From: Acidimicrobiales bacterium
GTDB lineage: Bacteria > Actinomycetota > Acidimicrobiia > Acidimicrobiales > VFJN01
Direction of reading: 5' to 3'
NCBI GenBank assembly: GCA_035697145.1
Contig: DASSDL010000224.1
Coordinates: 4,484-68,483, forward strand
Length of the DNA: 64,000 nt
Made by a program: the position numbers and the translations under genes
In this document: one piece after another, positions 1 through 64,000 of the stretch
Numbering within the stretch: position 1 is the stretch's first letter
Layout of the letters: the number at the start of each line of letters is the position of its first letter
Notes under the pieces: model-generated
What the model was told of the DNA's origin: nothing
The model's input: the letters and a program-made list of their open reading frames with translations, nothing else
Databases searched by the model: none

Positions 1-354
1 GAAGGTGGCGTACGTCGAGAACTTGAAGCCCTTGCGCCAGTCGAACTTGTCGACGGCGTGCTCGAGGCCGAGGTTGCCCTCCTGGATCAGGTCGAGCAGC
101 TCCATCGAGGGGGGAAGGGGGTAGCGTCGGGCGATGCTCACCACGAGCCGCAGATTCGCCCTGATGAAGCGGTCCTTGGCGGCGGCTGCGGCGGCGACGG
201 ACTTGCGCAGCTCACGGCCACGCTCACCGGCGTCGAGGCGCGCCTGCGCATCACGTCCGCGTTCGATCGTCTGCGACAGCTCGCGCTCCTCGTCTGCGGT
301 GAGAAGGGGCACGAGGCCGATTTCGTTCAGGTACTGACCTACAGAATCACTCAT
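1..354 (-). CDS. RNA polymerase sigma-70 family factor, N-terminal 118 codons (gene continues past left edge)
   Basis: Reverse translation from ATG 354..352: [27 protein letters not shown]...[16 protein letters not shown]...[33 protein letters not shown]. This is sigma-70 regions 1.2/2. It is absent from the ORF track because no stop lies in the window. Confidence 0.85.
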
Positions 355-439
355 CTCGTATCTCCTCAACCACCTCTACCGCGGTGGGATTCCCCCAACC
401 AGGGGATTTCCGGCCGCTCCGTCGCGGAAAGCCGGGTAC

Positions 440-1849
440 ATGCAGGACGCTGTGCTGTTGTCCGATCCTCCGGTGACCGATGTCACCAATTACTTCGAGC
501 GTGGCGGCGGCGTTGGATTTCGGCGGGCAGTGGGCCTCGGACCCGGGGGCACGATCCAAGAGGTCATCCTGTCGGGGTTGCGGGGGCGGGGAGGCGGCGG
601 GTTCCCGACGGGACGCAAGTGGCAATCGGTGCGTGACGCCGCGGACGGCGTTGGCAATGGGGGAGACGAAGAAAACCGCACCTTCGTGGTGTGCAACGGG
701 GCCGAGGGAGAACCCTCGACATTCAAGGATAGAGCGATCTTGCGCGCCAATCCCTATTCGGTTGTGGAGGGGGTGGCCATCGCCGCTTTCGCCGTGGGGG
801 CCGACAGGGCGTTCATCGGCGTCAAGGAGCGGTTCGAGCCCGAGATCGAGCGCCTGGCCACGGCCGTCGACGAGCTGGGCGCGTCGGGCGCCATTGGCGA
901 CGTCACCATCCAGGTGGTTCTGGGACCGGACGCCTACCTGTACGGCGAGGAGACCGGGCTGCTGCAGGTGATCGAGGGTGAGGCGCCGCTGCCGCGCAAC
1001 GTGCCGCCCTACATCCACGGGCTGTTCGCCACCGTGCCCACCACCGGCTGGAGCGCCTCACCGGCAGGCGTGGTCGACACCATGCCGGCGTCCAACCCGA
1101 CCGTCGTCAACAACGTCGAGACGCTGGCCACTGCCTCCCAAGTGCTGGCCCGAGGACCCGAGTGGCACCGGTCGCTGGGCACGGCCGAGTCGCCCGGCTG
1201 CATCGTCGTCACGGTGGCGGGGGACGTCGTGCGCCCTGGCGTGGGTGAGGTGGAGATGGGAACGCCCCTCGGAGAGGTCATCGAGCGCGTCGGCCGCGGG
1301 GTGCGGCCCGGGCACGAGATCAAGGCCGTCCTCTCGGGCGTGGCGAATCCGGTGCTGACGGGCAACGAACTCGACACCCCGTGCAGCTACGAGGGCATGG
1401 CCGCGATCGGGTCCGGGCTGGGCGCCGCCGGGTTCCTCGTGCTCGACGACACCGCGTCGATGATCGAGGCGGCGCAGATGGTGTCGCGCTTCCTGTACGT
1501 CGAATCCTGCGGACAATGCCCCGCCTGCAAGCTGGGGTGCGGGGCCGTGACCGAGCGGCTCGACCTGCTGGCCGCTGGCGGTGCCGCGGTCGAGGATCTC
1601 GACACCATCGCCGTCCGGCTGCTTTCGGTCACCGACGGCAACCGCTGCTACCTGCCTGTGCAGGAACAGCGGGTGGTGGCGAGCATCCTGCAGGCGTTTC
1701 CCGACGAGGTGGCGGCGGCGCTCGACGGCCGGCCGCTGCCGGCCCGCGGGCTCCAGGTGCCCAAGCTCGTGGATGTGCGCGACGGCAAGGCGACGATCGA
1801 CGAGCGCCAGGCCCGCAAGCGACCCGACTGGACCTACGAGGGGGAATGA
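440..1849 (+). CDS. NuoF-like NADH dehydrogenase flavoprotein (complex I 51-kDa family), stand-alone
   Basis: 469-aa ORF. GLRGRGGGGFPTGRKW (NADH/FMN-site motif of NuoF) and C-terminal ESCGQCPACK (4Fe-4S motif). No other nuo genes nearby. Confidence 0.8.
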   Translation: MQDAVLLSDPPVTDVTNYFERGGGVGFRRAVGLGPGGTIQEVILSGLRGRGGGGFPTGRKWQSVRDAADGVGNGGDEENRTFVVCNGAEGEPSTFKDRAILRANPYSVVEGVAIAAFAVGADRAFIGVKERFEPEIERLATAVDELGASGAIGDVTIQVVLGPDAYLYGEETGLLQVIEGEAPLPRNVPPYIHGLFATVPTTGWSASPAGVVDTMPASNPTVVNNVETLATASQVLARGPEWHRSLGTAESPGCIVVTVAGDVVRPGVGEVEMGTPLGEVIERVGRGVRPGHEIKAVLSGVANPVLTGNELDTPCSYEGMAAIGSGLGAAGFLVLDDTASMIEAAQMVSRFLYVESCGQCPACKLGCGAVTERLDLLAAGGAAVEDLDTIAVRLLSVTDGNRCYLPVQEQRVVASILQAFPDEVAAALDGRPLPARGLQVPKLVDVRDGKATIDERQARKRPDWTYEGE

Positions 1850-1899
1850 CGCGCCTGGTCGCTATCCCTACCTGGGATCGCGATGGGTACCGTTGAGAC

Positions 1900-2490
1900 G
1901 TGTCCGCACCGTACGACGCGTCGACCGCCCTGATCGTGACCGACATCCAGAACGACTTCGCCGACCCCGACGGCAGCCTGTACGTACGCGACGCCGAGTC
2001 GGTGATCGATGTGGCCAACGCCGAGATCGGGGTCGCGCGTAGGGCACGGGCGCTGGTGGTCTACACGCAGGATTGGCATCCGCCGGACACACCACACTTC
2101 GCCAAGGACGGCGGCATCTGGCCCGTGCACTGCGTGGGTGGCACCTGGGGGGCCGAGCTGCACCCGAGATTGACCATCGTGGAGAGCGAGCGGACCCGCA
2201 AAGGGACCCACGGTGAGGACGGTTACTCGGCCTTCACGATGGCCGATCCGGTGAGCCGAGAGACCTATCCCACCGGGCTCGACAGCCTGCTGCGGGAGCG
2301 GCGCATCCAGCGCGTCGTGATCCTTGGGCTCGCCACCGACTACTGCATCCGGGCCACAGCGTTCGATGCTGTCGCCCTCGGGTACGACGCGACGGTGGTG
2401 GCCGAGGGTGTCCGCCCGGTCGAGCTCGAGCCGGGCGACGGGCAGCGGGCCATCGGCGAGATGACCGCGGCCGGGGTCACGCTTGCATGA
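1900..2490 (+). CDS. pncA: nicotinamidase/pyrazinamidase (isochorismatase family)
   Basis: GTG start. ALIVTDIQNDFADPDGSLYV, DWHPPDTPHF, WPVHCVGGTWGA, GLATDYCI (catalytic Cys context). Confidence 0.85.
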   Translation: MSAPYDASTALIVTDIQNDFADPDGSLYVRDAESVIDVANAEIGVARRARALVVYTQDWHPPDTPHFAKDGGIWPVHCVGGTWGAELHPRLTIVESERTRKGTHGEDGYSAFTMADPVSRETYPTGLDSLLRERRIQRVVILGLATDYCIRATAFDAVALGYDATVVAEGVRPVELEPGDGQRAIGEMTAAGVTLA

Positions 2491-3911
2491 ACGCCCCCCC
2501 GGCGGCGCGGCCTCCCGTTCCCGCCTCGCTGGTCACCGACCTCTACGAACTGACGATGGCGGCGGCCTACCAGGCCGCGGGCATCGAGCACGAGGCCACG
2601 TTCGAGCTGTTCGTGCGGCGACTGCCGCCCGAGCGCCGCTTCCTGGTGGCCGCCGGGCTCGATGATGCACTCGCCGGCCTGGAGGCGCTGGCCTTCGCGC
2701 CCCACGAGGTCGAGTACCTGGCCGGGCTCGGGCTGTTCCCGGCGCGCTTCATCGACCGGCTGTCAGACCTCCGGTTCACGGGCGAGGTTTGGGGGGTGCC
2801 GGAGGGTGACGTGGTCTTCGCCGGGGAGCCGATCGTGCGGGTCACGGCACCGTTGATCGAGGCGCAGCTGGTGGAGACGTTCCTGCTCAACGCCATCGCC
2901 AGCCGCACCATGCTGGCGTCCAAGGCGGCGCGGGTCGCCATCGCCTGCGATGGGCGCGACTTCGTGGACTTCTCCGCCCGGCGCGACCACGGCATCGACG
3001 CTGCCATGGCCGCCGCCCGCGGCGCGTGGATCTGTGGAGCGGCCGGCACCTCGCTGGTGGCCGCCGGGCAGCGCTGGGGCATCCCGCTGTCGGGGACGAT
3101 GGCGCACTCGTTCGTGATGTCGTTCGAGGACGAGCGCGATGCGTTCCGCGCCTACGCCCGCAGCTTCCCGCAGCACGCCGTCCTGCTGATCGACACGTAC
3201 GACACCGTCGAGGGTGCCCGCCACGCCGCCGAGGTCGCCCGGGAACTGGCGGGCGAGGGCGTCGGCGTCTCGGCGGTGCGCCTCGATTCGGGCGACCTGG
3301 GTCGGCTGGCCGACCAGGTGCGCGTCGTGCTCGACGAGGCCCGGCTTTCCGACGTCGGGATCCTGGCGTCCGGCGACCTCGACGAGCACCGCATCACCGA
3401 TCTAATGGCCGCGGGCGCGCCCATCGATTCCTTCGGCGTGGGCACGCAGCTCGGGACCAGCGGTGACGCCCCGTCGCTGGGCGCCGTCTACAAGCTGGTG
3501 GACGACGCCCTCGGGCCGAGGATGAAGCTCGCCGAGGGCAAGGTCACCCTGCCGGGCCGCAAGCAGGTCTGGCGCTTCGGCGATCGTGACGTTCTGGGCC
3601 TGCACGACGAGCATGTGGCCGGGGGGCGGGCGCTGCTGGTGCGCGCCATGGCCGACGGTCGGCGGGTCGAGCCGCCGGAGCCACTGGCGGCCACCCGCGA
3701 GCGCTGCCTGGCGGCGTTGGCCGGCCTGCCGCCGCAGCTCCGGTCCCTGGCTCCTGCGGGCGAGCCCGTGTGGCCGGTCGACGTCTCCGCAGGCCTGGGC
3801 GCGCTGGCCGAAAAGGTTCGGTTGGACCTGGAGGCTGCGCTGACGGCGCGGAACGTGCGCGACGGAGTGATGGGGAGTCCGCGTCCGGATCTGGAGGATC
3901 AGCAGCGTTGA
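2487..3911 (+). CDS. pncB: nicotinate phosphoribosyltransferase
   Basis: 474 aa. N-terminal SLVTDLYELTMAAAY signature of NAPRTase. ATGA overlap with the pncA stop (2487-2490). Confidence 0.9.
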   Translation: MNAPPAARPPVPASLVTDLYELTMAAAYQAAGIEHEATFELFVRRLPPERRFLVAAGLDDALAGLEALAFAPHEVEYLAGLGLFPARFIDRLSDLRFTGEVWGVPEGDVVFAGEPIVRVTAPLIEAQLVETFLLNAIASRTMLASKAARVAIACDGRDFVDFSARRDHGIDAAMAAARGAWICGAAGTSLVAAGQRWGIPLSGTMAHSFVMSFEDERDAFRAYARSFPQHAVLLIDTYDTVEGARHAAEVARELAGEGVGVSAVRLDSGDLGRLADQVRVVLDEARLSDVGILASGDLDEHRITDLMAAGAPIDSFGVGTQLGTSGDAPSLGAVYKLVDDALGPRMKLAEGKVTLPGRKQVWRFGDRDVLGLHDEHVAGGRALLVRAMADGRRVEPPEPLAATRERCLAALAGLPPQLRSLAPAGEPVWPVDVSAGLGALAEKVRLDLEAALTARNVRDGVMGSPRPDLEDQQR

Positions 3912-3946
3912 ACGCCGACGTCGCCGGTGTCACCCCCGGACCTCGG

Positions 3947-4543
3947 ATGGGTGAGCGGCTGGGTATTTTCGGGGGAACGTTCGACCCACCGCACGTCGGG
4001 CACCTGGTGACCGCCGTCAACGTCCGCCACGAGCTGTCGCTCGACCGGGTGCTGCTCGTCGTCGCCGACCAGCCGTGGCAGAAGGTGGGCACCCGCGACA
4101 TCTCGTCGGCCGAGGACCGGTTGGCCATGGTCGAGGCCGCGGTGGGAGACGTCGAAGGGCTCGAGGCCAGCCGCATCGAGCTCGACCGGGGCGGCATGTC
4201 GTACACGGCCGACACCCTGTCCCAGCTGCTGGCCGGTGATCCGACGCTCGATCTGTACGTCATCCTCGGGACCGACGCCGCCGCGGGCTTGCCGGGCTGG
4301 GAGCGCGCCGACGAGGTCCGCGCGCTGTCCACGATCGTGGTGGTCGAGCGGCCGGGAGGTGGCGAGGGGATGCCCCCGCTCGGCTGGTCGTGGGTCCGGG
4401 TCGAGGTGCCCCGACTCGAGGTGTCCAGCACCGACCTGCGGGCCCGCGTCATCGACGGTCGGCCACTGGACTACCTGCTGTCGCCGGCCGTCATCGACGC
4501 CATCCAACGCCGGGGCCTGTACCGGGAGCCCGTCGCCCAATGA
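3947..4543 (+). CDS. nadD: nicotinate-nucleotide adenylyltransferase
   Basis: MGERLGIFGGTFDPPHVGHL (T/HxGH nucleotidyltransferase motif). The ORF is open from 3770 but overlaps pncB; ATG 3947 is the first start after the pncB stop. TTG 3908 is an alternative. Confidence 0.85.
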   Translation: MGERLGIFGGTFDPPHVGHLVTAVNVRHELSLDRVLLVVADQPWQKVGTRDISSAEDRLAMVEAAVGDVEGLEASRIELDRGGMSYTADTLSQLLAGDPTLDLYVILGTDAAAGLPGWERADEVRALSTIVVVERPGGGEGMPPLGWSWVRVEVPRLEVSSTDLRARVIDGRPLDYLLSPAVIDAIQRRGLYREPVAQ

Positions 4544-6060
4544 CCGGCGTGGTCGACAACGAGGACCATCGGCCGCGCCACATGGAGCGCGGGGCCCCCG
4601 ACCCCGACCCGCGCTCGGATGTATCAACGCTGGCCGGTGCCGGCCGTGACTGCGACGATGCGATGGCCACTGTCGCCCCGACCCACCGAGGACCGTGGCC
4701 CGCGAGCCGGCGGGCCCGGGCCGTGGCGCGGCGCCGTGGGCGGTCGCTCGCGCCCGGGTCGGCACCAGGCGCCTTCGGCGCGGCGCACGCGGCGCCGGCG
4801 GAAGTGGCCTCGCTGGCGACCCCGCTTGTCGGGCCCGCCCCGCCGGCGTGGGGTCGTTCCCCCGAGGCGCTGCGCAGACGCCGCCGGTTGGTGCTGGCCG
4901 GCATGGCCGCACTCTTGGGGGGCGGGGTGGCGCTGACGGTCGTCGGCGTCAACCTGGTGCGTAACAGCACCGCCGGGCGCTATGTGGAGCCCACGGCCGG
5001 TCCCGACGACCCGGGCTACCAGGCCTACGTCGTCCCCACCCCGACGATGGCCGTCGTCCAGCGGGACGCCGACGGCGAACTGGTCGGCGTGGCGGTCCTG
5101 GCCATCGAGTCGAGTGACGACGGCGGTGCGGTGATCGTTGTCCCGGCGTCAACGTTGGCGAGGGCGAACCGGCCCGCCGATCCCGGCACCGATACCACCA
5201 CTGGCACCGCTGACGCGTCGGGCGAGCCGCCCACGATGGCGGACGTCTACCGCCAGGGTGGAGCCACCGACGTGGTGGCCGCGGTCGCCGACCTGTTGGC
5301 CGTCGCCATCCCGGAACACCTCGAGGTCGACGACGCCCGCTGGGCGTCGCTGGTGGCGCCGGTGGCGCCCGTCGAGCTCCAGCTCATCGAGCGCGTGGGG
5401 GAGTGGAGGGCGGGAGAGGTCTCGCTGGCGGCCGAAGACGTGGGGCCGTTCCTCGGCGCCCGGGCCGCGGGCGAGTCGGAGGCGGGCCGCATCGACCGCC
5501 AGGCGGACTTCTGGACTGCGTGGCTGCCGCTCGTGCGAGACGCCGGGGTCGACGCGTTGCCCGGCGAGGTCGACGCTGGCATCGGGCGCTTCGTCCGGGG
5601 CCTGGCCGACGGCTCGCCTTCGATCGTCCCCCTCCCTGGGGAGGCCACCGGTGGCGACGACGGCGCCCCCGAGGCCTTCGTCCCGCACGGCGACCGCATG
5701 GCGGAGCTGGTGGTGCGGGCGGTCCCCTATCCGGTGTCGCCCAGTCCCGATCGGCGGGTTCGCGTCCGCCTGCTCAACGGCACCACCGACCCCGAGCTCA
5801 CGGGCGCCGCCGCCGGTCGCTTGGTCCGGGGCGGCGCCGAGATAACCATCGCCGGCAACGCCCCGACCTTCGACGAGACTGAGACCCTGATGCTCTACGG
5901 ACGCGCCGACCTGCGCGACAAGGCGCTGTGGCTGGCGGCGGGGTTTGGTGGCGCGCAGGTCGAGCGGGACCCGGCCGCCTCCGGCGGGGCGACCGACGAC
6001 GACGAGATCGACGTGACCGTGATCCTGGGCGCCGACGCCCGGGATCTGATCGGGAGGTAA
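4540..6060 (+). CDS. membrane-anchored LytR_C domain protein
   Basis: ATG 4540 forms ATGA with the nadD stop. One TM segment (LVLAGMAALLGGGVALTVVGVNLV). C-terminal VRVRLLNGTTDPELTGAAAGRLVRGGAEITIAGNA resembles the LytR C-terminal domain. The nadD/rsfS neighbourhood is typical of actinobacteria. Confidence 0.6.
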   Translation: MTGVVDNEDHRPRHMERGAPDPDPRSDVSTLAGAGRDCDDAMATVAPTHRGPWPASRRARAVARRRGRSLAPGSAPGAFGAAHAAPAEVASLATPLVGPAPPAWGRSPEALRRRRRLVLAGMAALLGGGVALTVVGVNLVRNSTAGRYVEPTAGPDDPGYQAYVVPTPTMAVVQRDADGELVGVAVLAIESSDDGGAVIVVPASTLARANRPADPGTDTTTGTADASGEPPTMADVYRQGGATDVVAAVADLLAVAIPEHLEVDDARWASLVAPVAPVELQLIERVGEWRAGEVSLAAEDVGPFLGARAAGESEAGRIDRQADFWTAWLPLVRDAGVDALPGEVDAGIGRFVRGLADGSPSIVPLPGEATGGDDGAPEAFVPHGDRMAELVVRAVPYPVSPSPDRRVRVRLLNGTTDPELTGAAAGRLVRGGAEITIAGNAPTFDETETLMLYGRADLRDKALWLAAGFGGAQVERDPAASGGATDDDEIDVTVILGADARDLIGR

Positions 6061-6088
6061 GACAGCGAACAGCCTGACCAACGAACGT

Positions 6089-6457
6089 GTGCAAGCCCGG
6101 GACCTGGCCGCCGTGGCGGCCCGCGCCGCCGACTCGAAGGGGGCGCGTGACGTCGTGATCCTCGAGGTCGGCGACGTGCTCGTGGTGGCCGACGAGTTCG
6201 TGATCGCCTCCGCCCCGAACGACCGCCTCGTCAAGGCGATCGTCGACGAGGTAGAGCGGGTGGTCGCGGAGGCGGGCCATCCGAAGCCGCTGCGGGTGGA
6301 GGGTCTCGACGACCGCCACTGGGTCCTCATGGACTACGGCGATGTCGTCGTGCATGTGTTCCTCGACGAGACCCGCGACTTCTACGAGCTCGAACGCCTC
6401 TGGGGCGATGTCCACCGCGTCGAGTGGGCGCCCGCCGCTGCGGCGCAGCAGCGGTAG
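6089..6457 (+). CDS. rsfS: ribosome silencing factor RsfS (iojap)
   Basis: 122 aa. VILEVGDVLVVADEFVIASAPNDRLVKAI...WVLMDYGDVVVHVFLDETRDFYELERLWGD. Confidence 0.9.
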   Translation: MQARDLAAVAARAADSKGARDVVILEVGDVLVVADEFVIASAPNDRLVKAIVDEVERVVAEAGHPKPLRVEGLDDRHWVLMDYGDVVVHVFLDETRDFYELERLWGDVHRVEWAPAAAAQQR

Positions 6458-6510
6458 GACGCCCCGACGCGGAACCGGGCCGCCGCCACCCGGCGGTCGG
6501 CTTGGTTGGG

Positions 6511-6583
6511 TGGAGCCGACGCGGATCGAACGCGCTACCCCTTCCATGCCATGGAAGTGCTCTACCAACTGAGCTACGGCCCC
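6511..6583 (-). tRNA. tRNA-Ala (anticodon GGC)
   Basis: Reverse strand GGGGCCGTAGCTCAGTTGGTAGAGCACTTCCATGGCATGGAAGGGGTAGCGCGTTCGATCCGCGTCGGCTCCA. It has a 7-bp acceptor with G3:U70, anticodon loop AUGGCAU, and T-loop TTCGATC. CCA is not encoded (followed by CCC). Confidence 0.9.
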
Positions 6584-6714
6584 GTTTGGGAGGAGTCAGC
6601 GTACCGTCGTGCAGGCGTGCGTGTCACCCGCCGGCACCACGTGTCTCCCGCTCTTGGCGCCTTCGGCGCCGGGCCGCTCGGGCCACGGCCTCGCCTATCG
6701 GGTCGGCCTCTGGG

Positions 6715-9591
6715 TCAGCGCACCACGAAGTTGATGACGCGGCCGGGGACGGCGACGACCTCGCGGACCGTGCCGTCGGCGGCCAGCAGCGCCGCGACCT
6801 GCGCGTCGGCGCGGGCCGCAGCCTCCAGCGCGGCTTCGTCGGCGTCGGCCGGTAGCCGTATCCGGGCCCGAACCTTGCCGTTGATCTGCACCGGGATCTC
6901 CACCGTCTCGTCGATCAGCCACTCCGGGTCGGCCTCGGGGAAGGGCTCGGTGACCAGCGAGTCGGGGTGACCGAGCCGCGACCACAGCTCCTCGGCGATG
7001 TGCGGCGCCAGCGGCGCCAACAGCAGCACCAGCGGCTCGGCCGCGGCCAGGGGCACGCCTCCCTTCCGGAGATACTGCGCCGTCAGGTGGTTGTTGAGCT
7101 CCGTGATCTTGGCGACGGCGACGTTGAAGCGCAGCCTCTCCATGCCGTCGCGCACGGCCGCGATCGTCCGATGGAGGATGCGCTGGGTTTCGTCGTCGAG
7201 ATCGTCGTCGGTGACCGTGGTCTCGCCGGTCTCCTCGTCCACGACGTTGCGCCAGATCCGCTGCAGCAGCCGGTAGACCCCGACCACGGCCTTGGTCTCC
7301 CAGGGCCGGCTCTGGTCGAGCGGCCCCGAGAACATCTCGTACAGCCGCATCGTGTCGGCGCCGTAGCTCTCGTACATCTCGTCGGGCGCCACCGCGTTCT
7401 TGCGGCTCTTGCCCATGCGGCCCAGTTGGCGGTTGACCTGCTCGCCCCCGTGCCAGTACGCGTCGTCGTGTTCGGTGACCTCGTGGGCGTCGACGTAGAA
7501 GCCCCGCCGGTCGGTGTACTCGTAGGCCTGGATCAGCCCCTGGTTGTACAGGCGGTGGTAAGGCTCGAACGACGACACGTGCCCCAGGTCGTAGAGCACC
7601 TTGTGCCAGAACCGGGAGTAGAGCAGGTGCAGGACCGCGTGCTCGGCGCCGCCAACATAGAGGTCGACGCCGCCACAGTCGCCCTCCCACTTTGGGCCCA
7701 TCCAGTAGCGCTCGATCTCGGGATCGACCGGCGCCTTGTCGTTGTGGGGGTCGAGGTAGCGCAGCTCGTACCAGCACGATCCCGCCCAGTTGGGCATCGT
7801 GTTGGTGTCGCGGCGATAGGTCTTGGGGCCCTCTCCCAGATCGAGCGTGACGTTGACCCACTGGGTCGCCCGCGACAGCGGCGCCTCGGGCTCGGAGGTC
7901 TCGTCGTCCTCGGCGAAGGTCTTGGGGGAGTAGTCATCGACGTCCGGTAACACGACCGGCAGCATCGACTCCGGTATGGCGCGGGGCAGCCCGTCGTCGG
8001 GGTCGTAGACGATGGGGAACGGCTCGCCCCAGAACCGCTGCCGGCTGAACAGCCAGTCCCGCAGCTTGTAGGTGACGGTGCCGGTGCCGACCCCGGTGCG
8101 CTCCAGCCACTCGATGATCCGGTGCTTGGCCTCGGCGATCCCCAGGCCATTCAGGTCCACCGACTCGTTGGCGCTGTTGATGGCCGGGCCTTCACCCAGG
8201 TAGGGCTTGTCGGGCCAGCCTGCGGGGGGCTGGACCGTGCGCACGATCGGCAGGTCGAAGGCCTCGGCGAACGCCCAGTCGCGGTCGTCCTGACCGGGCA
8301 CCGCCATGATCGCCCCGGTGCCATAGCCCATGAGCACGTAATCGGCGATGAACACGGGGATCTCGCCGCCCGTGGCGGGGTTGACGGCGTAGCCGCCGAC
8401 GAACACGCCGGTCTTGTCCCGCGACTCGATCTGCCGTTCGACGTCCGACCGCTTTCCCGCGTGCCGGCGGTAGGCGGTGACCGCATCGGCCGGGGTGGCG
8501 TGGCCGCCGGTCCACCGGTCGGGGGTCCCCTCTGGCCATGCGGCCGCGGTCAGCTCGTCGACCAGTGGATGCTCGGGGGCCAGCACCATGTACGTGGCCC
8601 CGAACAGCGTGTCCTGCCGGGTGGTGAACACCTCGATGCCGGGACCGGCCGGGGTCGGGAATGTGACGCTGGCGCCCTCCGACCGCCCGATCCAGTTGCG
8701 CTGCATCAGCTTGATGCGCTCGGGCCAGTCCAGCTTGTCCAGGTCGCGCAGCAGCCGCTCGGCGTAGGAGGTGATGCGCAGCAACCACTGACGCAGCGGG
8801 CGGCGGAAGACCGGGAAGTTGCCGCGCTCGCTGCGGCCCTCGGACGTGACCTCCTCGTTGGACAGCACCGTCCCCAACGCCGGGCACCAGTTCACCGGCG
8901 CCTCGTTCACGTACGCCAGGCGGTGGTTGTCGACCACCACGCGGCGCTCCGTGGCTGTCAGCTCGGCCCACGGTCTACCCGTCGGGTTCGTGCCCTCGCC
9001 GGGCGCGCGGGTGCCGGCATCCAGTTCGGCGACCAGGTCGTCGATCGGCCGGGCCTGATCGCTGTCGGAGTCGTACCAGGAGTTGAAGATCTGCAGGAAG
9101 ATCCACTGGGTCCACCGGTAGTAGCCCTCGTCGATGGTGGCGATCGAGCGCCGGGAGTCGTGGCCCAGCCCCAGGCGCCGCAGCTGGCGACGCATGGTGA
9201 CGATGTTGGCCTCGGTCGTCGTGCGCGGGTGCTGGCCCGTCTGGACGGCGTACTGCTCGGCGGGCAGGCCGAACGCGTCGTAACCCATGGTGTGGACGAC
9301 GTTGTGCCCCGTCATCCGCAGGTAGCGGGCGTAGACGTCGGTCCCGATGTAACCCAGTGGGTGGCCGACGTGCAGCCCCGCGCCGCTGGGGTAGGGGAAC
9401 ATGTCCAGCACGTACCGCTTGGGCAGGTCCGCCACCTTGTCGAAGCCCTCGCTCAGGTCACCGACGGGGTTGGGGGCATAGAACGTTCCCTCGCGCTCCC
9501 AGCGGTCCTGCCAGCTGGTCTCGATGCGTCCCGCGAGCGCGGCCGTGTACCGGTACGGGGGCGGGTCAGACGACGGCGGCGGCTCGGCCAT
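6715..9591 (-). CDS. leuS: leucine--tRNA ligase
   Basis: 958 aa. [17 protein letters not shown] (HIGH region), editing domain, RMGKSRKN (KMSKS region). Confidence 0.97.
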
Positions 9592-9702
9592 GAACGCGAA
9601 GGGTATCGGCCACGGTGCCGAACGTCCGAAGCGGAAAGCGGCCGCCGGGTCGGGCCGACTGGGTTGTGTAACCGCCTGTCACGCCGGGAAGTCGGACCGG
9701 TA

Positions 9703-11364
9703 ATGCCTTGCTTGCTGCAACGCGTCGAGCGCGCGGCTGCGCGCGGTACGGGCATCACCTTCGTTGTGGGCGGCGTCGGGGATGCGGTGTCCTGGGGTGA
9801 GCTCCACGAGCAGGCCAAAGCTTACGCCGCAGCCCTCCAGGCGCACGGGGTCCGCCCGGGCGACCATGTCGCCCTTCTCTCGCCCACCACCCGGCCGCTG
9901 GTCACCGCCATCCAGGGCACCTGGCTGGCGGGCGCCGCCATCGTGGTGCTGCCACTGCCGATGCGGCTGTCCTCGATCGAGGAGTTCGTCGCCCAGACCC
10001 GCAGGCGCATCCGTCACGCCGACGCCAGGCTGGTGGTCGTCGATACCGAGCTGGCCGCCTTCGTGGTGCCCGAGCCCGGCGACCCGCCGATGGTCGGCTT
10101 CGACGACCTGGTCTCGGGTTCTCCGGGACGACGTTGGGTTCGCCCATCCGACGACCCCGACCGGCTGGCGATCCTGCAGTTCACCAGCGGGTCCACGTCC
10201 GATCCCAAGGGCGTCATGCTCCCGGACCGTGTGCTGTGCGCCAACCTCGACGCCGTGGCCGAGGCGGCGGCGCTCGATCCCGACGAGGACGTGCTCGTGT
10301 CGTGGCTGCCGCTGTACCACGACATGGGCTTGGTGGGCCTGCTGACCCTGCCGATGTCGACCGGCGCGCGGCTGGTGCTCGGCGCGCCGCAGGACTTCAC
10401 GGCCAAGCCCGCCCGCTGGATGGAATGGGTGTCGACCTATGGCGGCACGGCCACTGCCGGGCCCAACTTCTCCTGGGTGCTGGCGACTCGGGCGCTCGAC
10501 CGCAGCGAGCCGCTCGACCTCTCCCGCCTGCGGGTGGCGCTCAACGGCGCGGAGCCCATCGATCCCGACCAGGTCGAGGCCTTCGTGGCCGCCGGCCTTC
10601 GCCACGGGTTGCGCCCGGAGGCGGTGTTCCCGGCCTTCGGCATGGCCGAGGTGGGCATCGGCGGCACGTTCCCGGCCCCGCTGTCGGGGATGACGACGGA
10701 CTGCGTCGACCGCCGCGTCCTGGAGACGGAGCGCTACGCGGCCCCGACCGATCCCGGCGCCGCGGGGAGCCGCCGCCTACCGCTGCTCGGCCGCCCGGTG
10801 CCGGGGCTCGAGATCCGCATCGTCGATCCCGACACCGGGGCCCCGCTGCGCGAGCGGGAGGTGGGCGAGCTGGAGATCCGGGGCACGTCGGTCACGCCGG
10901 GTTACTACCGGCGTCCCGATGCCAACGCCGAGCTGTTCCACGACGGCTGGCTGCGCACCGGCGACCTCTCCTATCTGCTCGACGGGCAGCTGGTCATGTG
11001 CGGCCGCATCAAGGACGTGATCATCGTCGGCGGCCGCAACCTGTTCCCCGAGGACGTCGAGCGGGCGGTCGGCCACCTCGAGGGCGTACGGGCGGGCAAC
11101 GTCATCGCCTTCGGTGTCGACGGCGACCGGGGTCGCGAGTCGCTCGTGGTGGTGGCGGAGTCCCGGGCCGTCGACGACGACCTGGCCGCCGTGCGGCTGC
11201 TGGTGGCGGAACGCGTGCGGGACGCGGTTGGCATGCCGGCCAAGGACATCGTCCTCGTGGCGCCGGGCACCCTGCCCAAGACCAGCTCCGGCAAGCTGCA
11301 GCGCTCGCTGTGCAAGCGGTACTACCGGGACGGCCGCCTGGAGCCGGCCGACGTCTCGGTCTGA
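9703..11364 (+). CDS. fatty acyl-AMP ligase / acyl-CoA synthetase family (AMP-binding)
   Basis: C-terminal 553 codons of the 1080-aa ORF, from the first ATG after the leuS start. LQFTSGSTSDPKGVML, SWLPLYHDMGLVG, LRTGDLSY, LPKTSSGKLQR. The upstream part of that ORF is antisense to leuS. Confidence 0.85.
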   Translation: MPCLLQRVERAAARGTGITFVVGGVGDAVSWGELHEQAKAYAAALQAHGVRPGDHVALLSPTTRPLVTAIQGTWLAGAAIVVLPLPMRLSSIEEFVAQTRRRIRHADARLVVVDTELAAFVVPEPGDPPMVGFDDLVSGSPGRRWVRPSDDPDRLAILQFTSGSTSDPKGVMLPDRVLCANLDAVAEAAALDPDEDVLVSWLPLYHDMGLVGLLTLPMSTGARLVLGAPQDFTAKPARWMEWVSTYGGTATAGPNFSWVLATRALDRSEPLDLSRLRVALNGAEPIDPDQVEAFVAAGLRHGLRPEAVFPAFGMAEVGIGGTFPAPLSGMTTDCVDRRVLETERYAAPTDPGAAGSRRLPLLGRPVPGLEIRIVDPDTGAPLREREVGELEIRGTSVTPGYYRRPDANAELFHDGWLRTGDLSYLLDGQLVMCGRIKDVIIVGGRNLFPEDVERAVGHLEGVRAGNVIAFGVDGDRGRESLVVVAESRAVDDDLAAVRLLVAERVRDAVGMPAKDIVLVAPGTLPKTSSGKLQRSLCKRYYRDGRLEPADVSV

Positions 11365-11370
11365 AGCGTG

Positions 11371-11412
11371 CTGGCGTCTCTGAGGCCGGATATGTGACGT
11401 GAGAGACGCCAG
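11371..11412. terminator. hairpin between convergent FAAL and LLM genes
   Basis: CTGGCGTCTCT (11371-11381) pairs perfectly with AGAGACGCCAG (11402-11412); loop about 20 nt. Confidence 0.4.
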
Positions 11413-11421
11413 AACGGGGGG

Positions 11422-12432
11422 TCAGGCGGCCTTGAGGTCGGCGATCACTTGGTCCCACCGGGCACGGTCGGTGTCGTAGGGCGCGTAGAAGCTGAGGCGG
11501 TGGAGGACGTCGCCCCACCGATCCTTGAGCGCGCCGGCCACCCGGTCCACGGGCGCAACCACCGCGAACGTCGCCAGCATGTCGTCATCGATCAGGGCGC
11601 CCATCTCGGCCCAGCGGCTCTCTTTGGACAGCCGGTTGAGCTCGTCCTGGAGGTTGCCCCAGCCGTGGAGCTCCAGCACCGGGCGGTACGCCGGTGTCGA
11701 GCCGTAGAAGGCGATCTGGCCCTTGACGCCCTTGGCCGCCTCCGCCATCTCGGGCTCGTCCCGCCCCGTGACCACGAACATGGGCCCGGAAAGCTGGAAG
11801 CCGTCCATGGGCTTGCCGGCCTTCGCTCGACCCTTGGCCAGGTTGGGGAGGGTGACCTCGTCGAGGTATTGCCGGGTGGTGAAGGCGTGGCACAGGAAGC
11901 CGTCGGCCACCTCGCCCGCCACCTGGGTCATCCTCTCACCCACGCCGGCGAGGAAGATGTGGGCGTCGCCGTGGGGGTTGGGCCCCGGGTTGAAGAACGG
12001 CGTCATCAGCGTGTGGCTGTAGAAGTCGCCCCGAAAGTCGAGCTTGGTGCCCTGGTTCCAGGACTCCCAGATGGCCCGGATGGCGAGGATCATCTCCCGC
12101 ATGCGGGCTGCGGGGCTCGACCACGGCATCGAGAAGCGCCGGGTGATGTGCGCCTTGATCTGGCTGCCGAGCCCGAGGATGAACCGGCCCTGCGACGCCG
12201 CCTGCAGGTCCCACGACACCTGAGCCAGCGTCATGGGGTTACGGGCGAACGCCACAACGATGCCGGTCCCCAGGTCGAGGCGCTCGGTGTGCTCCGCCGC
12301 CAGCACGAGCGGCAGGAACGGGTCGTGGCTGGTCTCCGGCACCCAGATGCCGTCGTAGCCGCGGGCCTCCTCCTGCGCCGCCGCCTCGCCGGCCTTCTCC
12401 AATCCGCCCCAGATCCCTCCATCGATCTTCAT
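11422..12432 (-). CDS. luciferase-like (LLM class) F420-dependent oxidoreductase
   Basis: MKIDGGIWGGLEKAGEAAAQEEARGYDGIWVPETSHDPFLPL...GLGSQIKAHITRRFSMPW. Start taken at ATG 12432; the ORF is open to 12501. Confidence 0.8.
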   Translation of the reverse strand: MKIDGGIWGGLEKAGEAAAQEEARGYDGIWVPETSHDPFLPLVLAAEHTERLDLGTGIVVAFARNPMTLAQVSWDLQAASQGRFILGLGSQIKAHITRRFSMPWSSPAARMREMILAIRAIWESWNQGTKLDFRGDFYSHTLMTPFFNPGPNPHGDAHIFLAGVGERMTQVAGEVADGFLCHAFTTRQYLDEVTLPNLAKGRAKAGKPMDGFQLSGPMFVVTGRDEPEMAEAAKGVKGQIAFYGSTPAYRPVLELHGWGNLQDELNRLSKESRWAEMGALIDDDMLATFAVVAPVDRVAGALKDRWGDVLHRLSFYAPYDTDRARWDQVIADLKAA

Positions 12433-12601
12433 GGCCGGTGACCGTACTTCGCCCCGGCCGGCGGGCCTCAGGGCCCAGCGGATAGAGCGTTCCGCAGGCA
12501 CCCCGCGTGGGAATTTGTTGCCGGGTCGCAGCTCAACAGCTGGGCCTCCCAGCAGCGCTGACCACCGAGAGCCAGGTTGACGTGCCTATCCGCGCACGCT
12601 C

Positions 12602-13474
12602 TTACGACTCGCCACGTTGATCCCGCAGGAACTGTTCGAGCTCGGCCACCAGCTCGTCGCCCGTCGGCAGGTCCTCGGGCGCGAACGACTGCGGTGCCTC
12701 GGCCTCCTCGTACGCGGTCTCGAGCTGGTGGAGCATGGCCACGTGCTCGGGGTTCTGGGCGATGAGCTCGTCCAGCCGGTTCCGGGTTGCCTCGGCGCGT
12801 CCCGGCAGGTCCCCGAACGGCAGTGACAGCTCCCCGATCCGGGCCAACGCCTCGATCAGCGCCACGCTGCCGGCGGGGAAGGGCATGGCGGGCGGCAGGT
12901 AGTGGGGGATCTGTGCCCACAGCCCCACCGAACCGATGCCTCGGTCGTGGCAGCCCTGCTCGACAGCGGCCTGGATGCCACCCGGGAAGTCGAGCGACGC
13001 CCGCAGGAACCCGCCGTCAGCCAGGCTCGGGGTCGAGGCGGTGCACGCGACCCGCGGCGAGCGGGTGTGGGGGGCGGCGAAGGGATAGGCACCCAACCCG
13101 ACGCACATGCGGGCGCCGAAGTCGAGCGCCAGGCCCACCACCTCGTCGGTGAACTGCTGCCACAGCCGGTCGGGCTCGGCGCCCACCAGCAACAGGAGCT
13201 CCTTGCCCTCGAGGTCGGTGGCGGCCCGAAGCTCGAGCGAGGGCCACGTGAGCCCCCGCAGCACCCCGTTCTCGAGGTGGGCGATGGGCCGGCGGGCCCG
13301 GTAGTCGAGCAGGTCGTCGGTGGAGAATCGGGCGACCGTGATCGTGTCCAGCTGGTCGGACAGCACCTCGGCGGCGGTGACCGCGGCCAGGCCGGCGTCG
13401 ATCCAGCCCTCGACCGCCAGCACCAGCACGGGATCGTCGAGATCTGGTTGCTCGATCAGCTCGTACAGCGGCAC
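12602..13474 (-). CDS. PAC2 (proteasome assembly chaperone 2) family protein
   Basis: 290 aa. MPLYELIEQPDLDDPVLVLAVEGWIDAGLAA... N-terminus typical of actinobacterial PAC2 proteins. Confidence 0.75.
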   Translation of the reverse strand: MPLYELIEQPDLDDPVLVLAVEGWIDAGLAAVTAAEVLSDQLDTITVARFSTDDLLDYRARRPIAHLENGVLRGLTWPSLELRAATDLEGKELLLLVGAEPDRLWQQFTDEVVGLALDFGARMCVGLGAYPFAAPHTRSPRVACTASTPSLADGGFLRASLDFPGGIQAAVEQGCHDRGIGSVGLWAQIPHYLPPAMPFPAGSVALIEALARIGELSLPFGDLPGRAEATRNRLDELIAQNPEHVAMLHQLETAYEEAEAPQSFAPEDLPTGDELVAELEQFLRDQRGES

Positions 13475-13495
13475 GGCGGCGGCCCCTCGCCTCGC

Positions 13496-14548
13496 CTAGT
13501 CCAGCCGTCCGAGGGCGGCGCGGGCGGCCTCCGCCAACAGCTCGACCTGGTGGGCGAAGCCCTCGAAGCCCGAGGCCGCGCCCATCGCGCCTCCCCGGTA
13601 GCGGGCATAGACGCCCTCGAGGATGCAGGCGAGCTTCCAGTAGCCGAACGCGACGTAGTAATCGACATGGCTCACATCGCGGCTCGAGGCGGCGGCGTAC
13701 ATGTCCATCAGCTCGGCCCGCGTGACGAAGCCCTCGGCCAACGTGGGCGCATCCAGCAGCGCCGGGTGGCCATCGCCGGGCTCGGTCCAATACACGAGCA
13801 GCAGGCCAACGTCGGCCAGCGGATCGCCGAGCGTGCAGAGCTCCCAATCGAGCACGGCGGCGATCGTGCCGTCCGCCTCGAGCAGGCAGTTGTCGAGCCG
13901 GTAGTCGCCGTGGACGATCGTGGCCGTGCCCTGCTCGGGGACCCGAGCGGCGAGCGCATCGTGCACCTCGTCGACGACCCCCAACTCCCGGGTCTTCGAG
14001 CTCTGCCACTGGCCGTACCAGCGACGCAGCTGACGCTCGATGTAGCCGTCGCGGCGGCCCAGATCGCCGAGGCCGACAGCGTCGGGGTCGACGGCGTGGA
14101 TGCTCGCCAGCACGTCCGCGAGCTGGCGACCGGCGCGCCGGCGCTGATCGACGCCCAGCTGTTCTGCCGCAGCGCGATCGCGGGCGACCAGGCCGTCCAC
14201 GAAGCCCATGACGTAGAACGGCGCGCCGTTGACGTCCTCGTCGGTGCACAGCCCGATCACCGGCGCCACCGGGACGTCGGTGGGAGCCAGGGCCGAGATG
14301 ATGCGGTGCTCCCGCCCCATGTCGTGGGCGGTGGCCAGCACGTGGCCCAGCGGTGGGCGGCGCAGGACCCACGACAGCCCTCCGGAGTCGGTCACCCGGT
14401 ACGTGAGGTTGGAGCGACCGCCGGCGATGAGCGAGAACCGCAGCGGCGGCTCGACGCCGGCCGCATGGGCCTCGAACCAGCCGGTAACGCCGTCGGCGTC
14501 GATGCCCTCGGGCACCTCGCTGGTCTCGATCGCGGAGGTGTCGGTCAT
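13496..14548 (-). CDS. phosphotransferase (APH/choline-kinase-like) family protein
   Basis: LRRPPLGHVLATAHDMGREHRIISAL, catalytic loop IVHGDYRLDNCLL, VLDWELCTLGDPLADV. Confidence 0.8.
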   Translation of the reverse strand: MTDTSAIETSEVPEGIDADGVTGWFEAHAAGVEPPLRFSLIAGGRSNLTYRVTDSGGLSWVLRRPPLGHVLATAHDMGREHRIISALAPTDVPVAPVIGLCTDEDVNGAPFYVMGFVDGLVARDRAAAEQLGVDQRRRAGRQLADVLASIHAVDPDAVGLGDLGRRDGYIERQLRRWYGQWQSSKTRELGVVDEVHDALAARVPEQGTATIVHGDYRLDNCLLEADGTIAAVLDWELCTLGDPLADVGLLLVYWTEPGDGHPALLDAPTLAEGFVTRAELMDMYAAASSRDVSHVDYYVAFGYWKLACILEGVYARYRGGAMGAASGFEGFAHQVELLAEAARAALGRLD

Positions 14549-14734
14549 GAGCGCAGCTCGTGACCGGTCGACCGTGCGAGCGCCTTAAGGCGATCCGACG
14601 ACGATGGGGTGCGGGGGCGCAGCCCCCGGGGATGCACGGTCATGGTTGGTTCACCGTAGTGGCACCTCGGCGCCACCGGGCCGTTGCGTGGCGGCGGTCG
14701 GGTCCGGGCACCCTCGTCGATAGCCTGGCTGGCG

Positions 14735-15454
14735 ATGACCATCGACGTCACCGATACCACGTTCCAGACCGAGGTCCTCGACCGCTCGCAGACCACGCCG
14801 GTCGTGGTCGACCTGTGGGCACCGTGGTGTGGACCCTGCCACCAGCTCGGCCCGATCATCGAGAAGGTGGTGGACGAGACCGAAGGCAAGGTCGTGCTGG
14901 CCAAGGTCAACGTCGACGAGAACCCACAGGTGTCGGCTGCATTCCGCGTGCAGGGCATTCCTGCGGTGTTCGCGGTGTCCGGCGGCAAGGTGGTCGACGG
15001 CTTCATCGGCGCTCAGGGCGAGACTCCGGTGCGCGAGTTCGTGGACCGGTTGCTCCCCAGCGAGGCCGAGGTAGAGCTCGAGAAGCTCGTGGCCGCCGGC
15101 GACGAGGAGTCGTTGCGGCGGGCGCTCGAGCAGCAACCCGACCACGCCGGTGCCATCGTGGCCTTGGCCGAGCTGTTGGCCGACCGGCGGGGTGACGGCG
15201 ACATCGACGAGGCGCTGGCGCTGCTCGAACGGATCCCGGAGACTCCGGAGACGCGGCGCGTGGCGGCGCTGGTGCGCACCGGCGGCGACGAGGCATCGAC
15301 CGACGAGATCACCACGGAGCTGGACGCGCTGCTCGACCAGGTCAAGGCCGATGCGGACGCCCGCCAGCGGTACGTCGACCTGCTGGAGGTCTTGGGCAGC
15401 GACGACCCCCGCACCGCCGACTACCGCAAGCGCCTGACCGCCCGGCTGTTCTGA
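14735..15454 (+). CDS. thioredoxin domain + TPR-like co-chaperone (YbbN-type)
   Basis: MTIDVTDTTFQTEVL...VDLWAPWCGPCHQL (CGPC active site), then a helical repeat tail. ATG 14735 chosen inside the ORF that opens at 14684. Confidence 0.85.
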   Translation: MTIDVTDTTFQTEVLDRSQTTPVVVDLWAPWCGPCHQLGPIIEKVVDETEGKVVLAKVNVDENPQVSAAFRVQGIPAVFAVSGGKVVDGFIGAQGETPVREFVDRLLPSEAEVELEKLVAAGDEESLRRALEQQPDHAGAIVALAELLADRRGDGDIDEALALLERIPETPETRRVAALVRTGGDEASTDEITTELDALLDQVKADADARQRYVDLLEVLGSDDPRTADYRKRLTARLF

Positions 15455-15494
15455 TCGGCGCGTCCAGGGGATCATCGGGCCCGAGGTCTGCGGC

Positions 15495-15818
15495 GTGCGG
15501 CTCGAGCGCCACGATGGCTACTGGTTGTTGGTCGGCCCCGCGGCTCCGGGGGCGTCGGCGACGACGTTGGGGCCGCTGATCCTCATGCGCCCCCGTGGCG
15601 TCGGGGATGCGCGGCTCCTGCGCCACGAGCTCGAGCACGTGCGCCAGTGGCGCCGTTACGGCGTGGTCGGGTTCCTGCGGCGTTACCTGGGGGCGTACCT
15701 GACCTGGCGCGTGCGCGGCTACGGGCACAAGGCTGCCTACCGGCGCATCCCGTTCGAGATCGAGGCGGAATGGCGCGCCCGCCGGGCACTGATCGACCCC
15801 GGCAAGCCGAGGCAATAG
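15495..15818 (+). CDS. small hypothetical protein with HExxH motif
   Basis: 107 aa, GTG start. LLRHELEHVRQWRRYG resembles Zn-metallopeptidase/DUF4157-type HEL.HV.Q motifs. High GC3. Confidence 0.4.
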   Translation: MRLERHDGYWLLVGPAAPGASATTLGPLILMRPRGVGDARLLRHELEHVRQWRRYGVVGFLRRYLGAYLTWRVRGYGHKAAYRRIPFEIEAEWRARRALIDPGKPRQ

Positions 15819-15854
15819 GGACCGCGGGAGAGCTCACGAGGCGATAGGGACCGA
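15808..15854 (+). repeat. 17-nt direct repeat pair upstream of comEA
   Basis: CGAGGCAATAGGGACCG (15808-15824) and CGAGGCGATAGGGACCG (15838-15854); 16/17 identical, 30-nt period. The first copy spans the TAG stop of the preceding ORF. Confidence 0.5.
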
Positions 15855-15999
15855 CCCCCGAGCCGGATTGCACCGGGAGCCTCCGTCCGAGGGTCATTGC
15901 CTCGCCCGGTCGATCCCGGTCCGGCCGGCTCAGGGTCCGGGCTAGTCTGCGGGCTCCGGACTTCCCCTCCCAACGTCCCTGCGCGCCCGGAGGGTTGCC

Positions 16000-16782
16000 A
16001 TGTCCGTCCCCTCTCCCGAGCTTCCGCGACCCCTGCCGGCGCGCACCTGGCGCGAGCAGTTGGCCGGGCTGGCCGAGTCGTTCGACGTCTCGCCCCGGCG
16101 CCTGGTGCTCGGGGCCGTCGCCCTGGCCTGCATCGGCGTCATTGGCTGGCGTCTGCTGGCACCTCCGCCCGCGCCGGCCGAGATGCGTCTGCCGTTCGCG
16201 CAGCCGTCTGCGCCGGGAGACGGCGGGGCCGACCCGTCGGCCGACACGGGCGGCAACGGCGTCAGTGGTGGCACCGGCGGCGGGGGCACCGCGACCGCCA
16301 CCACCGCCACGGCCACCGAGGTCGTCGTCCACGTGGCGGGCGCCGTGGCGTCACCCGGGGTGCGGCGCCTGCCTCCGGGCAGCCGGGTGATCGATGCCCT
16401 CGACGCCGCCGGCGGTGCCCTCCCGGACGCCGATCTGCCCCGCATCAACCTGGCGGCACCGCTGGTCGACGGGCAGCAGGTCTACGTGCCCAAACCCGGT
16501 GAGCAGCCACCGGTGGCGACCGGCCCCGGGGCTCCAGGGGTAGCCGGGGCCGCAGGCGGTGCCGCCGGCCCCGGCGGCTCGCTCCCCGGCGCGCTCGTCG
16601 ACCTCAACACCGCTACGGCCGAGCAGCTGGACACGCTGCCGGGCGTGGGGCCGTCGACGGCGGCGGCGATCATCGCCCACCGCGACCAGAACGGGCCGTT
16701 CACCTCGGTCGACCAGTTGCTCGACGTGCGCGGCATCGGCGAGGCCAAGCTCGAGCAGTTGCGCGACCTCGTCTCGGTGTGA
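16000..16782 (+). CDS. comEA: competence protein ComEA (SLBB + helix-hairpin-helix DNA-binding)
   Basis: TM segment and Gly/Thr-rich linker. VVHVAGAVASPGVRRLPPGSRVIDAL (SLBB). VDLNTATAEQLDTLPGVGPSTAAAIIAHRDQNGPFTSVDQLLDVRGIGEAKLEQL (HhH). Confidence 0.85.
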   Translation: MSVPSPELPRPLPARTWREQLAGLAESFDVSPRRLVLGAVALACIGVIGWRLLAPPPAPAEMRLPFAQPSAPGDGGADPSADTGGNGVSGGTGGGGTATATTATATEVVVHVAGAVASPGVRRLPPGSRVIDALDAAGGALPDADLPRINLAAPLVDGQQVYVPKPGEQPPVATGPGAPGVAGAAGGAAGPGGSLPGALVDLNTATAEQLDTLPGVGPSTAAAIIAHRDQNGPFTSVDQLLDVRGIGEAKLEQLRDLVSV

Positions 16783-16791
16783 GCGACGCCC

Positions 16792-18699
16792 GTGGCCGAT
16801 CGCTGGGCGGTCGTCCTCGCCATGGCGACGTTTGCCGGGTCGCTGGCCGGGGTCGACGGCCACGTGGCCGGTGTGCCGCTGACCCTGGCGGCGTCGGTGC
16901 TCGCGCTGGGCCTGGCAACCCGCCGGCCCGGGATGGTCTGCCTCGGCGCCGCCTTGTTGGCGGCCTCGTTGGGACAGCGGTCGCTCGCCGGGCTGGAGGC
17001 ACCACTCGACACCGGTCCCGTCACGGCCGAGGTGACCCTGGTGGCGGATCCGGTTTCGGACGGGCACGGTGAGGTCGGCGTCGACGTCCGGCTCGATGGC
17101 CGCCGGCTCAGGGCGCACGCGCGGCTGGCGCCGGCGGCCGCGCTCGACGAACGGCTGGCCGGAGAACGGGTGCTGCTCATCGGCGAGGTTCGCCCCCCGG
17201 GGCCGACGGAATCGGGCCTGCGCTATCGGCACCTGGCGGGGCGGTTGGAGGTCGACGCCGTGGTGGGCTGGCGGACCGGCGACGGCGTGACCCGGGTGGC
17301 CAATGGCCTCCGCCGCACTCTGGCACGGGGTGCAGAGGTGCTTTCCGACCGGCACGCCAGCCTGCTGGCGGGGCTGACACTGGGAGACGATCGCGACCAG
17401 CCGCCCGACATGACCGACGCCTTCCGGGCCGCAGGGCTGACCCACATCCTCGCCGTGTCGGGCCAGAACGTGGCCTTCGTGATGGTGCTGGTGGCGCCCG
17501 CGCTGTCGCGGCTCCGGTTCGGTCCCCGGCTCGTGATCACGCTGGCCGTGCTGGCCGGATTCGCGCTACTGACTCGCTTCGAGCCGTCGGTCCTCCGGGC
17601 CACCGCCATGGCGGCCGTGGCCGCCGCCGGCGCTGCCCTGGGCCGGCCGGCCTCGACCCTGCGGGTCCTGGCGCTGGGGGTCAGCGGAATCCTCCTCGTC
17701 GATCCACTGCTGGCGACGTCCCTGGGCTTCCAGTTGTCGGTCGCGGGCGCCGCCGGGATCGTCGTGGGGGCGGCGCGGCTCGAACCGGCCCTCCCTGGTC
17801 CTCGCTGGCTGACGGCTCCTCTGTCCGTCACCCTGGCCGCCCAGTTGGCGGTGGCCCCCCTGCTGGTGGCCAGCTTCGGCGCCGTGCCCGTGGCGTCGCT
17901 GCCGGCCAACCTGCTGGCATTGCCCGCCGCCGGGCCGGTCATGGTCTGGGGGCTCACCGGCGGACTGGTCGCGGGACTGGCCGGCGACGCGGTGGCCACG
18001 GTCGTGCACCTCCCGACCCGGGCCCTGCTGGCCTGGATCGACGGTGTGGCCACCGCCGCCGCCCGCTGGCCGCTGGGTGGGCTGCAGACGGGCCACGTGG
18101 CATTCCTCGCAGTCGCCGCGGCGGCTGCGATCGCCGCTCGGGCCTGGGCGCGACCGGACACCGAGGGGAACGCCGGACGGCCACCGGGGCGCCGCGGGCG
18201 CCGCTGCACGAGCGTCACGCGCGGGGCCGCAGCGCTGGTGGCGGTCGCCGTCCTCGTGCATGCCGCGGCCGCCAGCCGGGGGCCCGGCCTCGTGAACGGG
18301 GAAGCCGTGGGCCCCGGCGCGCAGCTGTGGCAAGGCGGGGGAGCGGCGGCGCTGATCGTCGACGGACGGGCGCGCGACATGGCGGTGTTGTCGGGGTTGC
18401 GGGATCGGGGCGTGGCGCGCCTCGACGTCGTGGTGCTCCGCACGGCGGCGCAGGGTGCGGCCGAGTTGGCAGCCACGCTCCGGCGACGTTGGCCGGGCGT
18501 CGTCGTCCTCGGGCCCGAGGATTCGAGCTCGATGGCGCGCCGAGTCGACGGCGTCGCCCCCGTGACCGTCCCCAGCACGGGCGCAGTGATCGACCTCGGT
18601 GGGCTCCGGCTGACCGTGAGCGCCAGCACGCGGGAGCGGCTCGATGTTCGCATCGCGCTCCGGGAATCGGCAACGCCGCCCCCTCTGGCGGACCGATAG
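16792..18699 (+). CDS. comEC: DNA internalisation channel ComEC/Rec2
   Basis: 635 aa, polytopic. FRAAGLTHILAVSGQNVAFV competence-domain motif. Confidence 0.85.
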   Translation: MADRWAVVLAMATFAGSLAGVDGHVAGVPLTLAASVLALGLATRRPGMVCLGAALLAASLGQRSLAGLEAPLDTGPVTAEVTLVADPVSDGHGEVGVDVRLDGRRLRAHARLAPAAALDERLAGERVLLIGEVRPPGPTESGLRYRHLAGRLEVDAVVGWRTGDGVTRVANGLRRTLARGAEVLSDRHASLLAGLTLGDDRDQPPDMTDAFRAAGLTHILAVSGQNVAFVMVLVAPALSRLRFGPRLVITLAVLAGFALLTRFEPSVLRATAMAAVAAAGAALGRPASTLRVLALGVSGILLVDPLLATSLGFQLSVAGAAGIVVGAARLEPALPGPRWLTAPLSVTLAAQLAVAPLLVASFGAVPVASLPANLLALPAAGPVMVWGLTGGLVAGLAGDAVATVVHLPTRALLAWIDGVATAAARWPLGGLQTGHVAFLAVAAAAAIAARAWARPDTEGNAGRPPGRRGRRCTSVTRGAAALVAVAVLVHAAAASRGPGLVNGEAVGPGAQLWQGGGAAALIVDGRARDMAVLSGLRDRGVARLDVVVLRTAAQGAAELAATLRRRWPGVVVLGPEDSSSMARRVDGVAPVTVPSTGAVIDLGGLRLTVSASTRERLDVRIALRESATPPPLADR

Positions 18700-18748
18700 C
18701 TTCCCCACCGTGATCGAGTCCGCCCTTCCGCGGGTGCCACACGTCGAC

Positions 18749-19318
18749 ATGGCGCTGACGTTGGGCGGCACGACGTTCGACCTGCGGTGGCGGGCCCTCG
18801 TGGCGGCGGTGGTCGCTACGCCGCGGTTCGGACGGGAGAGCGAGGTGCTCGCGACGGTCCGGGCCGCCGGCCAGGCGGGTGCCGACATCGCCGTCACGTC
18901 GCTGCCGTCGCGGCTCGTCGGTCCCGCGACCCGCGTCGGCGGCGTGCCAATCGCAGCCAAGGTGTCATCGCTCGACGCGGTGAAGGCGGCCTCGGACGTC
19001 GGTGCCGCCCTGGTCTTGGTGCCGGTCGATCTCGTCGGCGCTGCCGCCGACGCTGGCGCGCCCGTGGCGCTGCTGGTCGACGACGTCGGCGATATCGCTC
19101 GCGCCCGGTCGGTGGTCGGGAATCGTCCCGTGCCGTTGGCCATCGATACCTCGGCGATCACGTCGCGTGAGGAGGCGTTGGCGGTCGAGTCCGTCGCCAT
19201 CCCCTTGGGGTGCCGGCTGCTGTGCACCAACGACGTTCGGCGCACCCGCCGGGTGGTCGAAACCGTCGCGGCACTGCTGGCGGCGCAGCGCGGGGGGACG
19301 CGGGTGGGTCGGCCGTGA
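18749..19318 (+). CDS. degenerate dihydropteroate-synthase-like (pterin-binding fold) protein
   Basis: High GC3. The N-terminus (TFDLRWRALVAAVV) and C-terminus (AIPLGCRLLCTNDVRRTRRVVETVAALL) echo the DHPS ends (..ILNVTPDSF.. / ..G..I.RVHDV..). No intact substrate motifs were recognised. Its stop forms GTGA with the holA start. Confidence 0.4.
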   Translation: MALTLGGTTFDLRWRALVAAVVATPRFGRESEVLATVRAAGQAGADIAVTSLPSRLVGPATRVGGVPIAAKVSSLDAVKAASDVGAALVLVPVDLVGAAADAGAPVALLVDDVGDIARARSVVGNRPVPLAIDTSAITSREEALAVESVAIPLGCRLLCTNDVRRTRRVVETVAALLAAQRGGTRVGRP

Positions 19319-20319
19319 CGGCCGTTCGCTCGGACGCGCCGGTGTACCTGGTCCGGGGCGACGACGACGTGATCCTGCGGGACGCCGCCCGCGAGCTGAT
19401 CCACCGCCTTCTCGGCGACGTGGAGGCCGGCCTCGCCGTGGACGAGATCGGCCGTGAGCGGTTCCAGCCCACCGACGGATCCGAGCCCACCATCGCCCCT
19501 TTGGTGCAGGCGGCTCAGACCCCGCCGTTCCTGACCGACCGCCGGGTGGTCGTGGGACGCGACCTCGATATCTTCACCCGGGCGGAGCAGGTGGCACCCC
19601 TGGTCGCCTACCTCGAGGATCCGCTGCCGACGACGTCGCTGGTGCTGGTGTGGCCGCAGGGTCGCGTCCCCCGCTCGCTCACCGACGCGGTCAAGACGTA
19701 CGGAGGCGAGCAGGTCGACACCAGCCCGGGCCGCAAGGTCGCAGCATGGGTCGACGAGCAGCTACGCGACGCTCGACTGCAGCTCGACCGGCCGGGCACG
19801 GATCGGCTCGTGGGCTGGCTGGGCGATGATCCGCAGCGGCTGGTCGGGCTGATCGGCACGCTGGTGGGGGCGTTCGGGGCGGGCGCCCGGCTCGGGGTCG
19901 AGGACATCGAGCCGTTCCTCGGCGAGGGCGGGGGTGTCCCCCCGTGGGAGCTCACCGATGCCATGGATCGAGGCGACATCGCCACCGCGCTCGCCAAGCT
20001 GCGGCGCATGCTGGACGGCGGCGGCCGCCACCCCCTGGTGGTGATGGCCACGCTGCATGGCCACTACGCCCGCATGCTGCAGCTCGACGGGGCTGCGGTG
20101 GCGGGCGAGAAGGACGCGGCGCAGCTTCTCGGCCTCAGGGGATCGACCTTTCCGGCCCGCAAGGCGATGCAACAGGCGCGCCGGCTGGGCCACGATCGCA
20201 TCGTGGACGCCATCTCGTTGCTGGCTGCCGCCGACCTCGACCTACGCGGCGCCAAGGCCTGGCCCGAGGACCTAGTGCTCGAGGTCCTGGTCGCCCGTCT
20301 CGCCCGCTTGTCGCGCTGA
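19315..20319 (+). CDS. holA: DNA polymerase III delta subunit
   Basis: GTG 19315. [20 protein letters not shown]..., [37 protein letters not shown]. comEC-holA-rpsT-lepA synteny. Confidence 0.8.
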
Positions 20320-20322
20320 GTT

Positions 20323-20351
20323 TCGGTTCGCAACCGGAGGTTGCGAACCGA
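20323..20351 (+). terminator. holA terminator hairpin
   Basis: TCGGTTCGCAACC (20323-20335) - GGA - GGTTGCGAACCGA (20339-20351): 13-bp perfect stem followed by GTTATT. Three further GC hairpins follow before the rpsT stop. Confidence 0.6.
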
Positions 20352-20474
20352 GTTATTGGCCGCCGCCTGGCGGCGGCGTCGACCTCCGGTCGCTCGACCG
20401 GCAAAGCACGGATCGAGCGACGGTGGGGCGCTCCGGCGGAAGCCTCCGCCCCCCACACCCCCCGCCCCGCGGTG

Positions 20475-20753
20475 TCAGTCCTCGGCCGGTTCGGCGGATG
20501 CTTCGTTGACCCGGGCGTGGAGGCGGGCCTTGCGGCGCGCCGCCTGGTTCTGGTGGATCACGCCCCTGGCCGCCGCCGTGTCGATGCGCTTGATGGCCTC
20601 GCGCAGCTTGGCGTCGGCGTCGTCTTCGCCGGCCTCGGCGGCGGCTACGGCCGCCTTCGCACGGGTCTTGAGCTCGGAGCGCACGGCCTTGTTGCGCTCG
20701 TGGCGCACGAGGTTCTGGCGGTTGCGCTTGATCTGGCTCTTGATGTTCGCCAC
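20475..20753 (-). CDS. rpsT: 30S ribosomal protein S20
   Basis: [30 protein letters not shown]... Confidence 0.95.
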
Positions 20754-20864
20754 GGGCGGACCTGCTCCCTTGCTCCAAATAGCCGGGACAGGCTAGCGGC
20801 GCCGCCGGTGGATTGTCACACCGAGGGCCCCGTACGGCGCACCGCTAGCATTCGACGGCCCCCT

Positions 20865-22649
20865 ATGGACCGCTCGCGCATCCGCAACGTCTCGGTCATC
20901 GCCCACATCGACCACGGCAAGTCGACGCTGGCCGACCGCCTGCTGGAGCTCAGTGGTGCCGTCGACCCGCGCGACATGCGTGACCAGTACCTGGATTCGA
21001 TGGAGCTGGAGCGGGAGCGGGGCATCACCATCAAGCTCCAGTCGGTGCGGCTCGGCTACCGCGACTACGTGATCGATCTGATCGACACGCCGGGCCACGT
21101 CGACTTCGGCTACGAGGTGTCACGGTCGCTGGCGGCCTGTGAGGGCGTGATCCTGCTCGTCGACGCCGCTCAGGGAATCGAGGCGCAAACCCTGGCCAAC
21201 TCCTACCAGGCGCTCGAGCACGACCTCGAGATCGTCGCCGCCCTCAACAAGATCGACCTGCCGGCCGCCGACCCCGACCGCTACGCCGTCGAGATCGAGA
21301 AGGTGCTGGGCATTCCGGCCGACGAGATCCTGCGCATCAGCGCCAAGACCGGCGAGGGGGTGCCCGAGTTGCTAGATGCCGTCATCGAGCGGGTGCCGCC
21401 GCCCGTCGGCGATCCCGACGCACCACTGCAGGCCCTCATCTTCGACTCCCACTACGACGCCTACCGGGGTGTCGTCTCGTCGGTACGGGTGGTCAACGGC
21501 ACCCTCAAGACCGGCAGCCGGCTGCGGCTCATGCAGGCGGGTGCGGTCCACGACGCCGACGAGGTCGGCGTCCGCACGCCGGCCAACATGCCGGTGGCCG
21601 CGCTGGGCCCCGGCGAGACCGGCTACCTCATCGCGGGCATCAAGGACGTGGCCGAGGCCCGCTCGGGGGAGACGGTCACCGAGACGGTCCGCCCCGCGGC
21701 GGCGCCGCTGGCCGGCTACCGCGACCCCAAGCCCATGGTGTTCTGCGGGCTCTACCCCATCGACGGCGACCAGTTCTCCGATCTGCGGGATTCGCTGGAG
21801 AAGCTGCGCCTCAACGACGCCAGCTTCACCTACGAGCCCGAGACGTCGGGGGCGTTGGGCTTCGGCTTCCGCTGCGGGTTCCTGGGCCTGCTGCACATGG
21901 AGATCGTCCGGGAGCGCCTGGAGCGCGAGTTCGACCTCAGCCTCATCGCCACGGCTCCCTCGGTCGCGTATCGGGTGCACCGAACCGATGGCATGGTCGT
22001 CGAGGTCGACAACCCGTCCGCCATGCCCCCGGCACCGGAGATCGATCACATCGAGGAGCCATTCCTCAGCTGCACGATCCTCACGCCCACGGACTACACC
22101 GGCACGGTCATGGAGCTGTGTCAGCAGCGCCGGGGGGAGCTCTCCAAGCTCGAGTACCTCTCACCCGAGCGCATCGACTTGATCTACCGGCTGCCGCTCG
22201 CCGAGGTGGTGCGCGACTTCTTCGACCAGCTCAAGTCACGCACGCAGGGCTACGCCAGCCTGGACTACGAGCCCGCCGGCTACGACCGGTCCGACGTGGT
22301 CCGTGTCGACGTGCTGCTCAACGGGGTCGCGGCCGACGCGTTCAGCGCCATCGTCCACAAGGACAAGGCCTACGACTATGGCCGTCGCATGGCCGAGAGG
22401 CTGAGGGAGCTGATCCCCCGCCAGCTCTTCGACGTACCCATCCAGGCCACCATCGGCGGACGGATCATCTCCCGGGAGACCGTCAAGGCGAAGCGCAAGG
22501 ACGTGCTCGCCAAGTGTTACGGCGGTGACATCACCCGCAAGCGCAAGTTGCTGGAGCGGCAGAAGGAGGGCAAGAAGCGGATGAAGTCCATCGGCCGCGT
22601 CGAGGTGCCGCAAGAGGCGTTCATCAGCGCGTTGAAGCTGGACGCATAG
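20865..22649 (+). CDS. lepA: translation elongation factor 4
   Basis: [41 protein letters not shown]-terminal LepA domain. ATG 20865 lies inside the longer ORF that opens at 19944. Confidence 0.97.
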
Positions 22650-22664
22650 CTCGTTACCCGGGAG

Positions 22665-22691
22665 TTAGCACTCGGTACACTCGACTGCCAG
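22665..22691 (+). promoter_or_regulatory. CIRCE-like HrcA operator (left half perfect, right half degenerate)
   Basis: TTAGCACTC-GGTACACTC-GACTGCCAG compared with the consensus TTAGCACTC-N9-GAGTGCTAA: 9/9 + 6/9. It ends immediately before the hrcA ATG at 22692. Confidence 0.5.
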
Positions 22692-23693
22692 ATGTTGGAC
22701 GAGCGCAAAGCCGCGATCCTCCGAGCGGTCGTGGAGGAGTACATCGAGACCGGGCAGCCGGTCGGCTCGGGCCACGTCGCGCAGGCGCCCGGCGTGGACG
22801 TGTCCTCGGCCACGGTGCGCAACGAGATGGGGGCGCTGGAGACCGAAGGCTTCCTGCGCCAGCCTCACACCTCCGCCGGGAGGGTGCCGACCGAGAAGGG
22901 CTACCGCTTCTTCGTGGACCACCTGCGCCGGCCGGCCCGCCTGGCCACGAGCTCGGCCGAGGAGGTGCGGGCCTTCTTCGCCCGTGCCCACGGTGAGGTC
23001 GAGCAGATGCTCTCCGAGACCAGCAGGTTGCTGTCCGACCTCACCCACCTCACCAGCGTGGTCGTGGCCCCGGCCCCGGTCGAAACCACCGTCCGCTCGG
23101 TGCAGCTCGTCGGGCTCAGCGCCACGTCGGCGGTGCTGGTCGCCGTGTTGAGCGACGGCTCGGTCGAGAAGCACACCGTGGAACTGCCCCCCGGGGTCGG
23201 CGACGAGCGGGTGGCGGCGGCCAGCATGCATCTGACCGCTCATCTCTCCGGCGGCGCCCGCGAGCTCTTGCCCGCGATTCCCGCCACCGGCGACGCTCCC
23301 GTGGACTCGCTGATCGATCGGGCCCTCAGCGCCCTCGACAACCCACCCGCCGGTGACCCCGAGCGCATCTACGTCGGTGGCGCCGCCCGCATGGCCCAGG
23401 CGTTCGACGCGATCGAGACGGTACGCGAGGTCCTCGGCATCCTCGAGCAGCAGTACGTCGTCGTTTCGCTCATCCGCGACGTCATCGACCGTGGGCTGCA
23501 CGTCGCCATCGGCACCGAGACCGGGATGGCGCCCCTCGCCGAGTGCGCCCTGGTGGTGTCACCGTACGAGGTCGAGGGCGAGCGGGCGGGCACCATCGGC
23601 GTGCTGGGCCCCACCCGGATGAACTACCCCCAGGCGTTGGCCGCCGTTGCCGTTGTGGGCCATCGTCTTTCCGATCGCCTCACCGAGGGTTAG
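22692..23693 (+). CDS. hrcA: heat-inducible transcription repressor HrcA
   Basis: MLDERKAAILRAVVEEYIETGQPVGS...SSATVRNEMGALETEGFL. Confidence 0.95.
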   Translation: MLDERKAAILRAVVEEYIETGQPVGSGHVAQAPGVDVSSATVRNEMGALETEGFLRQPHTSAGRVPTEKGYRFFVDHLRRPARLATSSAEEVRAFFARAHGEVEQMLSETSRLLSDLTHLTSVVVAPAPVETTVRSVQLVGLSATSAVLVAVLSDGSVEKHTVELPPGVGDERVAAASMHLTAHLSGGARELLPAIPATGDAPVDSLIDRALSALDNPPAGDPERIYVGGAARMAQAFDAIETVREVLGILEQQYVVVSLIRDVIDRGLHVAIGTETGMAPLAECALVVSPYEVEGERAGTIGVLGPTRMNYPQALAAVAVVGHRLSDRLTEG

Positions 23694-23699
23694 CCGCCG

Positions 23700-24821
23700 T
23701 TGCCGACCGACTACTACGAGCTGCTCGGTGTCTCCCGGGACGCCAGCCAGGACGAGATCAAGCGCGCCTACCGGCGACTTGCCCGCCAGCTCCACCCCGA
23801 TACGGGCCACGGCGACGCCGGGTCCGAGGCACGGTTCAAAGAGGTCGTCCGCGCCTACGAGGTGTTGTCCGACCCCGAGAAGCGCCAGCGCTACGACGCC
23901 TACGGGCCCGCCGGCGTGGAGGGCCCCACGGTCGGCGCCGATCCCTTCGGGTTCGGCGGTGGCATCGGAGACGTGTTCGAGGCGTTCTTCGGGTCGAGCC
24001 CGTTCGGGGGCCGGCGGCGCGGCCCCGCCGGACCGCCCCGGGGTGAAGACCTCGAGCAGGTGGTCGAGCTCGAGTTCGAGGAGGCGGTCTTCGGATCGCA
24101 GCATCCCGTCACCGTCAAGACCGCCGTGCCCTGCGATGCCTGCGACGCCACAGGCGCCGCCGATGGCACCCAGCCCGTGACTTGCCACGAATGCGGAGGC
24201 ACCGGCCAGGTGCAGCGCGTCCGTCAGTCGTTCATCGGACAGATGGTGACGTCTTCCCCCTGCGCCCGCTGCGGCGGGTCGGGTCAGATCATCCCCAATC
24301 CCTGCCTGGTGTGCCGGGGTGAGGGCCGCCGCATCCAGGAGCGCACCTACACGGTCGACATCGTGGCCGGCGTCGACGACGGTTCGACGTTGCGGCTGGC
24401 CGGTCGCGGCGCCGTCGGCCCTCGGGGTGGCGCCGCCGGCGACCTGTACGTGCACGTGCGGATGAAGCCCCATCCCCGCTTCGAGCGCCAAGGCACGGAC
24501 CTGGCAACGGTGCTGACCTTGCCCTACACGCAGGCCGCACTGGGGGCGACGATCACGTTCGAGACGCTCGAGGGCCCCGAGGAGCTGGAGATCCCCCGCG
24601 GCACGGCGTCGGGCACCACGTTCCGCCTGCGCGGCCGCGGCGTTCCCCACATCGAGCGGCGGGCGCGGGGCGACCTGCTGATCGACGTCGTGGTCGACGT
24701 GCCCACCGAGCTGAGCGAGGAGGAGGAAGAGGTCATCCGCCAGCTCGCCGAGCTGCGGGGTGACGACGTCGCCCCTCCGCCGACCGGCTTGCTGTCCAAG
24801 CTCCGGTCCGCGTTCAAGTAG
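23700..24821 (+). CDS. dnaJ: molecular chaperone DnaJ
   Basis: TTG start. DYYELLGVSRDASQDEIKRAYRRLARQLHPD (J domain), G/F region, four CxxCxG zinc-finger repeats. Confidence 0.95.
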   Translation: MPTDYYELLGVSRDASQDEIKRAYRRLARQLHPDTGHGDAGSEARFKEVVRAYEVLSDPEKRQRYDAYGPAGVEGPTVGADPFGFGGGIGDVFEAFFGSSPFGGRRRGPAGPPRGEDLEQVVELEFEEAVFGSQHPVTVKTAVPCDACDATGAADGTQPVTCHECGGTGQVQRVRQSFIGQMVTSSPCARCGGSGQIIPNPCLVCRGEGRRIQERTYTVDIVAGVDDGSTLRLAGRGAVGPRGGAAGDLYVHVRMKPHPRFERQGTDLATVLTLPYTQAALGATITFETLEGPEELEIPRGTASGTTFRLRGRGVPHIERRARGDLLIDVVVDVPTELSEEEEEVIRQLAELRGDDVAPPPTGLLSKLRSAFK

Positions 24822-24829
24822 CCGCGCGC

Positions 24830-25579
24830 ATGGCTAGCAGGGCCGGTGGCTCCGGCAGCGGCCAGGTCACACCGGTCACCGCCCGGGCCCATGTGTTCGT
24901 TGCCGACCTGGACGCGCCGGTCCTCGACAGCCGTGACCACCACCACCTCGTGCGGGTACTACGGCTGGCGCCCGGGAGCGACGTCACGGCCGGGGACGGA
25001 GCCGGGGTTTGGAGGCCCTGTCGGCTCACCGACGGACCGATCCTCGAGATTGCCGGACCGTCCGTCGGCGAACCACGACCGGAGCCACCGATCACCGTGG
25101 CGTTCGCCCTTGTGAAGGGCGAGCGCCCGGAGCTTGCGGTGCAGAAGCTGACCGAGCTGGGCGTCGATCGCATAGCGCCGTTCGTGGCGGGGCGGTCGGT
25201 CGTGTGGTGGGAGGCCGCCCGCGCCGATCGCCAGGTCGAGCGGTGGCGGGCGATCGCCCGCCAGGCTGCGATGCAGTGCAGGCGCACGTGGCTGCCCGAG
25301 GTGGCGCCGGTGGCCACCTTCGACTCGGTGGCGGCGCTGCCGGGTGCAGTCCTCGCCGATGCCGCCGGAGCACCGCCGTCGCTCGACCGGCCGGTCGTGC
25401 TCGTGGGTCCCGAGGGAGGGTGGACGCCCGAAGAACGGGTATCGGGCCTGCCGACCGTCCGCTTGGGAGCCCACGTGTTGCGGGCGGAGACGGCAGCCAT
25501 CACTGCGGGCGCGGTCCTCACTGCCTTACGAGCTGGCATTCTTGCGGACACGCGCCGATCTGGTCACATAGTGCGGTGA
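24830..25579 (+). CDS. rsmE: 16S rRNA (uracil1498-N3)-methyltransferase
   Basis: AHVFVADLD...HHLVRVLRL (PUA-like N-terminus), LVKGERPELAVQKLTELGVDRI, VLVGPEGGWTPEE, LRAETAAI. Confidence 0.85.
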   Translation: MASRAGGSGSGQVTPVTARAHVFVADLDAPVLDSRDHHHLVRVLRLAPGSDVTAGDGAGVWRPCRLTDGPILEIAGPSVGEPRPEPPITVAFALVKGERPELAVQKLTELGVDRIAPFVAGRSVVWWEAARADRQVERWRAIARQAAMQCRRTWLPEVAPVATFDSVAALPGAVLADAAGAPPSLDRPVVLVGPEGGWTPEERVSGLPTVRLGAHVLRAETAAITAGAVLTALRAGILADTRRSGHIVR

Positions 25580-25751
25580 GCTGAGGGTCCGCTGTCATAT
25601 CGGTCACGAATCGCGGGTACGCCTGGACGCGCAGTGATTGTCACAGGCCGATCACGGTGCCTTAGAGTTAGCCCCCGCCTGGACCGCGTGAGTATCGAGA
25701 ACTGGCGCGGTTGCCGTCCCGCTGGGGGACGGCATCCAAGGGGAGGAACAT

Positions 25752-26300
25752 ATGGATAGCGACCTCGAGGTTGAACGCGAGAGCGGCTACGCCATCAAAG
25801 TGGGCGCCCGGCTTCGTTCGATCCGGCGCCAGAAGCACCTCTCGCTCCAAGACGTCGAGGCGGCATCGGAGCACGAGTTCAAGGCGTCGGTCCTGGGAGC
25901 CTACGAGCGCGGCGAGAGGGCGATCTCCGTCCCTCGGTTGCAACGACTCGCCCGCTTCTACAGGGTGCCGGTCGACCAGATGCTGCCCAGCGACGAGGAG
26001 TTGGGTGGGCGGTCGAACAATGACGACGAGCAGATCGTCGACCTGCGTTCCCTGCGCGCCAGCCGTCGCGACGATCGTCCCGTCACCATCGACCTCGGTG
26101 CCGTCGAGCAGCTCGGGGGGCAGGAGGGCGAGATGCTCGCCCGCTACCTCCGCATGATCCAAGTGCAGCGGGGCGACTACAACGGCCGGATGCTCACCAT
26201 CCGGCGGGAGGACCTGCGCGCGGTCGCCTGCATCCTCGACTGCCATCCCGAGCAGGTGCCGGCCCGGCTCGACAGCTTGGGCCTGTGCCTGGTCCGCTGA
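25752..26300 (+). CDS. bldD: BldD-family developmental/c-di-GMP-responsive transcriptional regulator
   Basis: XRE HTH: VGARLRSIRRQKHLSLQDVEAASEHEFKASVLGAYERGERAISVPRLQRLARFYRVPVDQMLP. The C-domain MIQVQRGDYNGRMLTIRREDLRAVACILD closely parallels Streptomyces BldD (..IQSQRGDYNGKVLSIRQDDLRTLAVIYD..). RGD-X8-RRED matches RXD-X8-RXXD. Confidence 0.8.
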   Translation: MDSDLEVERESGYAIKVGARLRSIRRQKHLSLQDVEAASEHEFKASVLGAYERGERAISVPRLQRLARFYRVPVDQMLPSDEELGGRSNNDDEQIVDLRSLRASRRDDRPVTIDLGAVEQLGGQEGEMLARYLRMIQVQRGDYNGRMLTIRREDLRAVACILDCHPEQVPARLDSLGLCLVR

Positions 26301-26415
26301 CCACCGCCTGAGCCGCTCGCGGGTGCAGACCGGCCGTTAGACAGGCGCTGGCACGGCCTGCTTCGCTCGCGACATCCGTTCCGACCGACTGACCCCATTT
26401 GGCGTCTACGTCCAC

Positions 26416-27447
26416 GTGCCGTTTTGCTCGGCTCGGTGTGACTACTGCGCCTTCGCAACCTGGACGGACCGGCACCACTTGCAGTCGGCGTACCTCGACG
26501 CCTGCCGGCACGACATCCAGCGCCAGGTGGCGGGCGGGATGCCGGCGGCCACCAGCGTGTTCGTCGGCGGTGGCACCCCCTCGCTCGTCGAGCCCCGGCA
26601 GCTGATGACGGTGCTCGACGCGGTGCCCCTGGCGCCCGGATGCGAGGTCACGGTCGAGTGCAATCCGGACACCGTGACGCCGGCGCTGATGGAGGTCTAC
26701 GCGCAGAGCGGTGTGAACCGGATCAGCCTCGGCGTCCAGTCGATGGTCGATCACGTCCTCAGATCACTCGGCCGGACGCACGACCCGGCCAACGTGAACC
26801 GGGCAGTCGCGGCGGTGCGCGCGGCGGGCATCTCCATGTTCAACCTCGACGTGATCTACGGCGCGGCGGGGGAGTCGCCCGACGACTGGCGACAGACGCT
26901 CGACGCGGTGCTGGCGTTCGATCCGCCGCACGTCAGCGCCTACGCCCTCACCGTCGAGCCGGGCACGCCACTGGCCGATGACCCGGGGCGGCACCCGGAC
27001 GACGACGACCAGGCGACGAAGTACCTGGCCGCTGCCGAAGCGCTGGAGGCGGCCGGGCTCTCGTGGTACGAGATCTCCAACTGGGCGCATCCCGGACACG
27101 AGTGCCGCCACAACCAGCTCTACTGGTCGATGGGCGAGTACCAGGCGTTCGGCTGCGCCGGGCACTCGCACCGCGGCGGACGGCGGTCCTGGAACGTGCA
27201 CACGCCCGAGCGCTACATCGCCGCCATCGCCGAGGGGCGCTCGCCCGAGGCGGCCGGGGAGCGGCTCGACGTCGGGGCTCGCCGGTTGGAGGCGCTGCAG
27301 CTGGCGGTGCGGACCCGGGCCGGGGTACCCGCCGCCACCCTGCCCGTCGACGAGTTGGACGACCTCGTCGCCCTGGACGGCGACCGCGCCATCCTGACCG
27401 TGCGGGGCCGGCTGCTCGCCAACGAGGTGGCGCTCCGCCTCCGGTGA
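26416..27447 (+). CDS. hemW: radical SAM heme chaperone HemW (HemN-like, oxygen-independent coproporphyrinogen oxidase family)
   Basis: PFCSARCDYCAF (CxxxCxxC), GGGTPS, HemN_C-like tail. GTG 26416 is the only canonical start, but the conserved FGVYVHVPFC begins upstream of it (see findings). Confidence 0.85.
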   Translation: MPFCSARCDYCAFATWTDRHHLQSAYLDACRHDIQRQVAGGMPAATSVFVGGGTPSLVEPRQLMTVLDAVPLAPGCEVTVECNPDTVTPALMEVYAQSGVNRISLGVQSMVDHVLRSLGRTHDPANVNRAVAAVRAAGISMFNLDVIYGAAGESPDDWRQTLDAVLAFDPPHVSAYALTVEPGTPLADDPGRHPDDDDQATKYLAAAEALEAAGLSWYEISNWAHPGHECRHNQLYWSMGEYQAFGCAGHSHRGGRRSWNVHTPERYIAAIAEGRSPEAAGERLDVGARRLEALQLAVRTRAGVPAATLPVDELDDLVALDGDRAILTVRGRLLANEVALRLR

Positions 27448-27479
27448 CACGGGCGGAGGCACTGCGAGACTCTCCTGTC

Positions 27480-28874
27480 ATGCCGTTTCACCCGACGACG
27501 GAGGAGTGGGACGCCGACCTGACCGCCGGCGACCCCCTCGGCTTCCCCGGGTACGACGAGCAGCGGCGCGCCCTGGCCGCCTCCGGCGAGTCGATGCGGA
27601 CCGGGCGTACGGACCACTACGCCTTCGTCGAGGGTCGGTTCGAGGTGCTGGGCGGCACGATGGGGGCGGCGGCCGGCGAGAAGGTGGTACGGGCGTACGA
27701 CCGCGCCCGCGACCTGCGCCTACCGATGGTGGTGCTGACGCGAACCGGTGGCGCCCGCCTGCAGGAGGGCATGGTGGCACTGGTCCAATTGGCCCGGACC
27801 GCGGCGGCGGCCCGCCGGCATGGCCAGGCGGGGCTGCTGTCGCTGGCGGTGTACGGGTCGCCCACGACCGGGGGCGTGCTGGCCTCGTATGCGTCGCTGG
27901 TCGACCTTCGGGCCGTGGTCGAGGGCGCGGTGATCGGGTTCGCCGGCCCCCGGGTCGCCGAGGGCACGCTGGGCGTCCCGTTGCCGCCGGGGTCGCACAC
28001 GGCCGAGTCGGTCTACGAGCATGGCTTGGCGGATGCCCGTCTCGGCGCCGATGAGGTCGCCGCCTGGGTGGAGGCGGCGCTGGGGCTCACCGACCGCCCC
28101 CTGCCGATCCGGTCGCTCCCGGCCTGGGACGCTCCCGCCGTCCGGAGCGGCGCCACGACCGGCTCCGATGCCTGGATGGAGGTGCTGCGCTCCCGCGCCG
28201 TCGGCCGGCCGTCCGGCATCGACCGGGCAGCGCGGCTGTGCTCGTCGTGGGTCGAGCTGCGGGGCACCGATCCCACCGTGCGGGCCGGGCTGGCGCGGGT
28301 GGCCGGCCGCCGCTGTGTGGTGGTGGCGACCGACCGCTATTGCGCCGCCGGGCGGCCGACGCCGGCGGGGTTCCGCCTCGCCCAGCGGGCGGTGGGGTTG
28401 GCGGGACGCCTCGGGCTGCCGGTGGTGACGCTGGTCGACACCCCCGGCGCCGACCCCTCTCCGGCGGCCGAGGTCGACGGCGTGGCCTCCGAGATCGCCC
28501 AGACGCTGGCGGCGCTGGCATCGTGTCCGACCCCGACGGTGTCGGTCTGCGTGGGGGAAGGGGGAAGCGGCGGTGCGCTGGCCCTGAGCTACACGGACCG
28601 GCTGCTGATGTGCGAGCACGCCACCTTCTCGGTGATCGCTCCCGAGGGCGCGGCGGCGATCCTCGAGCGCGACGCGACAAAGGCGGCCGACGTCGCCGAG
28701 CGCCTACGGCTCACCTCGGGCGACATGCTCGAGCTCGGGGTGGTCGACGAGGTGATAGGCGAGGACCAGGACGCGGTCGACGAGGCCGTGGCCCGGGCGC
28801 TCGAGGGGGCCAAGCGGGGCGAGCGCAATCGGCGGTGGGACGCGGTGACCGCACGCTGGCTGCGCCACGCCTGA
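27480..28874 (+). CDS. acetyl-CoA carboxylase carboxyltransferase, fused beta (AccD-like) + alpha (AccA-like)
   Basis: ATG 27480 inside the ORF that opens at 27063. FEVLGGTMGAAAGEKV..LPMVVLTRTGGARLQEG (beta part) and LPVVTLVDTPGADP...CVGEGGSGGALAL...FSVIAPEGAAAIL (alpha part). Confidence 0.8.
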   Translation: MPFHPTTEEWDADLTAGDPLGFPGYDEQRRALAASGESMRTGRTDHYAFVEGRFEVLGGTMGAAAGEKVVRAYDRARDLRLPMVVLTRTGGARLQEGMVALVQLARTAAAARRHGQAGLLSLAVYGSPTTGGVLASYASLVDLRAVVEGAVIGFAGPRVAEGTLGVPLPPGSHTAESVYEHGLADARLGADEVAAWVEAALGLTDRPLPIRSLPAWDAPAVRSGATTGSDAWMEVLRSRAVGRPSGIDRAARLCSSWVELRGTDPTVRAGLARVAGRRCVVVATDRYCAAGRPTPAGFRLAQRAVGLAGRLGLPVVTLVDTPGADPSPAAEVDGVASEIAQTLAALASCPTPTVSVCVGEGGSGGALALSYTDRLLMCEHATFSVIAPEGAAAILERDATKAADVAERLRLTSGDMLELGVVDEVIGEDQDAVDEAVARALEGAKRGERNRRWDAVTARWLRHA

Positions 28875-29003
28875 CGACGCCGACCGCCCGCGTACGGGCG
28901 AGTACTTCGAGTCATTGCTGCGACACGGTGGGCATCGCCACCGGCTGCGGTTGCCGGACGACGGGGTACGCCTTCACCGACGAGAACCGCGGGCAGCGCA
29001 CCC

Positions 29004-29777
29004 TCAACCGACCGGGTCGGGCAGTACCAGCTCCTGGCCGGGCACCAGCAGGTCGGGATTGCCGGGGTCGAGCAGGCGGCTGCGGTTGGCTTCGACGAGG
29101 CGCCGCCAGTAGCCGGTCACGTGGCGATCGCTCGGCGCGTCCCCGGCTGGAGCCACAGTCTCGGCCGCAATCGACCAGAAGGAGTCACCGGCCCCGACCG
29201 TCCACGAGGTCAAAGGAGCGGGGGCGGGAGCGGGGGCCCGCCCGGGTGCCGGTCGGGCCGGTGGTGACTCCTCGGCGGGGAGGTGGGTCATGACGGCGGT
29301 GGGTGTGTCCTGGGCGCTGCGGGTCATGGTCGCCGTCGCCGGTCCGGGGCTCTGCACGTGCTCGACGGGCAAGGCGGCGGCGGGCGTCGGGGCCAGGGCG
29401 GAAGTCGCCACGGTGGCCGATGGGAGGGCGCCGAGTAGGGTCCCTGCCGCTAGGCCGAGGCTTCCACCGCCGCCGGCGATGCGGCGGACGACGGCCGGTG
29501 TCGCCCGGGCCGCGGCCGCCGCCACACGCGGGCGTCCGAACGGGCGGCTGAGTGCCAATGCGAGCGTGCAGGCGGCGAGGTACCAACCGGTGGCGAGCGC
29601 CGCCAGCCGCAGGAATGCAACCGCCATGACCTCGGGAGGCGTGCGGTCCAGCCAAACGGAGAGATCGTCGTCCGAGGTGAGCGGTACGCCGAGCGTTCCG
29701 GCGCCGACGGCGTGCAGTGCGCGGAGCCCGAGGGCGAGGGCTGCCACCCATGCGAGGAGACGCCAGCGCCCGGTCAC
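29004..29777 (-). CDS. membrane protein with C-terminal LysM peptidoglycan-binding domain
   Basis: GTG 29777 forms GTGA with the stop of the upstream pseudokinase. Two or three hydrophobic segments, a Pro/Ala linker, then WTVGAGDSFWSIAAE...LLVPGQELVLP (LysM). Confidence 0.7.
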   Translation of the reverse strand: MTGRWRLLAWVAALALGLRALHAVGAGTLGVPLTSDDDLSVWLDRTPPEVMAVAFLRLAALATGWYLAACTLALALSRPFGRPRVAAAAARATPAVVRRIAGGGGSLGLAAGTLLGALPSATVATSALAPTPAAALPVEHVQSPGPATATMTRSAQDTPTAVMTHLPAEESPPARPAPGRAPAPAPAPLTSWTVGAGDSFWSIAAETVAPAGDAPSDRHVTGYWRRLVEANRSRLLDPGNPDLLVPGQELVLPDPVG

Positions 29778-31123
29778 CGCCGAGCCTCGATTGTCGCGGA
29801 TGCGCCCGACCCGAGATCGATCACCAGGTCGTCGCAGCCGTCGTCGGCCGGCTTGCCCCGGATTCCCACTGCGCCAGGCACGCGGTCGCGCGCCGCGACC
29901 GTCACCGGCTCCGCCTCGGCGGCCCAGCCCGGGAACACGAACACGTCGCCGGTCGCCGGGCGCAGGAGCGCGGGCGCGCCCCGACCGTCGCAGTCCCAGT
30001 CGCCGACGGCGATCAGGTCGCCGGGCCGGCCCAGCGTCCAGCGGACGGGACCGGCAGAGATGGCGCCGCCCCCGATGACGAGCGCCTCGGGGCAGCCGTC
30101 GCCGTCGACATCGGCGGCCGGGGCGGCCACTGCCGGGCAGTCTGCATACCCGGCCGGCGTGGTCGCCTCGACGGCGTCGGGGCGAGCGGCCGACCCCCGT
30201 GAGCCCCACCCGCCGGCGTACATCACCCCGACGGCGATGGCGGCGACAGCCACTGCGCCGGAACCCGCTGCCATACGGGCATGGGAGCTGCGTTCGGCTC
30301 GCGCCGGGGCTGGCCCGGGGACGACGGCGTCGGCCGGCTCGGGCGGATCGTCGCCGAACGCCTGGGCCCAGCGCTCGTCGTCGGTCAGCTCGTGGGTGAA
30401 GACGAGGTCGAGCAGTTCCTCGTCGGGCGGCACATAGGCGAGCCCCGGGCTGGGCGATGGCCGGCCGCCCGACGGTAGCTCGGCGCCGGGGACGGCGGTG
30501 AGGATCGAGCTCGCCAGCAACCGGGCGTTCGGCCGGCGGCTCGGAACCGGATCGAGCGCCCGGGCTATCACCTGCTCGAGCGCGCGCCGATGGGCCGCGC
30601 TCGATCTCCTGAGCCAGGGCCTCGACCGCCGCCGCTCGGCGGTCGCCCGCTCGAGCACTTCACCCAGCACCCGGCCGAGCGCGGCGACGTCGTCGTGTGG
30701 TTCGGCCCCGCCGGGGTGCGAGAGCCCGCAGAGCCGGGGCCGGCCGTCGTCTCCGACGAGGATGTGCGTGGGGTCGAGGCGCCCATGCACCACACCGATG
30801 TCGTGGAGGTCGGCCAGCGTGGCGGCGACGGCCGCACCGAGGCCGGCGACGCTGGCGACCGCACCGGTCCAGTGCGAGACGGGGTCACCGGCGAACCGGG
30901 TGCGCAGCTCGACGTCGGCCTGGGTGTCGGACCGTGCCGCGTCGACGCTCTCTCCCGGAGCGCGCCCGACCACGAGGACGAGCCCGGGATGGGCAGCGCG
31001 CTCGAGCCGCTCGGCCTCGAGGCGGAGCCGGGCGATGTCGTCGGCGCCAGTTGCGGTCTTGACCGCGATGGGCCCCTCGGTGTCGAGCGCGACGGTCACC
31101 TGCATGCTCATGGGCTGAAGCAT
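29774..31123 (-). CDS. membrane-anchored pseudokinase (degenerate Ser/Thr kinase fold) with extracytoplasmic FG-GAP/VCBS-like repeats
   Basis: PIAVKTA, EAERLERAAHPGLV, then VHGRLDPTHILV in place of HRDxKPxNIL and RLCGLS in place of DFG. TM segment AVAVAAIAVGVMYAG. C-terminal DVDGDGCPEAL / GDWDCDGRGAPALL Ca-loop-like repeats. Confidence 0.65.
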   Translation of the reverse strand: MLQPMSMQVTVALDTEGPIAVKTATGADDIARLRLEAERLERAAHPGLVLVVGRAPGESVDAARSDTQADVELRTRFAGDPVSHWTGAVASVAGLGAAVAATLADLHDIGVVHGRLDPTHILVGDDGRPRLCGLSHPGGAEPHDDVAALGRVLGEVLERATAERRRSRPWLRRSSAAHRRALEQVIARALDPVPSRRPNARLLASSILTAVPGAELPSGGRPSPSPGLAYVPPDEELLDLVFTHELTDDERWAQAFGDDPPEPADAVVPGPAPARAERSSHARMAAGSGAVAVAAIAVGVMYAGGWGSRGSAARPDAVEATTPAGYADCPAVAAPAADVDGDGCPEALVIGGGAISAGPVRWTLGRPGDLIAVGDWDCDGRGAPALLRPATGDVFVFPGWAAEAEPVTVAARDRVPGAVGIRGKPADDGCDDLVIDLGSGASATIEARR

Positions 31124-31162
31124 GCTTAAAATTACTGAGAGTTGTCAAGAAGGCTCAGGGGC

Positions 31163-31585
31163 TCAGGGAGCGGACCGGGCCGTGGCGGTGGCGCTGGCGG
31201 TGACGACGGTGCCGTCGGGGGCACCGGGGACGACGTCGGCGAAGATGTAGTCGGCCTCCAAAGCCAGCTCCACGCGGACGCCGGCACCCGTGACGGTCAC
31301 AACCGGCGGACCCGCCAGTTGGGACGACAGCTCGCTCGCCGCCACGACGTCACCGACCACGGCGCGGGTCCTCGCGGGATCGAGGACGTAGGCATGCGTC
31401 GTTCGCAGCCGGCCCTGGTCGACACCCGCGGTGGCGGCGTCGTTGGCGGCGGCGGCCGCCAGCTCGAACGCCTGGCGCGTTCGCAGGTGGACCAGCGACA
31501 TGTCGACGGCTATCGATGCGAGCACGAGCACGATGAGTAGGCCCGCCGGCATCAGCATGAGGGCACTCCCGCGATCGCGCGCCAT
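31163..31585 (-). CDS. TadG/TadE-like pseudopilin (Flp pilus assembly)
   Basis: MARDRGSALMLMPAGLLIVLVLASIAVDMSLVHL: N-terminus typical of the Tad 'TadE/G-like' family. 140 aa. Confidence 0.6.
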   Translation of the reverse strand: MARDRGSALMLMPAGLLIVLVLASIAVDMSLVHLRTRQAFELAAAAANDAATAGVDQGRLRTTHAYVLDPARTRAVVGDVVAASELSSQLAGPPVVTVTGAGVRVELALEADYIFADVVPGAPDGTVVTASATATARSAP

Positions 31586-31596
31586 CGCCGCGGGTC

Positions 31597-32085
31597 TCAC
31601 GAACAGGCGTCGGCGCTGCCGGGCACGCCGTCGCGATAGGGGTCGATCAATTCGGAGTGGCGGCTGGTCACGTCCAGTCCGGAACCGAACCCGCCGATCC
31701 ACGGCAGGTTCAGCACGGGAACGTCGTAGCTGGCGGTGAACGTGGCCCGGGCGCACCTGGTGAAGCCCGCCTGGCCATCGGGGGACTCGAGGCCGGCCAG
31801 GTCCACGGTCGAACGCGCTTCCTCCCGTCCGTGGGCCGCCAGGGCCTCGTAGCCGGCCCGCCGCGCCTCGGCCTCGGCGTCGCCGAAGTCGCGGGCGCCC
31901 GGCACGTCCGCCTCGACGAAGTGGCGGGCGGCCTGGCGGGCGGCGGCGTCGACGGCCAGCTTGGCGTCGACGACGGCCCAGGCATTGGCGACGAGGAGCG
32001 TTCCGACCACGAACACGAGCAGCCCGAACGGCAGGACCTCGACGCCGCCAACCTGCCCGCGGTCGTCGCCGCGGTGGCTGGTCAC
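31597..32085 (-). CDS. TadE-like pseudopilin
   Basis: GTG 32085 forms GTGA with the corC-like stop. DDRGQVGGVEVLPFGLLVFVVGTLLVANAWAVVD (TadE N-terminal motif). 162 aa, high GC3. Confidence 0.6.
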   Translation of the reverse strand: MTSHRGDDRGQVGGVEVLPFGLLVFVVGTLLVANAWAVVDAKLAVDAAARQAARHFVEADVPGARDFGDAEAEARRAGYEALAAHGREEARSTVDLAGLESPDGQAGFTRCARATFTASYDVPVLNLPWIGGFGSGLDVTSRHSELIDPYRDGVPGSADACS

Positions 32086-33470
32086 CCGGCCGGGGCCGGT
32101 CGCTCGCCCACGGCGGTGGCATCCGGGGGCGTGTCCCGGGGGGACGGCGGGCGAGGTGCTCTGCGAGTGGTCACGGTACCTTCCATACCATTCTGGCGGG
32201 TGATGCGCACCCGGCCGATCCGCCGGCCCTGGATCCGCTGGGCCGTGAGCTGCCAGCCGTCGACGACGACCGACTCGCCTTCGACGGGCACGTGCCCGAG
32301 TTGGTGGTAGAGCAGACCGCCGATGGTGTCCCAGTCGCCTTCGGGCAGCTCGGCGTCGAGCAGCTCGTTGACCTCGTCGAGGGCGGTGCGGGCATCGACG
32401 CGCACGCCGCCGCCGGCCAAGGGCTCGACCAGCGGATCCTCCACGTCGAACTCGTCGACGATCTCGCCCACCAGCTCCTCGATGATGTCCTCGAGCGTGA
32501 CCAGCCCCGCGGTGCCCCCGTACTCGTCCACCACGATCGCCATGTGGAACTTGTCCCGCTGCATCTCCCGCAGCATCTCGGGAACCCGCTTGGTCTCGGG
32601 CACGTAGCGGGCCGCCCGCACCAGCTGAGCGACGGGCAGGTCCTCCTCGCCGTCGCGCTCGGCCCGCATCAGATCCTTGGCGTAGGTGATGCCCACGACG
32701 TCGTCGATGCTGTCACCCACCACCGGCAGCCGGCTGTAGCCGTTGAGCAGGACGACCTCCATCACGTCGGCGACCCGGAAGTCCTGGCCCACGGTCACCA
32801 TGTCGGGACGGGGCACCATGACCTCCCGCACGACCGTGTCTCCGAACTCGATGATCGACTCGATCAGGGCGCGCTCGTGCTCCTCGATCACGCCCTCCTC
32901 GACGCCCAGCTCGGCCACCGCCAGCAGCTCTTCCTCCGACACATAGGGGCCCTGTTTCAGGCCCTTGCCCGGGAGCAGCACGTTGGTCAGTCCGATCAGC
33001 GCGCGGGTGGTGAGGCGGAGCAGCGGGAACCGTGTCAGTGCGCCCACGGGCCGGGCCGCCAACAGTGCGGCGCGGTCGGGGTTGAGGACCGCCCAGGTGC
33101 GGGCCGATGCGGTCACGACGAACACGACGACGATGTCGAGCGCCATGGCGATCGCCACGCCGGCGAGCCCCCACAGGCGCTCGGCGACGATGCCCACCAG
33201 GGTTGCCTGAGCCAGCTGGCAGATGAGCAGGGCGAACAGCAGTGGGTTCACGAACTGGTCTGGCCGGCTGACCAGCTCGAGCAGCCTGCGGGCTCCCCGC
33301 CGGCCCTCGGCGTCCAGGGTCTGGGCCCGCGACTTGGGCATGCGGGAGAGGCCCGTCTCGGCGCCGGCCAGCAGCATGGTCACGACCAGGAGCGCGGCGA
33401 TGGCGACAAGCATCCATCGGTCGCCCACGGAGAGGTTCGCAGCGAGGATCGAGCTCGGCAGTTCCCTCAC
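32082..33470 (-). CDS. hemolysin-family / CNNM (DUF21)-CBS-CorC_HlyC transporter-associated protein
   Basis: GTG 33470 forms GTGA with the ybeY stop. TM DUF21 region (LLAGAETGLSRMP), CBS pair (VREVMVPRPDMV...), CorC_HlyC tail. Confidence 0.9.
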   Translation of the reverse strand: MRELPSSILAANLSVGDRWMLVAIAALLVVTMLLAGAETGLSRMPKSRAQTLDAEGRRGARRLLELVSRPDQFVNPLLFALLICQLAQATLVGIVAERLWGLAGVAIAMALDIVVVFVVTASARTWAVLNPDRAALLAARPVGALTRFPLLRLTTRALIGLTNVLLPGKGLKQGPYVSEEELLAVAELGVEEGVIEEHERALIESIIEFGDTVVREVMVPRPDMVTVGQDFRVADVMEVVLLNGYSRLPVVGDSIDDVVGITYAKDLMRAERDGEEDLPVAQLVRAARYVPETKRVPEMLREMQRDKFHMAIVVDEYGGTAGLVTLEDIIEELVGEIVDEFDVEDPLVEPLAGGGVRVDARTALDEVNELLDAELPEGDWDTIGGLLYHQLGHVPVEGESVVVDGWQLTAQRIQGRRIGRVRITRQNGMEGTVTTRRAPRPPSPRDTPPDATAVGERPAPAG

Positions 33471-33970
33471 CTCCGCTCGTGGAAGCGCTGCAGCAGTTCT
33501 CGTTCGCGGGCCCGCATCAGTGCCGTCTCGCCGACGTCGGCGTGGTCGTGGCCCAACACGTGCAGGACGCCGTGCACGATGAGCAACGCCAGCTCGTCGT
33601 CGTAGGTGGTGGCGTGCTCCGGTGCCTGGCGCTCGGCGACCGCCGGGCACACGACCACGTCGCCCAACAGCAACGGCCCCGGTCCCGGTGTGCTCGTGTC
33701 GGCGTCCGTGGCAGCAGCCTCGACCGGATCGTCGATGGGAAACGCCAGCACGTCCGTCGGCCCGTCGGCGTCCATGAAGCGTCGGTTGAGCCCGCTGATC
33801 GTGTCCTCGTCGACGAACAACAGTGACAGTTCGACGTCGCCGCTGACCCCCTCGGCCAACAGTACGTTCCGTGCGAGATCGACCCAACGCCGGACGTCGA
33901 CAGGCGCCGCCTGCTGCTCGTCGGCGCCGAACACCTTCACCTCGCCCACCTCGCCGTCGGGCGGGGCCAT
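33467..33970 (-). CDS. ybeY: rRNA maturation endoribonuclease YbeY
   Basis: TDVLAFPID... and HGVLHVLGHDH zinc motif. The start ATG shares one nt with the phoH stop. Confidence 0.9.
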   Translation of the reverse strand: MAPPDGEVGEVKVFGADEQQAAPVDVRRWVDLARNVLLAEGVSGDVELSLLFVDEDTISGLNRRFMDADGPTDVLAFPIDDPVEAAATDADTSTPGPGPLLLGDVVVCPAVAERQAPEHATTYDDELALLIVHGVLHVLGHDHADVGETALMRARERELLQRFHERR

Positions 33971-34986
33971 CAGGTGCCGGGCGATGTGCGCCCGTCGGGT
34001 GGTCGAGTCGGCTGGGGTTCGGCGCTGCGATCGATGCCGACAAGGGTGTCGGTTCGTTCGTAGGCGTCGACGATGTCCTGCACGATCCGGTGGCGGACGA
34101 CGTCGTGCGAGGTCAGGTGCACGAACTCGAGCCCGTCGATGCCCTGGAGGGTCTGGGCCAGGTTGGTCATGCCGCTGCGGCCGGTGGGGACGTCGACCTG
34201 GGTCATGTCGGCGGTGACCACGACCCTGGAGCCGAACCCGATGCGGGTCAGGAACATCTTCATCTGTTCGGGCGTGGTGTTCTGGGCTTCGTCGAGGATG
34301 ATGAAGCTGGCGTTGAGCGTCCGGCCCCGCATGAAAGCCAGCGGTGCCACCTCGACCGTGCCCCGGTCGATGAGACGCTGCGCGCCCTCTGGCTCGACCA
34401 TGTCGAAAAGCGCGTCGTACAGCGGTCGCAGGTAGGGATCGATCTTGGCGGCGAGGTCGCCGGGCAGGAAGCCCAGCCGCTCGCCGGCTTCGACCGCCGG
34501 CCGGGTGAGGATGATGCGGTCGACCTCCTTGGCCTGCAGCGCCTGCACCGCCATCGCCACGGCCAGCCACGACTTACCCGTGCCCGCCGGCCCGATGCCG
34601 AACGTGATGACGTTGTCGCGGATGGCGTCGACATAGCGCTTCTGGCCCGCCGACTTGGGGCGCACCGTGCGGCCGCGCGAGGAGCGCAGCACCTCGGCGG
34701 TGAGCACCTCGGACGGCCGCTGGTCGGCGCGCACCATGTCGATGGTGCGCACGACGCTCGCCGGCTCGAGCCGCTGCCCTCGCTCGAGCAGCAGGACGAG
34801 CTCCTCGAACAGGTGACCCACGCGGTCGGCCTCGTCGCCCTCGATGGCGATCTCGTTGCCCCGCACGTGGATCTCGACACCCTCGAAGGCGGACTCGACG
34901 ACGCGCAGCAGCTCGTCGCGCTGGCCGAGGAGGTCGACCATGAGATGGTTGCCGGGAACGGAGATCTTGACCTGCGTGGTCGCCAC
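33970..34986 (-). CDS. phoH: PhoH-family ATPase
   Basis: 338 aa. ITFGIGPAGTGKSWLAVAMAV (Walker A), FIILDEAQNTT. Confidence 0.95.
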   Translation of the reverse strand: MATTQVKISVPGNHLMVDLLGQRDELLRVVESAFEGVEIHVRGNEIAIEGDEADRVGHLFEELVLLLERGQRLEPASVVRTIDMVRADQRPSEVLTAEVLRSSRGRTVRPKSAGQKRYVDAIRDNVITFGIGPAGTGKSWLAVAMAVQALQAKEVDRIILTRPAVEAGERLGFLPGDLAAKIDPYLRPLYDALFDMVEPEGAQRLIDRGTVEVAPLAFMRGRTLNASFIILDEAQNTTPEQMKMFLTRIGFGSRVVVTADMTQVDVPTGRSGMTNLAQTLQGIDGLEFVHLTSHDVVRHRIVQDIVDAYERTDTLVGIDRSAEPQPTRPPDGRTSPGT

Positions 34987-35200
34987 GAGGGGCCCAGCCT
35001 AGTGCCGTGACCACGGACGTTTTCGCCCCGCCACACCGGCCCCGGCTCCGACAAAGACGAGGACCGCCAGGATTCTTGCGGGGTGCTGTCGTGTCATGCA
35101 CTCATCGTTCCCCGGCGAACCTTGCGCGGTAAACGCCTTTGCCGGGGAGGCTCCGCCCGGCCCACTGGTGGGCGCGAGGGTCCACTAGCGTCCCGAGCCC

Positions 35201-35797
35201 GTGGACCGTCCTACGGCTGACGACGCAGGCGGGCCGGCGATCGTCGGCCGCTTGTTCGGCGAGGGTTTGGCCGCTCGGATCGACCGGTGGGCCGCCGACG
35301 CTCGCGTCGACGAGGCGGCCCGGCGTCGCGTCCGCGAGCGCTGGCTGCGGCACCAGGCCGAGGAAGAGGGAAGCCTGGCGGGGGTGCTGGCGGACGTCGC
35401 CGAGCGTGGCGTGCCGGTGGCGGTGCACGTTCGGGGCGGGCGCCGGCACCGGGGCGAGGTCCGGGCGCTGGGCTCCGACTTCGTGGCCCTCCGATCGGCC
35501 GACGCCGACGTGATCGTCGCCCTGGCCGCGGTGACGTCGGTGCGCACGCGTCCCGGCGAGGCATCGACGATCGGCGACCGGTCGATCGCTACCTCGCTCC
35601 GGCTGGTTGACGTGTTGGCCGGCCTGGCGGCCGAAAGGGCGGCGGTGTTGCTCGTGATGGCGGGAGGGGACGACGTCGTCGCCGGCGCGCTCCGGTCGGT
35701 GGGTCAGGACGTCGCGCAGGTGCGACTGGCCGGCGCCCCTGCCGCCACGGCCTATGTCCCGGTGGGCGCCATCGTCGAGGTGCTGCTCGACACGTAG
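35201..35797 (+). CDS. hypothetical protein with internal duplication (two similar ~55-aa beta-rich modules)
   Basis: 198 aa, GTG start. The modules LAGVLADVAERGVPVAVHVRGGRRHRGEVRALGSDFVALR... and LVDVLAGLAAERAAVLLVMAGGDDVVAGALRSVGQDVAQVR... align to each other. No family recognised. Confidence 0.5.
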   Translation: MDRPTADDAGGPAIVGRLFGEGLAARIDRWAADARVDEAARRRVRERWLRHQAEEEGSLAGVLADVAERGVPVAVHVRGGRRHRGEVRALGSDFVALRSADADVIVALAAVTSVRTRPGEASTIGDRSIATSLRLVDVLAGLAAERAAVLLVMAGGDDVVAGALRSVGQDVAQVRLAGAPAATAYVPVGAIVEVLLDT

Positions 35798-35813
35798 CTC
35801 GCGCCGGCGTCGA

Positions 35814-36035
35814 TCAGCTAGCAGCCAGGAGCTGATCGATGACCGCCTCGCAGCGCCGCACCGCGAGAAGGTCGACGGTCCGGAAGCTGGCGATCCGAGT
35901 GCTCCAGGAGTCGATGACCTCGCGGCCGTTGCCGCGGCGGAAGAAGGTGGTCATCGGGCCTTCTTGCTGGTATGCGTCCGCGCCGGCGACGGTCTCGACG
36001 CTCCGGTCTCGCAGCATCACCTCGAACGTCGGCAT
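35814..36035 (-). CDS. small hypothetical protein (73 aa)
   Basis: MPTFEVMLRDRSVETVAGADAYQQEGPMTTFF... High third-position GC in this frame. Start taken at the second ATG of the 96-aa ORF. Confidence 0.4.
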   Translation of the reverse strand: MPTFEVMLRDRSVETVAGADAYQQEGPMTTFFRRGNGREVIDSWSTRIASFRTVDLLAVRRCEAVIDQLLAAS

Positions 36036-36128
36036 GCCGCGAACGGTACGGCGGATGGGCTGTGAGCTTCGAGAGGGACAACCCTGTGAATTCAGACCAG
36101 CCATCTGTGTGCAGTTGTGGATAACCGC

Positions 36129-36380
36129 TCACCGATCTTCCCCGGCTTCGTTGTCGACGGGGATCGAGGCCGTGAAGAGCGCTGTGCGTCGCGACGAGGT
36201 CCCCGAGAGCATGTCGTTGAGCTGGTGTCGCGCGAAGGTCTCGTCGATGTCTGCGAGACGCTCGTGGATCAGCCAGGTCGTGCTGAGGCCAGGCGCACGC
36301 GTCCACTCCCCTCCGAACGGCTCCGCGTCCACCGCGGCACCGGGCCGCAGAAATGACACCACCCGATCCCCCCAAGACAT
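36129..36380 (-). CDS. small hypothetical protein (83 aa)
   Basis: High GC3 in this frame. No Shine-Dalgarno sequence before ATG 36380; an internal GTG-GTG after GGGGGGA could be the real start. No family recognised. Confidence 0.4.
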   Translation of the reverse strand: MSWGDRVVSFLRPGAAVDAEPFGGEWTRAPGLSTTWLIHERLADIDETFARHQLNDMLSGTSSRRTALFTASIPVDNEAGEDR

Positions 36381-36585
36381 GACAGGGGGAAAAACCTGCC
36401 CGCCATGTGATGAGGGTGCGCCGACGGTATTACCGGTCGATTAGCGAGGCGGTGGTCCACTAGCCCCGAACGCACGCCTTCCCGGTCTGCTCCGGCCCTC
36501 CGCTGTGTGCTCGACGCCAGCGCGTCGTGGACGTCGACGCCGGGAGTGGCCACCGCCCGGATGATGGGCCGGCGGCGTGCTCGGC

Positions 36586-36837
36586 TCACATGTCGTCGTC
36601 GCTGCCGCGGGTGGCCGGCTCGGGATAGAGGTGCTCTAGCTCGCCCGGCTGGATGCGTGAGCGGCCGATGAAGTCGTCGACTTCGTGTGCCCGGAGCCGA
36701 ATGACCCGGCCGAACCTGTAGGCGGGGAGCTCGCCATGGTCGATGAAGCGGTACAGGGTGCGGGGCGTGATGCCGAGGCGACGCGCCGCTTCTTGAGTCG
36801 AGAGCCACTCGGTCTCGTCGGTGTTCACGGCACACAC
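36586..36837 (-). CDS. excisionase/MerR-type helix-turn-helix DNA-binding protein
   Basis: WLSTQEAARRLGITPRTLYRFIDHGELPAYRFGRVIRLRAHEVDDFI matches the Xis-family HTH pattern (..T..EAA..LG.S..T.YR.I..G.LPA.R.GR...I....L..F.). Divergent from cpaB. Confidence 0.75.
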   Translation of the reverse strand: MCAVNTDETEWLSTQEAARRLGITPRTLYRFIDHGELPAYRFGRVIRLRAHEVDDFIGRSRIQPGELEHLYPEPATRGSDDDM

Positions 36838-36930
36838 CTTACTCCCTCGCGTGGTGTTTTGGCATCTTTCGGTCTAATCCTCACCGGAGCCGAACGAGTC
36901 GGCTAGGGTGTAGTCGCTTCCTCACGCCTA

Positions 36931-37713
36931 GTGAGTGAAGGGGCGATCGGGCTGTGGGGCGCCGGACCGCGCTGGGAGGTGCTCAACGGACGCGATGGTG
37001 ACGCGAGCGGTACGAGCGATGACGCGATGGTCATGACGCGCCCGGGCAACGGTGCCGATGCTCCGGCGCCGAGTGGCGTCGCAGGCCGCGCGATCGACAG
37101 GCGGATGGGTCTGCCCGGCGCCCGCGCCATCCTGGGCGGGCTGCTGGTCGCCGTCGCCGGCGTGTGCACCTTCGTAGCCTGGCAGCACGCGTCGGGTGCC
37201 GCCCGCGAGTCCTATGCGGTGGCGGCCCGGCCGATCCACCCGGGCGAGTCGCTCACCGCCGACGACATCCGTTTCGAGCCCATCGATCTGCCGGCCCACC
37301 TGTCGGCCGCCGCGTTCACCGACGCGTCCGGCATCGAGGGCCGGGTGGCGCTGGGACCGATTGGCGACGGCGAGCTGGTGCAGCTCGGTCAGGTGAGCGA
37401 TCCCGCGCCGGCGAGCCCCGCTGCGGAGCTGTCGTTCTCCATCGCCCGCGATCGTGCGGTCGACGGGCGCCTGCGCAGTGGCGACCTCGTCGACGTGTTC
37501 GTGACCGACGACGGCGGCACCACGGCGGTGGCCGAGGGTGTGCAGATCGTCGACGCCGTGACCCACGACGGCGGGTCCTTCGGCACTACCGGCGAGCTGA
37601 CGATCACCGTGACCATCACAGATCCGGAGTTGCGCGAACCGCTCATCCAAGCGGTGCGCGAGGGAGAGGTCACTCTCGTTCGCAGCACGCACCTGTCCCG
37701 CGAGGGTGGTTGA
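36931..37713 (+). CDS. cpaB: Flp pilus assembly protein CpaB/RcpC (SAF domain)
   Basis: TM segment ILGGLLVAVAGVCTFVAW, then AVAARPIHPGESLTADDIRFEPIDLP (SAF). The start is uncertain: GTG 36931 or an ATG near 37030. Confidence 0.7.
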   Translation: MSEGAIGLWGAGPRWEVLNGRDGDASGTSDDAMVMTRPGNGADAPAPSGVAGRAIDRRMGLPGARAILGGLLVAVAGVCTFVAWQHASGAARESYAVAARPIHPGESLTADDIRFEPIDLPAHLSAAAFTDASGIEGRVALGPIGDGELVQLGQVSDPAPASPAAELSFSIARDRAVDGRLRSGDLVDVFVTDDGGTTAVAEGVQIVDAVTHDGGSFGTTGELTITVTITDPELREPLIQAVREGEVTLVRSTHLSREGG

Positions 37714-39050
37714 TGGCCACCGACCGCTACGTCGTCCTTGGACTCGCCCGGGCGCGCGCGGCGTGGTTCGGGCAGGTGGCGCGCTGGGCGACCGCCGCGG
37801 CACTGCCGGTCGATTTCGTCAAGACGGTGTCGGGCGAGGAGGTGCGGGCCCGCCTGCGCTCGGGCCGCCCGTTCTCGGCGCTGCTGGTCGACGGGGGACT
37901 GGCGGCGCTCGACCGTGACCTGATCGACCTCGCTGGCCGCCACGGTTGCGCGGTCATTGCGGTCGACGACGGGCGGTCGGCCCGGTCGTGGCGCGACCTC
38001 GGCGTGGCGGCGGTGCTTCCCGCCGACGTCGAACGGGGAGTGTTGCTGGACGCCCTCCGCGCGGTGGCGCAACCCATCGCCCGCCGCGACGACTCGGCGG
38101 ACCTTCCCGACCCGGTGGACCCGGCGCCCGCACGCTGGCGGGGTCGGTCGGTGGCCGTGACCGGCTCGGGTGGCGTTGGTCGCTCGACGCTGGCGATGGC
38201 CATTGCCGCGGGGTTGGCGGCCGATCCTCGGGATGCCGGCTTGGTGCTTCTCGCCGACCTGGCGCTCCACGCGCAACAGGCACTGCTGCACGACGCCGGC
38301 GACGTCTTGCCCGGCGTCGCGGAGCTGGCCGATGCTTGCCGGGGCACGGCGCTCGACTCCGCCGAGGTGCGGAGGCTCTGCTTCTCGGTGCCGACCCGCG
38401 GCTACGACCTGCTGCTGGGGCTGCGACGCCACCGGGACTGGACGGCACTGCGGCCCCGGGCCGTGGCGGTCGCCCTCGACGGTGTGCGGCGCGCCTACCG
38501 GGTCGTGGTGAGCGACGTCGACCCTGACGTCGAGGGCGAGGCAGAGTGCGGATCGCTCGACGTAGAGGACCGGAACCTGCTGGCCCGTACGGCCCTCCGG
38601 AACGCCGAGGTAGTCCTGGTGGTTGGCCACCCGGGAATGGCGGCCGTCCATGCGCAGCTGCGGGTCGTGCGCGACCTCGTCGAATTCGGCGTCGCCGGCG
38701 CCCGGATCGTGCCCGTCGTCAACCGGGCGCCCCGCGGCCCGCGGCAGAGAGCCGAGCTCGCGGCCACGCTCGCGGGCACGTTGCTGGCGGCCGCGTGTCC
38801 CGGCGTCACCCTGGCCTCGACCCCGATCTTCGTCCCCGAGCGACGCCGGCTCGACGACCTGGTCAGGGACGGCGCACCCCTGCCGCCACAGATCGTCCGC
38901 CCGGTCACAGGAGCGGTCCGGGCGTTGCTCGACCGAACGCCCGAGCTACCGGCGCCGCCCCGGCCGCCCGAACCCGTGGTGGTGGCGCCCGGATCCCTGG
39001 GTAGCTGGGCCGCCGACGATGGCGAGCCCGACGAGAAGGCTGGGTCGTGA
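37713..39050 (+). CDS. tadZ: TadZ/CpaE (Ssd-like) ParA/MinD-family pilus localisation protein, degenerate P-loop
   Basis: ATG 37713 shares one nt with the cpaB stop. Receiver-like N-domain, then VAVTGSGGVGRSTLAMA in place of the deviant Walker A KGGxGK[ST]. Confidence 0.75.
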   Translation: MATDRYVVLGLARARAAWFGQVARWATAAALPVDFVKTVSGEEVRARLRSGRPFSALLVDGGLAALDRDLIDLAGRHGCAVIAVDDGRSARSWRDLGVAAVLPADVERGVLLDALRAVAQPIARRDDSADLPDPVDPAPARWRGRSVAVTGSGGVGRSTLAMAIAAGLAADPRDAGLVLLADLALHAQQALLHDAGDVLPGVAELADACRGTALDSAEVRRLCFSVPTRGYDLLLGLRRHRDWTALRPRAVAVALDGVRRAYRVVVSDVDPDVEGEAECGSLDVEDRNLLARTALRNAEVVLVVGHPGMAAVHAQLRVVRDLVEFGVAGARIVPVVNRAPRGPRQRAELAATLAGTLLAAACPGVTLASTPIFVPERRRLDDLVRDGAPLPPQIVRPVTGAVRALLDRTPELPAPPRPPEPVVVAPGSLGSWAADDGEPDEKAGS

Positions 39051-40408
39051 CCCCGTCCACGTGGCGGCCCGAACGCCTCGCCGGCGCCACGCCGTCACCG
39101 CTGGTCGAGATCGAGCGCCTCGTCCAGGAGCGGGCCAAGGACGTATCGCTGGAGATGTCGTCCCCGGGGGGAGAAGCCAAGCTCAGGGCGCTCATCGCGG
39201 AGGAGGTGGCGCGCTGGGGCGACGACCACCGACGCGGGCGGCGGCCGTTTGCACTCGCCGATCCCGATCAGGTCGTCGAGCGCGCCTTCCGCAACCTGGC
39301 GCGCTACGGCCCACTCACCCCGCTGCTCGACGACGACGACGTGTGGGAGATCATGGTGAACGATCCCCAGACGGTGTTCGTGCGCCGCCATCGTGGCCAG
39401 TCGGGGTACCACGACGAGGTCTTCCACGACGACGACCACGTGCTGCGGACGCTGACCAAGCTGCTCGACGACGCGTCCAGCGCCCACCGCAAGCTCGATC
39501 CGGCCGACGGCCTCCAGGACGCGCAGCTCGACGACGGCGCGCGGGTCCACATCGTCCACGGGGACGTCGCGCGCGGCGGGCATGTGCTCGTGAACATCCG
39601 GAAGTTCACGGGCATCCCGTTCGCCTCGCTCGACGAGCTGGTCGGGCGGGGCATGCTCACGGCACGGGTGGCGGCGTTCCTACGGGCCTGTGTGCAGGCG
39701 CGGCTCTCGATCGTGTTCGCCGGCCATCCCGGCGCCGGCAAGACGACGCTGCTGTCGTGCACCGCGGCCGAGCTCGACCCGGCGCTGCGGGTGGTGGTGG
39801 CCGAGGAGGTGTTCGAGGCCGACATTCCGCTGCCCAACGTCGCCCACATGCAGACCCGCGCGGCCCGCTCGGACCGCGAGCCGGTCGACCTGCGGCGGTT
39901 GGTGGCGGGATTCCTGCGCATGGCACCCGACGTGGCCATCGTTGGCGAGGTGCGGGACCGCGAGGCGCTGCCCCTGCTCCTGACGCTGTCGTCGGGGGTC
40001 ACCGGGTTCACGACGATCCACGCCGGGTCGGCGCGCCAGGCGCTGACCCGGTTGCGGTTCGTGTGCCAGCTCGCCGACGCGCCAGGCGGGCTGCCGCTGG
40101 CGGCGCTCAACACGCTGGTGAGCGAGAGCATCGACGTGGTCGTGCACTGCACCCGCACGGCCGGCGGGCCGCGGGTGACCGAGCTCGTCATGGTCGAGGA
40201 CCTGCAGGGCGGGCTCGACGCCACGCAGTTCACGGTCACCGAGGTGTTCCGGCGGCCCGGGCCCGACCAGGCGCTGGCGTGGACCGGCAACCTGCCCGTC
40301 CGGGCCGCTCGAGCGTTGGCTGACGCCGGTCATGATGTCCGGCGGCTGCTGGACGATCGTTCCGGCGCCGGTGTCGAGCGCCTCGAGGTTCGGGGGGCGA
40401 TCGTATGA
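39047..40408 (+). CDS. tadA: Tad secretion ATPase CpaF/TadA
   Basis: GTGA overlap with tadZ. FAGHPGAGKTTLL (Walker A), RMAPDVAIVGEVRDREA, TGFTTIHAGSA. Confidence 0.95.
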   Translation: MTPSTWRPERLAGATPSPLVEIERLVQERAKDVSLEMSSPGGEAKLRALIAEEVARWGDDHRRGRRPFALADPDQVVERAFRNLARYGPLTPLLDDDDVWEIMVNDPQTVFVRRHRGQSGYHDEVFHDDDHVLRTLTKLLDDASSAHRKLDPADGLQDAQLDDGARVHIVHGDVARGGHVLVNIRKFTGIPFASLDELVGRGMLTARVAAFLRACVQARLSIVFAGHPGAGKTTLLSCTAAELDPALRVVVAEEVFEADIPLPNVAHMQTRAARSDREPVDLRRLVAGFLRMAPDVAIVGEVRDREALPLLLTLSSGVTGFTTIHAGSARQALTRLRFVCQLADAPGGLPLAALNTLVSESIDVVVHCTRTAGGPRVTELVMVEDLQGGLDATQFTVTEVFRRPGPDQALAWTGNLPVRAARALADAGHDVRRLLDDRSGAGVERLEVRGAIV

Positions 40409-40554
40409 GCGAGCGTCCGTCGAGGGTGACGGGGAAGCACGGTGAGAGCGAGCCGAGGGCCCGAGCGGCCCGCCGCCGTAGGCGGCAAGAGCGGGAGTCG
40501 ACGCGTCGGAGCCCGAGCGGCCCGCTGCGAAGCAGCAAGAGCGGGAAGCGATGA
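40405..40554 (+). repeat. intercistronic ATGA-to-ATGA mini-ORF repeat, copy A (49 codons, internally duplicated)
   Basis: The ATG overlaps the tadA TGA and the TGA overlaps the tadB ATG. Its 5' 14 nt and its 3' 24 nt (plus the terminal ATGA) are identical to the reverse-strand copy at 63905-63985. Confidence 0.8.
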
Positions 40555-41435
40555 CCGGGCTCGTGGTGGCGCTCTGTGCTGCCGTCGGGACCTACTACCT
40601 GTACACGGCGCTGGTGCTCGGCTGGCGGGGACTGCGCCCGGGTCCGCCGGTGGCGCGGCCGGCCCCGAGTCGGCGCGGCGCGTCGGACTGGCTCGCGCAG
40701 GCGGGCGTGGGTGACGTCAGCGTGCGGCAGTTCGTGCTTGTCACCGCGGCGCTGATGGCGTTGGGGGCCCTCGGCGGACTGGCCCTGTTCGGCGCGGCCC
40801 TTCCGGCGTTGGTCCTGGCCCTGTGCGTCGGGGCCGCTCCGTTCGCGTCCTACCGGGTGCGCCGCCAGCAGCTGCGGGCCGCCGCCCAGGAGGCCTGGCC
40901 GCGACTGATCGAGGAGATCCGCATCCGCACCTCGGGCCTGGGCCGGTCGGTGCCCCAGGCCCTGTTCGAGGCGGGTGAACGGGCGCCCGCCAGCCTCCGT
41001 CCGGCGTTCGCAGCGGCGCAGCGGGAATGGGTGCTCTCGACGGACTTCGAGCGCACGGTGGCGGTTCTGAAGGACGGGCTGGCGGATCCCACCGCGGACG
41101 CCGCCTGCGAGACCCTGCTGGTGGCGCACGAGGTGGGCGGCAGCGACCTCGACCGGCGGCTGGAGGCGCTGATCGAGGACCGCGTGATCGACGTCCAGGG
41201 CCGCAAGGACGCGCGTTCGAAGCAGGCCGGCGTGCGCTTCGCACGACGGTTCGTGCTCCTCGTCCCGTTGGGCATGGCGCTGGTGGGCATGTCGGTTGGC
41301 AACGGGCGGGCGGCCTACGCCACACCGTGGGGCCAGACGATGGTCGTCATCGGGATCACCTCGGTGGTGGCGTGCTGGGTGTGGGCGGGGCGGCTGCTCA
41401 GGCTGCCCGAAGAGCAGCGGGTCTTCTTCGAGTAG
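40551..41435 (+). CDS. tadB: Tad platform protein TadB (T2SS F family)
   Basis: 294 aa. N-terminal TM, cytoplasmic helical domain, C-terminal TM pair. Position directly after tadA. Confidence 0.85.
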   Translation: MTGLVVALCAAVGTYYLYTALVLGWRGLRPGPPVARPAPSRRGASDWLAQAGVGDVSVRQFVLVTAALMALGALGGLALFGAALPALVLALCVGAAPFASYRVRRQQLRAAAQEAWPRLIEEIRIRTSGLGRSVPQALFEAGERAPASLRPAFAAAQREWVLSTDFERTVAVLKDGLADPTADAACETLLVAHEVGGSDLDRRLEALIEDRVIDVQGRKDARSKQAGVRFARRFVLLVPLGMALVGMSVGNGRAAYATPWGQTMVVIGITSVVACWVWAGRLLRLPEEQRVFFE

Positions 41436-41454
41436 GCGTGGTCGAGGAGGTGAG

Positions 41455-42369
41455 GTGAACCAGACTCAGCTGTTGGCGACGGGGGCGCTGGCGCTGTTCG
41501 CCGGCACGACGCTGCTGCTGAGCCGGATCCGGTGGTTCCGGCGGCGGCCGCTGGTGGACCGCTTGGCGCCCTATGTTCCCGGTGGGTCGACGGCGCGGAG
41601 TACCAGCGTCCTGCTGTCGGCGGACACCTTCGGGCAGGTGATCGGGCCCGTGGCCCGAGCCGTGGGGGAGCGGGTGGCACGGGCGGTGGGCGTGACCGAG
41701 TCGCTGGCGCTGCGGCTCGAGCGGATCGGATCGACGCTCGACGTCACCGCCTTCCGGGTCCGCCAGCTGGCATGGGCCGCGGTCGGCCTGGTGGCCGGAA
41801 CCGTCGTCGCCGTGGCCACCCAGCAGTCGGGACCGGTGGCACTGCTCCTGATCGTGACCGGGCCGTTGATCGGCTTGCTGGTGGTCGAGCAGCGCCTGGC
41901 CTTGGAATCGCAGGCGTGGCAGCGCCGCATCGTCCTGGAGCTTCCGGTCGTGGCCGAGCAGCTCGGCATGCTGCTGTCGGCCGGCTATTCGTTGGGTGCC
42001 GGGCTCAGCCGGCTGGCCGCCCGCGGCAAGGGCGCGTGCGGCCGGGACCTACAAAGGGTGGTCGGCCGCATCCGCCAAGGGCTGTCGGAGACCGAGGCGT
42101 TGCGGGAATGGGCGACGGTGGCCGACGTCGACGCCCTCCACCGGCTGGTCGGGGTCCTGGCGCTCAACCGCCAGTCAGGCGACCTGGGGCGGTTGATCGG
42201 CGAGGAGGCCCGGGCGATCCGCCGCGACGTCCATCGAGAGCTGATCGAGACCATCGAGCGCCGCGGTCAGCAGGTCTGGATCCCGGTAACCGTCGCCGCG
42301 CTGGTACCAGGTGTCATCTTCCTGGCGGTGCCGTTCATCGACGCCCTCAGCCTGTTCGCCAACTCGTGA
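41455..42369 (+). CDS. tadC: Tad platform protein TadC (T2SS F family)
   Basis: GTG 41455 preceded by GAGGAGG. LPVVAEQLGMLLSAGYSLGAGL motif of the T2SSF domain. Confidence 0.85.
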   Translation: MNQTQLLATGALALFAGTTLLLSRIRWFRRRPLVDRLAPYVPGGSTARSTSVLLSADTFGQVIGPVARAVGERVARAVGVTESLALRLERIGSTLDVTAFRVRQLAWAAVGLVAGTVVAVATQQSGPVALLLIVTGPLIGLLVVEQRLALESQAWQRRIVLELPVVAEQLGMLLSAGYSLGAGLSRLAARGKGACGRDLQRVVGRIRQGLSETEALREWATVADVDALHRLVGVLALNRQSGDLGRLIGEEARAIRRDVHRELIETIERRGQQVWIPVTVAALVPGVIFLAVPFIDALSLFANS

Positions 42370-42380
42370 AGGAGTCAGTC

Positions 42381-42566
42381 ATGTCATTGTCAAGTGCCCA
42401 GGGCACGAGGTTCGGTCGAGACGATCGCGGCGAAGGGGTCATCTCGGCAGCGATCGCCGTGCTGATCATGGCGTTCCTCGGGGCGCTGATGTGGGTCGGG
42501 TTCAAGTCGATGTGGGACACCACCGAGCAGAAGACCAACGACCAGATCGAGCAGATCGGGGGGTGA
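42381..42566 (+). CDS. flp: Flp-type (class III signal peptide) pilin candidate, atypical
   Basis: 61 aa, GAAGGAG 7 nt upstream. MSLSSAQGTRFGRDDRGEG|VISAAIAVLIMAFLGALMWVGF: basic leader + Gly + hydrophobic helix. The position after tadC matches actinobacterial Flp genes, but it lacks the G/xxxxEY Glu-Tyr. Confidence 0.55.
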   Translation: MSLSSAQGTRFGRDDRGEGVISAAIAVLIMAFLGALMWVGFKSMWDTTEQKTNDQIEQIGG

Positions 42567-42964
42567 GGGATGACCGCGGCGTGGGGTTGGTACCCACCGC
42601 CGCCGGGTTCGTGGTGTTCCTCCTGTTCCTGTTGCTGGCGGTGCAGGTGCTCTACGGCCTGTACGCCACGTCCACGGTGCGGGGGGCGCTGAACGACGCC
42701 GCGTCGCGCGCCGCCAACGGACGGAGCACCCAGGTCCAGCTGGAGCGGTTGGCGGACGACGCCGAGCGGTCGTTGGGACCGATGGGTCAACGCACGACGA
42801 TCCGGCTGCGCCTGGTGGACGACGACGCCGACGGGATGCCGGACGTGGTGGCCGGCTCGGCGGTGGCCGACCCGCCCCGGTTCGTGCCGCCACCACTCGG
42901 CGGTGTCGCCGGGCTCGATGACATAGACGTGTCGGTGCGGGTGCGGATCGAACGGTTTCGGTGA
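42563..42964 (+). CDS. TadE-like pseudopilin
   Basis: GTG 42563 forms GTGA with the flp stop. DDRGVGLVPTAAGFVVFLLFLLLAVQVLYGL N-terminus. Confidence 0.6.
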   Translation: MRDDRGVGLVPTAAGFVVFLLFLLLAVQVLYGLYATSTVRGALNDAASRAANGRSTQVQLERLADDAERSLGPMGQRTTIRLRLVDDDADGMPDVVAGSAVADPPRFVPPPLGGVAGLDDIDVSVRVRIERFR

Positions 42965-43010
42965 ACCGTCTACGGGCGGTCCACGAACGAGGCGACGGTA
43001 GGTTTCCGTC

Positions 43011-43883
43011 GTGAACGATCCCCGGGAGCCCGGTACCGGCACCGACTTCCGGTCGGGTTTCGTGAGCCTGGTCGGCAGGCCCAACGTGGGGAAGTCGACG
43101 CTGCTCAACCGCATCCTCGGGCACAAGGTCGCAATCGTCTCCGACAAGCCCCAGACCACGCGGCATCGGATCCAGGGGGTCCTCAACCGGCCGGGCGCCC
43201 AGGCCGTGTTCGTCGACACGCCCGGCATCCACAAGCCCCGTACCGCGCTGGGTGAGCGGCTCAACGTGGCCGCCGAGTCGGCCATTGGGGACGTCGACGT
43301 GGTGGTGCTGGTGCTCGACGCCACGCAGCCACTGGGGCGCGGCGACCGCTGGGTGGCGGAGCGCGTGCCCGCCGACGCGGTGGTCGTCGTCAACAAGGTC
43401 GACATCGCCCGCCCGGCCGCTGTGCTCGAGCAGCTGCGCGCCGCCGCCGAGCTCGACCTCGCAGAATACTTCCCGCTGTCGGCCCGCACGGGGGCCGGGG
43501 TGGACGAACTGGTCGACCACGTCGTCGAGCGACTGCCGGCCGGACCGCGGTACTTCCCGGAGGACATGGTCACCGACGTGCCCGAGGCGTTCTGGGTGGC
43601 CGAGCTGGTGCGCGAGCAATTGCTGGCGGTGGCGCGGGAAGAGCTGCCCCATTCGATCGCCACCCGCGTGACCGAGTGGGACTGGCCACTCATTCGCTGC
43701 GAGATCCTCGTGGAGCGCGACTCGCAGAAGGGCATCGTCATCGGCCATCGGGGCGAGGTCCTCAAGCAGGTCGGCACCGCGGTGCGCTCGCAGCTTCCCG
43801 ACGGCGCCTACCTCGAGCTGCATGTCAAGGTCGACAAGGATTGGCAGCGCCGGCCGGCCGCTCTGGACCGATTGGGGTTCTAG
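43011..43883 (+). CDS. era: GTPase Era
   Basis: FRSGFVSLVGRPNVGKSTLLN (G1), DTPG, NKVD, C-terminal KH domain. Confidence 0.95.
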   Translation: MNDPREPGTGTDFRSGFVSLVGRPNVGKSTLLNRILGHKVAIVSDKPQTTRHRIQGVLNRPGAQAVFVDTPGIHKPRTALGERLNVAAESAIGDVDVVVLVLDATQPLGRGDRWVAERVPADAVVVVNKVDIARPAAVLEQLRAAAELDLAEYFPLSARTGAGVDELVDHVVERLPAGPRYFPEDMVTDVPEAFWVAELVREQLLAVAREELPHSIATRVTEWDWPLIRCEILVERDSQKGIVIGHRGEVLKQVGTAVRSQLPDGAYLELHVKVDKDWQRRPAALDRLGF

Positions 43884-45916
43884 GCGCCTCGAAGGTCCCG
43901 GAGGAAACTCTCGATCTCGGCGCGGTCCTTCGTGCGGCGCATCCTTGGGAGGGTGGCGACGATCTTGGGCCCGTACCGCGCCGTCGCCAGGCGGGGGTCG
44001 AGCACGGCGACGGCCCCTCGATCGGTGGCCGTGCGGATGAGGCGGCCGGCGCCCTGTGCCAACAGCGTGGCGGCCCGCGGTACGTCGATGGCGTCGAACG
44101 CACCTGCGCCGACGTGCTCCCGCCGAGCCTGCAGGAGCGGGTCGTCGGGCCGTGGGAACGGCAGGCGGTCGATGCTGACCAGCGACAGGGACGGCCCCGG
44201 CACGTCGATGCCCTGCCAGAAGCTCATCGTGGCGAACAGGCACGTCTCGGGATCGCCGGCGAACCGGTCGACCAGCGCCGGCTTGGGCAGGTCGCCCTGG
44301 GCGAGCAGCGGGTAGGAGAGGCGCTCGCGCAGCGCCTCGACGGCGTGGTCCATGGCCCGATAGCTGGTGAACAACGCCAACGTGCGGCCGCCGGCGGCCT
44401 CGACGAGCGCGGCCAGCTCGTCGACTGCGGCGTCGCCCCAGCGCGGATCGGTGGGCCGGGGCAGCCGCGCCGCGCAGTAGATGAGGCCGTTGGCCTGGTA
44501 GTCGAACGGGCTGCCCACGTCGAGCGGCCCCTCGGACCCCGCCGACAACCCGAGCCGGGCGCCAAACCCGGGGGCGATGGTGGCGCTCGTCAGCACCGCC
44601 GGCCGCCGCGACCAGAGCTGACGCTGCAACAGCGGCGCGACGTCCAATGGCGCCAGACGCAGCATTGGCGCCCGCTCGGGCCCGGACACGAACAGCACGT
44701 GGCCCTCAGCCGGTTGCGCCACGGCGTCGATGTCGTCGAGGAGGGACGTCGCCGCCTGGCGCGCCCGCACCGCCCGGGCCGTGGCGTCGTCGGTGGCATC
44801 GTCGGGGATCGACCGCAGCGCCGCCAGTGCCTCCTCGACGCGGTTGCGCAGCCGCACCAGAGCGTCGGCCAGGTCTGTGGGGAGCGGGGTTACGAGACGC
44901 CGGTCGCGGTGTCCCACCAGGGCGTCGGTGAGCAGGCTGCCGGCGTCGTTGACCCGGGCGATGGTGTCGCCGGCGTCGGCGAGGATGCCGCGCAGTGCCC
45001 GGGCGAGGTGGGCGAACCGCCCGGCGGCCAGCTCGACCCCGGCGGTGGCCGAGATGATGTCGTCGATCTGGTGGGCCTCGTCGATGATGGCGACGTCATG
45101 GTCGGGCAGGACGCCGCCGTCGCTGGCCAGGTCGATCCCGTAGAGGTGCTGGTTGACGACCACAACGTCGGCCGCGGCGGCGCGAGCCCGAGCGGCCTCG
45201 GCGAAGCAGTCGTCGCCGCGAGGGCAGCGGTGGGCGCCGGGGCAGTCGCGCGCGGTGGTGCTCACCGCAGCCCATGCCGCCTCGGAGGGCTCGTGGTCGA
45301 GGTCGGCCCGGTCGCCGGTGGAGGTCGTACGGGCCCAGTCGGACAGGCGCGCCAGCTCGACGGGGTCTGCCCGCTCGGCGAACCCGTCGATGTGGTCGAG
45401 CCCCAGCTGTTCCCCGCCGGCGGGGAGATCGGCGTCGGTCGAGCCGGGGGCCAGCTCTGCGAGGCGTTGAGCGCAGAGGTAGTTGGAGCGACCCTTGAGG
45501 ACCGCCCAGTCGAAGGGATCATCCAGGTGCTCGTCGAGGAAGGGCAGGTCCTTGGTGGCGAGTTGGTCTTGCAGCGCCCGGGTGGCGGTGGCGACGACGA
45601 CCCGGCGGCCCGAGAGGATGGCCGGGACCAGGTAGCCCAGCGTCTTGCCGGTGCCGGTGCCGGCGCGCACGACCAGATGGCGCCCTTCGGTCACCGCCGT
45701 GGCGACCGCCTCGGCCATCTCGACCTGACCCGGCCGCGCTTCGCCGCCACCGGGCAGTGCTGCCACCACCCGCTCGAGCGCAGCTGCGCTGCGGTTCCCG
45801 CTGTCGGTCGCCGGCAACTGGCCAGTCGGCGCCTGGTCGACCTCGGGTTGCGGCATCGCCGGCGACCGTAGCGTGGTATCGGGCCGAGCCTGGCCACTGT
45901 CGAGAAGGTCGGTCAT
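43880..45916 (-). CDS. dinG: DinG/XPD-family ATP-dependent DNA helicase (Fe-S type)
   Basis: VVRAGTGTGKTLGYL (Walker A), AIIDEAHQ (DEAH), and four Cys in LCAQ...DCPGAHRCPRGDDCF. ATGA overlap with the adnB stop. Confidence 0.85.
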   Translation of the reverse strand: MTDLLDSGQARPDTTLRSPAMPQPEVDQAPTGQLPATDSGNRSAAALERVVAALPGGGEARPGQVEMAEAVATAVTEGRHLVVRAGTGTGKTLGYLVPAILSGRRVVVATATRALQDQLATKDLPFLDEHLDDPFDWAVLKGRSNYLCAQRLAELAPGSTDADLPAGGEQLGLDHIDGFAERADPVELARLSDWARTTSTGDRADLDHEPSEAAWAAVSTTARDCPGAHRCPRGDDCFAEAARARAAAADVVVVNQHLYGIDLASDGGVLPDHDVAIIDEAHQIDDIISATAGVELAAGRFAHLARALRGILADAGDTIARVNDAGSLLTDALVGHRDRRLVTPLPTDLADALVRLRNRVEEALAALRSIPDDATDDATARAVRARQAATSLLDDIDAVAQPAEGHVLFVSGPERAPMLRLAPLDVAPLLQRQLWSRRPAVLTSATIAPGFGARLGLSAGSEGPLDVGSPFDYQANGLIYCAARLPRPTDPRWGDAAVDELAALVEAAGGRTLALFTSYRAMDHAVEALRERLSYPLLAQGDLPKPALVDRFAGDPETCLFATMSFWQGIDVPGPSLSLVSIDRLPFPRPDDPLLQARREHVGAGAFDAIDVPRAATLLAQGAGRLIRTATDRGAVAVLDPRLATARYGPKIVATLPRMRRTKDRAEIESFLRDLRGA

Positions 45917-48900
45917 GTCGCCACGAGCCGGGGATCGGCGGCCAGCGCAAAGCTGCGGGCCTCGGCCACGGCGTCGGCGAGGTCGGGGATTGAGCGCTCG
46001 ACCGCGCCATCTGGGGTCAGGAACACGAAGACCATGTCGAGCACCGGCTCACGGGTGGCGTCGGCGAGGGCGAGGGCATAGGACGCGCCCTGCATGCGGT
46101 AGCGCTGGACCAAGGGATCGAGGTCGACATCGATGCTCTGCGGTCCGGTCTTGTAGTCGACCACCACCAGGCCGCCGGGGCGCCGGTACAGCAGGTCGAC
46201 GTAACCCTCGAGTGTGCGGTTGTCGCCGACCGGTACGCCGACATAAACCTCTCGCCAGTGCGGTGCGGCCGCGGCGGCGACCACCGACGCCGACCGCAGT
46301 GCCGCTTCGACCAGCCGGCGGACGTGTGGTTCGTGGCCGCTCACGCCCTCGGCAGCGGCCTGGGCGGCCACCGCCTCGGCGATGCCGCCTCCGCTGGCGA
46401 GGTCGATCGTCTGCAGCACGCCGTGCACGGCTCGCCCGATCGCGGTGCCGTAGCGGCCCTTCTGCCATGGCGGCAGGTCGAGGTCGCGGGGCCGCTTGCG
46501 CAAGCCAGGATCGTCGAGCGCATCAGGGCGGCCATCCTCGGTGAGGGCCGTGGCGGCCAGCGTGCGCGGGCGGCCGCTGGCGGCGACGGCGGCGTCGCGG
46601 ACGCGACGCCAGTCGTCGAAGGACGGCAGCGGAGCGGTAGGGGGCGGAGCGGTGGTCGTCGCGGAGCCGGTCGTGGCCGGCCCGTCGGCCGGGACGTCGG
46701 AGACTTCAGCGCCCACCCCGAGGAGGGTGTCGGGCGGGGGCGCAGCGTCGGGGAGATCGTCGAGCAGATCGCCCAACGCCGCCGTGAGCAGCTCGGCGCT
46801 GGTGAGGCGCGCGGGATCGTCGGGCACGGTGCCGCGCACGGCACGGTGCAGGGAGACGACGAGGTGATCACGCGCCCGCGTGCAGGCCACGTAGAGCAGG
46901 CGGATGCGTTCGTCGTGCGACATCTGCTCGTCGATCGGCAGCCATGCCTCGAACGCGTCCGAGCGCACCTTGTTGCCGACCCGGATGATCGCCGGCCCAT
47001 CGGGTGGCCACGCCACCTCGGCTCCGGCGCTGCGCCGCTGGGGCCGGGTCGAAAGGCCGGCGACGATGGTGATCGGAAACTGCAGGCCCTTGGCCGCGTG
47101 CACCGTCATGATGCGCACCGCGTCGTCGTCGGTCTCCGGCAGCACCGCTTCGGCGACGCGGCTGCCCTCGGCGGTCTGCTGGCGCACCCACTCGAGGTAC
47201 TGGCGCAGCGAGCCATTGGTGGCATCGGTCCAGGCCCGAGCCTGGTCGAGCACGAACCGCACTCGCCGCCAGAGGTCGCGTGGTCGACCCTCGGCGGGCC
47301 CGAGCTCGAGCAGTCGCCGGTCGCGCACCACCTGGTCGGCCAGCTCGCTCGGTGACCGCCATGCCCGGATGTCGTGCATCCGGCGTAGGTAGGCCAGCCC
47401 GCGGGCCACGGGATCGTCGGCGGGCATCCCATCCGGGGGCATGGCCGTGGGATCGAACCGACCGCCGTGATGGTGCCGGAAGCGGAAGAGGTCGTCGTCG
47501 CCGCAGCCGAACATCGGCGATCGCAGCGCCGCGACGACGCTCAGCTCGTCGCTTGGATCGTCGACGGCACGCAGCGTGAGCAGCAGGTCGCGGACCAGCC
47601 GGCTGGCGTACACCAGCGAGGCCGACTCGGCCCGGTACGGGATGCCGGCGTCTGTGAGCGCGTCCTCCAGCGCGGGGAGGGACAGCCGCGTGGGCACGAG
47701 GATGGCGACGTCTCCGGCCCGAGCCGGCCGCCAGCCGTGCTGGCCGACGTCGGCCGAGTGGTCGACGAGCCAGCCCTCGTCGAGCGCGCGACGGATGGCG
47801 GTCGCGACCTCGGCCGACTCGCGGCGGCGTACGTCTTCGGCCGAGAGCCGAATCGTCTTCTGGCCCGGGGCGACGGGGCCGGGCGAATCACCGGTCGGCG
47901 GGTTTTGGGGTGGCTCCTCGCCGTGCTGCTTGCGACCGAGGACGCTGACCGCCGGGCCAACCGGCGCGTCGTCGCGCACCGCGACCAGGGCGTCGTATCC
48001 GGGTTGCGAGCGCACACCACCGTGCCACTGTGGCCGGATGAGCCGCCCGAAGACGAGGTTGACGGCGCTGATGACCGATCGCGTCGAGCGGTAGTTGGTG
48101 GTGAGCGCCAGCTGCCCGCCGCCGCGACCGAAGCGATCGGCTGCCCGCAGGAACAGGGAGATGTCGGCGCGGCGGAACCGGTAGATGGACTGCTTGGGAT
48201 CGCCGACGAAGAACAGGTGGCCGGGACGGACCTCAACCTGGTCCCAAGGCAGGTCACCCGACCCGGGATGGAGCCCGGCGATGAGCACCGCCAGCTCGAT
48301 CTGGATGGGGTCGGTGTCCTGGAACTCGTCGATCAGCAGGTGGCGGTAGCGCCGGTGCAGCGCAGCGCGCACCACGCGGCCGTGCGGGCCACGCAGCATC
48401 TGGCGCGCCAGCACCAGCAGGTCGTGGAACTCGAGTTGCCCCGCCTGTCGGCGCTCGGCTGCGGCATCGAGCGTGAACCGGCGTAGCTCGACCGCCAGCC
48501 GCGTGACGGCGGCCAGCGCCACCTCGGTGCGCAGCTCCTCGCTGCGGGTGCACACGTCGTCGATCCGGGCGCGCAGACCGCCGAGGTCGTAGTCGTCGGG
48601 CCAGCGGGCCTTGGCGCCGCGCCCCCCAGCATTGGGCCTGCTGTCGCTCGAAAGCAGAGCCAACTTGGTGTACTCGTCGCTCGCGGTCCGCACCCGGCCC
48701 GCCCATTCCTCCAACTGGCAGAGGCGCTGGTGGAGCGTGTCGTCATCGTCGGCCTCGTGCCGCTCGTCGCATGCCCCGGCCAGCTCGCCCAGCAAGGCGT
48801 CGAGCCGCGGCGTCCACTCCGAAGGGTCGATGGGTTCGGATGGCGCCTGGGATTCGGCAAGGTCCCAGTTGTCGTTGAAGGCGAGGGCGACGACGCGGAG

Positions 48901-49473
48901 CGCGGTGAGCCGCACCCCCGCCGCCGTGGCGAGCAACAGCGGGCGCTCGATCGCCTCGTTGGCCAACAGCTCGTCGACGAAACCGGCCCAGCGATCGTCG
49001 AAGGCCACGGTCGACGCCACCTCGTCGAGCACCTCGATCCGCGGCGGAAGCCCGGCCTCGATGGGATGCTCGACCAGCAGCCGCTGGGCGAAGCTGTGCA
49101 GAGTGCCGATGGCGGCGCCGTCGAGGTCGTCAAGGGCTTGGGCGCAGCGGTCGGCCACCGCGGGATCGGCGGCGCTCCGGGCCCGCTCGAGCTCGCCTTC
49201 GAGCTGGCGTCGCACGCGGTCGCGCAGCTCGCTGGCCGCCTTTTCGGTGAACGTGATGGCGGCGATCGCCTCGATGCCGGCGGTGCCCGTCGTGACGAGG
49301 TTGACGATGCGCCCCACCAGCTCCTGGGTCTTGCCCGAGCCGGCGCCCGCCTCCACGAACAGCGTCTCGTCCAGCGCCGCCGCGATGCGGTCGCGCGCTG
49401 CGGCGTCGGGCTGCGTCAGGTCGGCCGCCAAGGGGTGGCCGGCTAGCGCGACCGGAGGAACGGCGGCGTTCAC
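45913..49473 (-). CDS. adnB: UvrD-type helicase / RecB-type nuclease AdnB-like subunit
   Basis: 1186 aa. VEAGAGSGKTQELV (Walker A), LLIDEFQDTD, TVHAAKGLQFP, C-terminal nuclease GYVDLLY...VVVDYKTG. GTGA overlap with adnA. Confidence 0.8.
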   Translation of the reverse strand: MNAAVPPVALAGHPLAADLTQPDAAARDRIAAALDETLFVEAGAGSGKTQELVGRIVNLVTTGTAGIEAIAAITFTEKAASELRDRVRRQLEGELERARSAADPAVADRCAQALDDLDGAAIGTLHSFAQRLLVEHPIEAGLPPRIEVLDEVASTVAFDDRWAGFVDELLANEAIERPLLLATAAGVRLTALRVVALAFNDNWDLAESQAPSEPIDPSEWTPRLDALLGELAGACDERHEADDDDTLHQRLCQLEEWAGRVRTASDEYTKLALLSSDSRPNAGGRGAKARWPDDYDLGGLRARIDDVCTRSEELRTEVALAAVTRLAVELRRFTLDAAAERRQAGQLEFHDLLVLARQMLRGPHGRVVRAALHRRYRHLLIDEFQDTDPIQIELAVLIAGLHPGSGDLPWDQVEVRPGHLFFVGDPKQSIYRFRRADISLFLRAADRFGRGGGQLALTTNYRSTRSVISAVNLVFGRLIRPQWHGGVRSQPGYDALVAVRDDAPVGPAVSVLGRKQHGEEPPQNPPTGDSPGPVAPGQKTIRLSAEDVRRRESAEVATAIRRALDEGWLVDHSADVGQHGWRPARAGDVAILVPTRLSLPALEDALTDAGIPYRAESASLVYASRLVRDLLLTLRAVDDPSDELSVVAALRSPMFGCGDDDLFRFRHHHGGRFDPTAMPPDGMPADDPVARGLAYLRRMHDIRAWRSPSELADQVVRDRRLLELGPAEGRPRDLWRRVRFVLDQARAWTDATNGSLRQYLEWVRQQTAEGSRVAEAVLPETDDDAVRIMTVHAAKGLQFPITIVAGLSTRPQRRSAGAEVAWPPDGPAIIRVGNKVRSDAFEAWLPIDEQMSHDERIRLLYVACTRARDHLVVSLHRAVRGTVPDDPARLTSAELLTAALGDLLDDLPDAAPPPDTLLGVGAEVSDVPADGPATTGSATTTAPPPTAPLPSFDDWRRVRDAAVAASGRPRTLAATALTEDGRPDALDDPGLRKRPRDLDLPPWQKGRYGTAIGRAVHGVLQTIDLASGGGIAEAVAAQAAAEGVSGHEPHVRRLVEAALRSASVVAAAAAPHWREVYVGVPVGDNRTLEGYVDLLYRRPGGLVVVDYKTGPQSIDVDLDPLVQRYRMQGASYALALADATREPVLDMVFVFLTPDGAVERSIPDLADAVAEARSFALAADPRLVAT

Positions 49474-52400
49474 GGTTCCGCCATCTCGGCGTAGGCGGCG
49501 ATGGCCGGATGGTTGCGCTTGCGCTCCCAGTCGCGCCGCAGGTCGGCCGCGCCGAGCCCGTCGGGGTCGCAGTAGGGACAGGTCACCCAGGGCGTGCCCG
49601 AGGCGTCGGGCCGGGCCGGAAACGCCCCCCGCTCGATGCCGTCGACGATGGTCGCCAGCGTGGTGCCCACCCGGGCCAACACCTGATCGTCGACCGCGTA
49701 GCCGATGCGCCGGAAGCCCTCGCGGTCGGAGATGAACCAGTAGTGCGCCTGCACGGGCGCATCGGGTCGGCCGACGAACTGGCGTGCGGCCAGGCCATAG
49801 ACCGGAAGCTGGAGCTTGGTGCCACGCTCGTCGGGGTTGTCGGGGCCGAGCCGGCGAAAGTCGTCGGCCTTGCCGGTCTTGTAGTCGACGACGTGGACGG
49901 TGCCGTCGTCGCTGACGTCGACGCGGTCGGCGGCGCCGCGGAAGAGGAGGTTCCTGCCATCGGCGAGCGGCAGCACGACAGGCCCGGGGCCGACGGCGTC
50001 GTCGCCATAGCCGAAACGCAGCTCAGCGGCGACGGGACGGCTGCCATCGCGGCGCCGGTGGGTGTCGTCGTCGATCAGGAAGCGATCGGCCAGCGCAAGT
50101 ATCTGCGCCCGCTCTCGTCGCCAGAAGACCGGTCGACCGGTGAGGCCCCGCGCCTCGTAGTCGTCGCACACCCGCTCGGCGAGCTGGCGCATGCGGGCGT
50201 GGTCGCTCGGCGACCACGGCTGCTCGGGAGTGGGTCGCTCCTCGGCCGGGCGGGCGAGCACATCGTCGATGAACGACTGGAGGATCTGGTGGACCAGCGA
50301 CCCCCGGTCCCACGCCGAGATCGTGAGCTGCCGCGCCGGGTCCTCGACCGGTTCGACCTGCAGCAGGTGGTTGACGAAGTAGGCGTACGGGCACTCGGCC
50401 CACGACTCGAGCCGTGTGGAGGACACCACCTCGTCGAGCGGTGACGGGACCACGACGCCGGCGAGGTTGCCGTCGAACCGGGTGAAGTCGCGGCTGCGGC
50501 GCGCCCGCACCACGCGGCTGCCGGCTTCGACGAGGGGATCGTGGCCCGCCCCCGCCCGCAACCGGTACTCCTGCTCGGTGGCCGGAAACTCGGTGTGGGT
50601 CACGGCATGGGCGAACGACGGCACGTGCTCGGTCCCGCCGCCTCGTGCGGGTGACCACGCCGGCAGATCGACCAGCCACCGCGACGGGACCCGTTCGCTG
50701 CTCGACCGCAGGTCACCGCGCGGTGCGCACAGCAGGTGGCGGTCGGCCGCGGCCAGTGCCGTCAGGAAGCGCCGCTGCTCGCGCCCCACCCGGTCGCGTC
50801 GCAGGGGCAGCTCACCCCCGGCGAGGCGCCGCTCACCATCGGGAAGCAGCGAGTCATCGTGGACGGCCGCCGGCAGCGTGCCCTCGGCCATCCCGAGGAC
50901 GATGATCAGGTCGAGATCGAGACCCACGGCGAACGACAGCGGCCCGACCAACACACCCTCGCCGAACCGTCCGACGCGGCCGAGGTCGGCGTCGAGCTCG
51001 AGCTCCAGCGTGCGGCGGAACACCTCGAGGGACGGGGGATCGTCGATGCCGTCGAGGGAGGCCAGTCGCTCGAGCGCGGCCTCGACCCGATCGGCTGCCC
51101 GCTGCTCGTCGGGCGGCCAATCGACACCGACGCCTCGCAGGTCGCCGCCGATCAGGCGGCTGCCGAGCCGGCGCAGCCACCGCACCCGAGTGCTCCAGGG
51201 TTTGGGCCCGGCCCCTGCGTCGGTGATGTCATCGATCAGCCCGACGACGATTGTCGCCAGGTCGCGCACCCGCTGCGCCCGGCGACACATTCGCTCGAAG
51301 GCCTCGCGGCGCCTCTCGGCGCCCGTCTCGTCGAACGGATCGGTGCCGGCGACCTCGATGTCGCCCGCCCGGCGGTCGAGCTCGGCGGCCAGCCGCTCGA
51401 GCCGCTGGCTCCACTGGTCGCGTCCTGCCACCACGCCTGCCCGCCGCGACACTCGCTGCCACTCCGCAGCCGGCACCTTCCCCGCCGGACCTTGCCCCCC
51501 GGCGCTGCGGCTGAGCAGACCCACAACATCGGCGCGCCGGAAGTCGTGGTCGGGAAGGGCGAGCAGGTCGAGGAGCGAGCGACCCACCAAGCTTCCCGCG
51601 ACAGGACGCACGGCGGCGCCGTTGCGGGAGATACCGGCCGCGTCGAGGTGTTCGTGAACCAGGCGCCCGTAGGGCTCGCGTGTCCCGAAGAGGATGGCGA
51701 TGCGTTCGAGAGGCGTGCCGCCGCGGGTGGCGTCGACCACCGCTCGGACTGCGGCCCGCACCTCGTCGTCGGCATCGGAGGCGGTGAGCACGCGGGTGGT
51801 GCCGTTGTGCCCAGGGGCCGCCGCCAGATCAGTCGCCGGCATCTCGACATCGAGGCGGGCGAGCGAGCGTCGCACTCCGGCGTCGGCTCCCTCCGCGCCG
51901 GTGACGCCGACGACCACAGTGGCGGGGCATGCCTCGGCCACCGTGGCAACGAGACGGGCCTGCCTTTGGAGCAGATCCTGAGGGAGGTAGATGACGACGT
52001 GCCCGAGCTCGCGGCGCACCCGGGCGGACTCGCCTCGCACCGCGTCGACGGCCGCTTCGGTCAGGTCGGCCTCGTCGTACCAGCCCTGACGCAGGACTGC
52101 CCGCGCCTGCCGGCACAGGCGCACCACGTCGGAGGCCCGGCGTCCAGCCGCCGCCAACGCCTCGAGACCACCGGCCGAGACGTCGGACAGTTCGCCGAAG
52201 GCGGCCACCAGCGCGGCCTCGGTGGCCGGGTGCTCGGCCACCGGCGCGAACAGCCCCGGGTCGCGACGCAGCACCTTGCGCAGGGCGGCAGCAAGCACCG
52301 GGGTCGATACCGGGCGGCGTTGCTCGGCTGCCAGCCGGGCCGCCCCGAGCAGCTCGGCCAGCCGGTAAGCGGTGAGGAACGTCACCGCCGCCACGCCCGC

Positions 52401-52589
52401 ACCCCCGTCGCTCACCGGACCCAACGAACCGCTGGCCAGCGCCCGCCGGGCGGTCACACCGACGTGGTTGGCGGGCACGATCACCGTGACGGGGGCCAGG
52501 GGATCGCCCCCCTTGGCTGCCGCCACTGCGCGTCGCAACGCCAGGAGGGCGGGGCGCCCATATGCGGTGGCCACGACGTCGAGGGGCAC
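49470..52589 (-). CDS. adnA: helicase-nuclease AdnA-like subunit (degenerate motor, PD-(D/E)XK nuclease)
   Basis: 1039 aa. No Walker A at the N-terminus (VIVPANHVGV). C-terminal ADRVDVSDDGTVHVVDYKTGK nuclease motif. The gene order adnA->adnB matches mycobacteria. Confidence 0.75.
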   Translation of the reverse strand: MPLDVVATAYGRPALLALRRAVAAAKGGDPLAPVTVIVPANHVGVTARRALASGSLGPVSDGGAGVAAVTFLTAYRLAELLGAARLAAEQRRPVSTPVLAAALRKVLRRDPGLFAPVAEHPATEAALVAAFGELSDVSAGGLEALAAAGRRASDVVRLCRQARAVLRQGWYDEADLTEAAVDAVRGESARVRRELGHVVIYLPQDLLQRQARLVATVAEACPATVVVGVTGAEGADAGVRRSLARLDVEMPATDLAAAPGHNGTTRVLTASDADDEVRAAVRAVVDATRGGTPLERIAILFGTREPYGRLVHEHLDAAGISRNGAAVRPVAGSLVGRSLLDLLALPDHDFRRADVVGLLSRSAGGQGPAGKVPAAEWQRVSRRAGVVAGRDQWSQRLERLAAELDRRAGDIEVAGTDPFDETGAERRREAFERMCRRAQRVRDLATIVVGLIDDITDAGAGPKPWSTRVRWLRRLGSRLIGGDLRGVGVDWPPDEQRAADRVEAALERLASLDGIDDPPSLEVFRRTLELELDADLGRVGRFGEGVLVGPLSFAVGLDLDLIIVLGMAEGTLPAAVHDDSLLPDGERRLAGGELPLRRDRVGREQRRFLTALAAADRHLLCAPRGDLRSSSERVPSRWLVDLPAWSPARGGGTEHVPSFAHAVTHTEFPATEQEYRLRAGAGHDPLVEAGSRVVRARRSRDFTRFDGNLAGVVVPSPLDEVVSSTRLESWAECPYAYFVNHLLQVEPVEDPARQLTISAWDRGSLVHQILQSFIDDVLARPAEERPTPEQPWSPSDHARMRQLAERVCDDYEARGLTGRPVFWRRERAQILALADRFLIDDDTHRRRDGSRPVAAELRFGYGDDAVGPGPVVLPLADGRNLLFRGAADRVDVSDDGTVHVVDYKTGKADDFRRLGPDNPDERGTKLQLPVYGLAARQFVGRPDAPVQAHYWFISDREGFRRIGYAVDDQVLARVGTTLATIVDGIERGAFPARPDASGTPWVTCPYCDPDGLGAADLRRDWERKRNHPAIAAYAEMAEP

Positions 52590-52595
52590 GTGGCC

Positions 52596-52617
52596 AGGCT
52601 ATGCACCAGGTGTGACA
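52596..52617 (-). promoter_or_regulatory. RecA-NDp-like (PafBC-type) DNA-damage promoter, leaderless adnA
   Basis: Reverse strand TGTCACAC-CTGGTGCA-TAGCCT compared with the mycobacterial motif tTGTCRgtg-N8-TAnnnT. The -10-like hexamer ends 6 nt before the adnA GTG (52589). Confidence 0.4.
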
Positions 52618-52697
52618 GTGTCGGTCGTTAGACCGACGCCATCACGGGGTGGCGGGTGGGGGTCGGGCCGGACAGTGTCGGTCTTCGGGCCGGACAG

Positions 52698-53591
52698 TCA
52701 GCGGCGATCGTCCGACGCCGACTCGGACACGGCGCCACCGCGGTTGGTCTCGAGCGGCACCTGTCCGCTGATGTGCGGGACCTCGATGTCAACGGTGACC
52801 GTGCCGTGGTCGCGCTCGTAGCGCACGACGTTGAGCGCGGCCGCGTAGACGACCAGCCTCGCCGTCAGGGCAAACCACGCCAGGATGGCGAACACCACGC
52901 CCAGCGACCCGTACAGCGCCGACGCCGAGGCCACGGCCCGCGGCACGAACACCGATCCGATCACCTTCAGCACCTCGAGGCCGACGCCGCCCAGCAGTGC
53001 CCCGGGGAGGTGGGTTCTCCACGGGACGCTCACGTTGGTGAGCACCACGAACATCCACACGAACAGCAGGACGTCGAGGAGGAAGCCGGCCACGATCGTG
53101 GGCGCCGCCGCCGGTCCCGGCAGCTCGTTGAGCAGCGGCCCGAGCGACAGGGAGCCGAGGAACAGCAGCCCGGCGCCCAGCAGCCAAGCCGCCGCCACCA
53201 GGCGGGAGGTGAGGCCCCGGCCGGTCACCTGCCAGGTGGCGTTGAGGGCGTTCTCGAGCGCCCCGGCCACCCCGAGGCCGGCCCACGCGAGCCCGACCAG
53301 CCCGACCACCGAGGCCGTCCGCCGGCTGCCCTCGGCGGTGTCGATGACGTCGACGACCTGATCGGCCGCCCTTCCCTCGAGCCCCAGCTGGTCGACCACC
53401 TCGGCCGCGAAGTCCGTTTCCCCGGCTGCGAAGTAGCCGAGGACGGCGACGCCCACCAGCAGCAGCGGGAACAGCGACAGGAATGCGGCGAGCGCGATCG
53501 ACGACGACAGCGGACCCCCGCCGACGGCGCCCACCCGCTCGTGCACCGGCAGGATCGACCGTACGACAGGGAGGCGCCGAAGACGTTCCAC
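52698..53591 (-). CDS. YihY/BrkB (virulence factor BrkB / RNase BN-like) family membrane protein
   Basis: LSSSIALAAFLSLFPLLLVG..., six hydrophobic segments. The ORF is open to 53789 but that would overlap uppS; GTG 53591 is proposed. Confidence 0.7.
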   Translation of the reverse strand: MERLRRLPVVRSILPVHERVGAVGGGPLSSSIALAAFLSLFPLLLVGVAVLGYFAAGETDFAAEVVDQLGLEGRAADQVVDVIDTAEGSRRTASVVGLVGLAWAGLGVAGALENALNATWQVTGRGLTSRLVAAAWLLGAGLLFLGSLSLGPLLNELPGPAAAPTIVAGFLLDVLLFVWMFVVLTNVSVPWRTHLPGALLGGVGLEVLKVIGSVFVPRAVASASALYGSLGVVFAILAWFALTARLVVYAAALNVVRYERDHGTVTVDIEVPHISGQVPLETNRGGAVSESASDDRR

Positions 53592-53691
53592 ACCCTTGCC
53601 GTACCCCCTGGAAGGGGTCGGTCGTTCCCCGAGTTGCAGGATGTAGCTTGCGCGAGTGCCCCCCGACGGCTCCAGCACCCGCGCGAGATCG

Positions 53692-54411
53692 ATGGTTGCC
53701 GACATCGATCTCGGGCGCGTCCCGGCACATGTCGCCTGCGTGATGGACGGGAACGGCCGCTGGGCGCAGCGTCGGGGCCTACCCCGCACCGAGGGTCACG
53801 CCGCCGGCGAGCAGGCGCTGTTCGACACGGTCGAGGGGGCCCGCGACATCGGGGTCCGGTGGCTGACCGCCTGGGCGTTCTCGACCGAGAACTGGCGGCG
53901 GCCACCCGACGAGGTCCGCTATCTGATGGGCTTCAACGAGGCGCTCCTGGTGCGGCGGCGGGACGAGTTGCACGACAAGAACGTGCGGGTGCGCTTCATC
54001 GGGCGGCGCGACTGGCGGGTCCCCAGGCGCGTCCTGCGTCGCATGGACGAGACCGTCGAGCTCACCCGCCACAACACCGGCCTGACCCTCACGATGGCCT
54101 TCAACTACGGCGGCCGGGCCGAGATCCTCGACGTCGTGCGGGCGCTGGTCGCGTCCGGCACGCCAGCCGACAAGATCACCGAGAAGCGGGTACGTGACCA
54201 CCTGTACGCCCCCGACATGCCCGACCCGGATCTGGTGGTGCGCACGTCCGGGGAGTTCCGGCTCTCCAACTTCATGCTCTGGGAGCTCGCCTACAGCGAG
54301 CTGGTCTTCACCGACGTGCTGTGGCCCGACTTCCGGCGGGAGCACCTGTTCGACGCCATCCGCGAGTACCAGAGCCGAGACCGCCGCTTCGGGGGCGTAC
54401 GCGCCCCATAG
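53692..54411 (+). CDS. uppS: isoprenyl (undecaprenyl/decaprenyl) diphosphate synthase
   Basis: HVACVMDGNGRWAQRRGLPRTEGH, WAFSTENWRRP, RTSGEFRLSNFMLWELAYSE. Confidence 0.9.
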   Translation: MVADIDLGRVPAHVACVMDGNGRWAQRRGLPRTEGHAAGEQALFDTVEGARDIGVRWLTAWAFSTENWRRPPDEVRYLMGFNEALLVRRRDELHDKNVRVRFIGRRDWRVPRRVLRRMDETVELTRHNTGLTLTMAFNYGGRAEILDVVRALVASGTPADKITEKRVRDHLYAPDMPDPDLVVRTSGEFRLSNFMLWELAYSELVFTDVLWPDFRREHLFDAIREYQSRDRRFGGVRAP

Positions 54412-54413
54412 TC

Positions 54414-55130
54414 GTGCCTCTCTACGACGACCGAGGGGTCGTGCTGCGAACCCACAAGTTGGGTGAGGCCGACCGCATCGTCGTCCTGCTCACCCGGGGG
54501 CACGGCAAGGTGCGGGCGGTGGCCAAGGGGGTACGCAAGACCAAGAGCCGGTTCGGCGGCCGGCTCGAGCCGCCGTGCCACGTCGACCTGCTGCTCTACG
54601 AGGGCCGCGAGCTCGACATCGTGAGCCAGGCCGAGACCGTCGACCACTTCCGAACCGTGCGTGACGACCTGGACCGGCTGGGCCGGGCGGTGTCGATGCT
54701 CGAGGCCGCCGACCAGCTGGCGCTGGAGCGACAACCCAACGCCCGGCTGTACGACATGCTGGTCGGCGCCCTGCGCGCCCTGGCGGAGCAGGACGCGCCG
54801 CTGGTGGTGGCGGGGTTCTTCCTCAAGGTCCTGGCGCTCGAGGGGTTCGGGCCCAACGTCGAGGCGTGTGTCGTCTGCGGTTCGCCCGGGCCACTGGTGT
54901 CGTGGGCGATCGAGGAGGGCGGCCTGCGCTGCAGCGCCCACAGGCAGGGACCGGCCGTCAGCCCCGAGGCGGTCGAGGTGCTCCAGCAGGTCCTCGGCGG
55001 CCGCCTGGGGACCGCCCTCAACGAGACCCGGCCGCCGGTGGTGGCGGAGGTGGATCACTTGGCGACGCGCGCGCTGGAACACCAGCTGGAGCGGCGGCTG
55101 CGCTCGGTCACCGCGTTCCACCGCGCCTGA
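54414..55130 (+). CDS. recO: DNA repair protein RecO
   Basis: GTG 54414. PLYDDRGVVLRTHKLGEADRIVVLLTRGHGKVRAVAKGVRKTKSRFGGRLEP. CxxC...C zinc motif (CVVCGSPG...LRCSAH). Confidence 0.9.
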   Translation: MPLYDDRGVVLRTHKLGEADRIVVLLTRGHGKVRAVAKGVRKTKSRFGGRLEPPCHVDLLLYEGRELDIVSQAETVDHFRTVRDDLDRLGRAVSMLEAADQLALERQPNARLYDMLVGALRALAEQDAPLVVAGFFLKVLALEGFGPNVEACVVCGSPGPLVSWAIEEGGLRCSAHRQGPAVSPEAVEVLQQVLGGRLGTALNETRPPVVAEVDHLATRALEHQLERRLRSVTAFHRA

Positions 55131-55163
55131 CTCCCGCCGCGGGAGGTTCCCGGGCTGGGAGGG

Positions 55164-56279
55164 TTAGAGCGCCTTCCACTCCTTGGCGGCGTCGTCCCAC
55201 CCCAGCCAGTAGCCCCGCTCGGCGGACCACAGGATGTACGTGCCGCGCGCTGGATCCCATTGCGGGTTGTAGCCGGGGGTGCCCGTCTCGGCCGTCGCCG
55301 CCTCGGCCGTCGCCGCCTCGGCTTGGGGCTGCTCGCTGGTCGGGGCATCCCTGGCCGTGGCCTCGGCCGAGGGCTCGACTTCCTCGACTGGCGCCGGTTC
55401 GAGTGAGGGAGCGGCCTGGGCCAACGGATCTCGTAGCTGCGACGGTTCCCGTGGCTCGATCGGCTCGGCGGCACCGGGTGGGGTCGACTCCGGGGCCGGC
55501 GCCTGTTGCGGCGTGCCCTCCGGCGGCGGCGCACCCCAAGTCGGTGGCGGCCCCCAGGCCGGCGGCGGGGCCGATGTCTGCGGCGGCTCGCTCGGCGGTG
55601 GACCTGGCGGCCCGCCCCAACCGGTGCCCGGCCCACCAGGCGCCACCGGACCACCGGGATATCCGGGATAGGCGGGGTAGCCCGGCGTCATCCCGGGGAC
55701 GACGATGGGGTGTCCCATGTACTGACTGCCGACCACGAAGGTCTTGGCCGCCATGTCGCCGACGCGCCGATGACCCTTGCTGGTCAGCGCCACGATGAAC
55801 CCGACCAGGCCGGCGCACAGGTCGTCGACGATGAGCAGCAGCCAGCGGATGATCGCCCGGCCGATCCCTGGGGCTCGCCCGTCCTCCGCAACGGTCCGGA
55901 TCCCGAAGAGCAGCTTGCCGGGCGTCCAGCCCCTGAGGCCCTGGATCAGGACGTAGATGAGGATGCTCAGGCCGAGGCCGACGGCCCACGGCGCCACCGG
56001 GACCCCGTCGCTGAAGTACACCCGATCGCCGACATCGACGCAGACCCCCTCCTCCTGGTCCATGTAGTCCTCGCAGAAGTCCATCCCCGACTGGTCGAGC
56101 TCGGATTCCTCGAGGAACTCGAGGTCGTTCGTGAACAGCGCCACCGATGGCGCCAGGATGATGACGGAGTCGACGACCCAGGCGGCCACCCGGCGGCCCA
56201 TCACGGCCGTCGGGTCACCCGCCGGGAGTCCCGGCGCGTACGACGGCTCGGTCGCCGGGTAGGGATAGGAGGAGGTCAT
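55164..56279 (-). CDS. RDD-family membrane protein with Pro-rich linker and small C-terminal W-rich domain
   Basis: GRRVAAWVVDSVIILAP ... HRRVGDMAAKTFVV (RDD domain ends), a PGYPAYPGYPGGP low-complexity stretch, EAATAEAATAE repeat, tail GYNPQWDPARGTYILWSAERGYWLGWDDAAKEWKAL. Confidence 0.8.
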   Translation of the reverse strand: MTSSYPYPATEPSYAPGLPAGDPTAVMGRRVAAWVVDSVIILAPSVALFTNDLEFLEESELDQSGMDFCEDYMDQEEGVCVDVGDRVYFSDGVPVAPWAVGLGLSILIYVLIQGLRGWTPGKLLFGIRTVAEDGRAPGIGRAIIRWLLLIVDDLCAGLVGFIVALTSKGHRRVGDMAAKTFVVGSQYMGHPIVVPGMTPGYPAYPGYPGGPVAPGGPGTGWGGPPGPPPSEPPQTSAPPPAWGPPPTWGAPPPEGTPQQAPAPESTPPGAAEPIEPREPSQLRDPLAQAAPSLEPAPVEEVEPSAEATARDAPTSEQPQAEAATAEAATAETGTPGYNPQWDPARGTYILWSAERGYWLGWDDAAKEWKAL

Positions 56280-56311
56280 TGGCGCACCCTTCGGGATGCG
56301 CCAATGACCTC
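56272..56311. promoter_or_regulatory. 15-bp perfect inverted repeat with UUCG-type centre spanning the RDD start codon
   Basis: GAGGTCATTGGCGCA (56272-56286) - CCCTTCGGGA - TGCGCCAATGACCTC (56297-56311). The ATG of the RDD gene (56279..56277) lies inside one arm. Confidence 0.6.
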
Positions 56312-56468
56312 ATCGCCGCTTCGCGGCGAGTAGAGCACTGTGCTTGTCGTTCGCTCGCTTCGCTCCCTCACCAGCGCGTGTCTACCACCGCATCGGCTGG
56401 TGCTCGTGAGATCAGCGGCGCCCAATGGCGGTCTGGGTGCCCGGCGGCGGTCCGTACACTTGAGCGCC

Positions 56469-57806
56469 ATGTCCCCGGCCCCCGATCCCTCCTTGTTCGA
56501 CAAGGTCGTCAACCTCTGCAAGCGGCGCGGCTTCGTGTTCCCGTCGGCCGAGATCTACGGCGGCTTTCGCTCCACCTACGACTACGGGCCGGTGGGCGTG
56601 CTGCTGCTGCGCAACGTCAAGGAGGCGTGGTGGCGCTCGATGGTGCAGCTACGCCACGACGTCGTGGGGCTCGACGCCGCCATCCTTTCGCCCCCCGCCA
56701 TCTGGGAGGCCTCGGGCCACCTCCAGAACTTCACCGACCCCCTGGTGGACTGCCGCAACTGCCGCGAGCGATTCCGCCTCGACAAGCTCGACGATCCCAA
56801 CGAGTGCCCCAACTGCCACGCCAAGGGCAGCTTCACCGAAGCCCGCCAGTTCAACCTCATGTTCAAGACCTATGCCGGCCCGGTCGAAGGAACCGGTGCC
56901 GAGGTCTACCTGCGGCCCGAGACCGCGCAGGGCATGTTCGTGAACTTCAAGAACGTGCTGGAGACGTCGCGCAAGCGCCCGCCCTTCGGTATCGCTCAGA
57001 TCGGCAAGTCGTTCCGCAACGAGATCACGACCGGCAACTTCGTGTTCCGCACCCGCGAGTTCGAGCAGATGGAGATGGAGTACTTCGTGCCGCCCGACGA
57101 GGCCGGCCAGTGGTACGAGTACTGGTGCAACGAGCGCCTGCAGTGGTACGTGGACCTCGGCATCCCCAAGGACCTGCTGCGGTTGCGGCCCCATGACAAG
57201 GATGAGCTGTCGCACTACTCGGCGGCCACGTCCGATGTGGAGTTCCTGTTCCCCTGGGGCTGGGACGAGTTGGAGGGCATCGCCAACCGCACCGACTACG
57301 ACCTGACCCAGCACGCCCGGGCGTCGGGCGAGAGCCTCGACTACTTCGACCAGGCGCTCGGCGAGCGCTACGTCCCCTACGTCATCGAGCCGGCGGCCGG
57401 CGCGACCCGCACCGCCATGGCGTTCCTCATGGCGGCGTACGACGAGGAGGACGTGGCCCGCGAGGGCCAGGGTCAGGGGGAGAGCCGCACCGTGCTGCGC
57501 TTCCACCACCGCATCGCGCCGTACAAGGTGGCGGTGCTGCCCCTGTCCAAGAAGCCGGAGCTGCAGGAGCCGGCGAACGAGGTGCTCGGCCTGCTCCAGC
57601 CGCATTTCATGTGCGACTACGACGAGACCCAGGCCATCGGGCGCCGCTATCGGCGACAGGACGAGCTGGGCACGCCTTATTGCGTGACCATCGACTTCGA
57701 GACGCTCGAAGACCGAGCGGTCACCGTGCGGGACCGCGACTCGATGGCGCAGGATCGGGTGCCGATCGACGCGCTGCTCGACCACCTGGGCCCGAAGCTG
57801 TCCTGA
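56469..57806 (+). CDS. glyQS: glycine--tRNA ligase (dimeric class II)
   Basis: MSPAPDPSLFDKVVNLCKRRGFVFPSAEIYGGFRSTYDYGPVGVLL..., RPETAQGMF, FRNEITTGNFVFRTREFEQMEMEYF. Confidence 0.95.
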   Translation: MSPAPDPSLFDKVVNLCKRRGFVFPSAEIYGGFRSTYDYGPVGVLLLRNVKEAWWRSMVQLRHDVVGLDAAILSPPAIWEASGHLQNFTDPLVDCRNCRERFRLDKLDDPNECPNCHAKGSFTEARQFNLMFKTYAGPVEGTGAEVYLRPETAQGMFVNFKNVLETSRKRPPFGIAQIGKSFRNEITTGNFVFRTREFEQMEMEYFVPPDEAGQWYEYWCNERLQWYVDLGIPKDLLRLRPHDKDELSHYSAATSDVEFLFPWGWDELEGIANRTDYDLTQHARASGESLDYFDQALGERYVPYVIEPAAGATRTAMAFLMAAYDEEDVAREGQGQGESRTVLRFHHRIAPYKVAVLPLSKKPELQEPANEVLGLLQPHFMCDYDETQAIGRRYRRQDELGTPYCVTIDFETLEDRAVTVRDRDSMAQDRVPIDALLDHLGPKLS

Positions 57807-59781
57807 CACCACCGGGGCCCTCGGCGATCCAGATCATGCTGCGGCCCGACACCGCGGGTGCACGGGGCTCGTCGTCCTCGATGCGGTCGAGGCGGTAGCC
57901 CAGCCGCGCCGGGACCGCGGCGCTGGCGACGTTGGCCTCGTCCCAGTGGATCTCCACCCGCTCGACGTCCGGAAGCGTCCAGGCCGCTTGGGTGAGCGCT
58001 CTGGCGGCGGCCGTGGCATGGCCGCGCCGGGTGTGGTCGACGTGGACCCAGTACCCGATCTCGATGGCCCCCGGACCGATTCGGCGCATGAGCCCGCAGC
58101 CCCCGATGATGCGCCGCTCATCGGCGGGAAGGATGGCGAACTCGTAGTCGCTGCCGTCGGCCCAGCTGGCATCCGCCATCACCAACCGGTCGCGCTGCAT
58201 GGACGTCTCGGTGGCGACCGGGACCGCCCACGGCATCCAGTGACGCAGGTGGTCGAGACTCTCGCGTACCGCCTCGGCGAACGCCTCGGCATCGCGCGGG
58301 CGCGCCCGGCGCAGCACCGCCCCGCTGGCCGTCTGCATGCGCTCCGGCGGGCCGTGCCCGGTGGCAACGGGCGCTCGAGCCGCCGACCGGGCCGGCGCGG
58401 GATGCATCCGCACACCGATGCCCGCGGCCAGTTCTCGGTCGGCCCAGGCGTAGGCGGCCGCCGCCCGGGGCGCGAGAGGCGGCCCCACCGGCGTGGCGCC
58501 CGACGCAGCGGTGAAGCGGATGAAGCCGCCCTGACTCGACGGGCCGGTGGTGACGACGCCGTTGGCCTCGTCGGCGCCGGTTGCGGCCTGGCAGCCGTCG
58601 TCCGAGACGACGACCGGGTGCTCGCGGGTCTCGCGCCAGCGTGCCCGCCCGGTCACCCATCCGCCCCCCGCTCGGTGGTCGTCCGCGGCCGCCACGATGG
58701 TCGCCTCCAGCTCGTCGGCTGGCACGGGGCACGGCCATCCGGCGGCGACCGCCCAGTGGAGTGCCAGGAACGGCAGCTCGGGCACGCCCCCGACCAGGGG
58801 TGTGACGCCGGCGCCGAGGCGCGGATTGAGCTCGGTCGGCCGGAAGCCGTCGTCGGTGAGCACCCCGTCGACCGTGTAGGTACCAAGGAACTGCACCTCG
58901 TCCCGCAGCAGCGAGCCCACCAGCCGCGCCACGATCCGCATCTTCGCCCGGTCGGCCTCAGGCGGATCAAAGAAGGTGGCGGCTCCGCCGTAGTGCAGGG
59001 TGGGCGGATCGGCCGACCGCAGCGTGATCGCCTCCACTGGTCGGAACACCGCCACGCCGTCGTCGGTGGCGAAGCCATGGATGTTGCAGGGTGTTCCCTC
59101 CAGGAACGGCGCCACGCGCACCGACCGGCAACGGTTGGCGAACCAGCGCTGGGTGTCGTCGGCCTGGGCTCCGTCGGTCACCCAGTGCACGAAGGCGCCG
59201 CCGCCGTTGAAGCCCTCGCGGGCGTCGCCCGACCAGACTGTGCCTCGTCCCCGGTCCAGCCGCCCCGCGGCGGCGCCGAGGGCAGCGCGGTCGTCGGCGG
59301 CCACGATCTCGGATGGCGGACGATCGACGCCGGCGCGGTCGAAGAGCGCGTCGTTGGTCGTCTTGTCCTCGAGGGCCACCCACTCCGTCCGCCGTCCGCC
59401 CACCACCGGCCGACCGGCGATCGCCTTGACGGCCTGGAACGGGGCGGTGAGCAAAAGCGCGTCGCCGCGCGGGTCGAAGCGGTCGAGGGCATCAGTCAGG
59501 TCGGCGGGCGGATCGGTGGCCAGGCGTTCGAACCTGCGGAACTCGCACACCGGGTGGGACGCCCGGATGTCCAGGTCGATCCATTCGGCGTGTTCGGGGT
59601 CGGGCAGGTCGCCCGTTCCGAGCGTGGTACCCACGACTAGGACACGCCCAGCGCCCAGGCTGCGCAGCTGGTTGATCCAACCGGGGGTCCCGGCGACGGG
59701 CATCCCCGCCAGCACGATCCGTCGACCGCCGATCCAGTCCCGGACCGCCTCGCGGATGCGTTCGGCGACGGGTCGTGTCAT
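57721..59781 (-). CDS. fusion protein: N-terminal ATP-grasp-like ligase domain + C-terminal GNAT (RimJ/RimL-type) acetyltransferase
   Basis: 686 aa. The N-terminal ~450 aa carry FLEGTPCNIHGF and RPTELNPRLGAG (ATP-grasp E-x-N type motif). The C-terminus carries LRRARPRDAEAF...IGGCGL...IGYWVHVDHTRRGHATAAARAL...ANVASAAVPARLGY (GNAT). Confidence 0.65.
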   Translation of the reverse strand: MTRPVAERIREAVRDWIGGRRIVLAGMPVAGTPGWINQLRSLGAGRVLVVGTTLGTGDLPDPEHAEWIDLDIRASHPVCEFRRFERLATDPPADLTDALDRFDPRGDALLLTAPFQAVKAIAGRPVVGGRRTEWVALEDKTTNDALFDRAGVDRPPSEIVAADDRAALGAAAGRLDRGRGTVWSGDAREGFNGGGAFVHWVTDGAQADDTQRWFANRCRSVRVAPFLEGTPCNIHGFATDDGVAVFRPVEAITLRSADPPTLHYGGAATFFDPPEADRAKMRIVARLVGSLLRDEVQFLGTYTVDGVLTDDGFRPTELNPRLGAGVTPLVGGVPELPFLALHWAVAAGWPCPVPADELEATIVAAADDHRAGGGWVTGRARWRETREHPVVVSDDGCQAATGADEANGVVTTGPSSQGGFIRFTAASGATPVGPPLAPRAAAAYAWADRELAAGIGVRMHPAPARSAARAPVATGHGPPERMQTASGAVLRRARPRDAEAFAEAVRESLDHLRHWMPWAVPVATETSMQRDRLVMADASWADGSDYEFAILPADERRIIGGCGLMRRIGPGAIEIGYWVHVDHTRRGHATAAARALTQAAWTLPDVERVEIHWDEANVASAAVPARLGYRLDRIEDDEPRAPAVSGRSMIWIAEGPGGVRTASGPGGRAARRSAPDPAPSSRGPAR

Positions 59782-59782
59782 G

Positions 59783-60301
59783 TCAGTCTTCGCCTCGACG
59801 GATGTGGCGGGCGTGTGTGCGCAGGATCTCGCTCGACCGGGTGAGCATGTCGACGAACACCGCCAACTCGTCGTCCGAGTAGTCGCCGTGCAGGGCCCGC
59901 ATGTCGGCGATCAGGCCGCCGAACATCGGCCGGGTCCGCGCCATCGCTTCGGGCACCAGGCGCACGATCACCCGCCGGCGATCGCCCGGGTCGCGCTCCC
60001 GCCGGACGAAGCCGGCGCTCTCCAACCGATCGAGCACGCCGGTGACGGCGCCCGTCGTCAGCCCCGTGAGCTCGGCGAGCTGGCCCGCCGTGAGCGGCTC
60101 GGGCTGAGCCTCGTCGAGCAGCAGCACGCACCCCCAGTCGGTCGAGTGCAGGCCCAACCGGTCGGCGCAGGCTGCGAGCAGCATCGACGACGAGTTGCCG
60201 AACGACCGTCCGGCGACCAGGAGGGCGCCAAACAGCTCGGCGCGGCGTGCGGCGGCGTTCACGTGAACCTCCTCTCGTGACGGCTCGGCATCGGTGTGCA
60301 A
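59783..60301 (-). CDS. MarR-family transcriptional regulator
   Basis: LTAGQLAELTGLTTGAVTGVLDRLESAGFVRRERDPGDRRRVIV (winged HTH). The stop lies 1 nt before the ATG of the ATP-grasp::GNAT gene. Confidence 0.85.
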   Translation of the reverse strand: MHTDAEPSREEVHVNAAARRAELFGALLVAGRSFGNSSSMLLAACADRLGLHSTDWGCVLLLDEAQPEPLTAGQLAELTGLTTGAVTGVLDRLESAGFVRRERDPGDRRRVIVRLVPEAMARTRPMFGGLIADMRALHGDYSDDELAVFVDMLTRSSEILRTHARHIRRGED

Positions 60302-60335
60302 CTCTGGGTCGACCCCAAAGTAATAGCTCTTGCGG

Positions 60336-60348
60336 CTGAGAGTCTCAG
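60336..60348. promoter_or_regulatory. palindrome in the MarR/MMPL divergent intergenic region (operator candidate)
   Basis: CTGAGA-G-TCTCAG, a perfect 6+1+6 palindrome in the lower-GC stretch between the MarR start (60301) and the MMPL start (60451). Confidence 0.3.
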
Positions 60349-60450
60349 TCGTTAAGGTAAATCACCTTCCGCCGCGACAACACAGAGAGCGGACGACCCG
60401 CACGATCGTCCGTTCTGTCCGCCCGGTGTTCTGTCAACGGAGGTTGCCCC

Positions 60451-62643
60451 ATGCTGCAGCGCCTCGCCCGCTTCTGTTACCGGCGTCGGTGGCGGGTCCT
60501 GGGTGGCTGGGTCGTCTTGCTGGTCGGCCTGTTCGCGCTCAACTCGACCGTCGGTGGCAAGTTCCTGGATGAGTTCGACCTACCGGGATCCGAGAGCCAG
60601 GAGGCGGTCGACCTCCTCGAGGGGCACGGCTTCAACGACCGCGCGGGCGCCACGGGCCAGATCGTCTTCAAGGCCGACGACGTCACCGACGCCACGGTCC
60701 AACGCGAGATGGAGCCGCTGTTCGACCAGATCGCCGAGATCACCGCCCCCAGCCAGGTGGTGAGCCCCTACAGCGACGAGGGCGCCCACCAGATCAGCTC
60801 GCGCGGCCCTGAGGCCGGCAAGATCGCCTACGCCGAGGTCAACCTCACCGACCGCGACAGCGACGAGCTGTACGACATCGGGACGGAGGCCCGGGAGGCG
60901 GTCGCCAACGCCGACATACCCGGCGTCCAGGTGGAGCTCGGTGGTGACATCGCCTTCGAGCAGGCGGAGTTCTCGAGCGAGGTGATCGGCTTCGTCGCCG
61001 CGCTGATCATCCTGCTCATCGCCTTCGGTTCGCTGCTGGCTGCGGGCTTGCCGCTCGTCACCGCCATCTTCGGCATCGTCACCGGCATCGCCATCGTCGG
61101 GCTGGCGGTCAACGTCATCGGCATGCCGAGCTTCTCGAACCAGGCCGTGGCGATGATCGGCATCGGTGTCGGCATCGACTACGCCCTGTTCATCGTCACC
61201 CGCTATCGCGAGGGCCTGAGCGAGGGGCTGACGCCGGAGTGCGCGACGATGCGCGCCCTCGACACCGCCGGCCGGGCCGTGCTCTTCGCGGGCTGCACGG
61301 TGATCATCGCCATCCTCGGCCTGTTCACCATCGGCCTGGAGATGATCCGGGGCTTGGCGGTCGGCATCTCTATCGGCGTGCTCATGACGATGCTCGCGTC
61401 GCTCACGCTCCTGCCGGCCATCCTCGGGTTCGTCGGCACCAACATCGACAGGCTCGGGCTGCCCCACCGCCGGCGCGCCGAGCGTGCCGGTCGGCAGTCG
61501 TTCTGGTACCGCTGGAGCCGGGTGATCCAGCGCCGGCCCTGGCCGGCCCTGCTTGCCTCCGCGGCCGTCCTGCTCCTGCTGACGATTCCACTCTTCGGCA
61601 TGCGGCTGGGTTTCGGCGATGCCGGCAACCAACCGACCGACTTCACCGTCCGGCGGGCCTACGACCTGATGTCCGAGGGCTTCGGCCCCGGGGCCAACGG
61701 GCCGTTGCTGCTCGCCGCCGAGACGCCGGGCGGTCAGTCCGACCTGCAGGCGCTCGAGGGCCTGTCCCGGGACCTCAACCAGGCCGAGGGAGTCGTCTTC
61801 GCGACGGCGCCGATCCCCAACGAATCCGGCGATGCGGCCATCATCCAGGTGCAGCCGACCACGTCGCCCCAGGACAAGGAGACCGCACATCTGGTGAACC
61901 GCCTACGCGACGACGTCATCCCCGATGCCGTCGCGGGCACGACCGCCGACGTGAAGGTCGGTGGCGCGACGGCGGCCGTCGTGGACTTCTCGAGATACAT
62001 CTCCGAACGTCTGCCCTGGTTCATCGCCGCCGTGCTCGTGCTGTCGTTCGCCCTGTTGATGCTCGCATTCCGCAGCCTGCTGGTGCCGCTCAAGGCGGTG
62101 ATCATGAACCTGCTGTCGGTCGGCGCCGCCTACGGGATCCTCGTGGCGGTCTTCCAGTGGGGCTGGGGGGACAGCCTGCTGGGTGTTGGTCGTGAGGGCC
62201 CCATCGAGGCCTGGATCCCGATGTTCCTGTTCGCCGTGATCTTCGGCCTGTCGATGGACTACGAGGTGTTCCTCCTGTCGCGCATCCGGGAGGAGTACGA
62301 CCGCACGCACGACAACGGCACCGCGGTCGCCAACGGGCTGGCCGTGACCGCCAGGGTCATCACCGCGGCCGCGGCGATCATGTTCTGCGTCTTCTTCAGC
62401 TTCGTGCTCGGCGACGATCGGTCGCTGAAGATGTTCGGGTTCGGGTTGGCCGTGGCGGTGCTGATCGATGCCACGGTCGTCCGGCTCGTGCTCGTGCCCG
62501 CCACGCTGGAGCTGCTGGGCGACCGCAACTGGTGGCTGCCGCGGTGGCTCGACCGCATCCTGCCGGTCGTCCACGTCGAGGCCGACGAGGAGGTGGTTGC
62601 CGGTACCGCCCCCGAGCTGCGCGAACCCGAGAAGGTGGGCTGA
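60451..62643 (+). CDS. MMPL-family (RND superfamily) membrane transporter
   Basis: 730 aa. MLQRLARFCYRRRWRVLGGWVVLLVGLFAL, two 5-6 TM bundles each followed by a soluble loop, GIDYALFIVTRYRE / GLSMDYEVFLLSRIREE motifs. Confidence 0.9.
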   Translation: MLQRLARFCYRRRWRVLGGWVVLLVGLFALNSTVGGKFLDEFDLPGSESQEAVDLLEGHGFNDRAGATGQIVFKADDVTDATVQREMEPLFDQIAEITAPSQVVSPYSDEGAHQISSRGPEAGKIAYAEVNLTDRDSDELYDIGTEAREAVANADIPGVQVELGGDIAFEQAEFSSEVIGFVAALIILLIAFGSLLAAGLPLVTAIFGIVTGIAIVGLAVNVIGMPSFSNQAVAMIGIGVGIDYALFIVTRYREGLSEGLTPECATMRALDTAGRAVLFAGCTVIIAILGLFTIGLEMIRGLAVGISIGVLMTMLASLTLLPAILGFVGTNIDRLGLPHRRRAERAGRQSFWYRWSRVIQRRPWPALLASAAVLLLLTIPLFGMRLGFGDAGNQPTDFTVRRAYDLMSEGFGPGANGPLLLAAETPGGQSDLQALEGLSRDLNQAEGVVFATAPIPNESGDAAIIQVQPTTSPQDKETAHLVNRLRDDVIPDAVAGTTADVKVGGATAAVVDFSRYISERLPWFIAAVLVLSFALLMLAFRSLLVPLKAVIMNLLSVGAAYGILVAVFQWGWGDSLLGVGREGPIEAWIPMFLFAVIFGLSMDYEVFLLSRIREEYDRTHDNGTAVANGLAVTARVITAAAAIMFCVFFSFVLGDDRSLKMFGFGLAVAVLIDATVVRLVLVPATLELLGDRNWWLPRWLDRILPVVHVEADEEVVAGTAPELREPEKVG

Positions 62644-62662
62644 GCGCCGAGCTGCCCGAAAT

Positions 62663-62708
62663 ACCTGCCGCGGGATTGGTGGCTGGAGCAACCAATCCCG
62701 CGGCAGGT
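62663..62708. terminator. bidirectional intrinsic terminator between MMPL and arfB
   Basis: ACCTGCCGCGGGATTGGT (62663-62680) pairs perfectly with ACCAATCCCGCGGCAGGT (62691-62708): 18-bp stem, 10-nt loop, TTT after it and AAAT before it. Confidence 0.75.
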
Positions 62709-62715
62709 TTCCTCC

Positions 62716-63123
62716 TCAGTCGCTCTCGGGCCGCCACGCCCGGGAGCGCTTGCGTTCGGCGGCGCGGCGCTTGGCCTCGAGCCGGGCCTCACGTGCGGCG
62801 CGCGACGGGCGGGTGGGACGGCGGGGGGCAACGACCGTCGCCGCATCGTCGAGGGTGGCGGCGAGCCGGCCCCGGGCGATTGTCCGGTTGCGCCACTGCG
62901 AACGCGATTCGTCGGCGCGCACGCGCACGACCGGACCCATGCGCTCGCGCACTCGGTCGGCGCCGGGCCCGTCGAGCGCCGTCAGGTCGGCCACGACCTC
63001 CACCGCGGACGCGGTGACGTTGCGGTGCTGGCCGCCGGGCCCCGACCCGCGCGCGAACCGCTCGTCGAGCGCGGCCGCCGGGAGGCGCAGCCCGCGCCGC
63101 GTCACGAGGTCGCCGTCACTCAT
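62716..63123 (-). CDS. arfB: alternative ribosome-rescue factor ArfB (peptidyl-tRNA hydrolase, GGQ)
   Basis: 135 aa. RGSGPGGQHRNVTASAVE (GGQ motif) and a basic tail PRRPTRPSRAAREARLEAKRRAAERKRSR. ATGA overlap with the permease stop. Confidence 0.85.
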   Translation of the reverse strand: MSDGDLVTRRGLRLPAAALDERFARGSGPGGQHRNVTASAVEVVADLTALDGPGADRVRERMGPVVRVRADESRSQWRNRTIARGRLAATLDDAATVVAPRRPTRPSRAAREARLEAKRRAAERKRSRAWRPESD

Positions 63124-63908
63124 GGCAGGAGGAGCGCGCCGAGGCGGCGGCCGGCGACACGGATCCCGACCCCGCCCACGGCCGCCAGGTAGGCGGCGTT
63201 CAGCAGCAAGGTGGGCGAGAGATCGCCGAGGATGAGCGCCCGCTCCAGGGCGACCCCCTGGTAGAGGGGACTGATCCGGACCACCCATTCGAGGGCCGCC
63301 GGGTACTGGCTCAGGGGGAAGAACGTGGCCGAGAACAAGAACAGCGGGACGATCGCGAGCTGCACGTAGTCGAAGTCCACGAACGAGCGCATGTAGGTGG
63401 TCAAGCCCATCCCGGCACCGGCGAAGCCGAAGCCGATGAGCAGGGCGGCCGGCAGTGCCAGCACGGCCCAGCCCGACGGCGTGAGGTCCATCGCCCACAT
63501 GGTCACCAGGAACACGCTGGCATAGAGCGTGGCTCGCAGCAGTGCCCACGTGACCTCGCCCCGCACCACGTCCTGCACGCCGAGCGGAGTGGCGAGCATC
63601 CCGTCGAACGTCCTGGCGTACTTGAACTTGAAGAAGAAGTTGAACGTCGTGTCGAACACCGTGCCGTTCATGGCCGAGGTCGCCAGCAGGGCGGGCGCGA
63701 CGAACACGTCGTAGGGGATCGGGCGGCCGCCGGGCCCCGGCAGGTCGCCCACCAGCTCGCCGACCCCGATGCCGATGGAGAACAGGTAGAAGACCGGTTC
63801 GAAGAAGCCGCTGAGGAAGACGGGCCACATCCGTAGGTAGGAACGGGTGTTGCGCTCGACGATCCGCAGGGCCCGCCGCGTGCCGAGCATCGCCACTGCG
63901 GTGCTCAT
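63120..63908 (-). CDS. ABC-2 type transporter permease
   Basis: MSTAVAMLGTRRALRIVERNTRSYLRMWPVFLSGFFEPVFYLFSIGIG... Six hydrophobic segments. ATG 63908 forms ATGA with the stop of the repeat mini-ORF. Confidence 0.8.
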   Translation of the reverse strand: MSTAVAMLGTRRALRIVERNTRSYLRMWPVFLSGFFEPVFYLFSIGIGVGELVGDLPGPGGRPIPYDVFVAPALLATSAMNGTVFDTTFNFFFKFKYARTFDGMLATPLGVQDVVRGEVTWALLRATLYASVFLVTMWAMDLTPSGWAVLALPAALLIGFGFAGAGMGLTTYMRSFVDFDYVQLAIVPLFLFSATFFPLSQYPAALEWVVRISPLYQGVALERALILGDLSPTLLLNAAYLAAVGGVGIRVAGRRLGALLLP

Positions 63909-63985
63909 TGCTTCCCGCTCTTGCTGCTTCGCACCGGGCTGCTCGGGCCACACTCGCTCTCTCGCCCTACGGGACGCTCGCTCAT
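63905..63985 (-). repeat. intercistronic ATGA-to-ATGA mini-ORF repeat, copy B (26 codons)
   Basis: Reverse strand ATGAGCGAGCGTCCCGTAGGGCGAGAGAGCGAGTGTGGCCCGAGCAGCCCGGTGCGAAGCAGCAAGAGCGGGAAGCAATGA encodes MSERPVGRESECGPSSPVRSSKSGKQ. It shares both ends with copy A. Confidence 0.8.
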
Positions 63986-64000
63986 GCCGCGAGCCTCCGT
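63982..64000 (-). CDS. 3' end of an upstream cistron (expected ABC ATP-binding subunit), partial
   Basis: Reverse frame ..RRLAA-TGA ends inside ATGA 63985..63982, the same geometry as tadA/copy A. Only 19 nt are visible. Alternatively the gene reads through the repeat in the other frame. Confidence 0.3.

Follow-up and report, generated by a model that had tools for sequence, protein, structure and literature searches.

The four genes that follow corC on the reverse strand of the window (the whole stretch of 64,000 nucleotides that was analyzed) are the distal part of a Tad operon, moved by an inversion, and probably include a so far undescribed (pseudo)kinase-LysM accessory of monoderm Tad pili. 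They encode two pseudopilins, a membrane pseudokinase and a LysM membrane protein.

Four such genes, with overlapping starts and stops and a short gap, had been described in a first-pass annotation of the same DNA and were all found (Table 1). A GTGA at 32085-32082 contains the stop of corC and the start of P0003, P0003 and P0001 are separated by 11 nt, and a further GTGA at 29777-29774 contains the stop of P0004 and the start of P0002. The genes phoH, ybeY and corC upstream of the module gave strong Pfam matches. The main Tad locus, announced at a distance of about 5 kb on the other strand, begins 4.8 kb from the module on the plus strand. The source organism is a soil actinobacterium.

Table 1. 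Position of the module and of the neighboring genes in the window
Feature	Position	Strand	Evidence or remark
LysM membrane protein (P0002), 257 aa	29004-29777	-	family LysM matches, PDB profile, hydropathy
Membrane pseudokinase (P0004), 449 aa	29774-31123	-	alignments, PDB profile, AF2, Foldseek, hydropathy
Low-GC spacer ahead of pseudokinase gene	31112-31162	-	candidate promoter
tadG-like pseudopilin (P0001), 140 aa	31163-31585	-	
tadE2 (P0003), TadE-like, 162 aa	31597-32085	-	
corC (CNNM-CBS-CorC_HlyC)	32082-33410	-	Pfam; sequence; synteny
ybeY endoribonuclease	33467-33990	-	Pfam YbeY E=2e-33; start not exactly fixed
phoH	33970-34986	-	Pfam PhoH E=1.6e-92; heads housekeeping operon
TTGGCATCTTTCG, second motif copy	36859-36871	+	HTH_17-cpaB intergenic, ahead of main Tad operon
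Proximal Tad operon half, cpaB...tadE1	36931-42964	+	Pfam T2SSE for cpaF; ORFs; orthologue maps
cpaB	36931-37713	+	SAF domain
tadZ	37713-39050	+	
cpaF	39047-40408	+	Pfam T2SSE
tadB	40551-41435	+	
tadC	~41452-42369	+	
flp	42381-42566	+	
tadE1	42563-42964	+	TadE Pfam (PF07811) in 15/28 orthologues of the main-locus TadE1 family
era	from 43011		after tadE1

Comparison of 84 loci mapped by jackhmmer envelopes revealed the order cpaB-tadZ-cpaF-tadB-tadC-flp-tadE1-tadE2-tadG-pseudokinase-LysM on one strand in other genomes of the Acidimicrobiia, about 24 in total. This synteny identifies the four genes as the closing section of a Tad (type IVc) pilus operon of the Acidimicrobiia type. The proposal that the module is an accessory of the Flp pilus gains from this order: since the genes lie directly after flp-tadE on the strand of the Tad operon in these related genomes, the module is supported as real, conserved and functionally belonging to the Flp/Tad pilus. 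Co-occurrence of the four genes with each other and with tad loci, suggested earlier as a check, is hence found outside this genome. Part of the adjacency to Tad could reflect gene order inherited in one class and not functional selection.

The order seen in the window was present in 15 of the 84 mapped loci. On the pseudokinase tree it forms a single clade (SH-aLRT 98; 15 rows and one truncated locus), which is nested and derived within a group that also holds loci of the ancestral order. Outside this clade the corC-era adjacency was intact. Synteny and tree together show one old inversion in the ancestor of the window clade that put the module behind corC. The breakpoints lie between tadE1 and tadE2 (end of tadE1) and between corC and era (the present corC/tadE2 junction). 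The first of these fell within a coupled gene pair, since 21 of the 27 loci with the ancestral order have a 4-nt overlap of tadE1 and tadE2. The inverted segment comprised tadE1...cpaB, HTH_17, X198 and phoH-ybeY-corC, leaving tadE2-tadG-pseudokinase-LysM directly behind corC and tadE1 directly before era.

None of the four proteins reached the Pfam cut-off as a single sequence, the scores being E=0.33 for TadE, 0.047 for Tad, 0.014 for Kdo, 0.055 for FG-GAP_3 and 0.0024 for LysM. P0003 carries an N-terminal G-x-x-G-G-x-E motif and, according to hydropathy, a hydrophobic helix at residues 15-33; C111/C161 are invariant in its family. Pfam matched 0 of 41 P0003 orthologues. Profile-profile comparison with hhalign related the P0003 family to the main-locus TadE1 family (95.4% probability, E=1.6e-8), and in ancestral-order loci tadE2 is the second of three pseudopilin genes after flp. 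The TadE-like assignment of P0003 was thus borne out at the family level, and the protein is a paralogue of the main-locus TadE. P0001 carries a DRG|S motif ahead of a hydrophobic helix at residues 9-27. PF13400 (Tad) was matched by 14 of 42 orthologues with a best value of 3.2e-6, and hhalign linked the family to TadE1 as well (94.4%, E=8.6e-8). By these profile matches P0001 is a TadE/G-type pseudopilin. Its earlier designation as TadG-like applies to the N-terminal PF13400-type segment only, as the protein is a 140-aa pseudopilin and no large TadG.

The protein-kinase fold of P0004 is real. The family profile matched PDB kinases with E=3e-8, Foldseek returned more than 1900 kinase-domain matches, and an AF2 model had a pLDDT of 78. 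The best 60 PDB profile matches were all to kinases and pseudokinases of the conventional, eukaryotic-like kind (MAPKK-like, PAK4/5/6, STRAD-alpha, RSK and others); neither EssB/YukC nor MviN was named among them. The kinase-like domain spans residues 1-220 (30464-31123). Alignments indicated that the beta3 Lys (Lys22) and the alphaC Glu (Glu36) are kept and invariant. The G-loop is missing, HGR-x-D-xx-H replaces H(R/G)D-x-K-xx-N with loss of the HRD Asp, and LCG replaces DFG with loss of its Asp, which supports a catalytically degenerate protein. A disordered, cytoplasmic juxtamembrane linker with a conserved DTLDRIW..DDERWA motif leads to the single membrane helix (residues 284-302 by hydropathy). 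The Cys-rich ectodomain (residues 322-449; 29777-30160) of about 125 aa consists of FG-GAP-like repeats that form a partial propeller, contains four conserved Cys and was modeled with a pLDDT of 93. The description as a membrane pseudokinase with an FG-GAP-like extracytoplasmic domain therefore holds. The probable start is the conserved ATG at 31111 (M5) rather than 31123.

P0002 has two clear N-terminal membrane helices and a Pro-rich linker. A third helix, required for an extracellular LysM domain, gives only a weak hydropathy signal. The C-terminal LysM domain covers residues ~190-255 (29013-29210). PF01476 was matched by 25 of 51 orthologues (best 1e-6), in line with the LysM protein proposed at this position, and the family profile matched the PDB LysM domain of SafA (2e-4) and weakly that of TsaP (structure 3jc8, E=0.14). 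The LysM gene shares 1-4 nt with the pseudokinase gene before it in 38 of 51 loci.

Family members whose catalytic motifs are intact and which carry the same ectodomain fall into a clade of their own in the tree. In L056, L073, L075 and L083 this active paralogue lies upstream of cpaB, and of cpaF where seen; tadE-tadE-tadG was found at such loci only in L073 and L075. The L075 kinase matched Pkinase with 2.5e-45, and the next gene encodes a LysM-like domain (hhalign 90%, E=1.7e-6). One assembly carries both an active member (L083) and a pseudokinase (L003). A catalytically intact paralogue, with a LysM-like protein encoded after it, heads a second Tad locus in related genomes.

Actinobacterial Tad/Flp (type IVc) loci such as Rv3654c-Rv3660c of M. 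tuberculosis and the tad loci of Micrococcus luteus have the core order tadZ-tadA(cpaF)-tadB-tadC-flp, followed by TadE/TadF-type pseudopilins. The three pseudopilins tadE1, tadE2 and tadG-like fit this pattern, and a secretin is absent, as expected for a single-membrane cell. In contrast, the operon studied here also contains cpaB, goes on with the genes for the membrane pseudokinase and the LysM protein, and is split by the inversion in this clade. In bacteria with two membranes, the LysM proteins TsaP and FimV belong to type IVa pilus machines and act together with a secretin of the outer membrane. By analogy, the LysM domain of P0002 may likewise tie a type IV filament machine to peptidoglycan; however, the polytopic P0002 comes from a cell with one membrane, has a pseudokinase as its partner and resembles TsaP in the LysM domain only. 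Receptor kinases of the Hanks type that have a beta-propeller as sensor domain, such as PknD of M. tuberculosis, share the cytoplasmic kinase domain, the single membrane helix and the extracellular beta-rich repeats, and this architecture is also that of the active paralogues (L075 and others), whereas the window copy is catalytically dead and its ectodomain is short.

EssB/YukC of Firmicutes is a bitopic membrane pseudokinase of type VIIb secretion, whose cytoplasmic kinase fold lacks catalysis and serves as a structural scaffold (PMC9600267, PMC3526858, PMC12599244). It is the best functional analogy for P0004, as both are bitopic with a dead kinase fold and encoded within the operon of an envelope-spanning machine. 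The machines differ (T7SS and Tad, respectively), P0004 has an FG-GAP-like ectodomain and retains the beta3 Lys and alphaC Glu, and a specific sequence relationship was not seen among the best 60 PDB profile matches. The MviN (MurJ)-linked pseudokinase of M. tuberculosis (ActPs3 family) is a phospho-regulated scaffold linked to the cell wall, in which each of the three catalytic motifs is degraded and the ATP pocket is filled by bulky side chains (PMC12599244). It is actinobacterial and membrane-associated like P0004, which differs by its invariant Lys22 and Glu36 and by the lack of a flippase fusion.

A rather unlikely but possible alternative is that the pseudokinase acts as a regulatory receptor, i.e. 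as an allosteric partner or phospho-acceptor scaffold of its active paralogue or another Hanks kinase, while ectodomain and LysM protein sense a wall or surface signal and pass it on to the Tad motor or to the expression of Tad genes. Roles of this kind are known from STRAD-alpha, which is among the P0004 profile matches, and from the MviN pseudokinase, which works with PknB and FhaA (PMC12599244). The origin of the family in an active kinase that has this ectodomain and the presence of both paralogues in one assembly would agree with such a role, as would the invariant Lys and Glu, which suggest a retained ligand or conformation, and the linker motif as a putative docking or phosphorylation site. 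However, the module is without FHA or phosphatase gene, and the tight coupling to LysM and the place after the pseudopilins resemble a machine part more.

A low-GC TTGACAACTTTC element precedes the pseudokinase gene and recurs upstream of cpaB. The spacer contains the conserved TTGACAACTCTC at 31148-31137 and CATGCT at 31124-31119, 7 nt before the conserved ATG. Its GC content was 0.41-0.55 in most loci having the spacer and 0.41-0.76 over all loci listed (genome 0.72). From a total of 21 motif matches in 1.27 Mb of loci, 16 sit 24-35 nt ahead of the pseudokinase gene. The spacer did not pass a strict sigma-70 scan. The window's copy upstream of cpaB differs from the motif at two positions and lacks significance by itself, as 25 of 100 shuffles reach two matches; in L003, L005, L041 and L044 the 12-nt motif is located 126-175 nt upstream of cpaB. 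The spacer looks like a candidate promoter for a leaderless pseudokinase-LysM transcript. Since the pair has its own promoter-like element and the motif is also found upstream of cpaB, its expression probably goes with the Tad operon and not with phoH. The only RNA-labelled runs had a coverage of 1-3x and were mixed and unstranded-looking.

No Tad gene was present within about 10 kb of the kinase-like gene in 17 of 57 informative loci (including L027/57/69/76/79, L077/84 and L029, where it stands alone between phoH and bldD), and the gene may therefore act independently of the pilus. It is conceivable, with low probability, that pseudokinase and LysM protein are a pair for cell-wall homeostasis, with only tadE2 and tadG as pilus genes and the Tad neighborhood as gene order inherited in Acidimicrobiia. 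Both LysM domains and Hanks kinases are typical of wall-related functions, and the whole hrcA...era region is highly syntenic. Nevertheless, among the Tad-less loci a LysM gene was found immediately downstream of the pseudokinase in only a few, namely L032, L065 and L080. The association with Tad is seen twice, with paralogous kinase and LysM-like pairs at two different Tad loci, it outlasts several local rearrangements (L013, L052, L061) and reaches Egibacteraceae, where in L061 the kinase gene is inverted between tadG and the LysM gene, and the upstream motif common to the pair and cpaB ties the pair to the operon.

The first-pass annotation regarded the module as welded onto the phoH-ybeY-corC operon and its expression as tied to ribosome maturation. 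The former is correct only insofar as tadE2 and tadG follow corC closely, but the module is not native there and arrived as the by-product of a lineage-specific inversion, not as a designed coupling to ribosome maturation; the pair has a conserved upstream element of its own. That the new junction was selected after the inversion, so that the phoH-ybeY-corC promoter drives tadE2-tadG and possibly the pair and couples minor-pilin supply to growth or ribosome-maturation state, is improbable: the GTGA overlap (window, L003, L005), the single stop-free reading frame of corC and tadE2 (L002, L006, L007, L009, L020) and the retention across the whole clade would fit, but an inversion exchanging the tails of operons should be tolerated where read-through suffices, the corC-tadE2 spacing varies widely in the clade and the pair retains its own upstream element.

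The best reading remains that pseudokinase and LysM protein form a so far undescribed accessory of monoderm Tad pili. TadE2, TadG and TadE1 would be minor pilins priming the Flp filament. The 4-nt overlap of their genes would couple the amounts of pseudokinase and LysM protein produced, and the two would form a pair, probably with its own promoter, which has a motif in common with the region ahead of cpaB. The LysM domain would bind peptidoglycan, the ectodomain with its disulfides and partial propeller may contact wall or pilus, and the dead kinase domain, with Lys22 and Glu36 kept, could be a cytoplasmic scaffold or switch towards the Tad platform. The pair may have descended from the active sensor kinase and the LysM-like protein heading the second Tad locus. 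Cell-wall anchoring or surface sensing are plausible functions on the basis of the domains. In line with the first-pass annotation, which did not recognize the combination as a described module, it was not found in the pseudokinase review PMC12599244, the bacterial kinase atlas preprint or the results of Tad literature searches. A dead kinase and a wall-binding partner, undescribed as pilus parts in the literature searched, accompany Tad genes across the class Acidimicrobiia.

The four genes following corC, which encode TadE2 (P0003), a TadG-like protein (P0001), a membrane pseudokinase (P0004) and a LysM membrane protein (P0002), form a minus-strand block with phoH, ybeY and corC. This block is convergent with an acetyl-CoA carboxyltransferase gene, upstream of which hemW, bldD, rsmE, dnaJ and hrcA are located. 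The GTGA overlaps of corC with P0003 and of P0004 with P0002 as well as the 11-nt gap between P0003 and P0001 were seen in the sequence as the first-pass annotation had described them. The window has a G+C content of ~72%, and its closest protein relatives all came from uncultured Acidimicrobiales. In at least 20 metagenome runs of soil, from about ten studies, 58-94% of the 31-mers sampled from positions 29004-33000 were present, and therefore the organism or very close strains are widespread in soils.

Positions and strands of the features discussed in the text
Feature	Position	Strand	Remark
P0002, 257 aa	29004-29777	minus
P0004, 449 aa	29774-31123	minus
Conserved pseudokinase ATG	31111	minus	7 nt past CAnnnT hexamer; family start M-[SD]-M-H-V
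TTGACA	31148-31143	minus	CAnnnT hexamer 18 nt downstream
P0001, 140 aa	31163-31585	minus
P0003, 162 aa	31597-32085	minus
corC	32082-33410	minus	strong Pfam support
ybeY	between phoH and corC	minus	strong Pfam support
phoH	33970-34986	minus	strong Pfam support
X198, 198 aa	35201-35797	plus	no known family
HTH_17 (excisionase-type), small protein	36586-36837	minus
Motif copy before cpaB	36859-36871	plus	two mismatches
Main Tad locus (cpaB, tadZ, cpaF, tadB, tadC, flp, tadE1)		plus	4.8 kb from P0003
cpaF-tadB gap	40405-40554		142 nt
Flp pilin	42381-42566	plus
tadE1	42563-42964	plus	followed by era
era	43011

To compare the gene order, 23 window proteins were mapped on all 84 related loci (L001-L084) by iterated HMM search using envelope coordinates. 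In about 24 loci the genes are arranged on one strand as cpaB-tadZ-cpaF-tadB-tadC-flp-tadE1-tadE2(P0003)-tadG(P0001)-pseudokinase-LysM, here referred to as the ancestral order (L014, 15, 21, 24, 25, 26, 28, 30, 31, 33, 37, 39, 41, 42, 44, 47, 49, 59, 68, 70, 71, 74 and 82, with L067 as a variant). Members of the Iamiaceae, Microthrixaceae and Candidatus Poriferisodalis are among them. The flanks consist of a divergent phoH-ybeY-corC(-era) on one side and a convergent (accA)-hemW-bldD-rsmE on the other. Fifteen loci (L001-L012 and L018-L020) carry the window order instead, i.e. corC-tadE2-tadG-pseudokinase-LysM with cpaB to cpaF on the opposite strand. Inverting the segment tadE1...cpaB, HTH_17, X198, phoH, ybeY, corC of the ancestral order results in exactly this arrangement, with the breakpoints tadE1|tadE2 and corC|era.

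In the pseudokinase tree (maximum likelihood) the window-order loci fell into a single clade (SH-aLRT 98; the 15 loci plus one truncated at the pseudokinase gene), which is derived within a group (support 87) shared with loci of the ancestral order. In loci outside this clade corC is followed by era, the usual adjacency in Actinomycetota. Ancestral-order tadE1 and tadE2 have a 4-nt overlap in 21 of 27 loci, so the inversion split two coupled genes. A search for inverted repeats at both breakpoints gave only chance-level GC-rich matches, and therefore no trace of a recombination mechanism is left.

Considering this history, the connection to phoH-ybeY-corC, which had been read as a module welded onto that operon, came about by historical accident in a single clade, as a by-product of its inversion. 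The expectation that the four genes recur together was borne out, since they are found behind flp-tadE1 in the tad loci of about 24 relatives. The comparative case for Tad-operon membership is strong, and by synteny the module itself is the tail of that operon. In the window-order loci L002 (7727-9493), L006, L007, L009 and L020, corC and tadE2 lie in one stop-free frame, and gene callers give a 588-aa CorC containing the pseudopilin; either the two proteins are truly fused, or the inversion created an internal restart. The locus L047 (QEUP01000004.1) is titled 'Acidobacteria bacterium' but shows the full Acidimicrobiia-type gene order including the Tad operon; a mislabelled or contaminated bin is probable.

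Further observations concern the neighbouring genes. In many loci, of every arrangement type, phoH and cpaB have X198 and HTH_17 between them, and these two still adjoin the kinase gene where the remaining operon is elsewhere; the HTH_17 protein is a candidate for regulating the Tad operon. Throughout the class the Flp pilin shows very high conservation (..(D/E)RGEGVISAAIAVLIMAFLGA..); it is without the Glu-Tyr of the classical Flp motif G/XXXXEY. No TadV/CpaA prepilin peptidase gene was identified within the window.

None of the four proteins alone reaches a Pfam or NCBIfam cut-off, and family-level tests were therefore carried out on orthologues from the 84 loci. P0003 scored 11.5 bits against Pfam TadE (PF07811, gathering cut-off 22.9) and P0001 14.5 bits against Pfam Tad (PF13400, cut-off 22.3). 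PF13400 (Tad, TadE/G-like) was matched by 14 of 42 P0001 orthologues at E<0.01 (best 3.2e-6) and PF07811 by 15 of 28 tadE1 orthologues (best 7e-5). Since none of 41 P0003 orthologues matched Pfam, this family was assigned by profile-profile comparison. It is homologous to the tadE1 family (hhalign 95.4%, E=1.6e-8, 106 columns), which in turn matched the P0001 family (94.4%, E=8.6e-8, 122 columns); the direct comparison of P0003 with P0001 was weak (75%) and restricted to the C-terminal part. The TadE-like assignment is thus below the Pfam cut-off for the single protein but upheld for the family, and TadG-like is apt for the N-terminal segment of P0001 only.

All three families share a short charged leader ending in Gly, of the class III signal-peptide type, followed by a single hydrophobic helix and, at the C terminus, a small domain. 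The consensus leaders are ..ERG|.GL.ST.. (tadE1), ..G-Q-V-G-G-I-E-A-L-P-F.. (tadE2) and ..RGS.L.L.PA.. (tadG-like), and the Glu after the leader Gly is kept in tadE2 only (E16). The hydrophobic segments span residues 15-33 in P0003, which has two invariant Cys, and 9-27 in P0001. The products of tadE1, tadE2 and the tadG-like gene are three paralogous minor pilins. The genes of P0003 and P0001, directly behind flp-tadE1 in about 24 relatives, are parted from them in the window by the inversion.

The LysM assignment of P0002 was likewise below the Pfam cut-off for the protein itself (PF01476, 18.2 bits; cut-off 20.9), but 25 of 51 orthologues matched LysM at E<0.01 (best 9.8e-7), and the family profile retrieved the LysM domains of SafA (2.3e-4) and Kbp (1.3e-3) and, weakly, TsaP from the PDB. 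The domain carries an insertion of ~18 residues separating its two conserved ends. The third membrane helix is weak; a positively charged loop before it agrees with a LysM domain outside the cell.

Along the alignment of the P0004 family (81 sequences), the N-domain (residues 1-220) is conserved; a disordered, variable linker follows, in which the motif DTLDRIW..DDERWA..FG is conserved, and then a single hydrophobic helix (residues 284-302) and an ectodomain. The N-domain was modelled with confidence by AlphaFold (AF2), and with this model Foldseek retrieved more than 1900 PDB kinase-domain matches at E<=1e-3 (target TM 0.5-0.6), including PknB of M. tuberculosis (3ori_A, E=1.8e-8). The family profile matched the MAPKK-like 9gmp_A (E=3.3e-8), PAK4/6 (~2e-3) and STRAD-alpha (0.014). 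The N-domain is a genuine bilobal protein-kinase fold. The proposed HMM check supported the kinase only in part: the Pfam Pkinase HMM (PF00069) did not match P0004, and precomputed Pfam domains were absent in all 120 homologues, but the PDB profile backs the fold. NCBIfam MAD6 kinase (8e-4), SafA and YneA were rejected as family assignments and are sub-threshold hints only.

K22 (beta3) and E36 (alphaC) are invariant across the 81 sequences. However, the GxGxxG Gly-rich loop is absent. The catalytic loop VHGRLDPTHILV aligns with HGDLKPSNVLI with the changes D->R, K->D and N->H and reads H-G-R-x-D-x-x-H, as compared to H-(R/G)-D-x-K-x-x-N in kinases, and a shortened (L)CG with a deletion takes the place of DFG. 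With the Gly-rich loop, the HRD Asp, the catalytic-loop Lys/Asn and the DFG Asp lost, P0004 is therefore a pseudokinase, as the first-pass annotation had claimed, and it is a conserved one and not a decaying gene.

The ectodomain is a conserved unit of ~125 aa with four conserved Cys; modelled alone it is all-beta (pLDDT 93, pTM 0.86). It matched Pfam FG-GAP_3 (PF13517) at E=0.055, its profile found no match among PDB sequences, and the Foldseek matches of the model were weak partial propellers only (best E=0.02), among them the integrin-alpha headpiece, PVL lectin and fucose lectins. The profile retrieved 18,215 cluster representatives, some of them giant proteins in which the central GDWDCDG...LLRPxTGxVF unit (positions ~45-90) is repeated 8-23 times; two of these match Pfam FG-GAP (PF01839) and FG-GAP_3 strongly. 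The term FG-GAP-like is thus a fair description for two to three propeller blades, although membership of the family is not demonstrated.

We determined the adjacency of the genes in the 57 loci having a full-length kinase-like gene and enough flank. Here, tadG was directly upstream of the kinase-like gene in 28 and LysM directly downstream in 32, both together in 27, and at least one Tad gene was present in 40. The stop of the pseudokinase gene overlaps the start of the LysM gene by 4 nt in 35 of 51 loci and by 1 nt in three, a translational coupling typical of partners produced in fixed proportion. The neighbourhood of the pair and the Tad genes survives local rearrangements: the pair is convergent with the tad operon in L013, LysM is directly behind tadG with the kinase gene elsewhere in L052, and in L061 (Egibacteraceae) the kinase gene has kept its place between tadG and the LysM gene but in inverted orientation.

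The tadG stop is separated from the pseudokinase start by a spacer of usually 20-110 nt, with a G+C content of 0.41-0.55 in most loci having one (0.41-0.76 in all listed; genome 0.72). The consensus of the window clade is CTCTTGACAACTTTC-N12-TCAGCAT-N-CTTC-N5-ATG. In the window, the spacing of TTGACA, the CAnnnT hexamer and the conserved ATG fits a candidate promoter for a leaderless mRNA; leaderless mRNAs are common in Actinomycetota. A strict sigma-70 and terminator scan of positions 28800-35300 found nothing, the spacer element failing the strict rule, and the promoter proposal thus follows from conservation alone. In 1.27 Mb of loci there are 21 occurrences of the 12-nt motif T[TC]G[AG]CA-N-[CT]T[CT]TC, as compared to ~3 expected by composition according to our own estimate. 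Of the 21, sixteen are located 24-35 nt before the pseudokinase gene and four, in L003, L005, L041 and L044, at 126-175 nt before cpaB. The similar copy in the window, TTGGCATCTTTCG, is not significant alone. This distribution suggests that the pair may be co-regulated with the main Tad operon, in which case only tadE2-tadG would depend on the phoH-ybeY-corC transcript. Two soil-study runs labelled RNA-Seq gave 1-3x coverage on both strands with many reads at 90-95% and are uninformative on read-through from corC.

The sister clade in the pseudokinase tree comprises 12 proteins with the same ectodomain. Ten of them carry the canonical H(R/G)D-x-KPxN and DFG, the exceptions being L060 and L081; the Gly-rich loop, HRD, Lys/Asn and DFG are intact in L035, 36, 53, 54, 56, 61, 73, 75, 78 and 83. 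Intermediate motif states were found as HGD but LCG in L037 and L050, and as HR(D/S/A)I with LCS or LCG in the L027 group. The sister-clade kinase gene is just upstream of cpaB in L056, L073, L075 and L083; cpaF was also seen in the first three of these and tadE-tadE-tadG in L073 and L075 only. The active paralogue of L075 matched Pfam Pkinase at E=2.5e-45, and the gene next to it codes for a membrane protein in which hhalign indicates a LysM-like domain (90%, E=1.7e-6). At this locus (L075:1622-9924) an FtsK/SpoIIIE ATPase with an FHA domain (1459 aa) also adjoins the active kinase gene, and the end of a WXG100-like gene overlaps its start, which hints at a type VII-like secretion locus next to the second Tad locus.

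In the mechanism we consider most likely, the products of tadE1, tadE2 and tadG would prime the Flp filament. The LysM domain of P0002 would bind peptidoglycan outside the cell, which requires the weak third membrane helix, and the four-Cys ectodomain would be extracytoplasmic and disulfide-bonded. The dead kinase domain would act as a scaffold or conformational switch at the Tad platform. In a further-reaching reading, which we hold possible but on balance doubt, the pseudokinase and the LysM protein would make up an envelope-spanning accessory complex of Tad pili in single-membrane Actinomycetota that has so far gone unrecognised. The LysM domain and the disulfide-bonded partial-propeller ectodomain would then anchor or gate the passage of the pilus through the peptidoglycan, with the dead kinase domain docking to the cytoplasmic Tad platform. 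Such a complex would have evolved from a sensor kinase linked to the pilus, through loss of catalysis, with the active paralogue at a second Tad locus as the surviving form of that kinase.

The main rival is a purely regulatory role, with the pseudokinase as a partner of the active paralogue. L083, with the active form, and L003, with the pseudokinase in the window order, belong to one assembly; active and dead forms are therefore paralogues able to coexist, each beside a Tad locus. A less likely alternative is a role of the pair in wall homeostasis unrelated to pili: in 17 of the 57 loci there was no Tad gene within ~10 kb of the kinase-like gene, and in L029 a lone kinase-like gene is located between phoH and bldD, which is precisely the expected place of the operon.

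For the mechanism considered most likely the closest working analogies are EssB/YukC of type VIIb secretion for the pseudokinase and TsaP/FimV for the LysM part. Neither EssB/YukC nor MviN was among the best 60 of 82 PDB profile matches of the P0004 family, which are conventional kinases. The motif pattern, with Lys and Glu kept, appears unlike the seven pseudokinase families of PMC12599244 including ActPs1-3, as compared by description and not by HMM. Pili, Tad and LysM are not mentioned in that review or in a bacterial kinase atlas preprint. The Tad system and its pseudopilins are already known. In agreement with the first-pass annotation, which did not recognise the combination as described, a literature search found no Tad-linked kinase, pseudokinase or LysM component, its incomplete coverage making this absence of evidence only; the (pseudo)kinase-LysM pair was not found described as a recurrent component of Tad loci.

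This locus shows clearly how one inversion exchanged the tails of two operons, with fused corC-tadE2 frames in some genomes, and it warns against inferring function from operon context in one genome alone. It adds a bacterial pseudokinase family in which the ATP-site Lys and Glu are retained and both catalytic Asp are lost, and the active and inactive paralogues side by side are a natural experiment on the conversion of a kinase to a scaffold. To our knowledge, the well-studied Tad/Flp systems all depend on an outer-membrane secretin, and we know of no account of how these pili cross and attach to the thick wall of a single-membrane cell. With a conserved, putatively wall-binding protein and the membrane pseudokinase coupled to it, the operon would end in two concrete candidate parts for this passage through the wall.

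Follow-up and report, generated by a model that had tools for sequence, protein, structure and literature searches.

A probable modular insertion element at start codons of Acidimicrobiales that behaves like mycobacterial interspersed repetitive units

Results

Repeats at the tadA-tadB and permease-permease junctions

The window, by which we mean the whole 64,000-nt stretch of DNA that was analysed, comes from an uncultured soil actinobacterium of the order Acidimicrobiales and has a G+C content of 71.7%. Its tadA and tadB genes are separated by a repeat of the kind termed here W-type (copy A), laid out as follows:

39047..40408, + strand: tadA/cpaF-type secretion ATPase (Pfam PF00437 T2SSE, E = 1.6e-27)
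40405..40554, + strand: copy A with both ATGA junctions counted; W-type, 146 nt, 49-codon mini-ORF
40405..40415, + strand: head of copy A, ATGAGCGAGCG, uniting the stop of tadA and the start of the mini-ORF with the family's conserved 5' end
40416..40452, + strand: long-head module of copy A, TCCGTCGAGGGTGACGGGGAAGCACGGT, hairpin CCGTC/GACGG, then GAGAGCGAG (head variants were enumerated and folded)
40453..40510, + strand: internal unit of copy A, core GCCCGAGCGGCCCG, hairpin GCCGCC-GTA-GGCGGC (40472-40486), CAAGAGCGGGA, spacer GTCGACGCGTCGGA
40511..40550, + strand: terminal unit of copy A, core GCCCGAGCGGCCCG, hairpin GCTGC-GAA-GCAGC (40524-40536), tail CAAGAGCGGGAAGCG
40551..41435, + strand: tadB (294 aa)

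The initial annotation had placed the tadA stop TGA (40406-40408) within an ATGA at 40405-40408 and the tadB ATG within a second ATGA at 40551-40554, and the sequence bore out both junctions. The same 453-aa tadA gene and an identical 294-aa TadB protein were called in two other metagenome contigs (L001 and L002). Orthologues of tadB number in the hundreds at 294 aa (JGI name, tight adherence protein B), and the TadB of the window was 92% identical to that of an Acidimicrobiales metagenome-assembled genome (MAG). The uninterrupted 49-codon ORF described between the two genes was confirmed: its 150 nt translate as MSERPSRVTGKHGESEPRARAARRRRRQERESTRRSPSGPLRSSKSGKR followed by a stop, with the tail ATGA supplying both the TGA that ends the mini-ORF and the ATG that starts tadB. 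Openness of this ORF was dropped as evidence for copy A, as 61% of random 49-codon stretches of the window were also open and the frame is not significant alone.

Copy A is made up of a long head, one 54-nt internal unit (a multiple of 3) and a terminal unit, which gives its size class (146 = 77 + 15 + 54). An imperfect internal duplication had been proposed, and nhmmer recovered it as two core units, one matched at 40449-40499 in the internal unit (E = 1.5e-8) and the other at 40506-40549 in the terminal unit, with a 15-nt and a 12-nt block in common and in register. Tandem Repeats Finder did not call this 52-54-nt duplication in copy A, the units being too diverged, and nhmmer and blastn alone detected them. 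The hairpin of the internal unit was present in both the RNA fold and the DNA fold.

A second, shorter copy (copy B) lies at the far end of the window:

63120..63908, - strand: ABC-2 transporter permease, 262 aa (orthologues with PF01061, 261-262 aa; called in contigs L249-L254)
63905..63985, - strand: copy B with both ATGA junctions counted; W-type, 77 nt, 26-codon mini-ORF MSERPVGRESECGPSSPVRSSKSGKQ
63982..64000, - strand: 3' end of the ABC-2 permease gene lying upstream, truncated at the edge of the window; stop TGA (63982-63984) within the head ATGA of copy B

Copy B is a single unit with a short head (hairpin CCC-GTA-GGG, 63965-63973), the hairpin G(G)TGC-GAA-GCA(G)C (63923-63935, one mismatch) and the tail CAAGAGCGGGAAGCA, which recreates the ATG of the 262-aa permease; GGAGG lies 9-13 nt upstream of its head ATG. 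The reported recurrence of both ends of copy A on the opposite strand was exact, the 14-nt head ATGAGCGAGCGTCC at 63972-63985(-) and the 24-nt tail TGCGAAGCAGCAAGAGCGGGAAGC at 63910-63933(-), with 0 matches to the tail in 100 shuffles. The tail match extended to 44 nt at 93% identity to the terminal unit of copy A (E = 5e-13), and the ATGA-to-ATGA spacings given earlier, 146 nt for copy A and 77 nt for copy B, were correct. The window stops 15 nt upstream of copy B; that this copy bridges two cistrons was borne out via two sister contigs (L249 and L250), in which the upstream gene is a 273-aa PF01061 permease ending at the head.

Filled and empty sites in relatives

Comparison of orthologous junctions found both sites empty in near relatives. 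The tadA-tadB junction was filled by 146 nt in the window, L001 and L002, and was a bare 4-nt ATGA/GTGA overlap in L241, L242 (92% TadB identity), L247 and L248; L241 belongs to a MAG that carries W-type copies at other places (L003, L103). At the same junction, L243, an error-prone contig, held a W-type element with 4 units, and L244-L246 held a different element (X-type) with the same head as copy A. The X-type element was also seen in L248. The site of copy B was empty, with a TTGA or GTGA overlap, in L251, L252 and L253, and held a 92-nt long-head version in L249 and L250 compared to 77 nt in the window. Recombination, instead of repeated insertion, could also explain why a single site holds different variants. 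Variation in unit number, which had been anticipated, was seen as module differences in 9 of 14 orthologous locus groups, and the short head (CCC-GNA-GGG) and the long head (+15 nt) alternated at orthologous loci. The empty sites in relatives indicate that copies A and B are insertions.

These sites also bear on whether the mini-ORF might instead be a conserved small protein gene of the tad locus or the ABC operon, with no repeat involved. In favour of this, the ORF is uninterrupted, begins with a start codon and is coupled perfectly at both ends, and a few such ORFs are called hypothetical proteins in public annotations; however, it is wholly absent from the closest relatives at both loci, the same sequence occurs ahead of unrelated genes, variation follows the hairpin loops rather than codon position 3, and openness at this length has a 61% chance. 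The mini-ORF had no Pfam match, and a peptide-profile search of a 5.8-billion-protein set returned 18 matches only, too few to serve for a census. We regard this reading as extremely improbable, the empty orthologous sites having effectively ruled it out.

Family census and boundary rules

The core pattern matched at least 118 stretches, which came almost entirely from Acidimicrobiia MAGs, and a head pattern scan of metagenomes returned at least 120. Further copies were thus found well beyond the window, 116 among the matches listed, in soil metagenomes and Acidimicrobiales MAGs; among these matches, nearly all named host records were Acidimicrobiia or Acidimicrobiales MAGs. The pattern that yielded the 116 copies contained neither a start nor a stop codon. 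Among the matches listed, NTGA nonetheless preceded the searched head motif in 115 of 116 copies, and the head began with a start codon in 106 (ATG 80, GTG 17, TTG 9). The W-type plan deduced from these copies would consist of a head NTG-AGCGAGCG, a C-GNA-G hairpin module in its short or its long form, between 0 and 3 internal units, and a terminal unit composed of GCCCGAGCGGCCCG, a C-GNA-G hairpin and CAAGAGCGGGAAGCA. Size classes were 75/77, 90/92, 114/116, 129/131 and 146 nt, with 77 nt the commonest (26 copies among the matches listed), and therefore reflect module increments of 15, 39 and 54 nt. Full copies in tandem were found at four loci (L130, L172, L230 and L154).

Genes were assigned to copies by local coding-phase tests. 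The frame of the element connected to the downstream gene in 100 of 107 listed copies, by overlapping it at -4 (60 copies) or at -1 (12 copies) or by fusion to it (28 copies), and 90 of the 100 frame-connected copies among the matches listed passed a GC3 coding-phase test. Where the base at +4 was A, the stop was the NTGA overlap in 45 of 46 listed copies; where it was not A, the tail brought its own stop in 14 of 14. The initial annotation had held that a length of 3n+2 between ATGA or GTGA junctions is the only class permitted, and of this the conserved boundaries stood and the exclusivity did not: among 109 listed copies the length modulo 3 was 2 in 70, 0 in 33 and 1 in 6, such that the 33 copies of length 3n are in-frame N-terminal fusions and 3n+1 alone is depleted. 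The p-values for this length distribution (binomial p = 3e-12) and for the dependence of the stop on the +4 base (Fisher p = 9e-13) overstate independence because the copies are related by descent. Copies that broke the rules (CTG heads, 3n+1 lengths) made up ~7%, some of them artefacts of boundary detection or of error-prone contigs. These results show, at the level of sequence, that the reading frame of the element is constrained and that its boundary rules hold in more than 100 copies.

Placement between cistrons, proposed for the repeat in general, was true of both window copies, but what the family as a whole has in common is a position on the downstream gene's start codon. The stop of an upstream gene lay in the head TGA in ~27% of listed copies by a crude upstream-coding classifier that scored copy A itself as 'neither'. 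About 42% of listed copies sat at leaderless starts, directly downstream of a TANNNT box, which was found at -14 to -11 in 45 of 107 listed copies relative to 0.4% of control ATG/GTG triplets. The flanking ATGA pair had been taken for a duplicated target site. A strict 4-nt duplication was rejected, as head and tail start codons differed in at least 12 copies and +4 was not always A; the head can open with A, G, T or C, and the recreated start is nearly always ATG. Genes beginning ATGG or ATGC carry the W-type element too. Among the matches listed, downstream genes opened with NTGAGCG five times more often than controls (14/57 vs 7/146), an excess that is equally compatible with microhomology or recombination and with a target preference.

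N-terminal tags and annotation

In-frame tags were found on a class-I W/Y tRNA synthetase, 6PGD, IlvD, RNase J, urocanase, an Era-like GTPase and other proteins. Of 22 long in-frame fusions examined, several lacked an alternative in-frame start, and Pfam domains started directly after the tag. Gene callers treat the element unevenly: mini-ORFs are mostly overlooked (18 database proteins), some callers lengthen the permease into the element at filled copy-B-type sites (277 aa vs 262), and at the empty site in L251 the permease call begins 6 codons downstream of the TTGA overlap.

Hairpins, folding and regulatory alternatives

Across the family, 49 variants of hairpin 3 were counted, with loops of the GNA form and numerous distinct stems that paired in full (95% of cells paired, double changes in 3 of 5 pairs), and its covariation score was reached by 0 of 500 shuffles; the corresponding hairpin in the terminal unit of copy A covaries family-wide. 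The N of the loop falls on codon position 2, and the four bases occupy it in 26, 17, 15 and 13 copies. This pattern indicates that conservation resides in the covarying C-GNA-G hairpins rather than in the peptide. Overall folding energy was no better than that of shuffled sequence, either as RNA or as DNA (z between -0.34 and 0), and we dropped an argument from unusually stable structure because of these z-scores of ~0. Rfam gave 0 matches at the gathering threshold on the window, and a search at E ≤ 1 of seven loci with typical copies returned nothing relevant.

Covarying hairpins that always lie on the sense strand of the gene might be expected if the repeat were a structured RNA with a cis-regulatory role, or a regulatory leader peptide (uORF), which many genes had recruited for co-regulation and which is no neutral insertion. 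With its four GAGCG motifs, each unit might offer binding sites to a protein or an sRNA, the tail GGGGAGCA-ATG resembles a Shine-Dalgarno sequence, and dozens of otherwise unrelated mRNAs, leaderless in many cases, share the repeat as a 5' sequence. Yet the host genes are unrelated (pilus assembly, ABC permease, tRNA synthetase, IlvD, RNase J, urocanase), presence and module number differ between near-identical strains, the peptide is free to vary at loop positions, and neither Rfam nor the fold z-scores lend support. Also, S- and L-type relatives occur in both orientations (58 same vs 28 opposite). We therefore consider recruitment for co-regulation improbable.

Copy C and the S- and L-type relatives

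A relative of the W-type element was found elsewhere in the window:

6641..6711, - strand: copy C, S-type relative, between leuS and tRNA-Ala(GGC) (blastn 40 nt at 92.5%; nhmmer E = 1.8e-10)

Copy C lies 3 nt past the stop of leuS, which was identified by Pfam matches, and upstream of tRNA-Ala(GGC). It is non-coding and has no ATGA bounds, and consists of AGAGG, a degenerate hairpin 1 (GGCCGACCC-GATA-GGCGAGGCC), the core GTGGCCCGAGCGGCCCG, the hairpin GGCGCC-GAA-GGCGCC and CAAGAGCGGGAGACAC. S- and L-type repeats share with W-type the core GGCCCGAGCGGCCCG, a C-GNA-G hairpin and CAAGAGCGGGAAnC, occur in tandem arrays (L012, L094) and come from the same host class (Acidimicrobiia, sponge-associated and soil). 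They begin with AGAGG and a GNNA-capped hairpin, whereas W-type elements begin with NTGAGCGAGCG; unlike W-type, they are mostly simply intergenic and in either orientation to neighbouring genes, and the long form has inverted termini. Targeting of gene boundaries by S- and L-type copies was considered and rejected, and we kept the gene-boundary rule to W-type, because only ~20% of them adjoin an upstream stop. We found no published description of S- or L-type repeats.

Comparison with MIRUs

Mycobacterial interspersed repetitive units (MIRUs) insert at start codons with a -4 overlap and carry a small ORF through the element (Supply et al. 1997; PMC12548453). Their units measure ~46-101 bp with 77- and 53-bp classes, occur in direct tandem and vary in number among strains (PMC12548453, PMC4213456, PMC6286618); the class-I MIRUs of senX3-regX3 are 77 nt long (PMC4213456). 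The W-type element likewise has short units with a basic size of 77 nt, forms direct arrays whose unit number differs between strains, is dispersed and gene-oriented at start codons and in operons, and is traversed by a small ORF with overlaps of -4 spacing at both the upstream stop and the downstream start. The suggestion of MIRU-like behaviour in a non-mycobacterial host is thus supported, the repeat being dispersed, variably modular and equipped with a small ORF whose ends run into the neighbouring stop and start codons. In contrast to MIRUs, its host is Acidimicrobiia and not Mycobacterium, its head, internal and tail modules contain covarying C-GNA-G hairpins, a second, in-frame length class produces N-terminal protein tags, it is strongly linked with leaderless starts, and sister subfamilies (S- and L-type) located off start codons share its core.

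Literature searches for the complete consensus of MIRUs, and for exact strings taken from the new family, recovered two short MIRU motifs only, motif A TGACGAGGAGCGGCGCAGATGGCA and motif B GGCGCCGGTGACGATGCAGAGCGTAGCGA (PMC6286618). Local alignment scores of the W-type element to motifs A and B were equalled by 59 to 155 of 300 shuffles in a comparison that covered 53 nt of MIRU sequence; with the same 53 nt, S-type similarity was borderline (24 of 300 shuffles scored as well). This test of similarity is weak because of the small amount of MIRU sequence compared. If W-type elements were true, diverged MIRUs, repeats of this type would be ancient in Actinomycetota and not a mycobacterial invention. 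Such homology would account for the shared behaviour of start-codon insertion, -4 overlap and small ORF (PMC12548453) and for the 77-nt basic unit found in class-I MIRUs (PMC4213456), and the S-type hairpin GAGCG(C/T)AGCGA...AGAGCGG resembles the B-to-A junction of MIRUs, GAGCGTAGCGA-TGACGAGGAGCGG (PMC6286618). However, the W-type alignment was no better than that of shuffled motifs, the borderline S-type similarity looked better for one hand-picked variant only, and the host classes differ (Acidimicrobiia vs Actinomycetes), and we think common descent with MIRUs improbable. In its sequence the W-type element works like a MIRU, yet is not demonstrably a MIRU homologue. The earlier view that it fits no named family also held, with no matching Rfam family and no published description found; searches of the literature on Acidimicrobiia repeats or 'MIRU-like' elements returned nothing relevant.

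Discussion

We propose, with a probability of roughly 80%, that copies A and B are a non-autonomous, modular W-type insertion element of Acidimicrobiales that lands on start codons. Each copy would land on a gene's start codon and point the same way as that gene, such that the original initiation signals (overlap with an upstream stop, a Shine-Dalgarno sequence or a leaderless promoter) are retained and now initiate a mini-ORF through the element, and its 3' end would restore an ATG for the gene. Modules would all be multiples of 3 nt, with a tail of two lengths. A 13-nt tail hairpin would give a length of 3n+2, with the mini-ORF stopping either in the NTGA overlap or at a TAA, TAG or TGA of the tail that overlaps the ATG by one base; ribosomes may then terminate at the mini-ORF stop and restart on the gene (translational coupling). 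We infer both translation of the mini-ORF and ribosome re-initiation from this arrangement. An 11-nt tail hairpin would give a length of 3n and turn the element into an N-terminal tag of 25-43 residues. The two tail types could also represent separate subfamilies, each persisting in contexts of its own, and not be the outcome of adaptation after insertion. We propose that copies persist because insertion is nearly neutral for expression in either frame class; persisting copies would then change by module gain, loss or exchange.

Two bacterial repeat families offer partial parallels. BOX elements of the Firmicute Streptococcus pneumoniae consist of boxA, a variable number of boxB units and boxC, and resemble the W-type element in having a head, variable internal units and a tail, and in being intergenic, non-autonomous, stem-loop-forming and variable at orthologous loci; they differ in not being bound to start codons or to a reading frame, and show no sequence relation. 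Rickettsia palindromic elements are small palindromic repeats that lie in frame within coding genes and are tolerated as an extra peptide segment, as the W-type 3n class would be. However, they insert inside ORFs with no start-codon or coupling logic, whereas the W-type tag is always N-terminal and begins from the initiation signal of the gene itself, and again there is no sequence relation.

As a working guess, movement would occur in trans via single-stranded DNA hairpins, or by copy-to-copy recombination. In a specific form of the former, the repeat would spread as a hairpin-dependent single-stranded DNA unit (a REP/RAYT unit or IS200/IS605 miniature) that an HUH/Y1 transposase inserts in trans beside NTGA. 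REPs are imperfect palindromes with a GTAG head that occur past the 3' ends of genes, mainly in inverted pairs, with a REP-flanked RAYT transposase gene in the genome, and DNA loops of the d(GCGAAGC) type are exceptionally stable. Miniature elements derived from IS200/IS605 have subterminal hairpins at either end, neither TIR nor TSD, an insertion site 3' of a fixed tetra- or pentanucleotide, and a genomic TnpA(Y1) gene. REP/BIME repeats and IS200/IS605 miniatures share with W-type elements a short, hairpin-forming, strand-specific structure at high copy number, the lack of terminal inverted repeats and of clear target duplications, and a presumed trans-acting enzyme. Features of W-type copies that would suit such a unit are their strict orientation, subterminal C-GNA-G hairpins at both ends, an NTG(A) junction with one tetranucleotide at both the left flank and the right end, and a first head base that appears host-derived next to a constant right-end ATG. 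On the other hand, the GTAG conserved at the 5' end of classical REPs is missing, copies are single or in direct tandem at gene 5' ends, with no inverted doublets, and the NTGAGCG excess suits microhomology or recombination equally. When the 1,712 ORFs of loci L001-L248 (~2 Mb) were clustered, no recurrent transposase-like family that could be the mobilising enzyme, and no Y1, TnpA or RAYT-like gene, was found in these 248 loci; the 10 largest clusters, which were inspected, were ordinary metabolic or transporter families or tad genes that had recruited loci. Transposition by such an enzyme is possible and, on balance, doubtful.

Going beyond the insertion element proposed here, the family might be a start-codon-specific mobile system with its own targeting of NTG(A) at initiation sites, leaderless ones included, through which dozens of unrelated genes acquire the same structured 5' coding leader or the same N-terminal peptide tag. 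We judge this unlikely, though less so than recruitment for co-regulation or MIRU descent. If true, the tagged genes would include essential ones (tRNA synthetase, Era-like GTPase, RNase J, IlvD), the tag would be a ready handle for co-regulating translation or protein fate, and the family would amount to a natural experiment in termination-reinitiation on leaderless mRNAs.

As a second, sequence-unrelated family with MIRU logic in a distant actinobacterial class, W-type elements would mean that MIRUs are no lone case, and suggest a recurrent evolutionary solution in which repeats colonise gene-dense genomes by hijacking translational coupling. The copies, which number in the hundreds, are built of discrete modules, fall into two frame classes and come with many pairs of filled and empty sites; as comparative material they are richer than MIRUs, and could be used to address termination-reinitiation after leaderless initiation, the strength of selection on reading frame in 'non-coding' repeats, and how far essential enzymes tolerate repeat-encoded N-terminal tags. 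Polymorphic loci could also mark strains of uncultured Acidimicrobiales, as MIRU-VNTR does in tuberculosis.

Two copies of one element join adjacent genes

The initial annotation placed a mini-ORF between tadA and tadB, and both coordinates and gene calls agree that the tadA stop and the tadB start each lie inside an ATGA and are joined by a 49-codon ORF. The uninterrupted frame exists, but its openness alone carries no weight, because 61% of random stretches of window DNA (71.7% G+C) also hold an open 49-codon frame.

Features of the window (coordinates, strand, description)
39047-40408, +, tadA, T2SSE ATPase (PF00437, Pfam), stop TGA 40406-40408 within ATGA 40405-40408
40405-40554, +, copy A, mini-ORF of 49 codons (ORF reading), 150 nt joining both tadA/tadB junctions
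start 40551, +, tadB, 294 aa, starting within the second ATGA; identical product called on two other metagenome contigs, orthologues 294 aa
63905-63985, -, copy B, 81 nt, first 14 nt and last 24 nt plus ATGA the same as in copy A
6641-6711, -, copy C, S-type relative, 3 nt past the leuS stop and upstream of tRNA-Ala(GGC) 6509-6583 (-)

The ends of copy A do recur on the opposite strand in copy B, as had been proposed: the tail match reaches 44 nt at 93% identity (E = 5e-13), and the 24-mer common to both copies gave 0 chance matches in 100 shuffles. The reported ATGA-to-ATGA spacings of 146 nt (copy A) and 77 nt (copy B) were reproduced, and copy B bridges two cistrons, its upstream neighbour, truncated by the window edge, being a second ABC-2 permease gene. 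The internal duplication claimed for copy A was recovered by nhmmer as two core units; Tandem Repeats Finder, for which the units have diverged too far, left the duplication uncalled. Copy C shares the core and carries a GGCGCC-GAA-GGCGCC hairpin, compensatory relative to GCCGCC-GTA-GGCGGC in copy A; its head is AGAGG/hairpin-1 in place of NTGAGCGAGCG.

A large family in Acidimicrobiia

Bacteria and archaea at one genome per species were scanned with the core pattern CCGAGCNGCCCG, 9–15 nt, CAAGAGCGGG, which matched at least 118 stretches, nearly all of those listed being Acidimicrobiia MAGs. A few matches (L006, L035, L075, L105) come from MAGs whose labels read Acidobacteria, Kiloniellales or Bifidobacteriaceae; Acidimicrobiia contigs may have been mis-binned there, or the family may really have spread beyond the class. 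Most copies listed were of related types, here called S and L, and the window-type head was present in eight genome copies among the matches listed. A head pattern (GAGCGAGCGTCC, gap, GAGAGCGAG, gap, CCCGAGC), from which start and stop codons were left out on purpose, matched at least 120 metagenome stretches. Both scans combined gave at least 116 distinct copies resembling copies A and B, which we call W-type. Besides these further copies, the suggestion of a family lacking prior description agrees with the searchable literature, in which no description was found, and with Rfam, in which no family matched the element. The Rfam gathering-threshold scan of window 1-64000 returned zero matches, though ARAGORN finds tRNA-Ala(GGC); this silence even on a tRNA seems to be an artefact of the tool or its filtering, not biology.

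S- and L-type elements consist of AGAGG, a GNNA-capped hairpin or instead an insertion of ~40 nt, the core, a C-GNA-G hairpin and CAAGAGCGGGAAnC. Their module is ~65 nt, with a long form that has inverted termini (GAGCGGATAGGC ... GCCTATCCGC) and tandem arrays of up to 7 x 43 nt (L012). Examples in Acidimicrobiia MAGs (L003-L120) include L010:3250-3360, L018:4950-5090, L012:3314-3606 and L094:5380-5520, and many of the MAGs listed bear the names Ca. Poriferisodalis and Ca. Aldehydirespirator, both sponge-associated. In its majority form hairpin 3 is UGAGC-GNA-GCGAA, with tandem G-A pairs, and it covaries to UGAAC/GUGAA. Among the matches listed, 58 had the same orientation as the upstream gene and 28 the opposite.

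A further type, X, sits between stop/start overlaps (L244:1912-2004, L245, L246; L248:2880-3066); one copy occupies the tadA-tadB site, and a tandem pair lies between tadB and tadC. It has only the head (A/G)TGAGCGAGCG in common with W-type, its body reading ...AAGCGAGCGAATC(A/G)TGAGCACAGT..., and was absent from the window.

Filled and empty sites in relatives

TadB orthologues were collected with their contigs and the tadA-tadB junctions compared. Copies A and B are both insertions. In L241 and L242 (92% TadB identity), L247 (79%) and L248 (76%), tadA and tadB simply overlap by 4 nt, the overlap reading GTGA in L248 and ATGA in the others. The L241 MAG carries W-type copies elsewhere (L003, L103) and is therefore an element-bearing genome with an empty tadA-tadB site. 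The same 146-nt element as in the window occupies this junction in L001 and L002, a four-unit version occupies it in L243 (90%), and a different element with 89-nt spacing fills it in L244-L246 (87%), where only the head ATGAGCGAGCG is in common. The expectation that orthologous junctions would vary in both presence and unit number was therefore borne out at this site. At the copy B site, L249 and L250 (permease 99% identical) hold a 92-nt long-head element vs the 77-nt short-head element of the window; the site is an empty GTGA overlap in L252 and L253 (85%), an empty TTGA overlap in L251 (91%) and a 10-nt spacer in L254 (77%).

On the long-read-style contig L243 (1750-2004), the called tadA stops ~200 nt short of tadB, on the upstream side of the four-unit element; that element is 3n+1 in length. 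Indel errors of assembly probably account for this anomaly; it may also be a real frameshift.

Fourteen groups of copies with both flanks in common were present among the matches listed, and module content differed in 9 of them, in short vs long head, in 0, 1 or 3 internal units, and in unit types. Both window loci are examples of this polymorphism.

W-type elements are bounded by start codons and constrained in frame

Immediately ahead of the searched motif, 80 of the 116 listed copies have AT, 17 GT, 9 TT, 9 CT and 1 CC. The head was thus NTGA in 115/116 and a start codon in 106/116. At the tail, among the 107 listed copies with enough flank, 60 had an NTGA overlap with the downstream start, 12 a TAATG-type one-base overlap, 28 ran in frame into a long gene and 7 did something else. 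Of the 100 gene-joined copies listed, 90 have downstream sequence that passes a GC3 coding-phase test.

Lengths, taken between the head codon and the recreated start, were 3n+2 in 70 listed copies, 3n in 33 and 3n+1 in 6 (several of these six being detection errors or on an error-prone contig); 3n+2 is not the sole class allowed. Sizes fell into classes of 75/77, 90/92, 114/116, 129/131 and 146 nt. A long head contributes 15 nt, and the internal units, of two kinds, contribute 39 or 54 nt, each length being divisible by three; the 2-nt step within pairs reflects a tail hairpin of 11 nt (GGCC-GAA-GGCC) vs 13 nt (GCTGC-GAA-GCAGC). Where the gene of a listed 3n+2 copy had A at +4, the NTGA stop was used (45/46), and where it had another base, TAA, TAG or TGA occurred in the tail one codon earlier (14/14; Fisher p = 9e-13, which is optimistic because copies share ancestry). 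Even so, such a pattern is hard to explain other than by ribosomes reading the element and selection keeping termination at the start of the gene.

The head TGA is the stop of an upstream co-directional gene in ~27% of listed copies, including both window copies. A TANNNT box lies at -14 to -11 from the head codon in 45/107 listed copies vs 0.4% of control ATG/GTG triplets, a placement that we take, from mycobacterial transcription start maps, to be the leaderless actinobacterial arrangement with transcription from the A of ATG. Shine-Dalgarno sequences preceded a minority of W-type copies. Across these upstream contexts, the common denominator is the start codon, whatever the initiation mode. 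MIRUs (mycobacterial interspersed repetitive units) likewise 'insert themselves at start codons', coupled at -4 (PMC12548453).

In-frame copies as predicted protein tags

Twenty-two long in-frame fusions were examined, in which the tag is MSERPxGRESERGPSGPAEGQERGA or a longer modular version. Proteins preceded by the tag (Pfam) included a class-I W/Y tRNA synthetase, isochorismatase, IlvD, RNase J, urocanase, an Era-like GTPase, a ProA-like dehydrogenase, a nucleotidyl transferase, thiamin pyrophosphokinase and a 6-phosphogluconate dehydrogenase; in the last of these, the NAD-binding domain starts at residue 29. The gene ATG is still in frame at the junction in L195 and L238 and has drifted elsewhere, e.g. 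to ACG. Several fusions (L103, L164, L184) are without any alternative start, and there the tag appears obligatory.

Conserved hairpins

What is conserved in W-type is the hairpins rather than the peptide. The tail hairpin occurred in 49 sequence variants, all with C-G-closed GNA loops and with many different fully paired stems. In an equal-length subset, 95% of cells were paired, double changes were found at 3/5 pairs, one pair showed all four Watson-Crick combinations, and the covariation score was reached by 0/500 shuffles. The head hairpin, CCC-GNA-GGG, also exists as a compensatory CCG-GAA-CGG variant; its free N (A 26, C 17, G 15, T 13) is codon position 2, so the head-loop residue changes freely. 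G-T pairs are rare and run in both directions, which makes RNA and DNA hairpins indistinguishable, and the total folding energy of the element was unremarkable. In minimum-free-energy folds of copy B and the W-type consensus (RNA and DNA), the head GCGTCCCG pairs with the tail CGGGAAGC (7/8 complementary); this predicted pairing would form in place of the local CCC-GNA-GGG hairpin and would join the element ends.

Mobility

The flanking ATGA pair had been read as a duplicated target site; there is no strict target duplication, as a GTG or TTG head accompanies an ATG tail in 12 listed copies. W-type also has no terminal inverted repeats, and no recurrent transposase-like ORF family was found near elements at the loci examined. 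Element-bearing genes began with NTGAGCG in 14/57 cases (e.g. L120, L187, L218, L235) vs 7/146 control ATGA starts, a fivefold enrichment, and head-target similarity often extends past ATGA. This excess suggests a preferred target, integration by microhomology or leftover tandem copies. Movement may proceed by hairpin-dependent single-strand DNA mobilisation in trans, or by copy-to-copy recombination.

Relation to known families

BOX elements are similar in modularity, Rickettsia palindromic elements in in-frame tolerance, and REP or IS200-type elements in having hairpins without inverted termini, but those of their defining features that could be tested were not seen in W-type. When aligned to published MIRU motifs A and B (53 nt), W-type scored no better than shuffles and S-type was borderline (24/300 shuffles as good, stronger only for a hand-picked variant). 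S-type hairpin 3, GAGCG(C/T)AGCGA...AGAGCGG (L079:2541-2575, L110:2723-2758), resembles the MIRU motif B/A junction (GAGCGTAGCGA-TGACGAGGAGCGG), which may be a lead towards distant common ancestry and is not evidence for it.

Overall, the finding of the initial annotation is real and its interpretation, MIRU-like behaviour in a non-mycobacterial host, is supported with refinements. The family inserts at start codons, and has a frame-constrained modular design, covarying hairpins and polymorphic modules. It behaves as MIRUs do: unit size, variable tandem units and orientation agree, as do the location at start codons and the small ORF that overlaps stop and start. It differs from them in host (Acidimicrobiia) and shows no significant similarity to the published motifs. 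W-type has three features that MIRUs, to our knowledge, do not share: an additional, protein-tagging frame class, a strong association with leaderless starts, and sister subfamilies untied from start codons. The native initiation signal would drive translation of the element, and ribosomes would either terminate within or beside the recreated ATG and start anew on the gene, or continue straight into the protein; expression would be preserved and insertion would be nearly neutral.

Follow-up and report, generated by a model that had tools for sequence, protein, structure and literature searches.

To our knowledge, the mycobacterial MIRUs are the only textbook case in which a mobile repeat safeguards itself by leaving translational coupling intact. 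How they move and how they affect expression is poorly understood, partly because the copies present in M. tuberculosis are few and nearly fixed. Elements of the IS200/IS605 type and their miniature derivatives insert directly downstream of a short, specific target site, produce no long duplication and are characterised by subterminal hairpins, a strict orientation and seamless empty sites. REP-like elements that follow stop codons affect mRNA stability. MIRUs (Supply et al. 1997, as summarised in PMC12548453, PMC3184786 and PMC4213456) are dispersed sequences of 40 to 100 bp located between the genes of operons, where they contribute a small ORF that overlaps the flanking stop and start codons (PMC12548453; PMC3184786), and they have been reported only in M. 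leprae and the M. tuberculosis complex (PMC4213456).

Short elements of this architecture were detected in a 64-kb stretch of DNA from an Acidimicrobiales bacterium (the window; 64,000 nucleotides, the whole of the stretch analysed) and in related loci, which are given L numbers here. The closest known kind is the MIRU, and the elements appear to form an undescribed family of that kind. Two forms were distinguished: type 1, which ends in stop/start overlaps and is predicted to be translated, and type 2, which is untranslated. The likeness to MIRUs lies in the short size (75 to 150 nt here), the tens of dispersed copies, the location between operon genes, a small ORF overlapping the flanking stop and start at a −4 spacing, direct repeats of four nucleotides at either end, orthologous sites that may be empty or filled, inverted repeats rich in G-C in the interior, and a length or unit number that varies at one locus between strains. 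Of the features that define the class, multicopy dispersal, the double −4 overlap ORF and empty/filled sites with direct repeats were found, and translation of the mini-ORF with coupling of the flanking genes is suggested indirectly by the conserved frame at coupled sites. The hosts differ, as the Acidimicrobiales belong to another class of Actinomycetota, and the likeness is one of published architecture rather than of compared sequences. Modularity and an untranslated stop-codon variant, both present here, are not described for MIRUs (PMC12548453, PMC3184786, PMC4213456). Tandem arrays of many units, as are typical of MIRU-VNTR loci, occur only rarely in this family, in which type 1 has at most two core units.

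Other repeats share parts of this organisation. Type 2 resembles REP/BIME sequences (PMC2817692) in being ~80 nt long, G-C-rich and strongly folded and in occurring as many near-identical copies per genome in the 3' flanks of genes, in some cases arranged in tandem. REP elements are imperfect palindromes of about 20 to 40 nt, often in inverted pairs. Hairpins are present here too, but the copies are single or in direct tandem, with no inverted pairs (REPIN/BIME) seen, and a predicted translated form between coupled genes is not a REP property. Neisseria REP2 (PMC3184786) likewise brings its own ribosome-binding region and an ATG fused to the downstream gene start, but also has a promoter, acts as a 5' UTR and is not described as a stop/start relay. 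Rickettsia RPE and enterobacterial RU/ERIC ORF fusions (PMC3184786, PMC2759123) are similar in that selection filters for open frames, and some derivatives in the present family become N-terminal extensions, as on GrpE in L065. Those fusions join the host protein, whereas here a separate mini-ORF lies between two intact genes.

Organisation of copy B at a permease junction

An initial annotation of the window had described an 81-nt minus-strand ORF, bounded by ATGA at both ends, as the second copy of a mini-ORF repeat, with the second ATGA supplying the start of an ABC-2 permease. The ORF was found between ATGA 63985..63982 and ATGA 63908..63905, and the permease gene (63908..63120) was identified by its Pfam ABC2_membrane domain. 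The features of this copy, termed copy B, were as follows.

63905..63985, minus strand: copy B, an 81-nt type-1 element equal to a 26-codon putative relay mini-ORF, at the permease-1/permease-2 stop/start overlap
63982..63985, minus strand: 5' ATGA, in which TGA 63984..63982 is the permease-1 stop and ATG 63985..63983 the mini-ORF start
63965..63973, minus strand: mini-hairpin CCC-GTA-GGG of the 5' module
63909..63949, minus strand: core unit GGCCCGAGCAGCCCG-GTGCGAAGCAGC-AAGAGCGGGAAGCA (covariance model R1, 62.6 bits)
63905..63908, minus strand: 3' ATGA, apparently element-borne, in which TGA 63907..63905 ends the mini-ORF and ATG 63908..63906 starts permease-2
63120..63908, minus strand: ABC-2 permease-2 gene (262 aa), downstream of copy B

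The mini-ORF (63985..63905, minus strand, 81 nt) has the predicted product MSERPVGRESECGPSSPVRSSKSGKQ. The core of copy B is slightly decayed, as there is one mismatch (GGTGC/GCAGC) in the inner hairpin (63935..63923, minus strand). A look-up of the window's permease-2 returned no exact-protein record, and homologues were used instead. The permease-2 stop overlaps the start of the following gene in an unoccupied ATGA (63123..63120, minus strand); orthologues of that gene in L116 to L119 carry an RF-1 domain.

The permease-1 gene is cut by the window edge, so that only ...RRLAA* remains inside. Orthologous contigs (L116, 99% identical, and L055) gave the operon order as ATPase, permease-1, element, permease-2. 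The permease-1 protein ends in RRLAA* at the same place in L116 and in KLAP* within a GTGA in L118. The upstream gene ends at one and the same residue whether or not the element is present, and reading of its frame through the element, which would have made the repeat a C-terminal tail, was not observed. Both copies had been placed between a gene for a known or expected cytoplasmic ATPase and that for its membrane partner. This was borne out for the other copy (copy A), which follows a T2SSE gene, but not for copy B, which follows an ABC-2 permease in L116 and L055. A general link to such gene pairs was not supported, as copy B lies between permease paralogues and the flanks of other copies are diverse.

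Copy A and a third copy in the window

Copy A lies in a tad-like operon on the opposite strand. The relevant features of this operon, and of a further copy elsewhere in the window, were as follows.

39047..40408, plus strand: T2SSE-family (CpaF/TadA-like) ATPase gene, with its stop TGA (40406..40408) inside the 5' ATGA of copy A
40405..40554, plus strand: copy A, a 150-nt type-1 element with a 49-codon putative relay mini-ORF and ATGA at both ends
40416..40433, plus strand: hairpin TCCGTC-GAGGGT-GACGGG of the long 5' module
40458..40500, plus strand: core unit 1, compensated stem GCCGCC-GTA-GGCGGC (covariance model R1, 58.2 bits)
40510..40550, plus strand: core unit 2, canonical stem GCTGC-GAA-GCAGC (covariance model R1, 65.2 bits)
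40551..40554, plus strand: 3' ATGA, directly after core unit 2
40551..41435, plus strand: gene for a 294-aa hydrophobic protein in the TadB position, with its start ATG inside the 3' ATGA
41437..42366: gene with a T2SSF domain, following that for the 294-aa protein
42563..42566, plus strand: empty GTGA stop/start overlap in the same operon
6634..6710, minus strand: type-2-like copy with a 5' hairpin and a core, stem GGCGCC-GAA-GGCGCC (covariance model, 55.4 bits)

No confident family match was obtained for the 294-aa protein. Analysis of k-mer offsets revealed an internal duplication in copy A, which is built of two core units preceded by a long 5' module. This duplication escaped Tandem Repeats Finder owing to the divergence of the units or to indels in them. 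The copy at 6634..6710 is untranslated, 4 nt past a TGA stop (6717..6715) and upstream of a tRNA-Ala gene (6509..6583). Neither this copy nor the two core units of copy A had been recorded in the initial annotation.

Copies A and B are identical over the 13 nt at the 5' end and at 26 of the 27 nt at the 3' end, and also share the middle blocks GAGAGCGA and GGCCCGAG, in agreement with the shared ends and middle that had been noted from inspection. The 3' 27-mer had two matches in the window at up to 3 mismatches compared to none in 100 shuffles. A covariance model of the common core scored 65, 63, 58 and 55 bits at four window sites and at most 19 bits elsewhere. The match between the two copies is beyond chance. 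The 19-bit match, at 45185..45208, was treated as chance; it is a GC-rich stretch without element flanks. The 15-nt 5' motif alone, with 3 mismatches allowed, was not significant (6 matches versus 6.05 expected).

A dispersed and modular repeat family

Copy B is a member of a dispersed, modular repeat family present in many Acidimicrobiales MAGs. An 18-nt seed, which tilts the sample toward the canonical core, identified more than 115 loci among the matches listed, mostly in Acidimicrobiales MAGs, with up to ~14 loci in one MAG among those matches; the flanks outside the seed were also conserved. The covariance model detected 97 cores across 0.64 Mb of related DNA; in the 64-kb window it picked out 4 core units. 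The hosts seen were Acidimicrobiales and unclassified Actinomycetota MAGs. Other flanking pairs included DnaK/GrpE, sensor kinase/response regulator, Fe-S oxidoreductase-like/FAD-oxidase, PadR-like/ABC ATPase and unnamed ORF/RbfA, some of these names being based on translated sequences alone. Further copies sit at the beginning of a lone gene, for example a GlmU-like one, and the ORF preceding them is then an artefact in the wrong frame.

Members are built from a short or long 5' hairpin module followed by one or two core units. The short 5' module is CCC-GNA-GGG across the family, with N taking all four bases. Type 2 contains the same core hairpin, is strongly folded and lies directly after stop codons. 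It was dropped as a length-phase control, as it shows hardly any length variation (77 nt in 23 of 27 copies). Type-1 elements begin with ATGAGCGAGCG and end with GGGAAGCAATGA; unlike classical MITEs they have no terminal inverted repeats, and a 3- to 4-nt (N)TGA direct repeat is present. Where the two ends differ, a 5' GTGA was paired with a 3' ATGA in four copies (L001, L003, L032, L055) and the reverse was never seen, and the 3' (N)TGA copy appears to be carried by the element. Elements followed by ATGAGCGAGCG were considered as tandem arrays, but this sequence was mostly the downstream gene itself starting MSE... True tandems are rare (L042, L112), direct tandems were found in L009, L010, L011 and L084, and elements were otherwise single.

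The core hairpin is conserved by compensation. In a covariance-model alignment that was itself fitted to the structure under test, 96.7% of cells were paired, 21 double-sided changes were observed versus 2.7 expected (equalled in 0 of 500 shuffles) and the covariation score was 0.184, compared to at most 0.021 when the structure was slid. Three type-1 copies folded, as RNA, no better than shuffled sequences (z = −0.3, −0.1 and −1.9), whereas type 2 had a z value of −6.1. Orientation was almost uniform, with 39 copies sense/sense and 1 antisense/antisense.

No Rfam family reached the gathering threshold in the window, and a sensitive-mode search of 5 element-bearing loci gave 2 weak matches, both outside the elements. 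The core was unmatched in viral contigs, and a search with the 49-aa product of copy A found no homologues among 5.8 billion called proteins.

Empty and filled sites

Orthologous junctions without the element were examined for both copies. The site of copy B is a plain GTGA in L118, and is filled by 81 nt in the window, 96 nt in L116/L117 and 135 nt in L055. Among 70 orthologous Tad loci, the site of copy A is a 4-nt NTGA overlap in 53, TGATG in 6 and filled in 5 (150, 135, 135, 120 and 96 nt). Since orthologous empty sites exist, the element is an insertion, and the plain NTGA of these sites agrees with the preference for ATGA-type coupled overlaps that had been suggested. In a neighbour-joining tree built from a 234-aa segment encoded on metagenome contigs, filled and empty Tad junctions were interleaved within a clade of >88% identity, and every deeper clade was empty. 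Two junctions that are empty in the window are filled elsewhere, namely permease-2/RF-1 (ATGA in the window, filled in L200) and pilin-like/next gene (the GTGA at 42563..42566, filled in L121, L123, L131 and L127). These results showed that copies A and B are insertions with repeated gain or loss.

In a 91% relative (contig P0006), an 81-nt gap was noted at the ATPase/permease-1 junction, a candidate third occupied junction.

Conservation of the putative relay reading frame

Lengths of type-1 elements were a multiple of 3 in 24 of 28 copies, and a stop/start overlap was present at both ends in 22 of 29 seed-linked type-1 copies, as it was in both window copies. At sites whose 5' NTGA holds the end of a real gene, the frame was unbroken in 22/22 copies compared to 7/14 elsewhere (Fisher p = 4e-4 by copies and 0.006 by independent sites), these counts being a manual collapse of a table in which real upstream genes were called by a GC3 heuristic. 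Copies derived from one master share its length, so independent evidence comes only from the length variants and from independent sites. Copies at coupled junctions range from 75 to 150 nt, all multiples of 3. In L065, coupling is retained by a 46-nt derivative that forms an in-frame N-terminal extension of GrpE, the GTG of which overlaps the DnaK stop. These results indicated selection to keep the predicted relay frame open where coupling is at stake.

The most variable site was the N of the hairpin loop, a second codon position giving A/E/G/V. As this change is non-synonymous, the core is untranslated in type 2 and the peptide has no homologues among called proteins, conservation is indicated to be at the level of nucleotides and not of the peptide, which is probably a by-product.

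Proposed mechanism and alternative explanations

Copies B and A are probably insertions of a small non-autonomous repeat, widespread in Acidimicrobiales, in which coupling is kept by a relay mini-ORF. The left end of the element abuts the upstream stop codon and the right end brings its own ...GGGAAGCA-ATGA, so that landing in a 4-nt NTGA overlap turns one overlap into two. In the first, the upstream stop overlaps the start of a mini-ORF spanning the element; in the second, the mini-ORF stop overlaps an element-supplied start codon of the downstream gene. Ribosomes ending the upstream gene could restart on the mini-ORF, read through it, terminate and restart on the downstream gene, and it is through this relay that translational coupling would survive insertion. 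NTGA junctions would then act as tolerated 'safe harbours', with selection for an open mini-ORF and a length that is a multiple of 3. We infer translation of the mini-ORF, the reinitiation relay and the mode of movement from sequence.

The element might move by a single-strand (HUH/Y1-like) mechanism, with insertion right after TGA and seamless excision, although the stop-codon target may simply reflect selection. A tblastn search of 1.19 Mb with approximate, and hence weak, IS608 TnpA and E. coli RayT probes matched only an unrelated Sedimenticola locus. Neither a RAYT (Y1/HUH) gene, which for REP elements would be flanked by REPs, nor a TnpA gene was among these matches, and the likeness to IS200/IS605 elements is one of resemblance only. 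We put forward only tentatively, and with some doubt, that the family is an independently evolved counterpart of MIRUs, in which a stop-codon REP-like hairpin element gave rise to an ATG(A)-ended derivative that colonised stop/start overlaps and handed ribosomes on via the relay mini-ORF, perhaps with HUH/Y1-like single-strand movement.

The elements could instead be adaptive regulatory spacers, more than tolerated selfish insertions, whose hairpins, length or relay efficiency set the expression ratio of the flanking genes or the stability of the mRNA, as in the tuning of stoichiometry that the initial annotation had suggested. The near-uniform sense orientation (39 versus 1) would fit such a role, as would modular length changes at one site between near-identical strains (81 nt in the window and 96 nt in L116), the 96- to 150-nt range at the Tad site, the very stable type 2 right after stop codons (z = −6.1) and the promoter activity reported for the MIRU-containing senX3-regX3 spacer (PMC4213456). 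However, most relatives manage the same junctions as plain 4-nt overlaps, the gene pairs around the element show no functional relation from one site to the next, type-1 copies have no unusual structure, and presence and absence flicker among close relatives in a manner more like neutral or selfish turnover. We regard a spacer role as unlikely, although it is compatible with insertion and relay and does not exclude them.

It is very improbable that the mini-ORF is a genuine gene whose product, a conserved micropeptide (MSERP...RSSKSGKQ), has a function of its own, even though most copies have an open frame bounded by a proper start and stop codon and the peptide termini are conserved between copies. 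It is the nucleotides that are conserved, and in type 2 the same core is not translated; the peptide length ranges from 24 to 49 aa through gain and loss of modules; the position of highest variability is a non-synonymous second codon position in the hairpin loop; the frame degenerates at sites that have no coupling to maintain; each lineage has dozens of copies at unrelated loci; and there were 0 homologues among the 5.8 billion called proteins. Local expansion at each junction by slippage or duplication, VNTR-like and without mobility, with similar sequences arising in place, can draw on the internal tandem unit of copy A, the length variation at single sites and true local duplications that gave GTGA...GTGA mini-ORFs at the Tad junction of L156 and L148. 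It is nevertheless extremely improbable, as near-identical sequences of 75 to 135 nt occur at many unrelated loci in many genomes, show no similarity to the flanking genes beyond the first few codons in some cases, and have empty orthologous sites that are exact NTGA overlaps. The ~70% G+C content of the genome and the non-significant 15-nt 5' motif (6 versus 6.05 expected) might suggest a chance match among GC-rich low-complexity sequences. This concern, raised at the outset along with that of an upstream C-terminal tail, was refuted: the 27-nt 3' block gave 2 matches against 0 in 100 shuffles, the covariance model gave 55 to 65 bits against at most 19, and the end residue of the upstream gene is the same in orthologues with and without the element.

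Implications for coupled junctions and their annotation

The insertion-and-relay explanation would add to MIRUs a second such family, in another bacterial class, with many length variants, natural empty/filled pairs and an untranslated sister form. It makes testable whether the relay mini-ORF is needed, whether length tunes the protein ratio and what agent mobilises the element. If the tentative view of an independently evolved MIRU counterpart were right, 4-nt overlaps between genes would offer selfish DNA a general 'safe harbour' in high-GC bacteria, and the many natural filled/empty pairs would provide a ready-made termination-reinitiation experiment. The elements also mislead gene callers, which set permease starts inside the element (277-aa and 275-aa forms), and filled junctions appear in annotations as 'intergenic' gaps of 80 to 150 nt.

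Copies A and B belong to one repeat family

Elements and genes of the window
63985..63905, minus strand: copy B mini-ORF, 81 nt, product MSERPVGRESECGPSSPVRSSKSGKQ
63985..63982, minus strand: 5' ATGA of copy B, holding the mini-ORF start
63908..63905, minus strand: 3' ATGA of copy B, whose ATG opens the ABC-2 permease gene
63908..63120, minus strand: ABC-2 permease gene, 262 aa (Pfam ABC2_membrane)
40405..40554, plus strand: copy A, 150 nt, 49 codons, ATGA at either end
39047..40408, plus strand: T2SSE-family ATPase gene, upstream of copy A
40551..41435, plus strand: gene for a 294-aa hydrophobic protein, downstream of copy A
6634-6710, minus strand: type-2-like copy, 5' hairpin plus core, compensated stem GGCGCC-GAA-GGCGCC

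The initial annotation had described an ATGA-bounded mini-ORF at 63985..63905 and its kinship to copy A, and both were borne out. The copies have the first 13 nt and 26/27 of the last nt in common. The shared 3' 27-mer, with up to three mismatches allowed, matched copies A and B alone in the window and was absent from 100 shuffles, which refuted a match no better than chance. The extra length of copy A comes from a longer 5' module and from having the ~41-nt core twice; blocks GCCCGAGCGGCCCGC and GCAAGAGCGGGA are each present twice in this copy, at a spacing of 50 to 52 nt. In copy B, one stem position is mismatched and one core base substituted, which makes it a slightly aged copy.

An 18-nt piece of the 3' block was used to scan for the family, without requiring ATGA and with one genome per species. 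More than 115 loci were found among the matches listed, the large majority in Acidimicrobiales or unclassified Actinomycetota MAGs, where conservation extended to flanks outside the seed. Matches in unrelated phyla had flanks without similarity and were rejected as chance. At least two forms have in common a core, GGCCCGAGCGGCCCG-hairpin-AAGAGCGGGAAGC. Type 1, the mini-ORF form, runs from (A/G)TGAGCGAGCGTCC... through a 5' module and one or two cores to A-ATGA. Type 2, which is untranslated, lies directly 3' of stop codons and continues as GAGGCTGCGCC-GAYA-GGCGTAGCC, core and ACGGACCACGG, with a length between anchors of nearly always 77 nt. A covariance model of the core (R1) detected four units in the window, scoring 65 and 58 bits in copy A, 63 bits in copy B and 55 bits in a type-2-like unit at 6642..6684; no further match above 19 bits was found in the rest of the window. 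No Rfam family matched the element, and no description of such repeats in Acidimicrobiales was found in the papers searched.

The type-2-like copy follows a TGA stop (6717..6715) at a distance of 4 nt, and tRNA-Ala(GGC) (6509-6583) lies ~50 nt downstream of it. A third variant, with 5' GTCCGAGCGAAGGCGAGGACCCG, a swapped stem (GCAGC-GAA-GCTGC) and a 3' end of ...GGGAAGC abutting ATG without a TGA overlap, was detected in four related tad-like operons, where it separates a small pilin-like gene from the gene that follows (L121:3440-3570, L123:3420-3545, L131:3440-3620 and L127:3490-3620). In two unrelated copies (L024:~1183-1320 and L027:6099-6243), a different palindromic element (...CTAGATCGACAC...GTGTCGATCTAG...) was nested in the core between GGCCCGA and GCGGCCC, and hence another small mobile element may target the core.

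The core hairpin is conserved

Complementarity of the inner hairpin of the core was perfect across the stems GCTGC/GCAGC, GCCGCC/GGCGGC, GGCGCC/GGCGCC, GGCC/GGCC, GCTGCC/GGCAGC and swapped GCAGC/GCTGC, with loops mostly of G-N-A. In an alignment of 50 distinct sequences that was fitted to the model, pairing was observed in 96.7% of cells, there were 21 double-sided changes versus 2.7 expected, a number reached in 0 of 500 shuffles, and the covariation score was 0.184 versus ≤0.021 in slid controls. Folded as RNA, the type 2 consensus was much more stable than shuffles (z = -6.1), and type 1 sequences were no better than shuffles (z = -0.3 for copy B, -0.1 for copy A and -1.9 for the 81-nt consensus). 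C-GNA-G triloop hairpins are especially stable in single-stranded DNA, and this is at most a hint that the hairpin is of importance at the DNA level.

Filled and empty sites

The window edge lies 15 nt upstream of copy B and reduces the upstream gene to ...RRLAA and its stop. In L116, a locus with a 99% identical permease, the operon order was ABC ATPase, ABC-2 permease-1 (273 aa, ending in ...RTFTRRLAA and a stop), element and permease-2, and L055 (93% identical) had a matching arrangement. The junction at copy B is therefore permease/permease, and the ATPase expected there by the initial annotation was wrong for this copy; that upstream of copy A, the T2SSE-family gene, holds. In L118 (85% identical), the same junction was empty, and the permease genes shared just a GTGA overlap (...AAGCTGGCCCC GTGA GTACC...) where the window has ...GCGGC ATGA, 77 nt ending in ATGA, and GCACC.... 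This empty site supported the proposed insertion at ATGA-coupled junctions. Since the upstream permease stopped at the same residue with or without the element, the 81-nt stretch is not a C-terminal tail of that gene. Other relatives had a 96-nt version (L116 and L117), a 135-nt version (L055), a 10-nt spacer (L119) or a 39-nt in-frame mini-ORF, GTGAGCGAGC...ATGA (L200). The last two, which start like the element (L119:2988-3003, GTGA GCGGGGGACC ATGA; L200:2467-2503, 39 nt), may be remnants of internal deletion between its GAGCG repeats.

For copy A, 70 orthologous TadA/TadB junctions from a metagenome scan were compared.

States of the TadA/TadB junction
4-nt stop/start overlap (NTGA): 53/70 loci
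TGATG overlap: 6/70 loci
Filled: 5/70 loci (window, 150 nt; L122, 135 nt; L127, 135 nt; L126, 120 nt; L034, 96 nt)
Other spacers: 6/70 loci

In a neighbour-joining tree, filled and empty loci were intermixed in one clade of >88% identity, so that several gains or several seamless losses are needed; deeper clades were all empty. In L121, L123 and L131, TadA/TadB was empty and the variant was present instead at the junction that follows the small pilin-like gene, which in the window is an unoccupied GTGA (42563..42566); in L127 both were filled. L200 had a diverged copy directly 3' of the permease-2 stop, a position taken by a 15-nt spacer in L118 and by an ATGA overlap in the window. By a rough gene call, the window has two occupied junctions and four unoccupied NTGA junctions, and the 42563 small-gene junction and the 63120 ATGA are also empty. 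Overall, a repeat family, its insertion and the turnover of its sites were evident from these comparisons.

Unequal terminal tetranucleotides were 5' GTGA and 3' ATGA (L001, L003, L032 and L055), never the reverse; together with the GTGA of the empty L118 site, this asymmetry points to the 5' NTGA as target and the 3' ATGA as element-borne. By this reading, the element settles immediately 3' of the stop codon of the upstream gene and provides the downstream gene with a new stop/start overlap. The left end of type 2 followed the same rule, with TGA, TAA or TAG abutting its first bases in ~19/27 copies. Element and genes were sense/sense in 39 cases and antisense/antisense in 1, and the downstream gene was co-oriented with the element in 60 versus 4.

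Flanking genes were diverse, with no sign among the gene pairs of the suggested preference for an ATPase and its membrane partner. Pfam confirmed DnaK/GrpE, a GlmU-like gene and, downstream, RbfA, FAD-oxidase and ABC ATPase (three copies). Named from translations only were a sensor kinase/response regulator pair, Fe-S oxidoreductase-like and PadR-like upstream partners, and LysR-type, epimerase-like and RNase PH-like genes. The "upstream ORF" seen at several single-gene sites was no more than a wrong-frame artefact.

The relay frame is conserved at coupled sites

Intact type 1 copies were 75, 81, 96, 102, 111, 120, 135 or 150 nt long, and 24 of 28 anchored copies were multiples of 3. Whether a real gene ended in the 5' NTGA was judged by GC3 periodicity, and duplicate table rows were collapsed by hand.

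Relay frame (mini-ORF bridging upstream stop to downstream start) by site class
Real upstream gene ends in the 5' NTGA: unbroken in 22/22 copies, intact at 11/11 independent sites
No real upstream gene ends in the 5' NTGA: unbroken in 7/14 copies, intact at 6/13 independent sites

The classes differed by copies (Fisher P = 4e-4) and by independent sites (P = 0.006), indicating selection on the frame at coupled sites only. The sole apparent exception at a coupled site, L065 (DnaK/GrpE), was a 46-nt deletion derivative, whose GTG still overlaps the DnaK stop and which now adds 14 codons in frame to the start of GrpE. Both frame and hairpin are conserved. Selection on the peptide sequence is not apparent: variation is greatest at the N of the CCC-GNA-GGG loop, which as a second codon position encodes A, E, G or V; gain or loss of modules alters the peptide; and type 2 carries the same core untranslated. 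No homologues of the peptide were found among called proteins.

Proposed mechanism and relation to known elements

We propose that a non-autonomous mobile repeat lands directly 3' of a stop codon. Landing in a stop/start overlap would rebuild two overlaps joined by the mini-ORF. A terminating ribosome would reinitiate on the mini-ORF, unwinding the element as it passes through, and after terminating there would reinitiate once more on the downstream gene; such termination-reinitiation has been reviewed (PMC12548453). This relay would leave the insertion nearly harmless, which would explain the enrichment at stop/start overlaps, the strict adherence of lengths to multiples of 3 and the sense orientation. 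Mini-ORF translation, the relay and the mode of movement are inferred, and a tuning role of element length or structure is possible.

Mycobacterial MIRUs are 40 to 100 bp, occur in tens of copies between operon genes, have ORF ends overlapping neighbouring genes at -4, tetranucleotide direct repeats, empty and filled sites, G-C-rich inverted repeats and lengths differing between strains, and have been reported from M. leprae and the M. tuberculosis complex alone (PMC12548453, PMC3184786, PMC4213456). The family described here has the same architecture but a different host class and was therefore filed, by architecture and host, as a new MIRU-like family, not a MIRU. Type 2 resembles REP elements, but no inverted pairs were seen, and a RAYT was not found by tblastn of 1.19 Mb with approximate IS608 TnpA and E. 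coli RayT probes. Neisseria REP2 and in-frame repeats such as RPE have single features only in common with the family. As far as found, the family is previously undescribed, and its rich natural variation makes it worth interest.

Other features near the copies

Copy B and L116:2513-2608 (permeases 99% identical) differ at this site by a 5'-module swap, short CCC-GTA-GGG (81 nt, window) versus long CCGTC-GAGGGT-GACGG plus extra bases (96 nt, L116), which suggests gene conversion between copies. Downstream genes at occupied type 1 sites often begin with ATGAGCGAG (MSE...), the element's own 5' bases (L083, L027, L065, L092, L018, L111 and L012); this sequence likeness may reflect either microhomology at insertion or a 5' module derived from a gene start.

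The element has a second open frame, frame 2, and gene callers consequently extend the permease N-terminus into it (window 63120-63953, minus strand; proteins P0002, P0036 and P0042-P0044). The resulting 277-aa and 275-aa forms, versus the true 262 aa, are a recurrent annotation artefact. In the contig of protein P0006 (JGI 3300041966), a 91% relative, permease-1/permease-2 was apparently empty, and an 81-nt gap between ABC ATPase and permease-1 may be the element at a true ATPase/permease junction of the same operon.

The TadA/TadB spacers of L156 (278 nt) and L148 (88 nt) consist of three tandem copies and a single copy, respectively, of a unit like the downstream gene's start, each GTGA...GTGA; these relay mini-ORFs are a product of local duplication, unrelated to the repeat family. 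The permease-2 stop overlaps the start of the next gene (62716-63123) in a plain ATGA (63120-63123, minus strand), and orthologues of that gene in L116-L119 have an RF-1 domain. On the opposite strand, the permease operon is followed by an MMPL-family gene (60451-62643) and a gene with MarR-type regulator orthologues.
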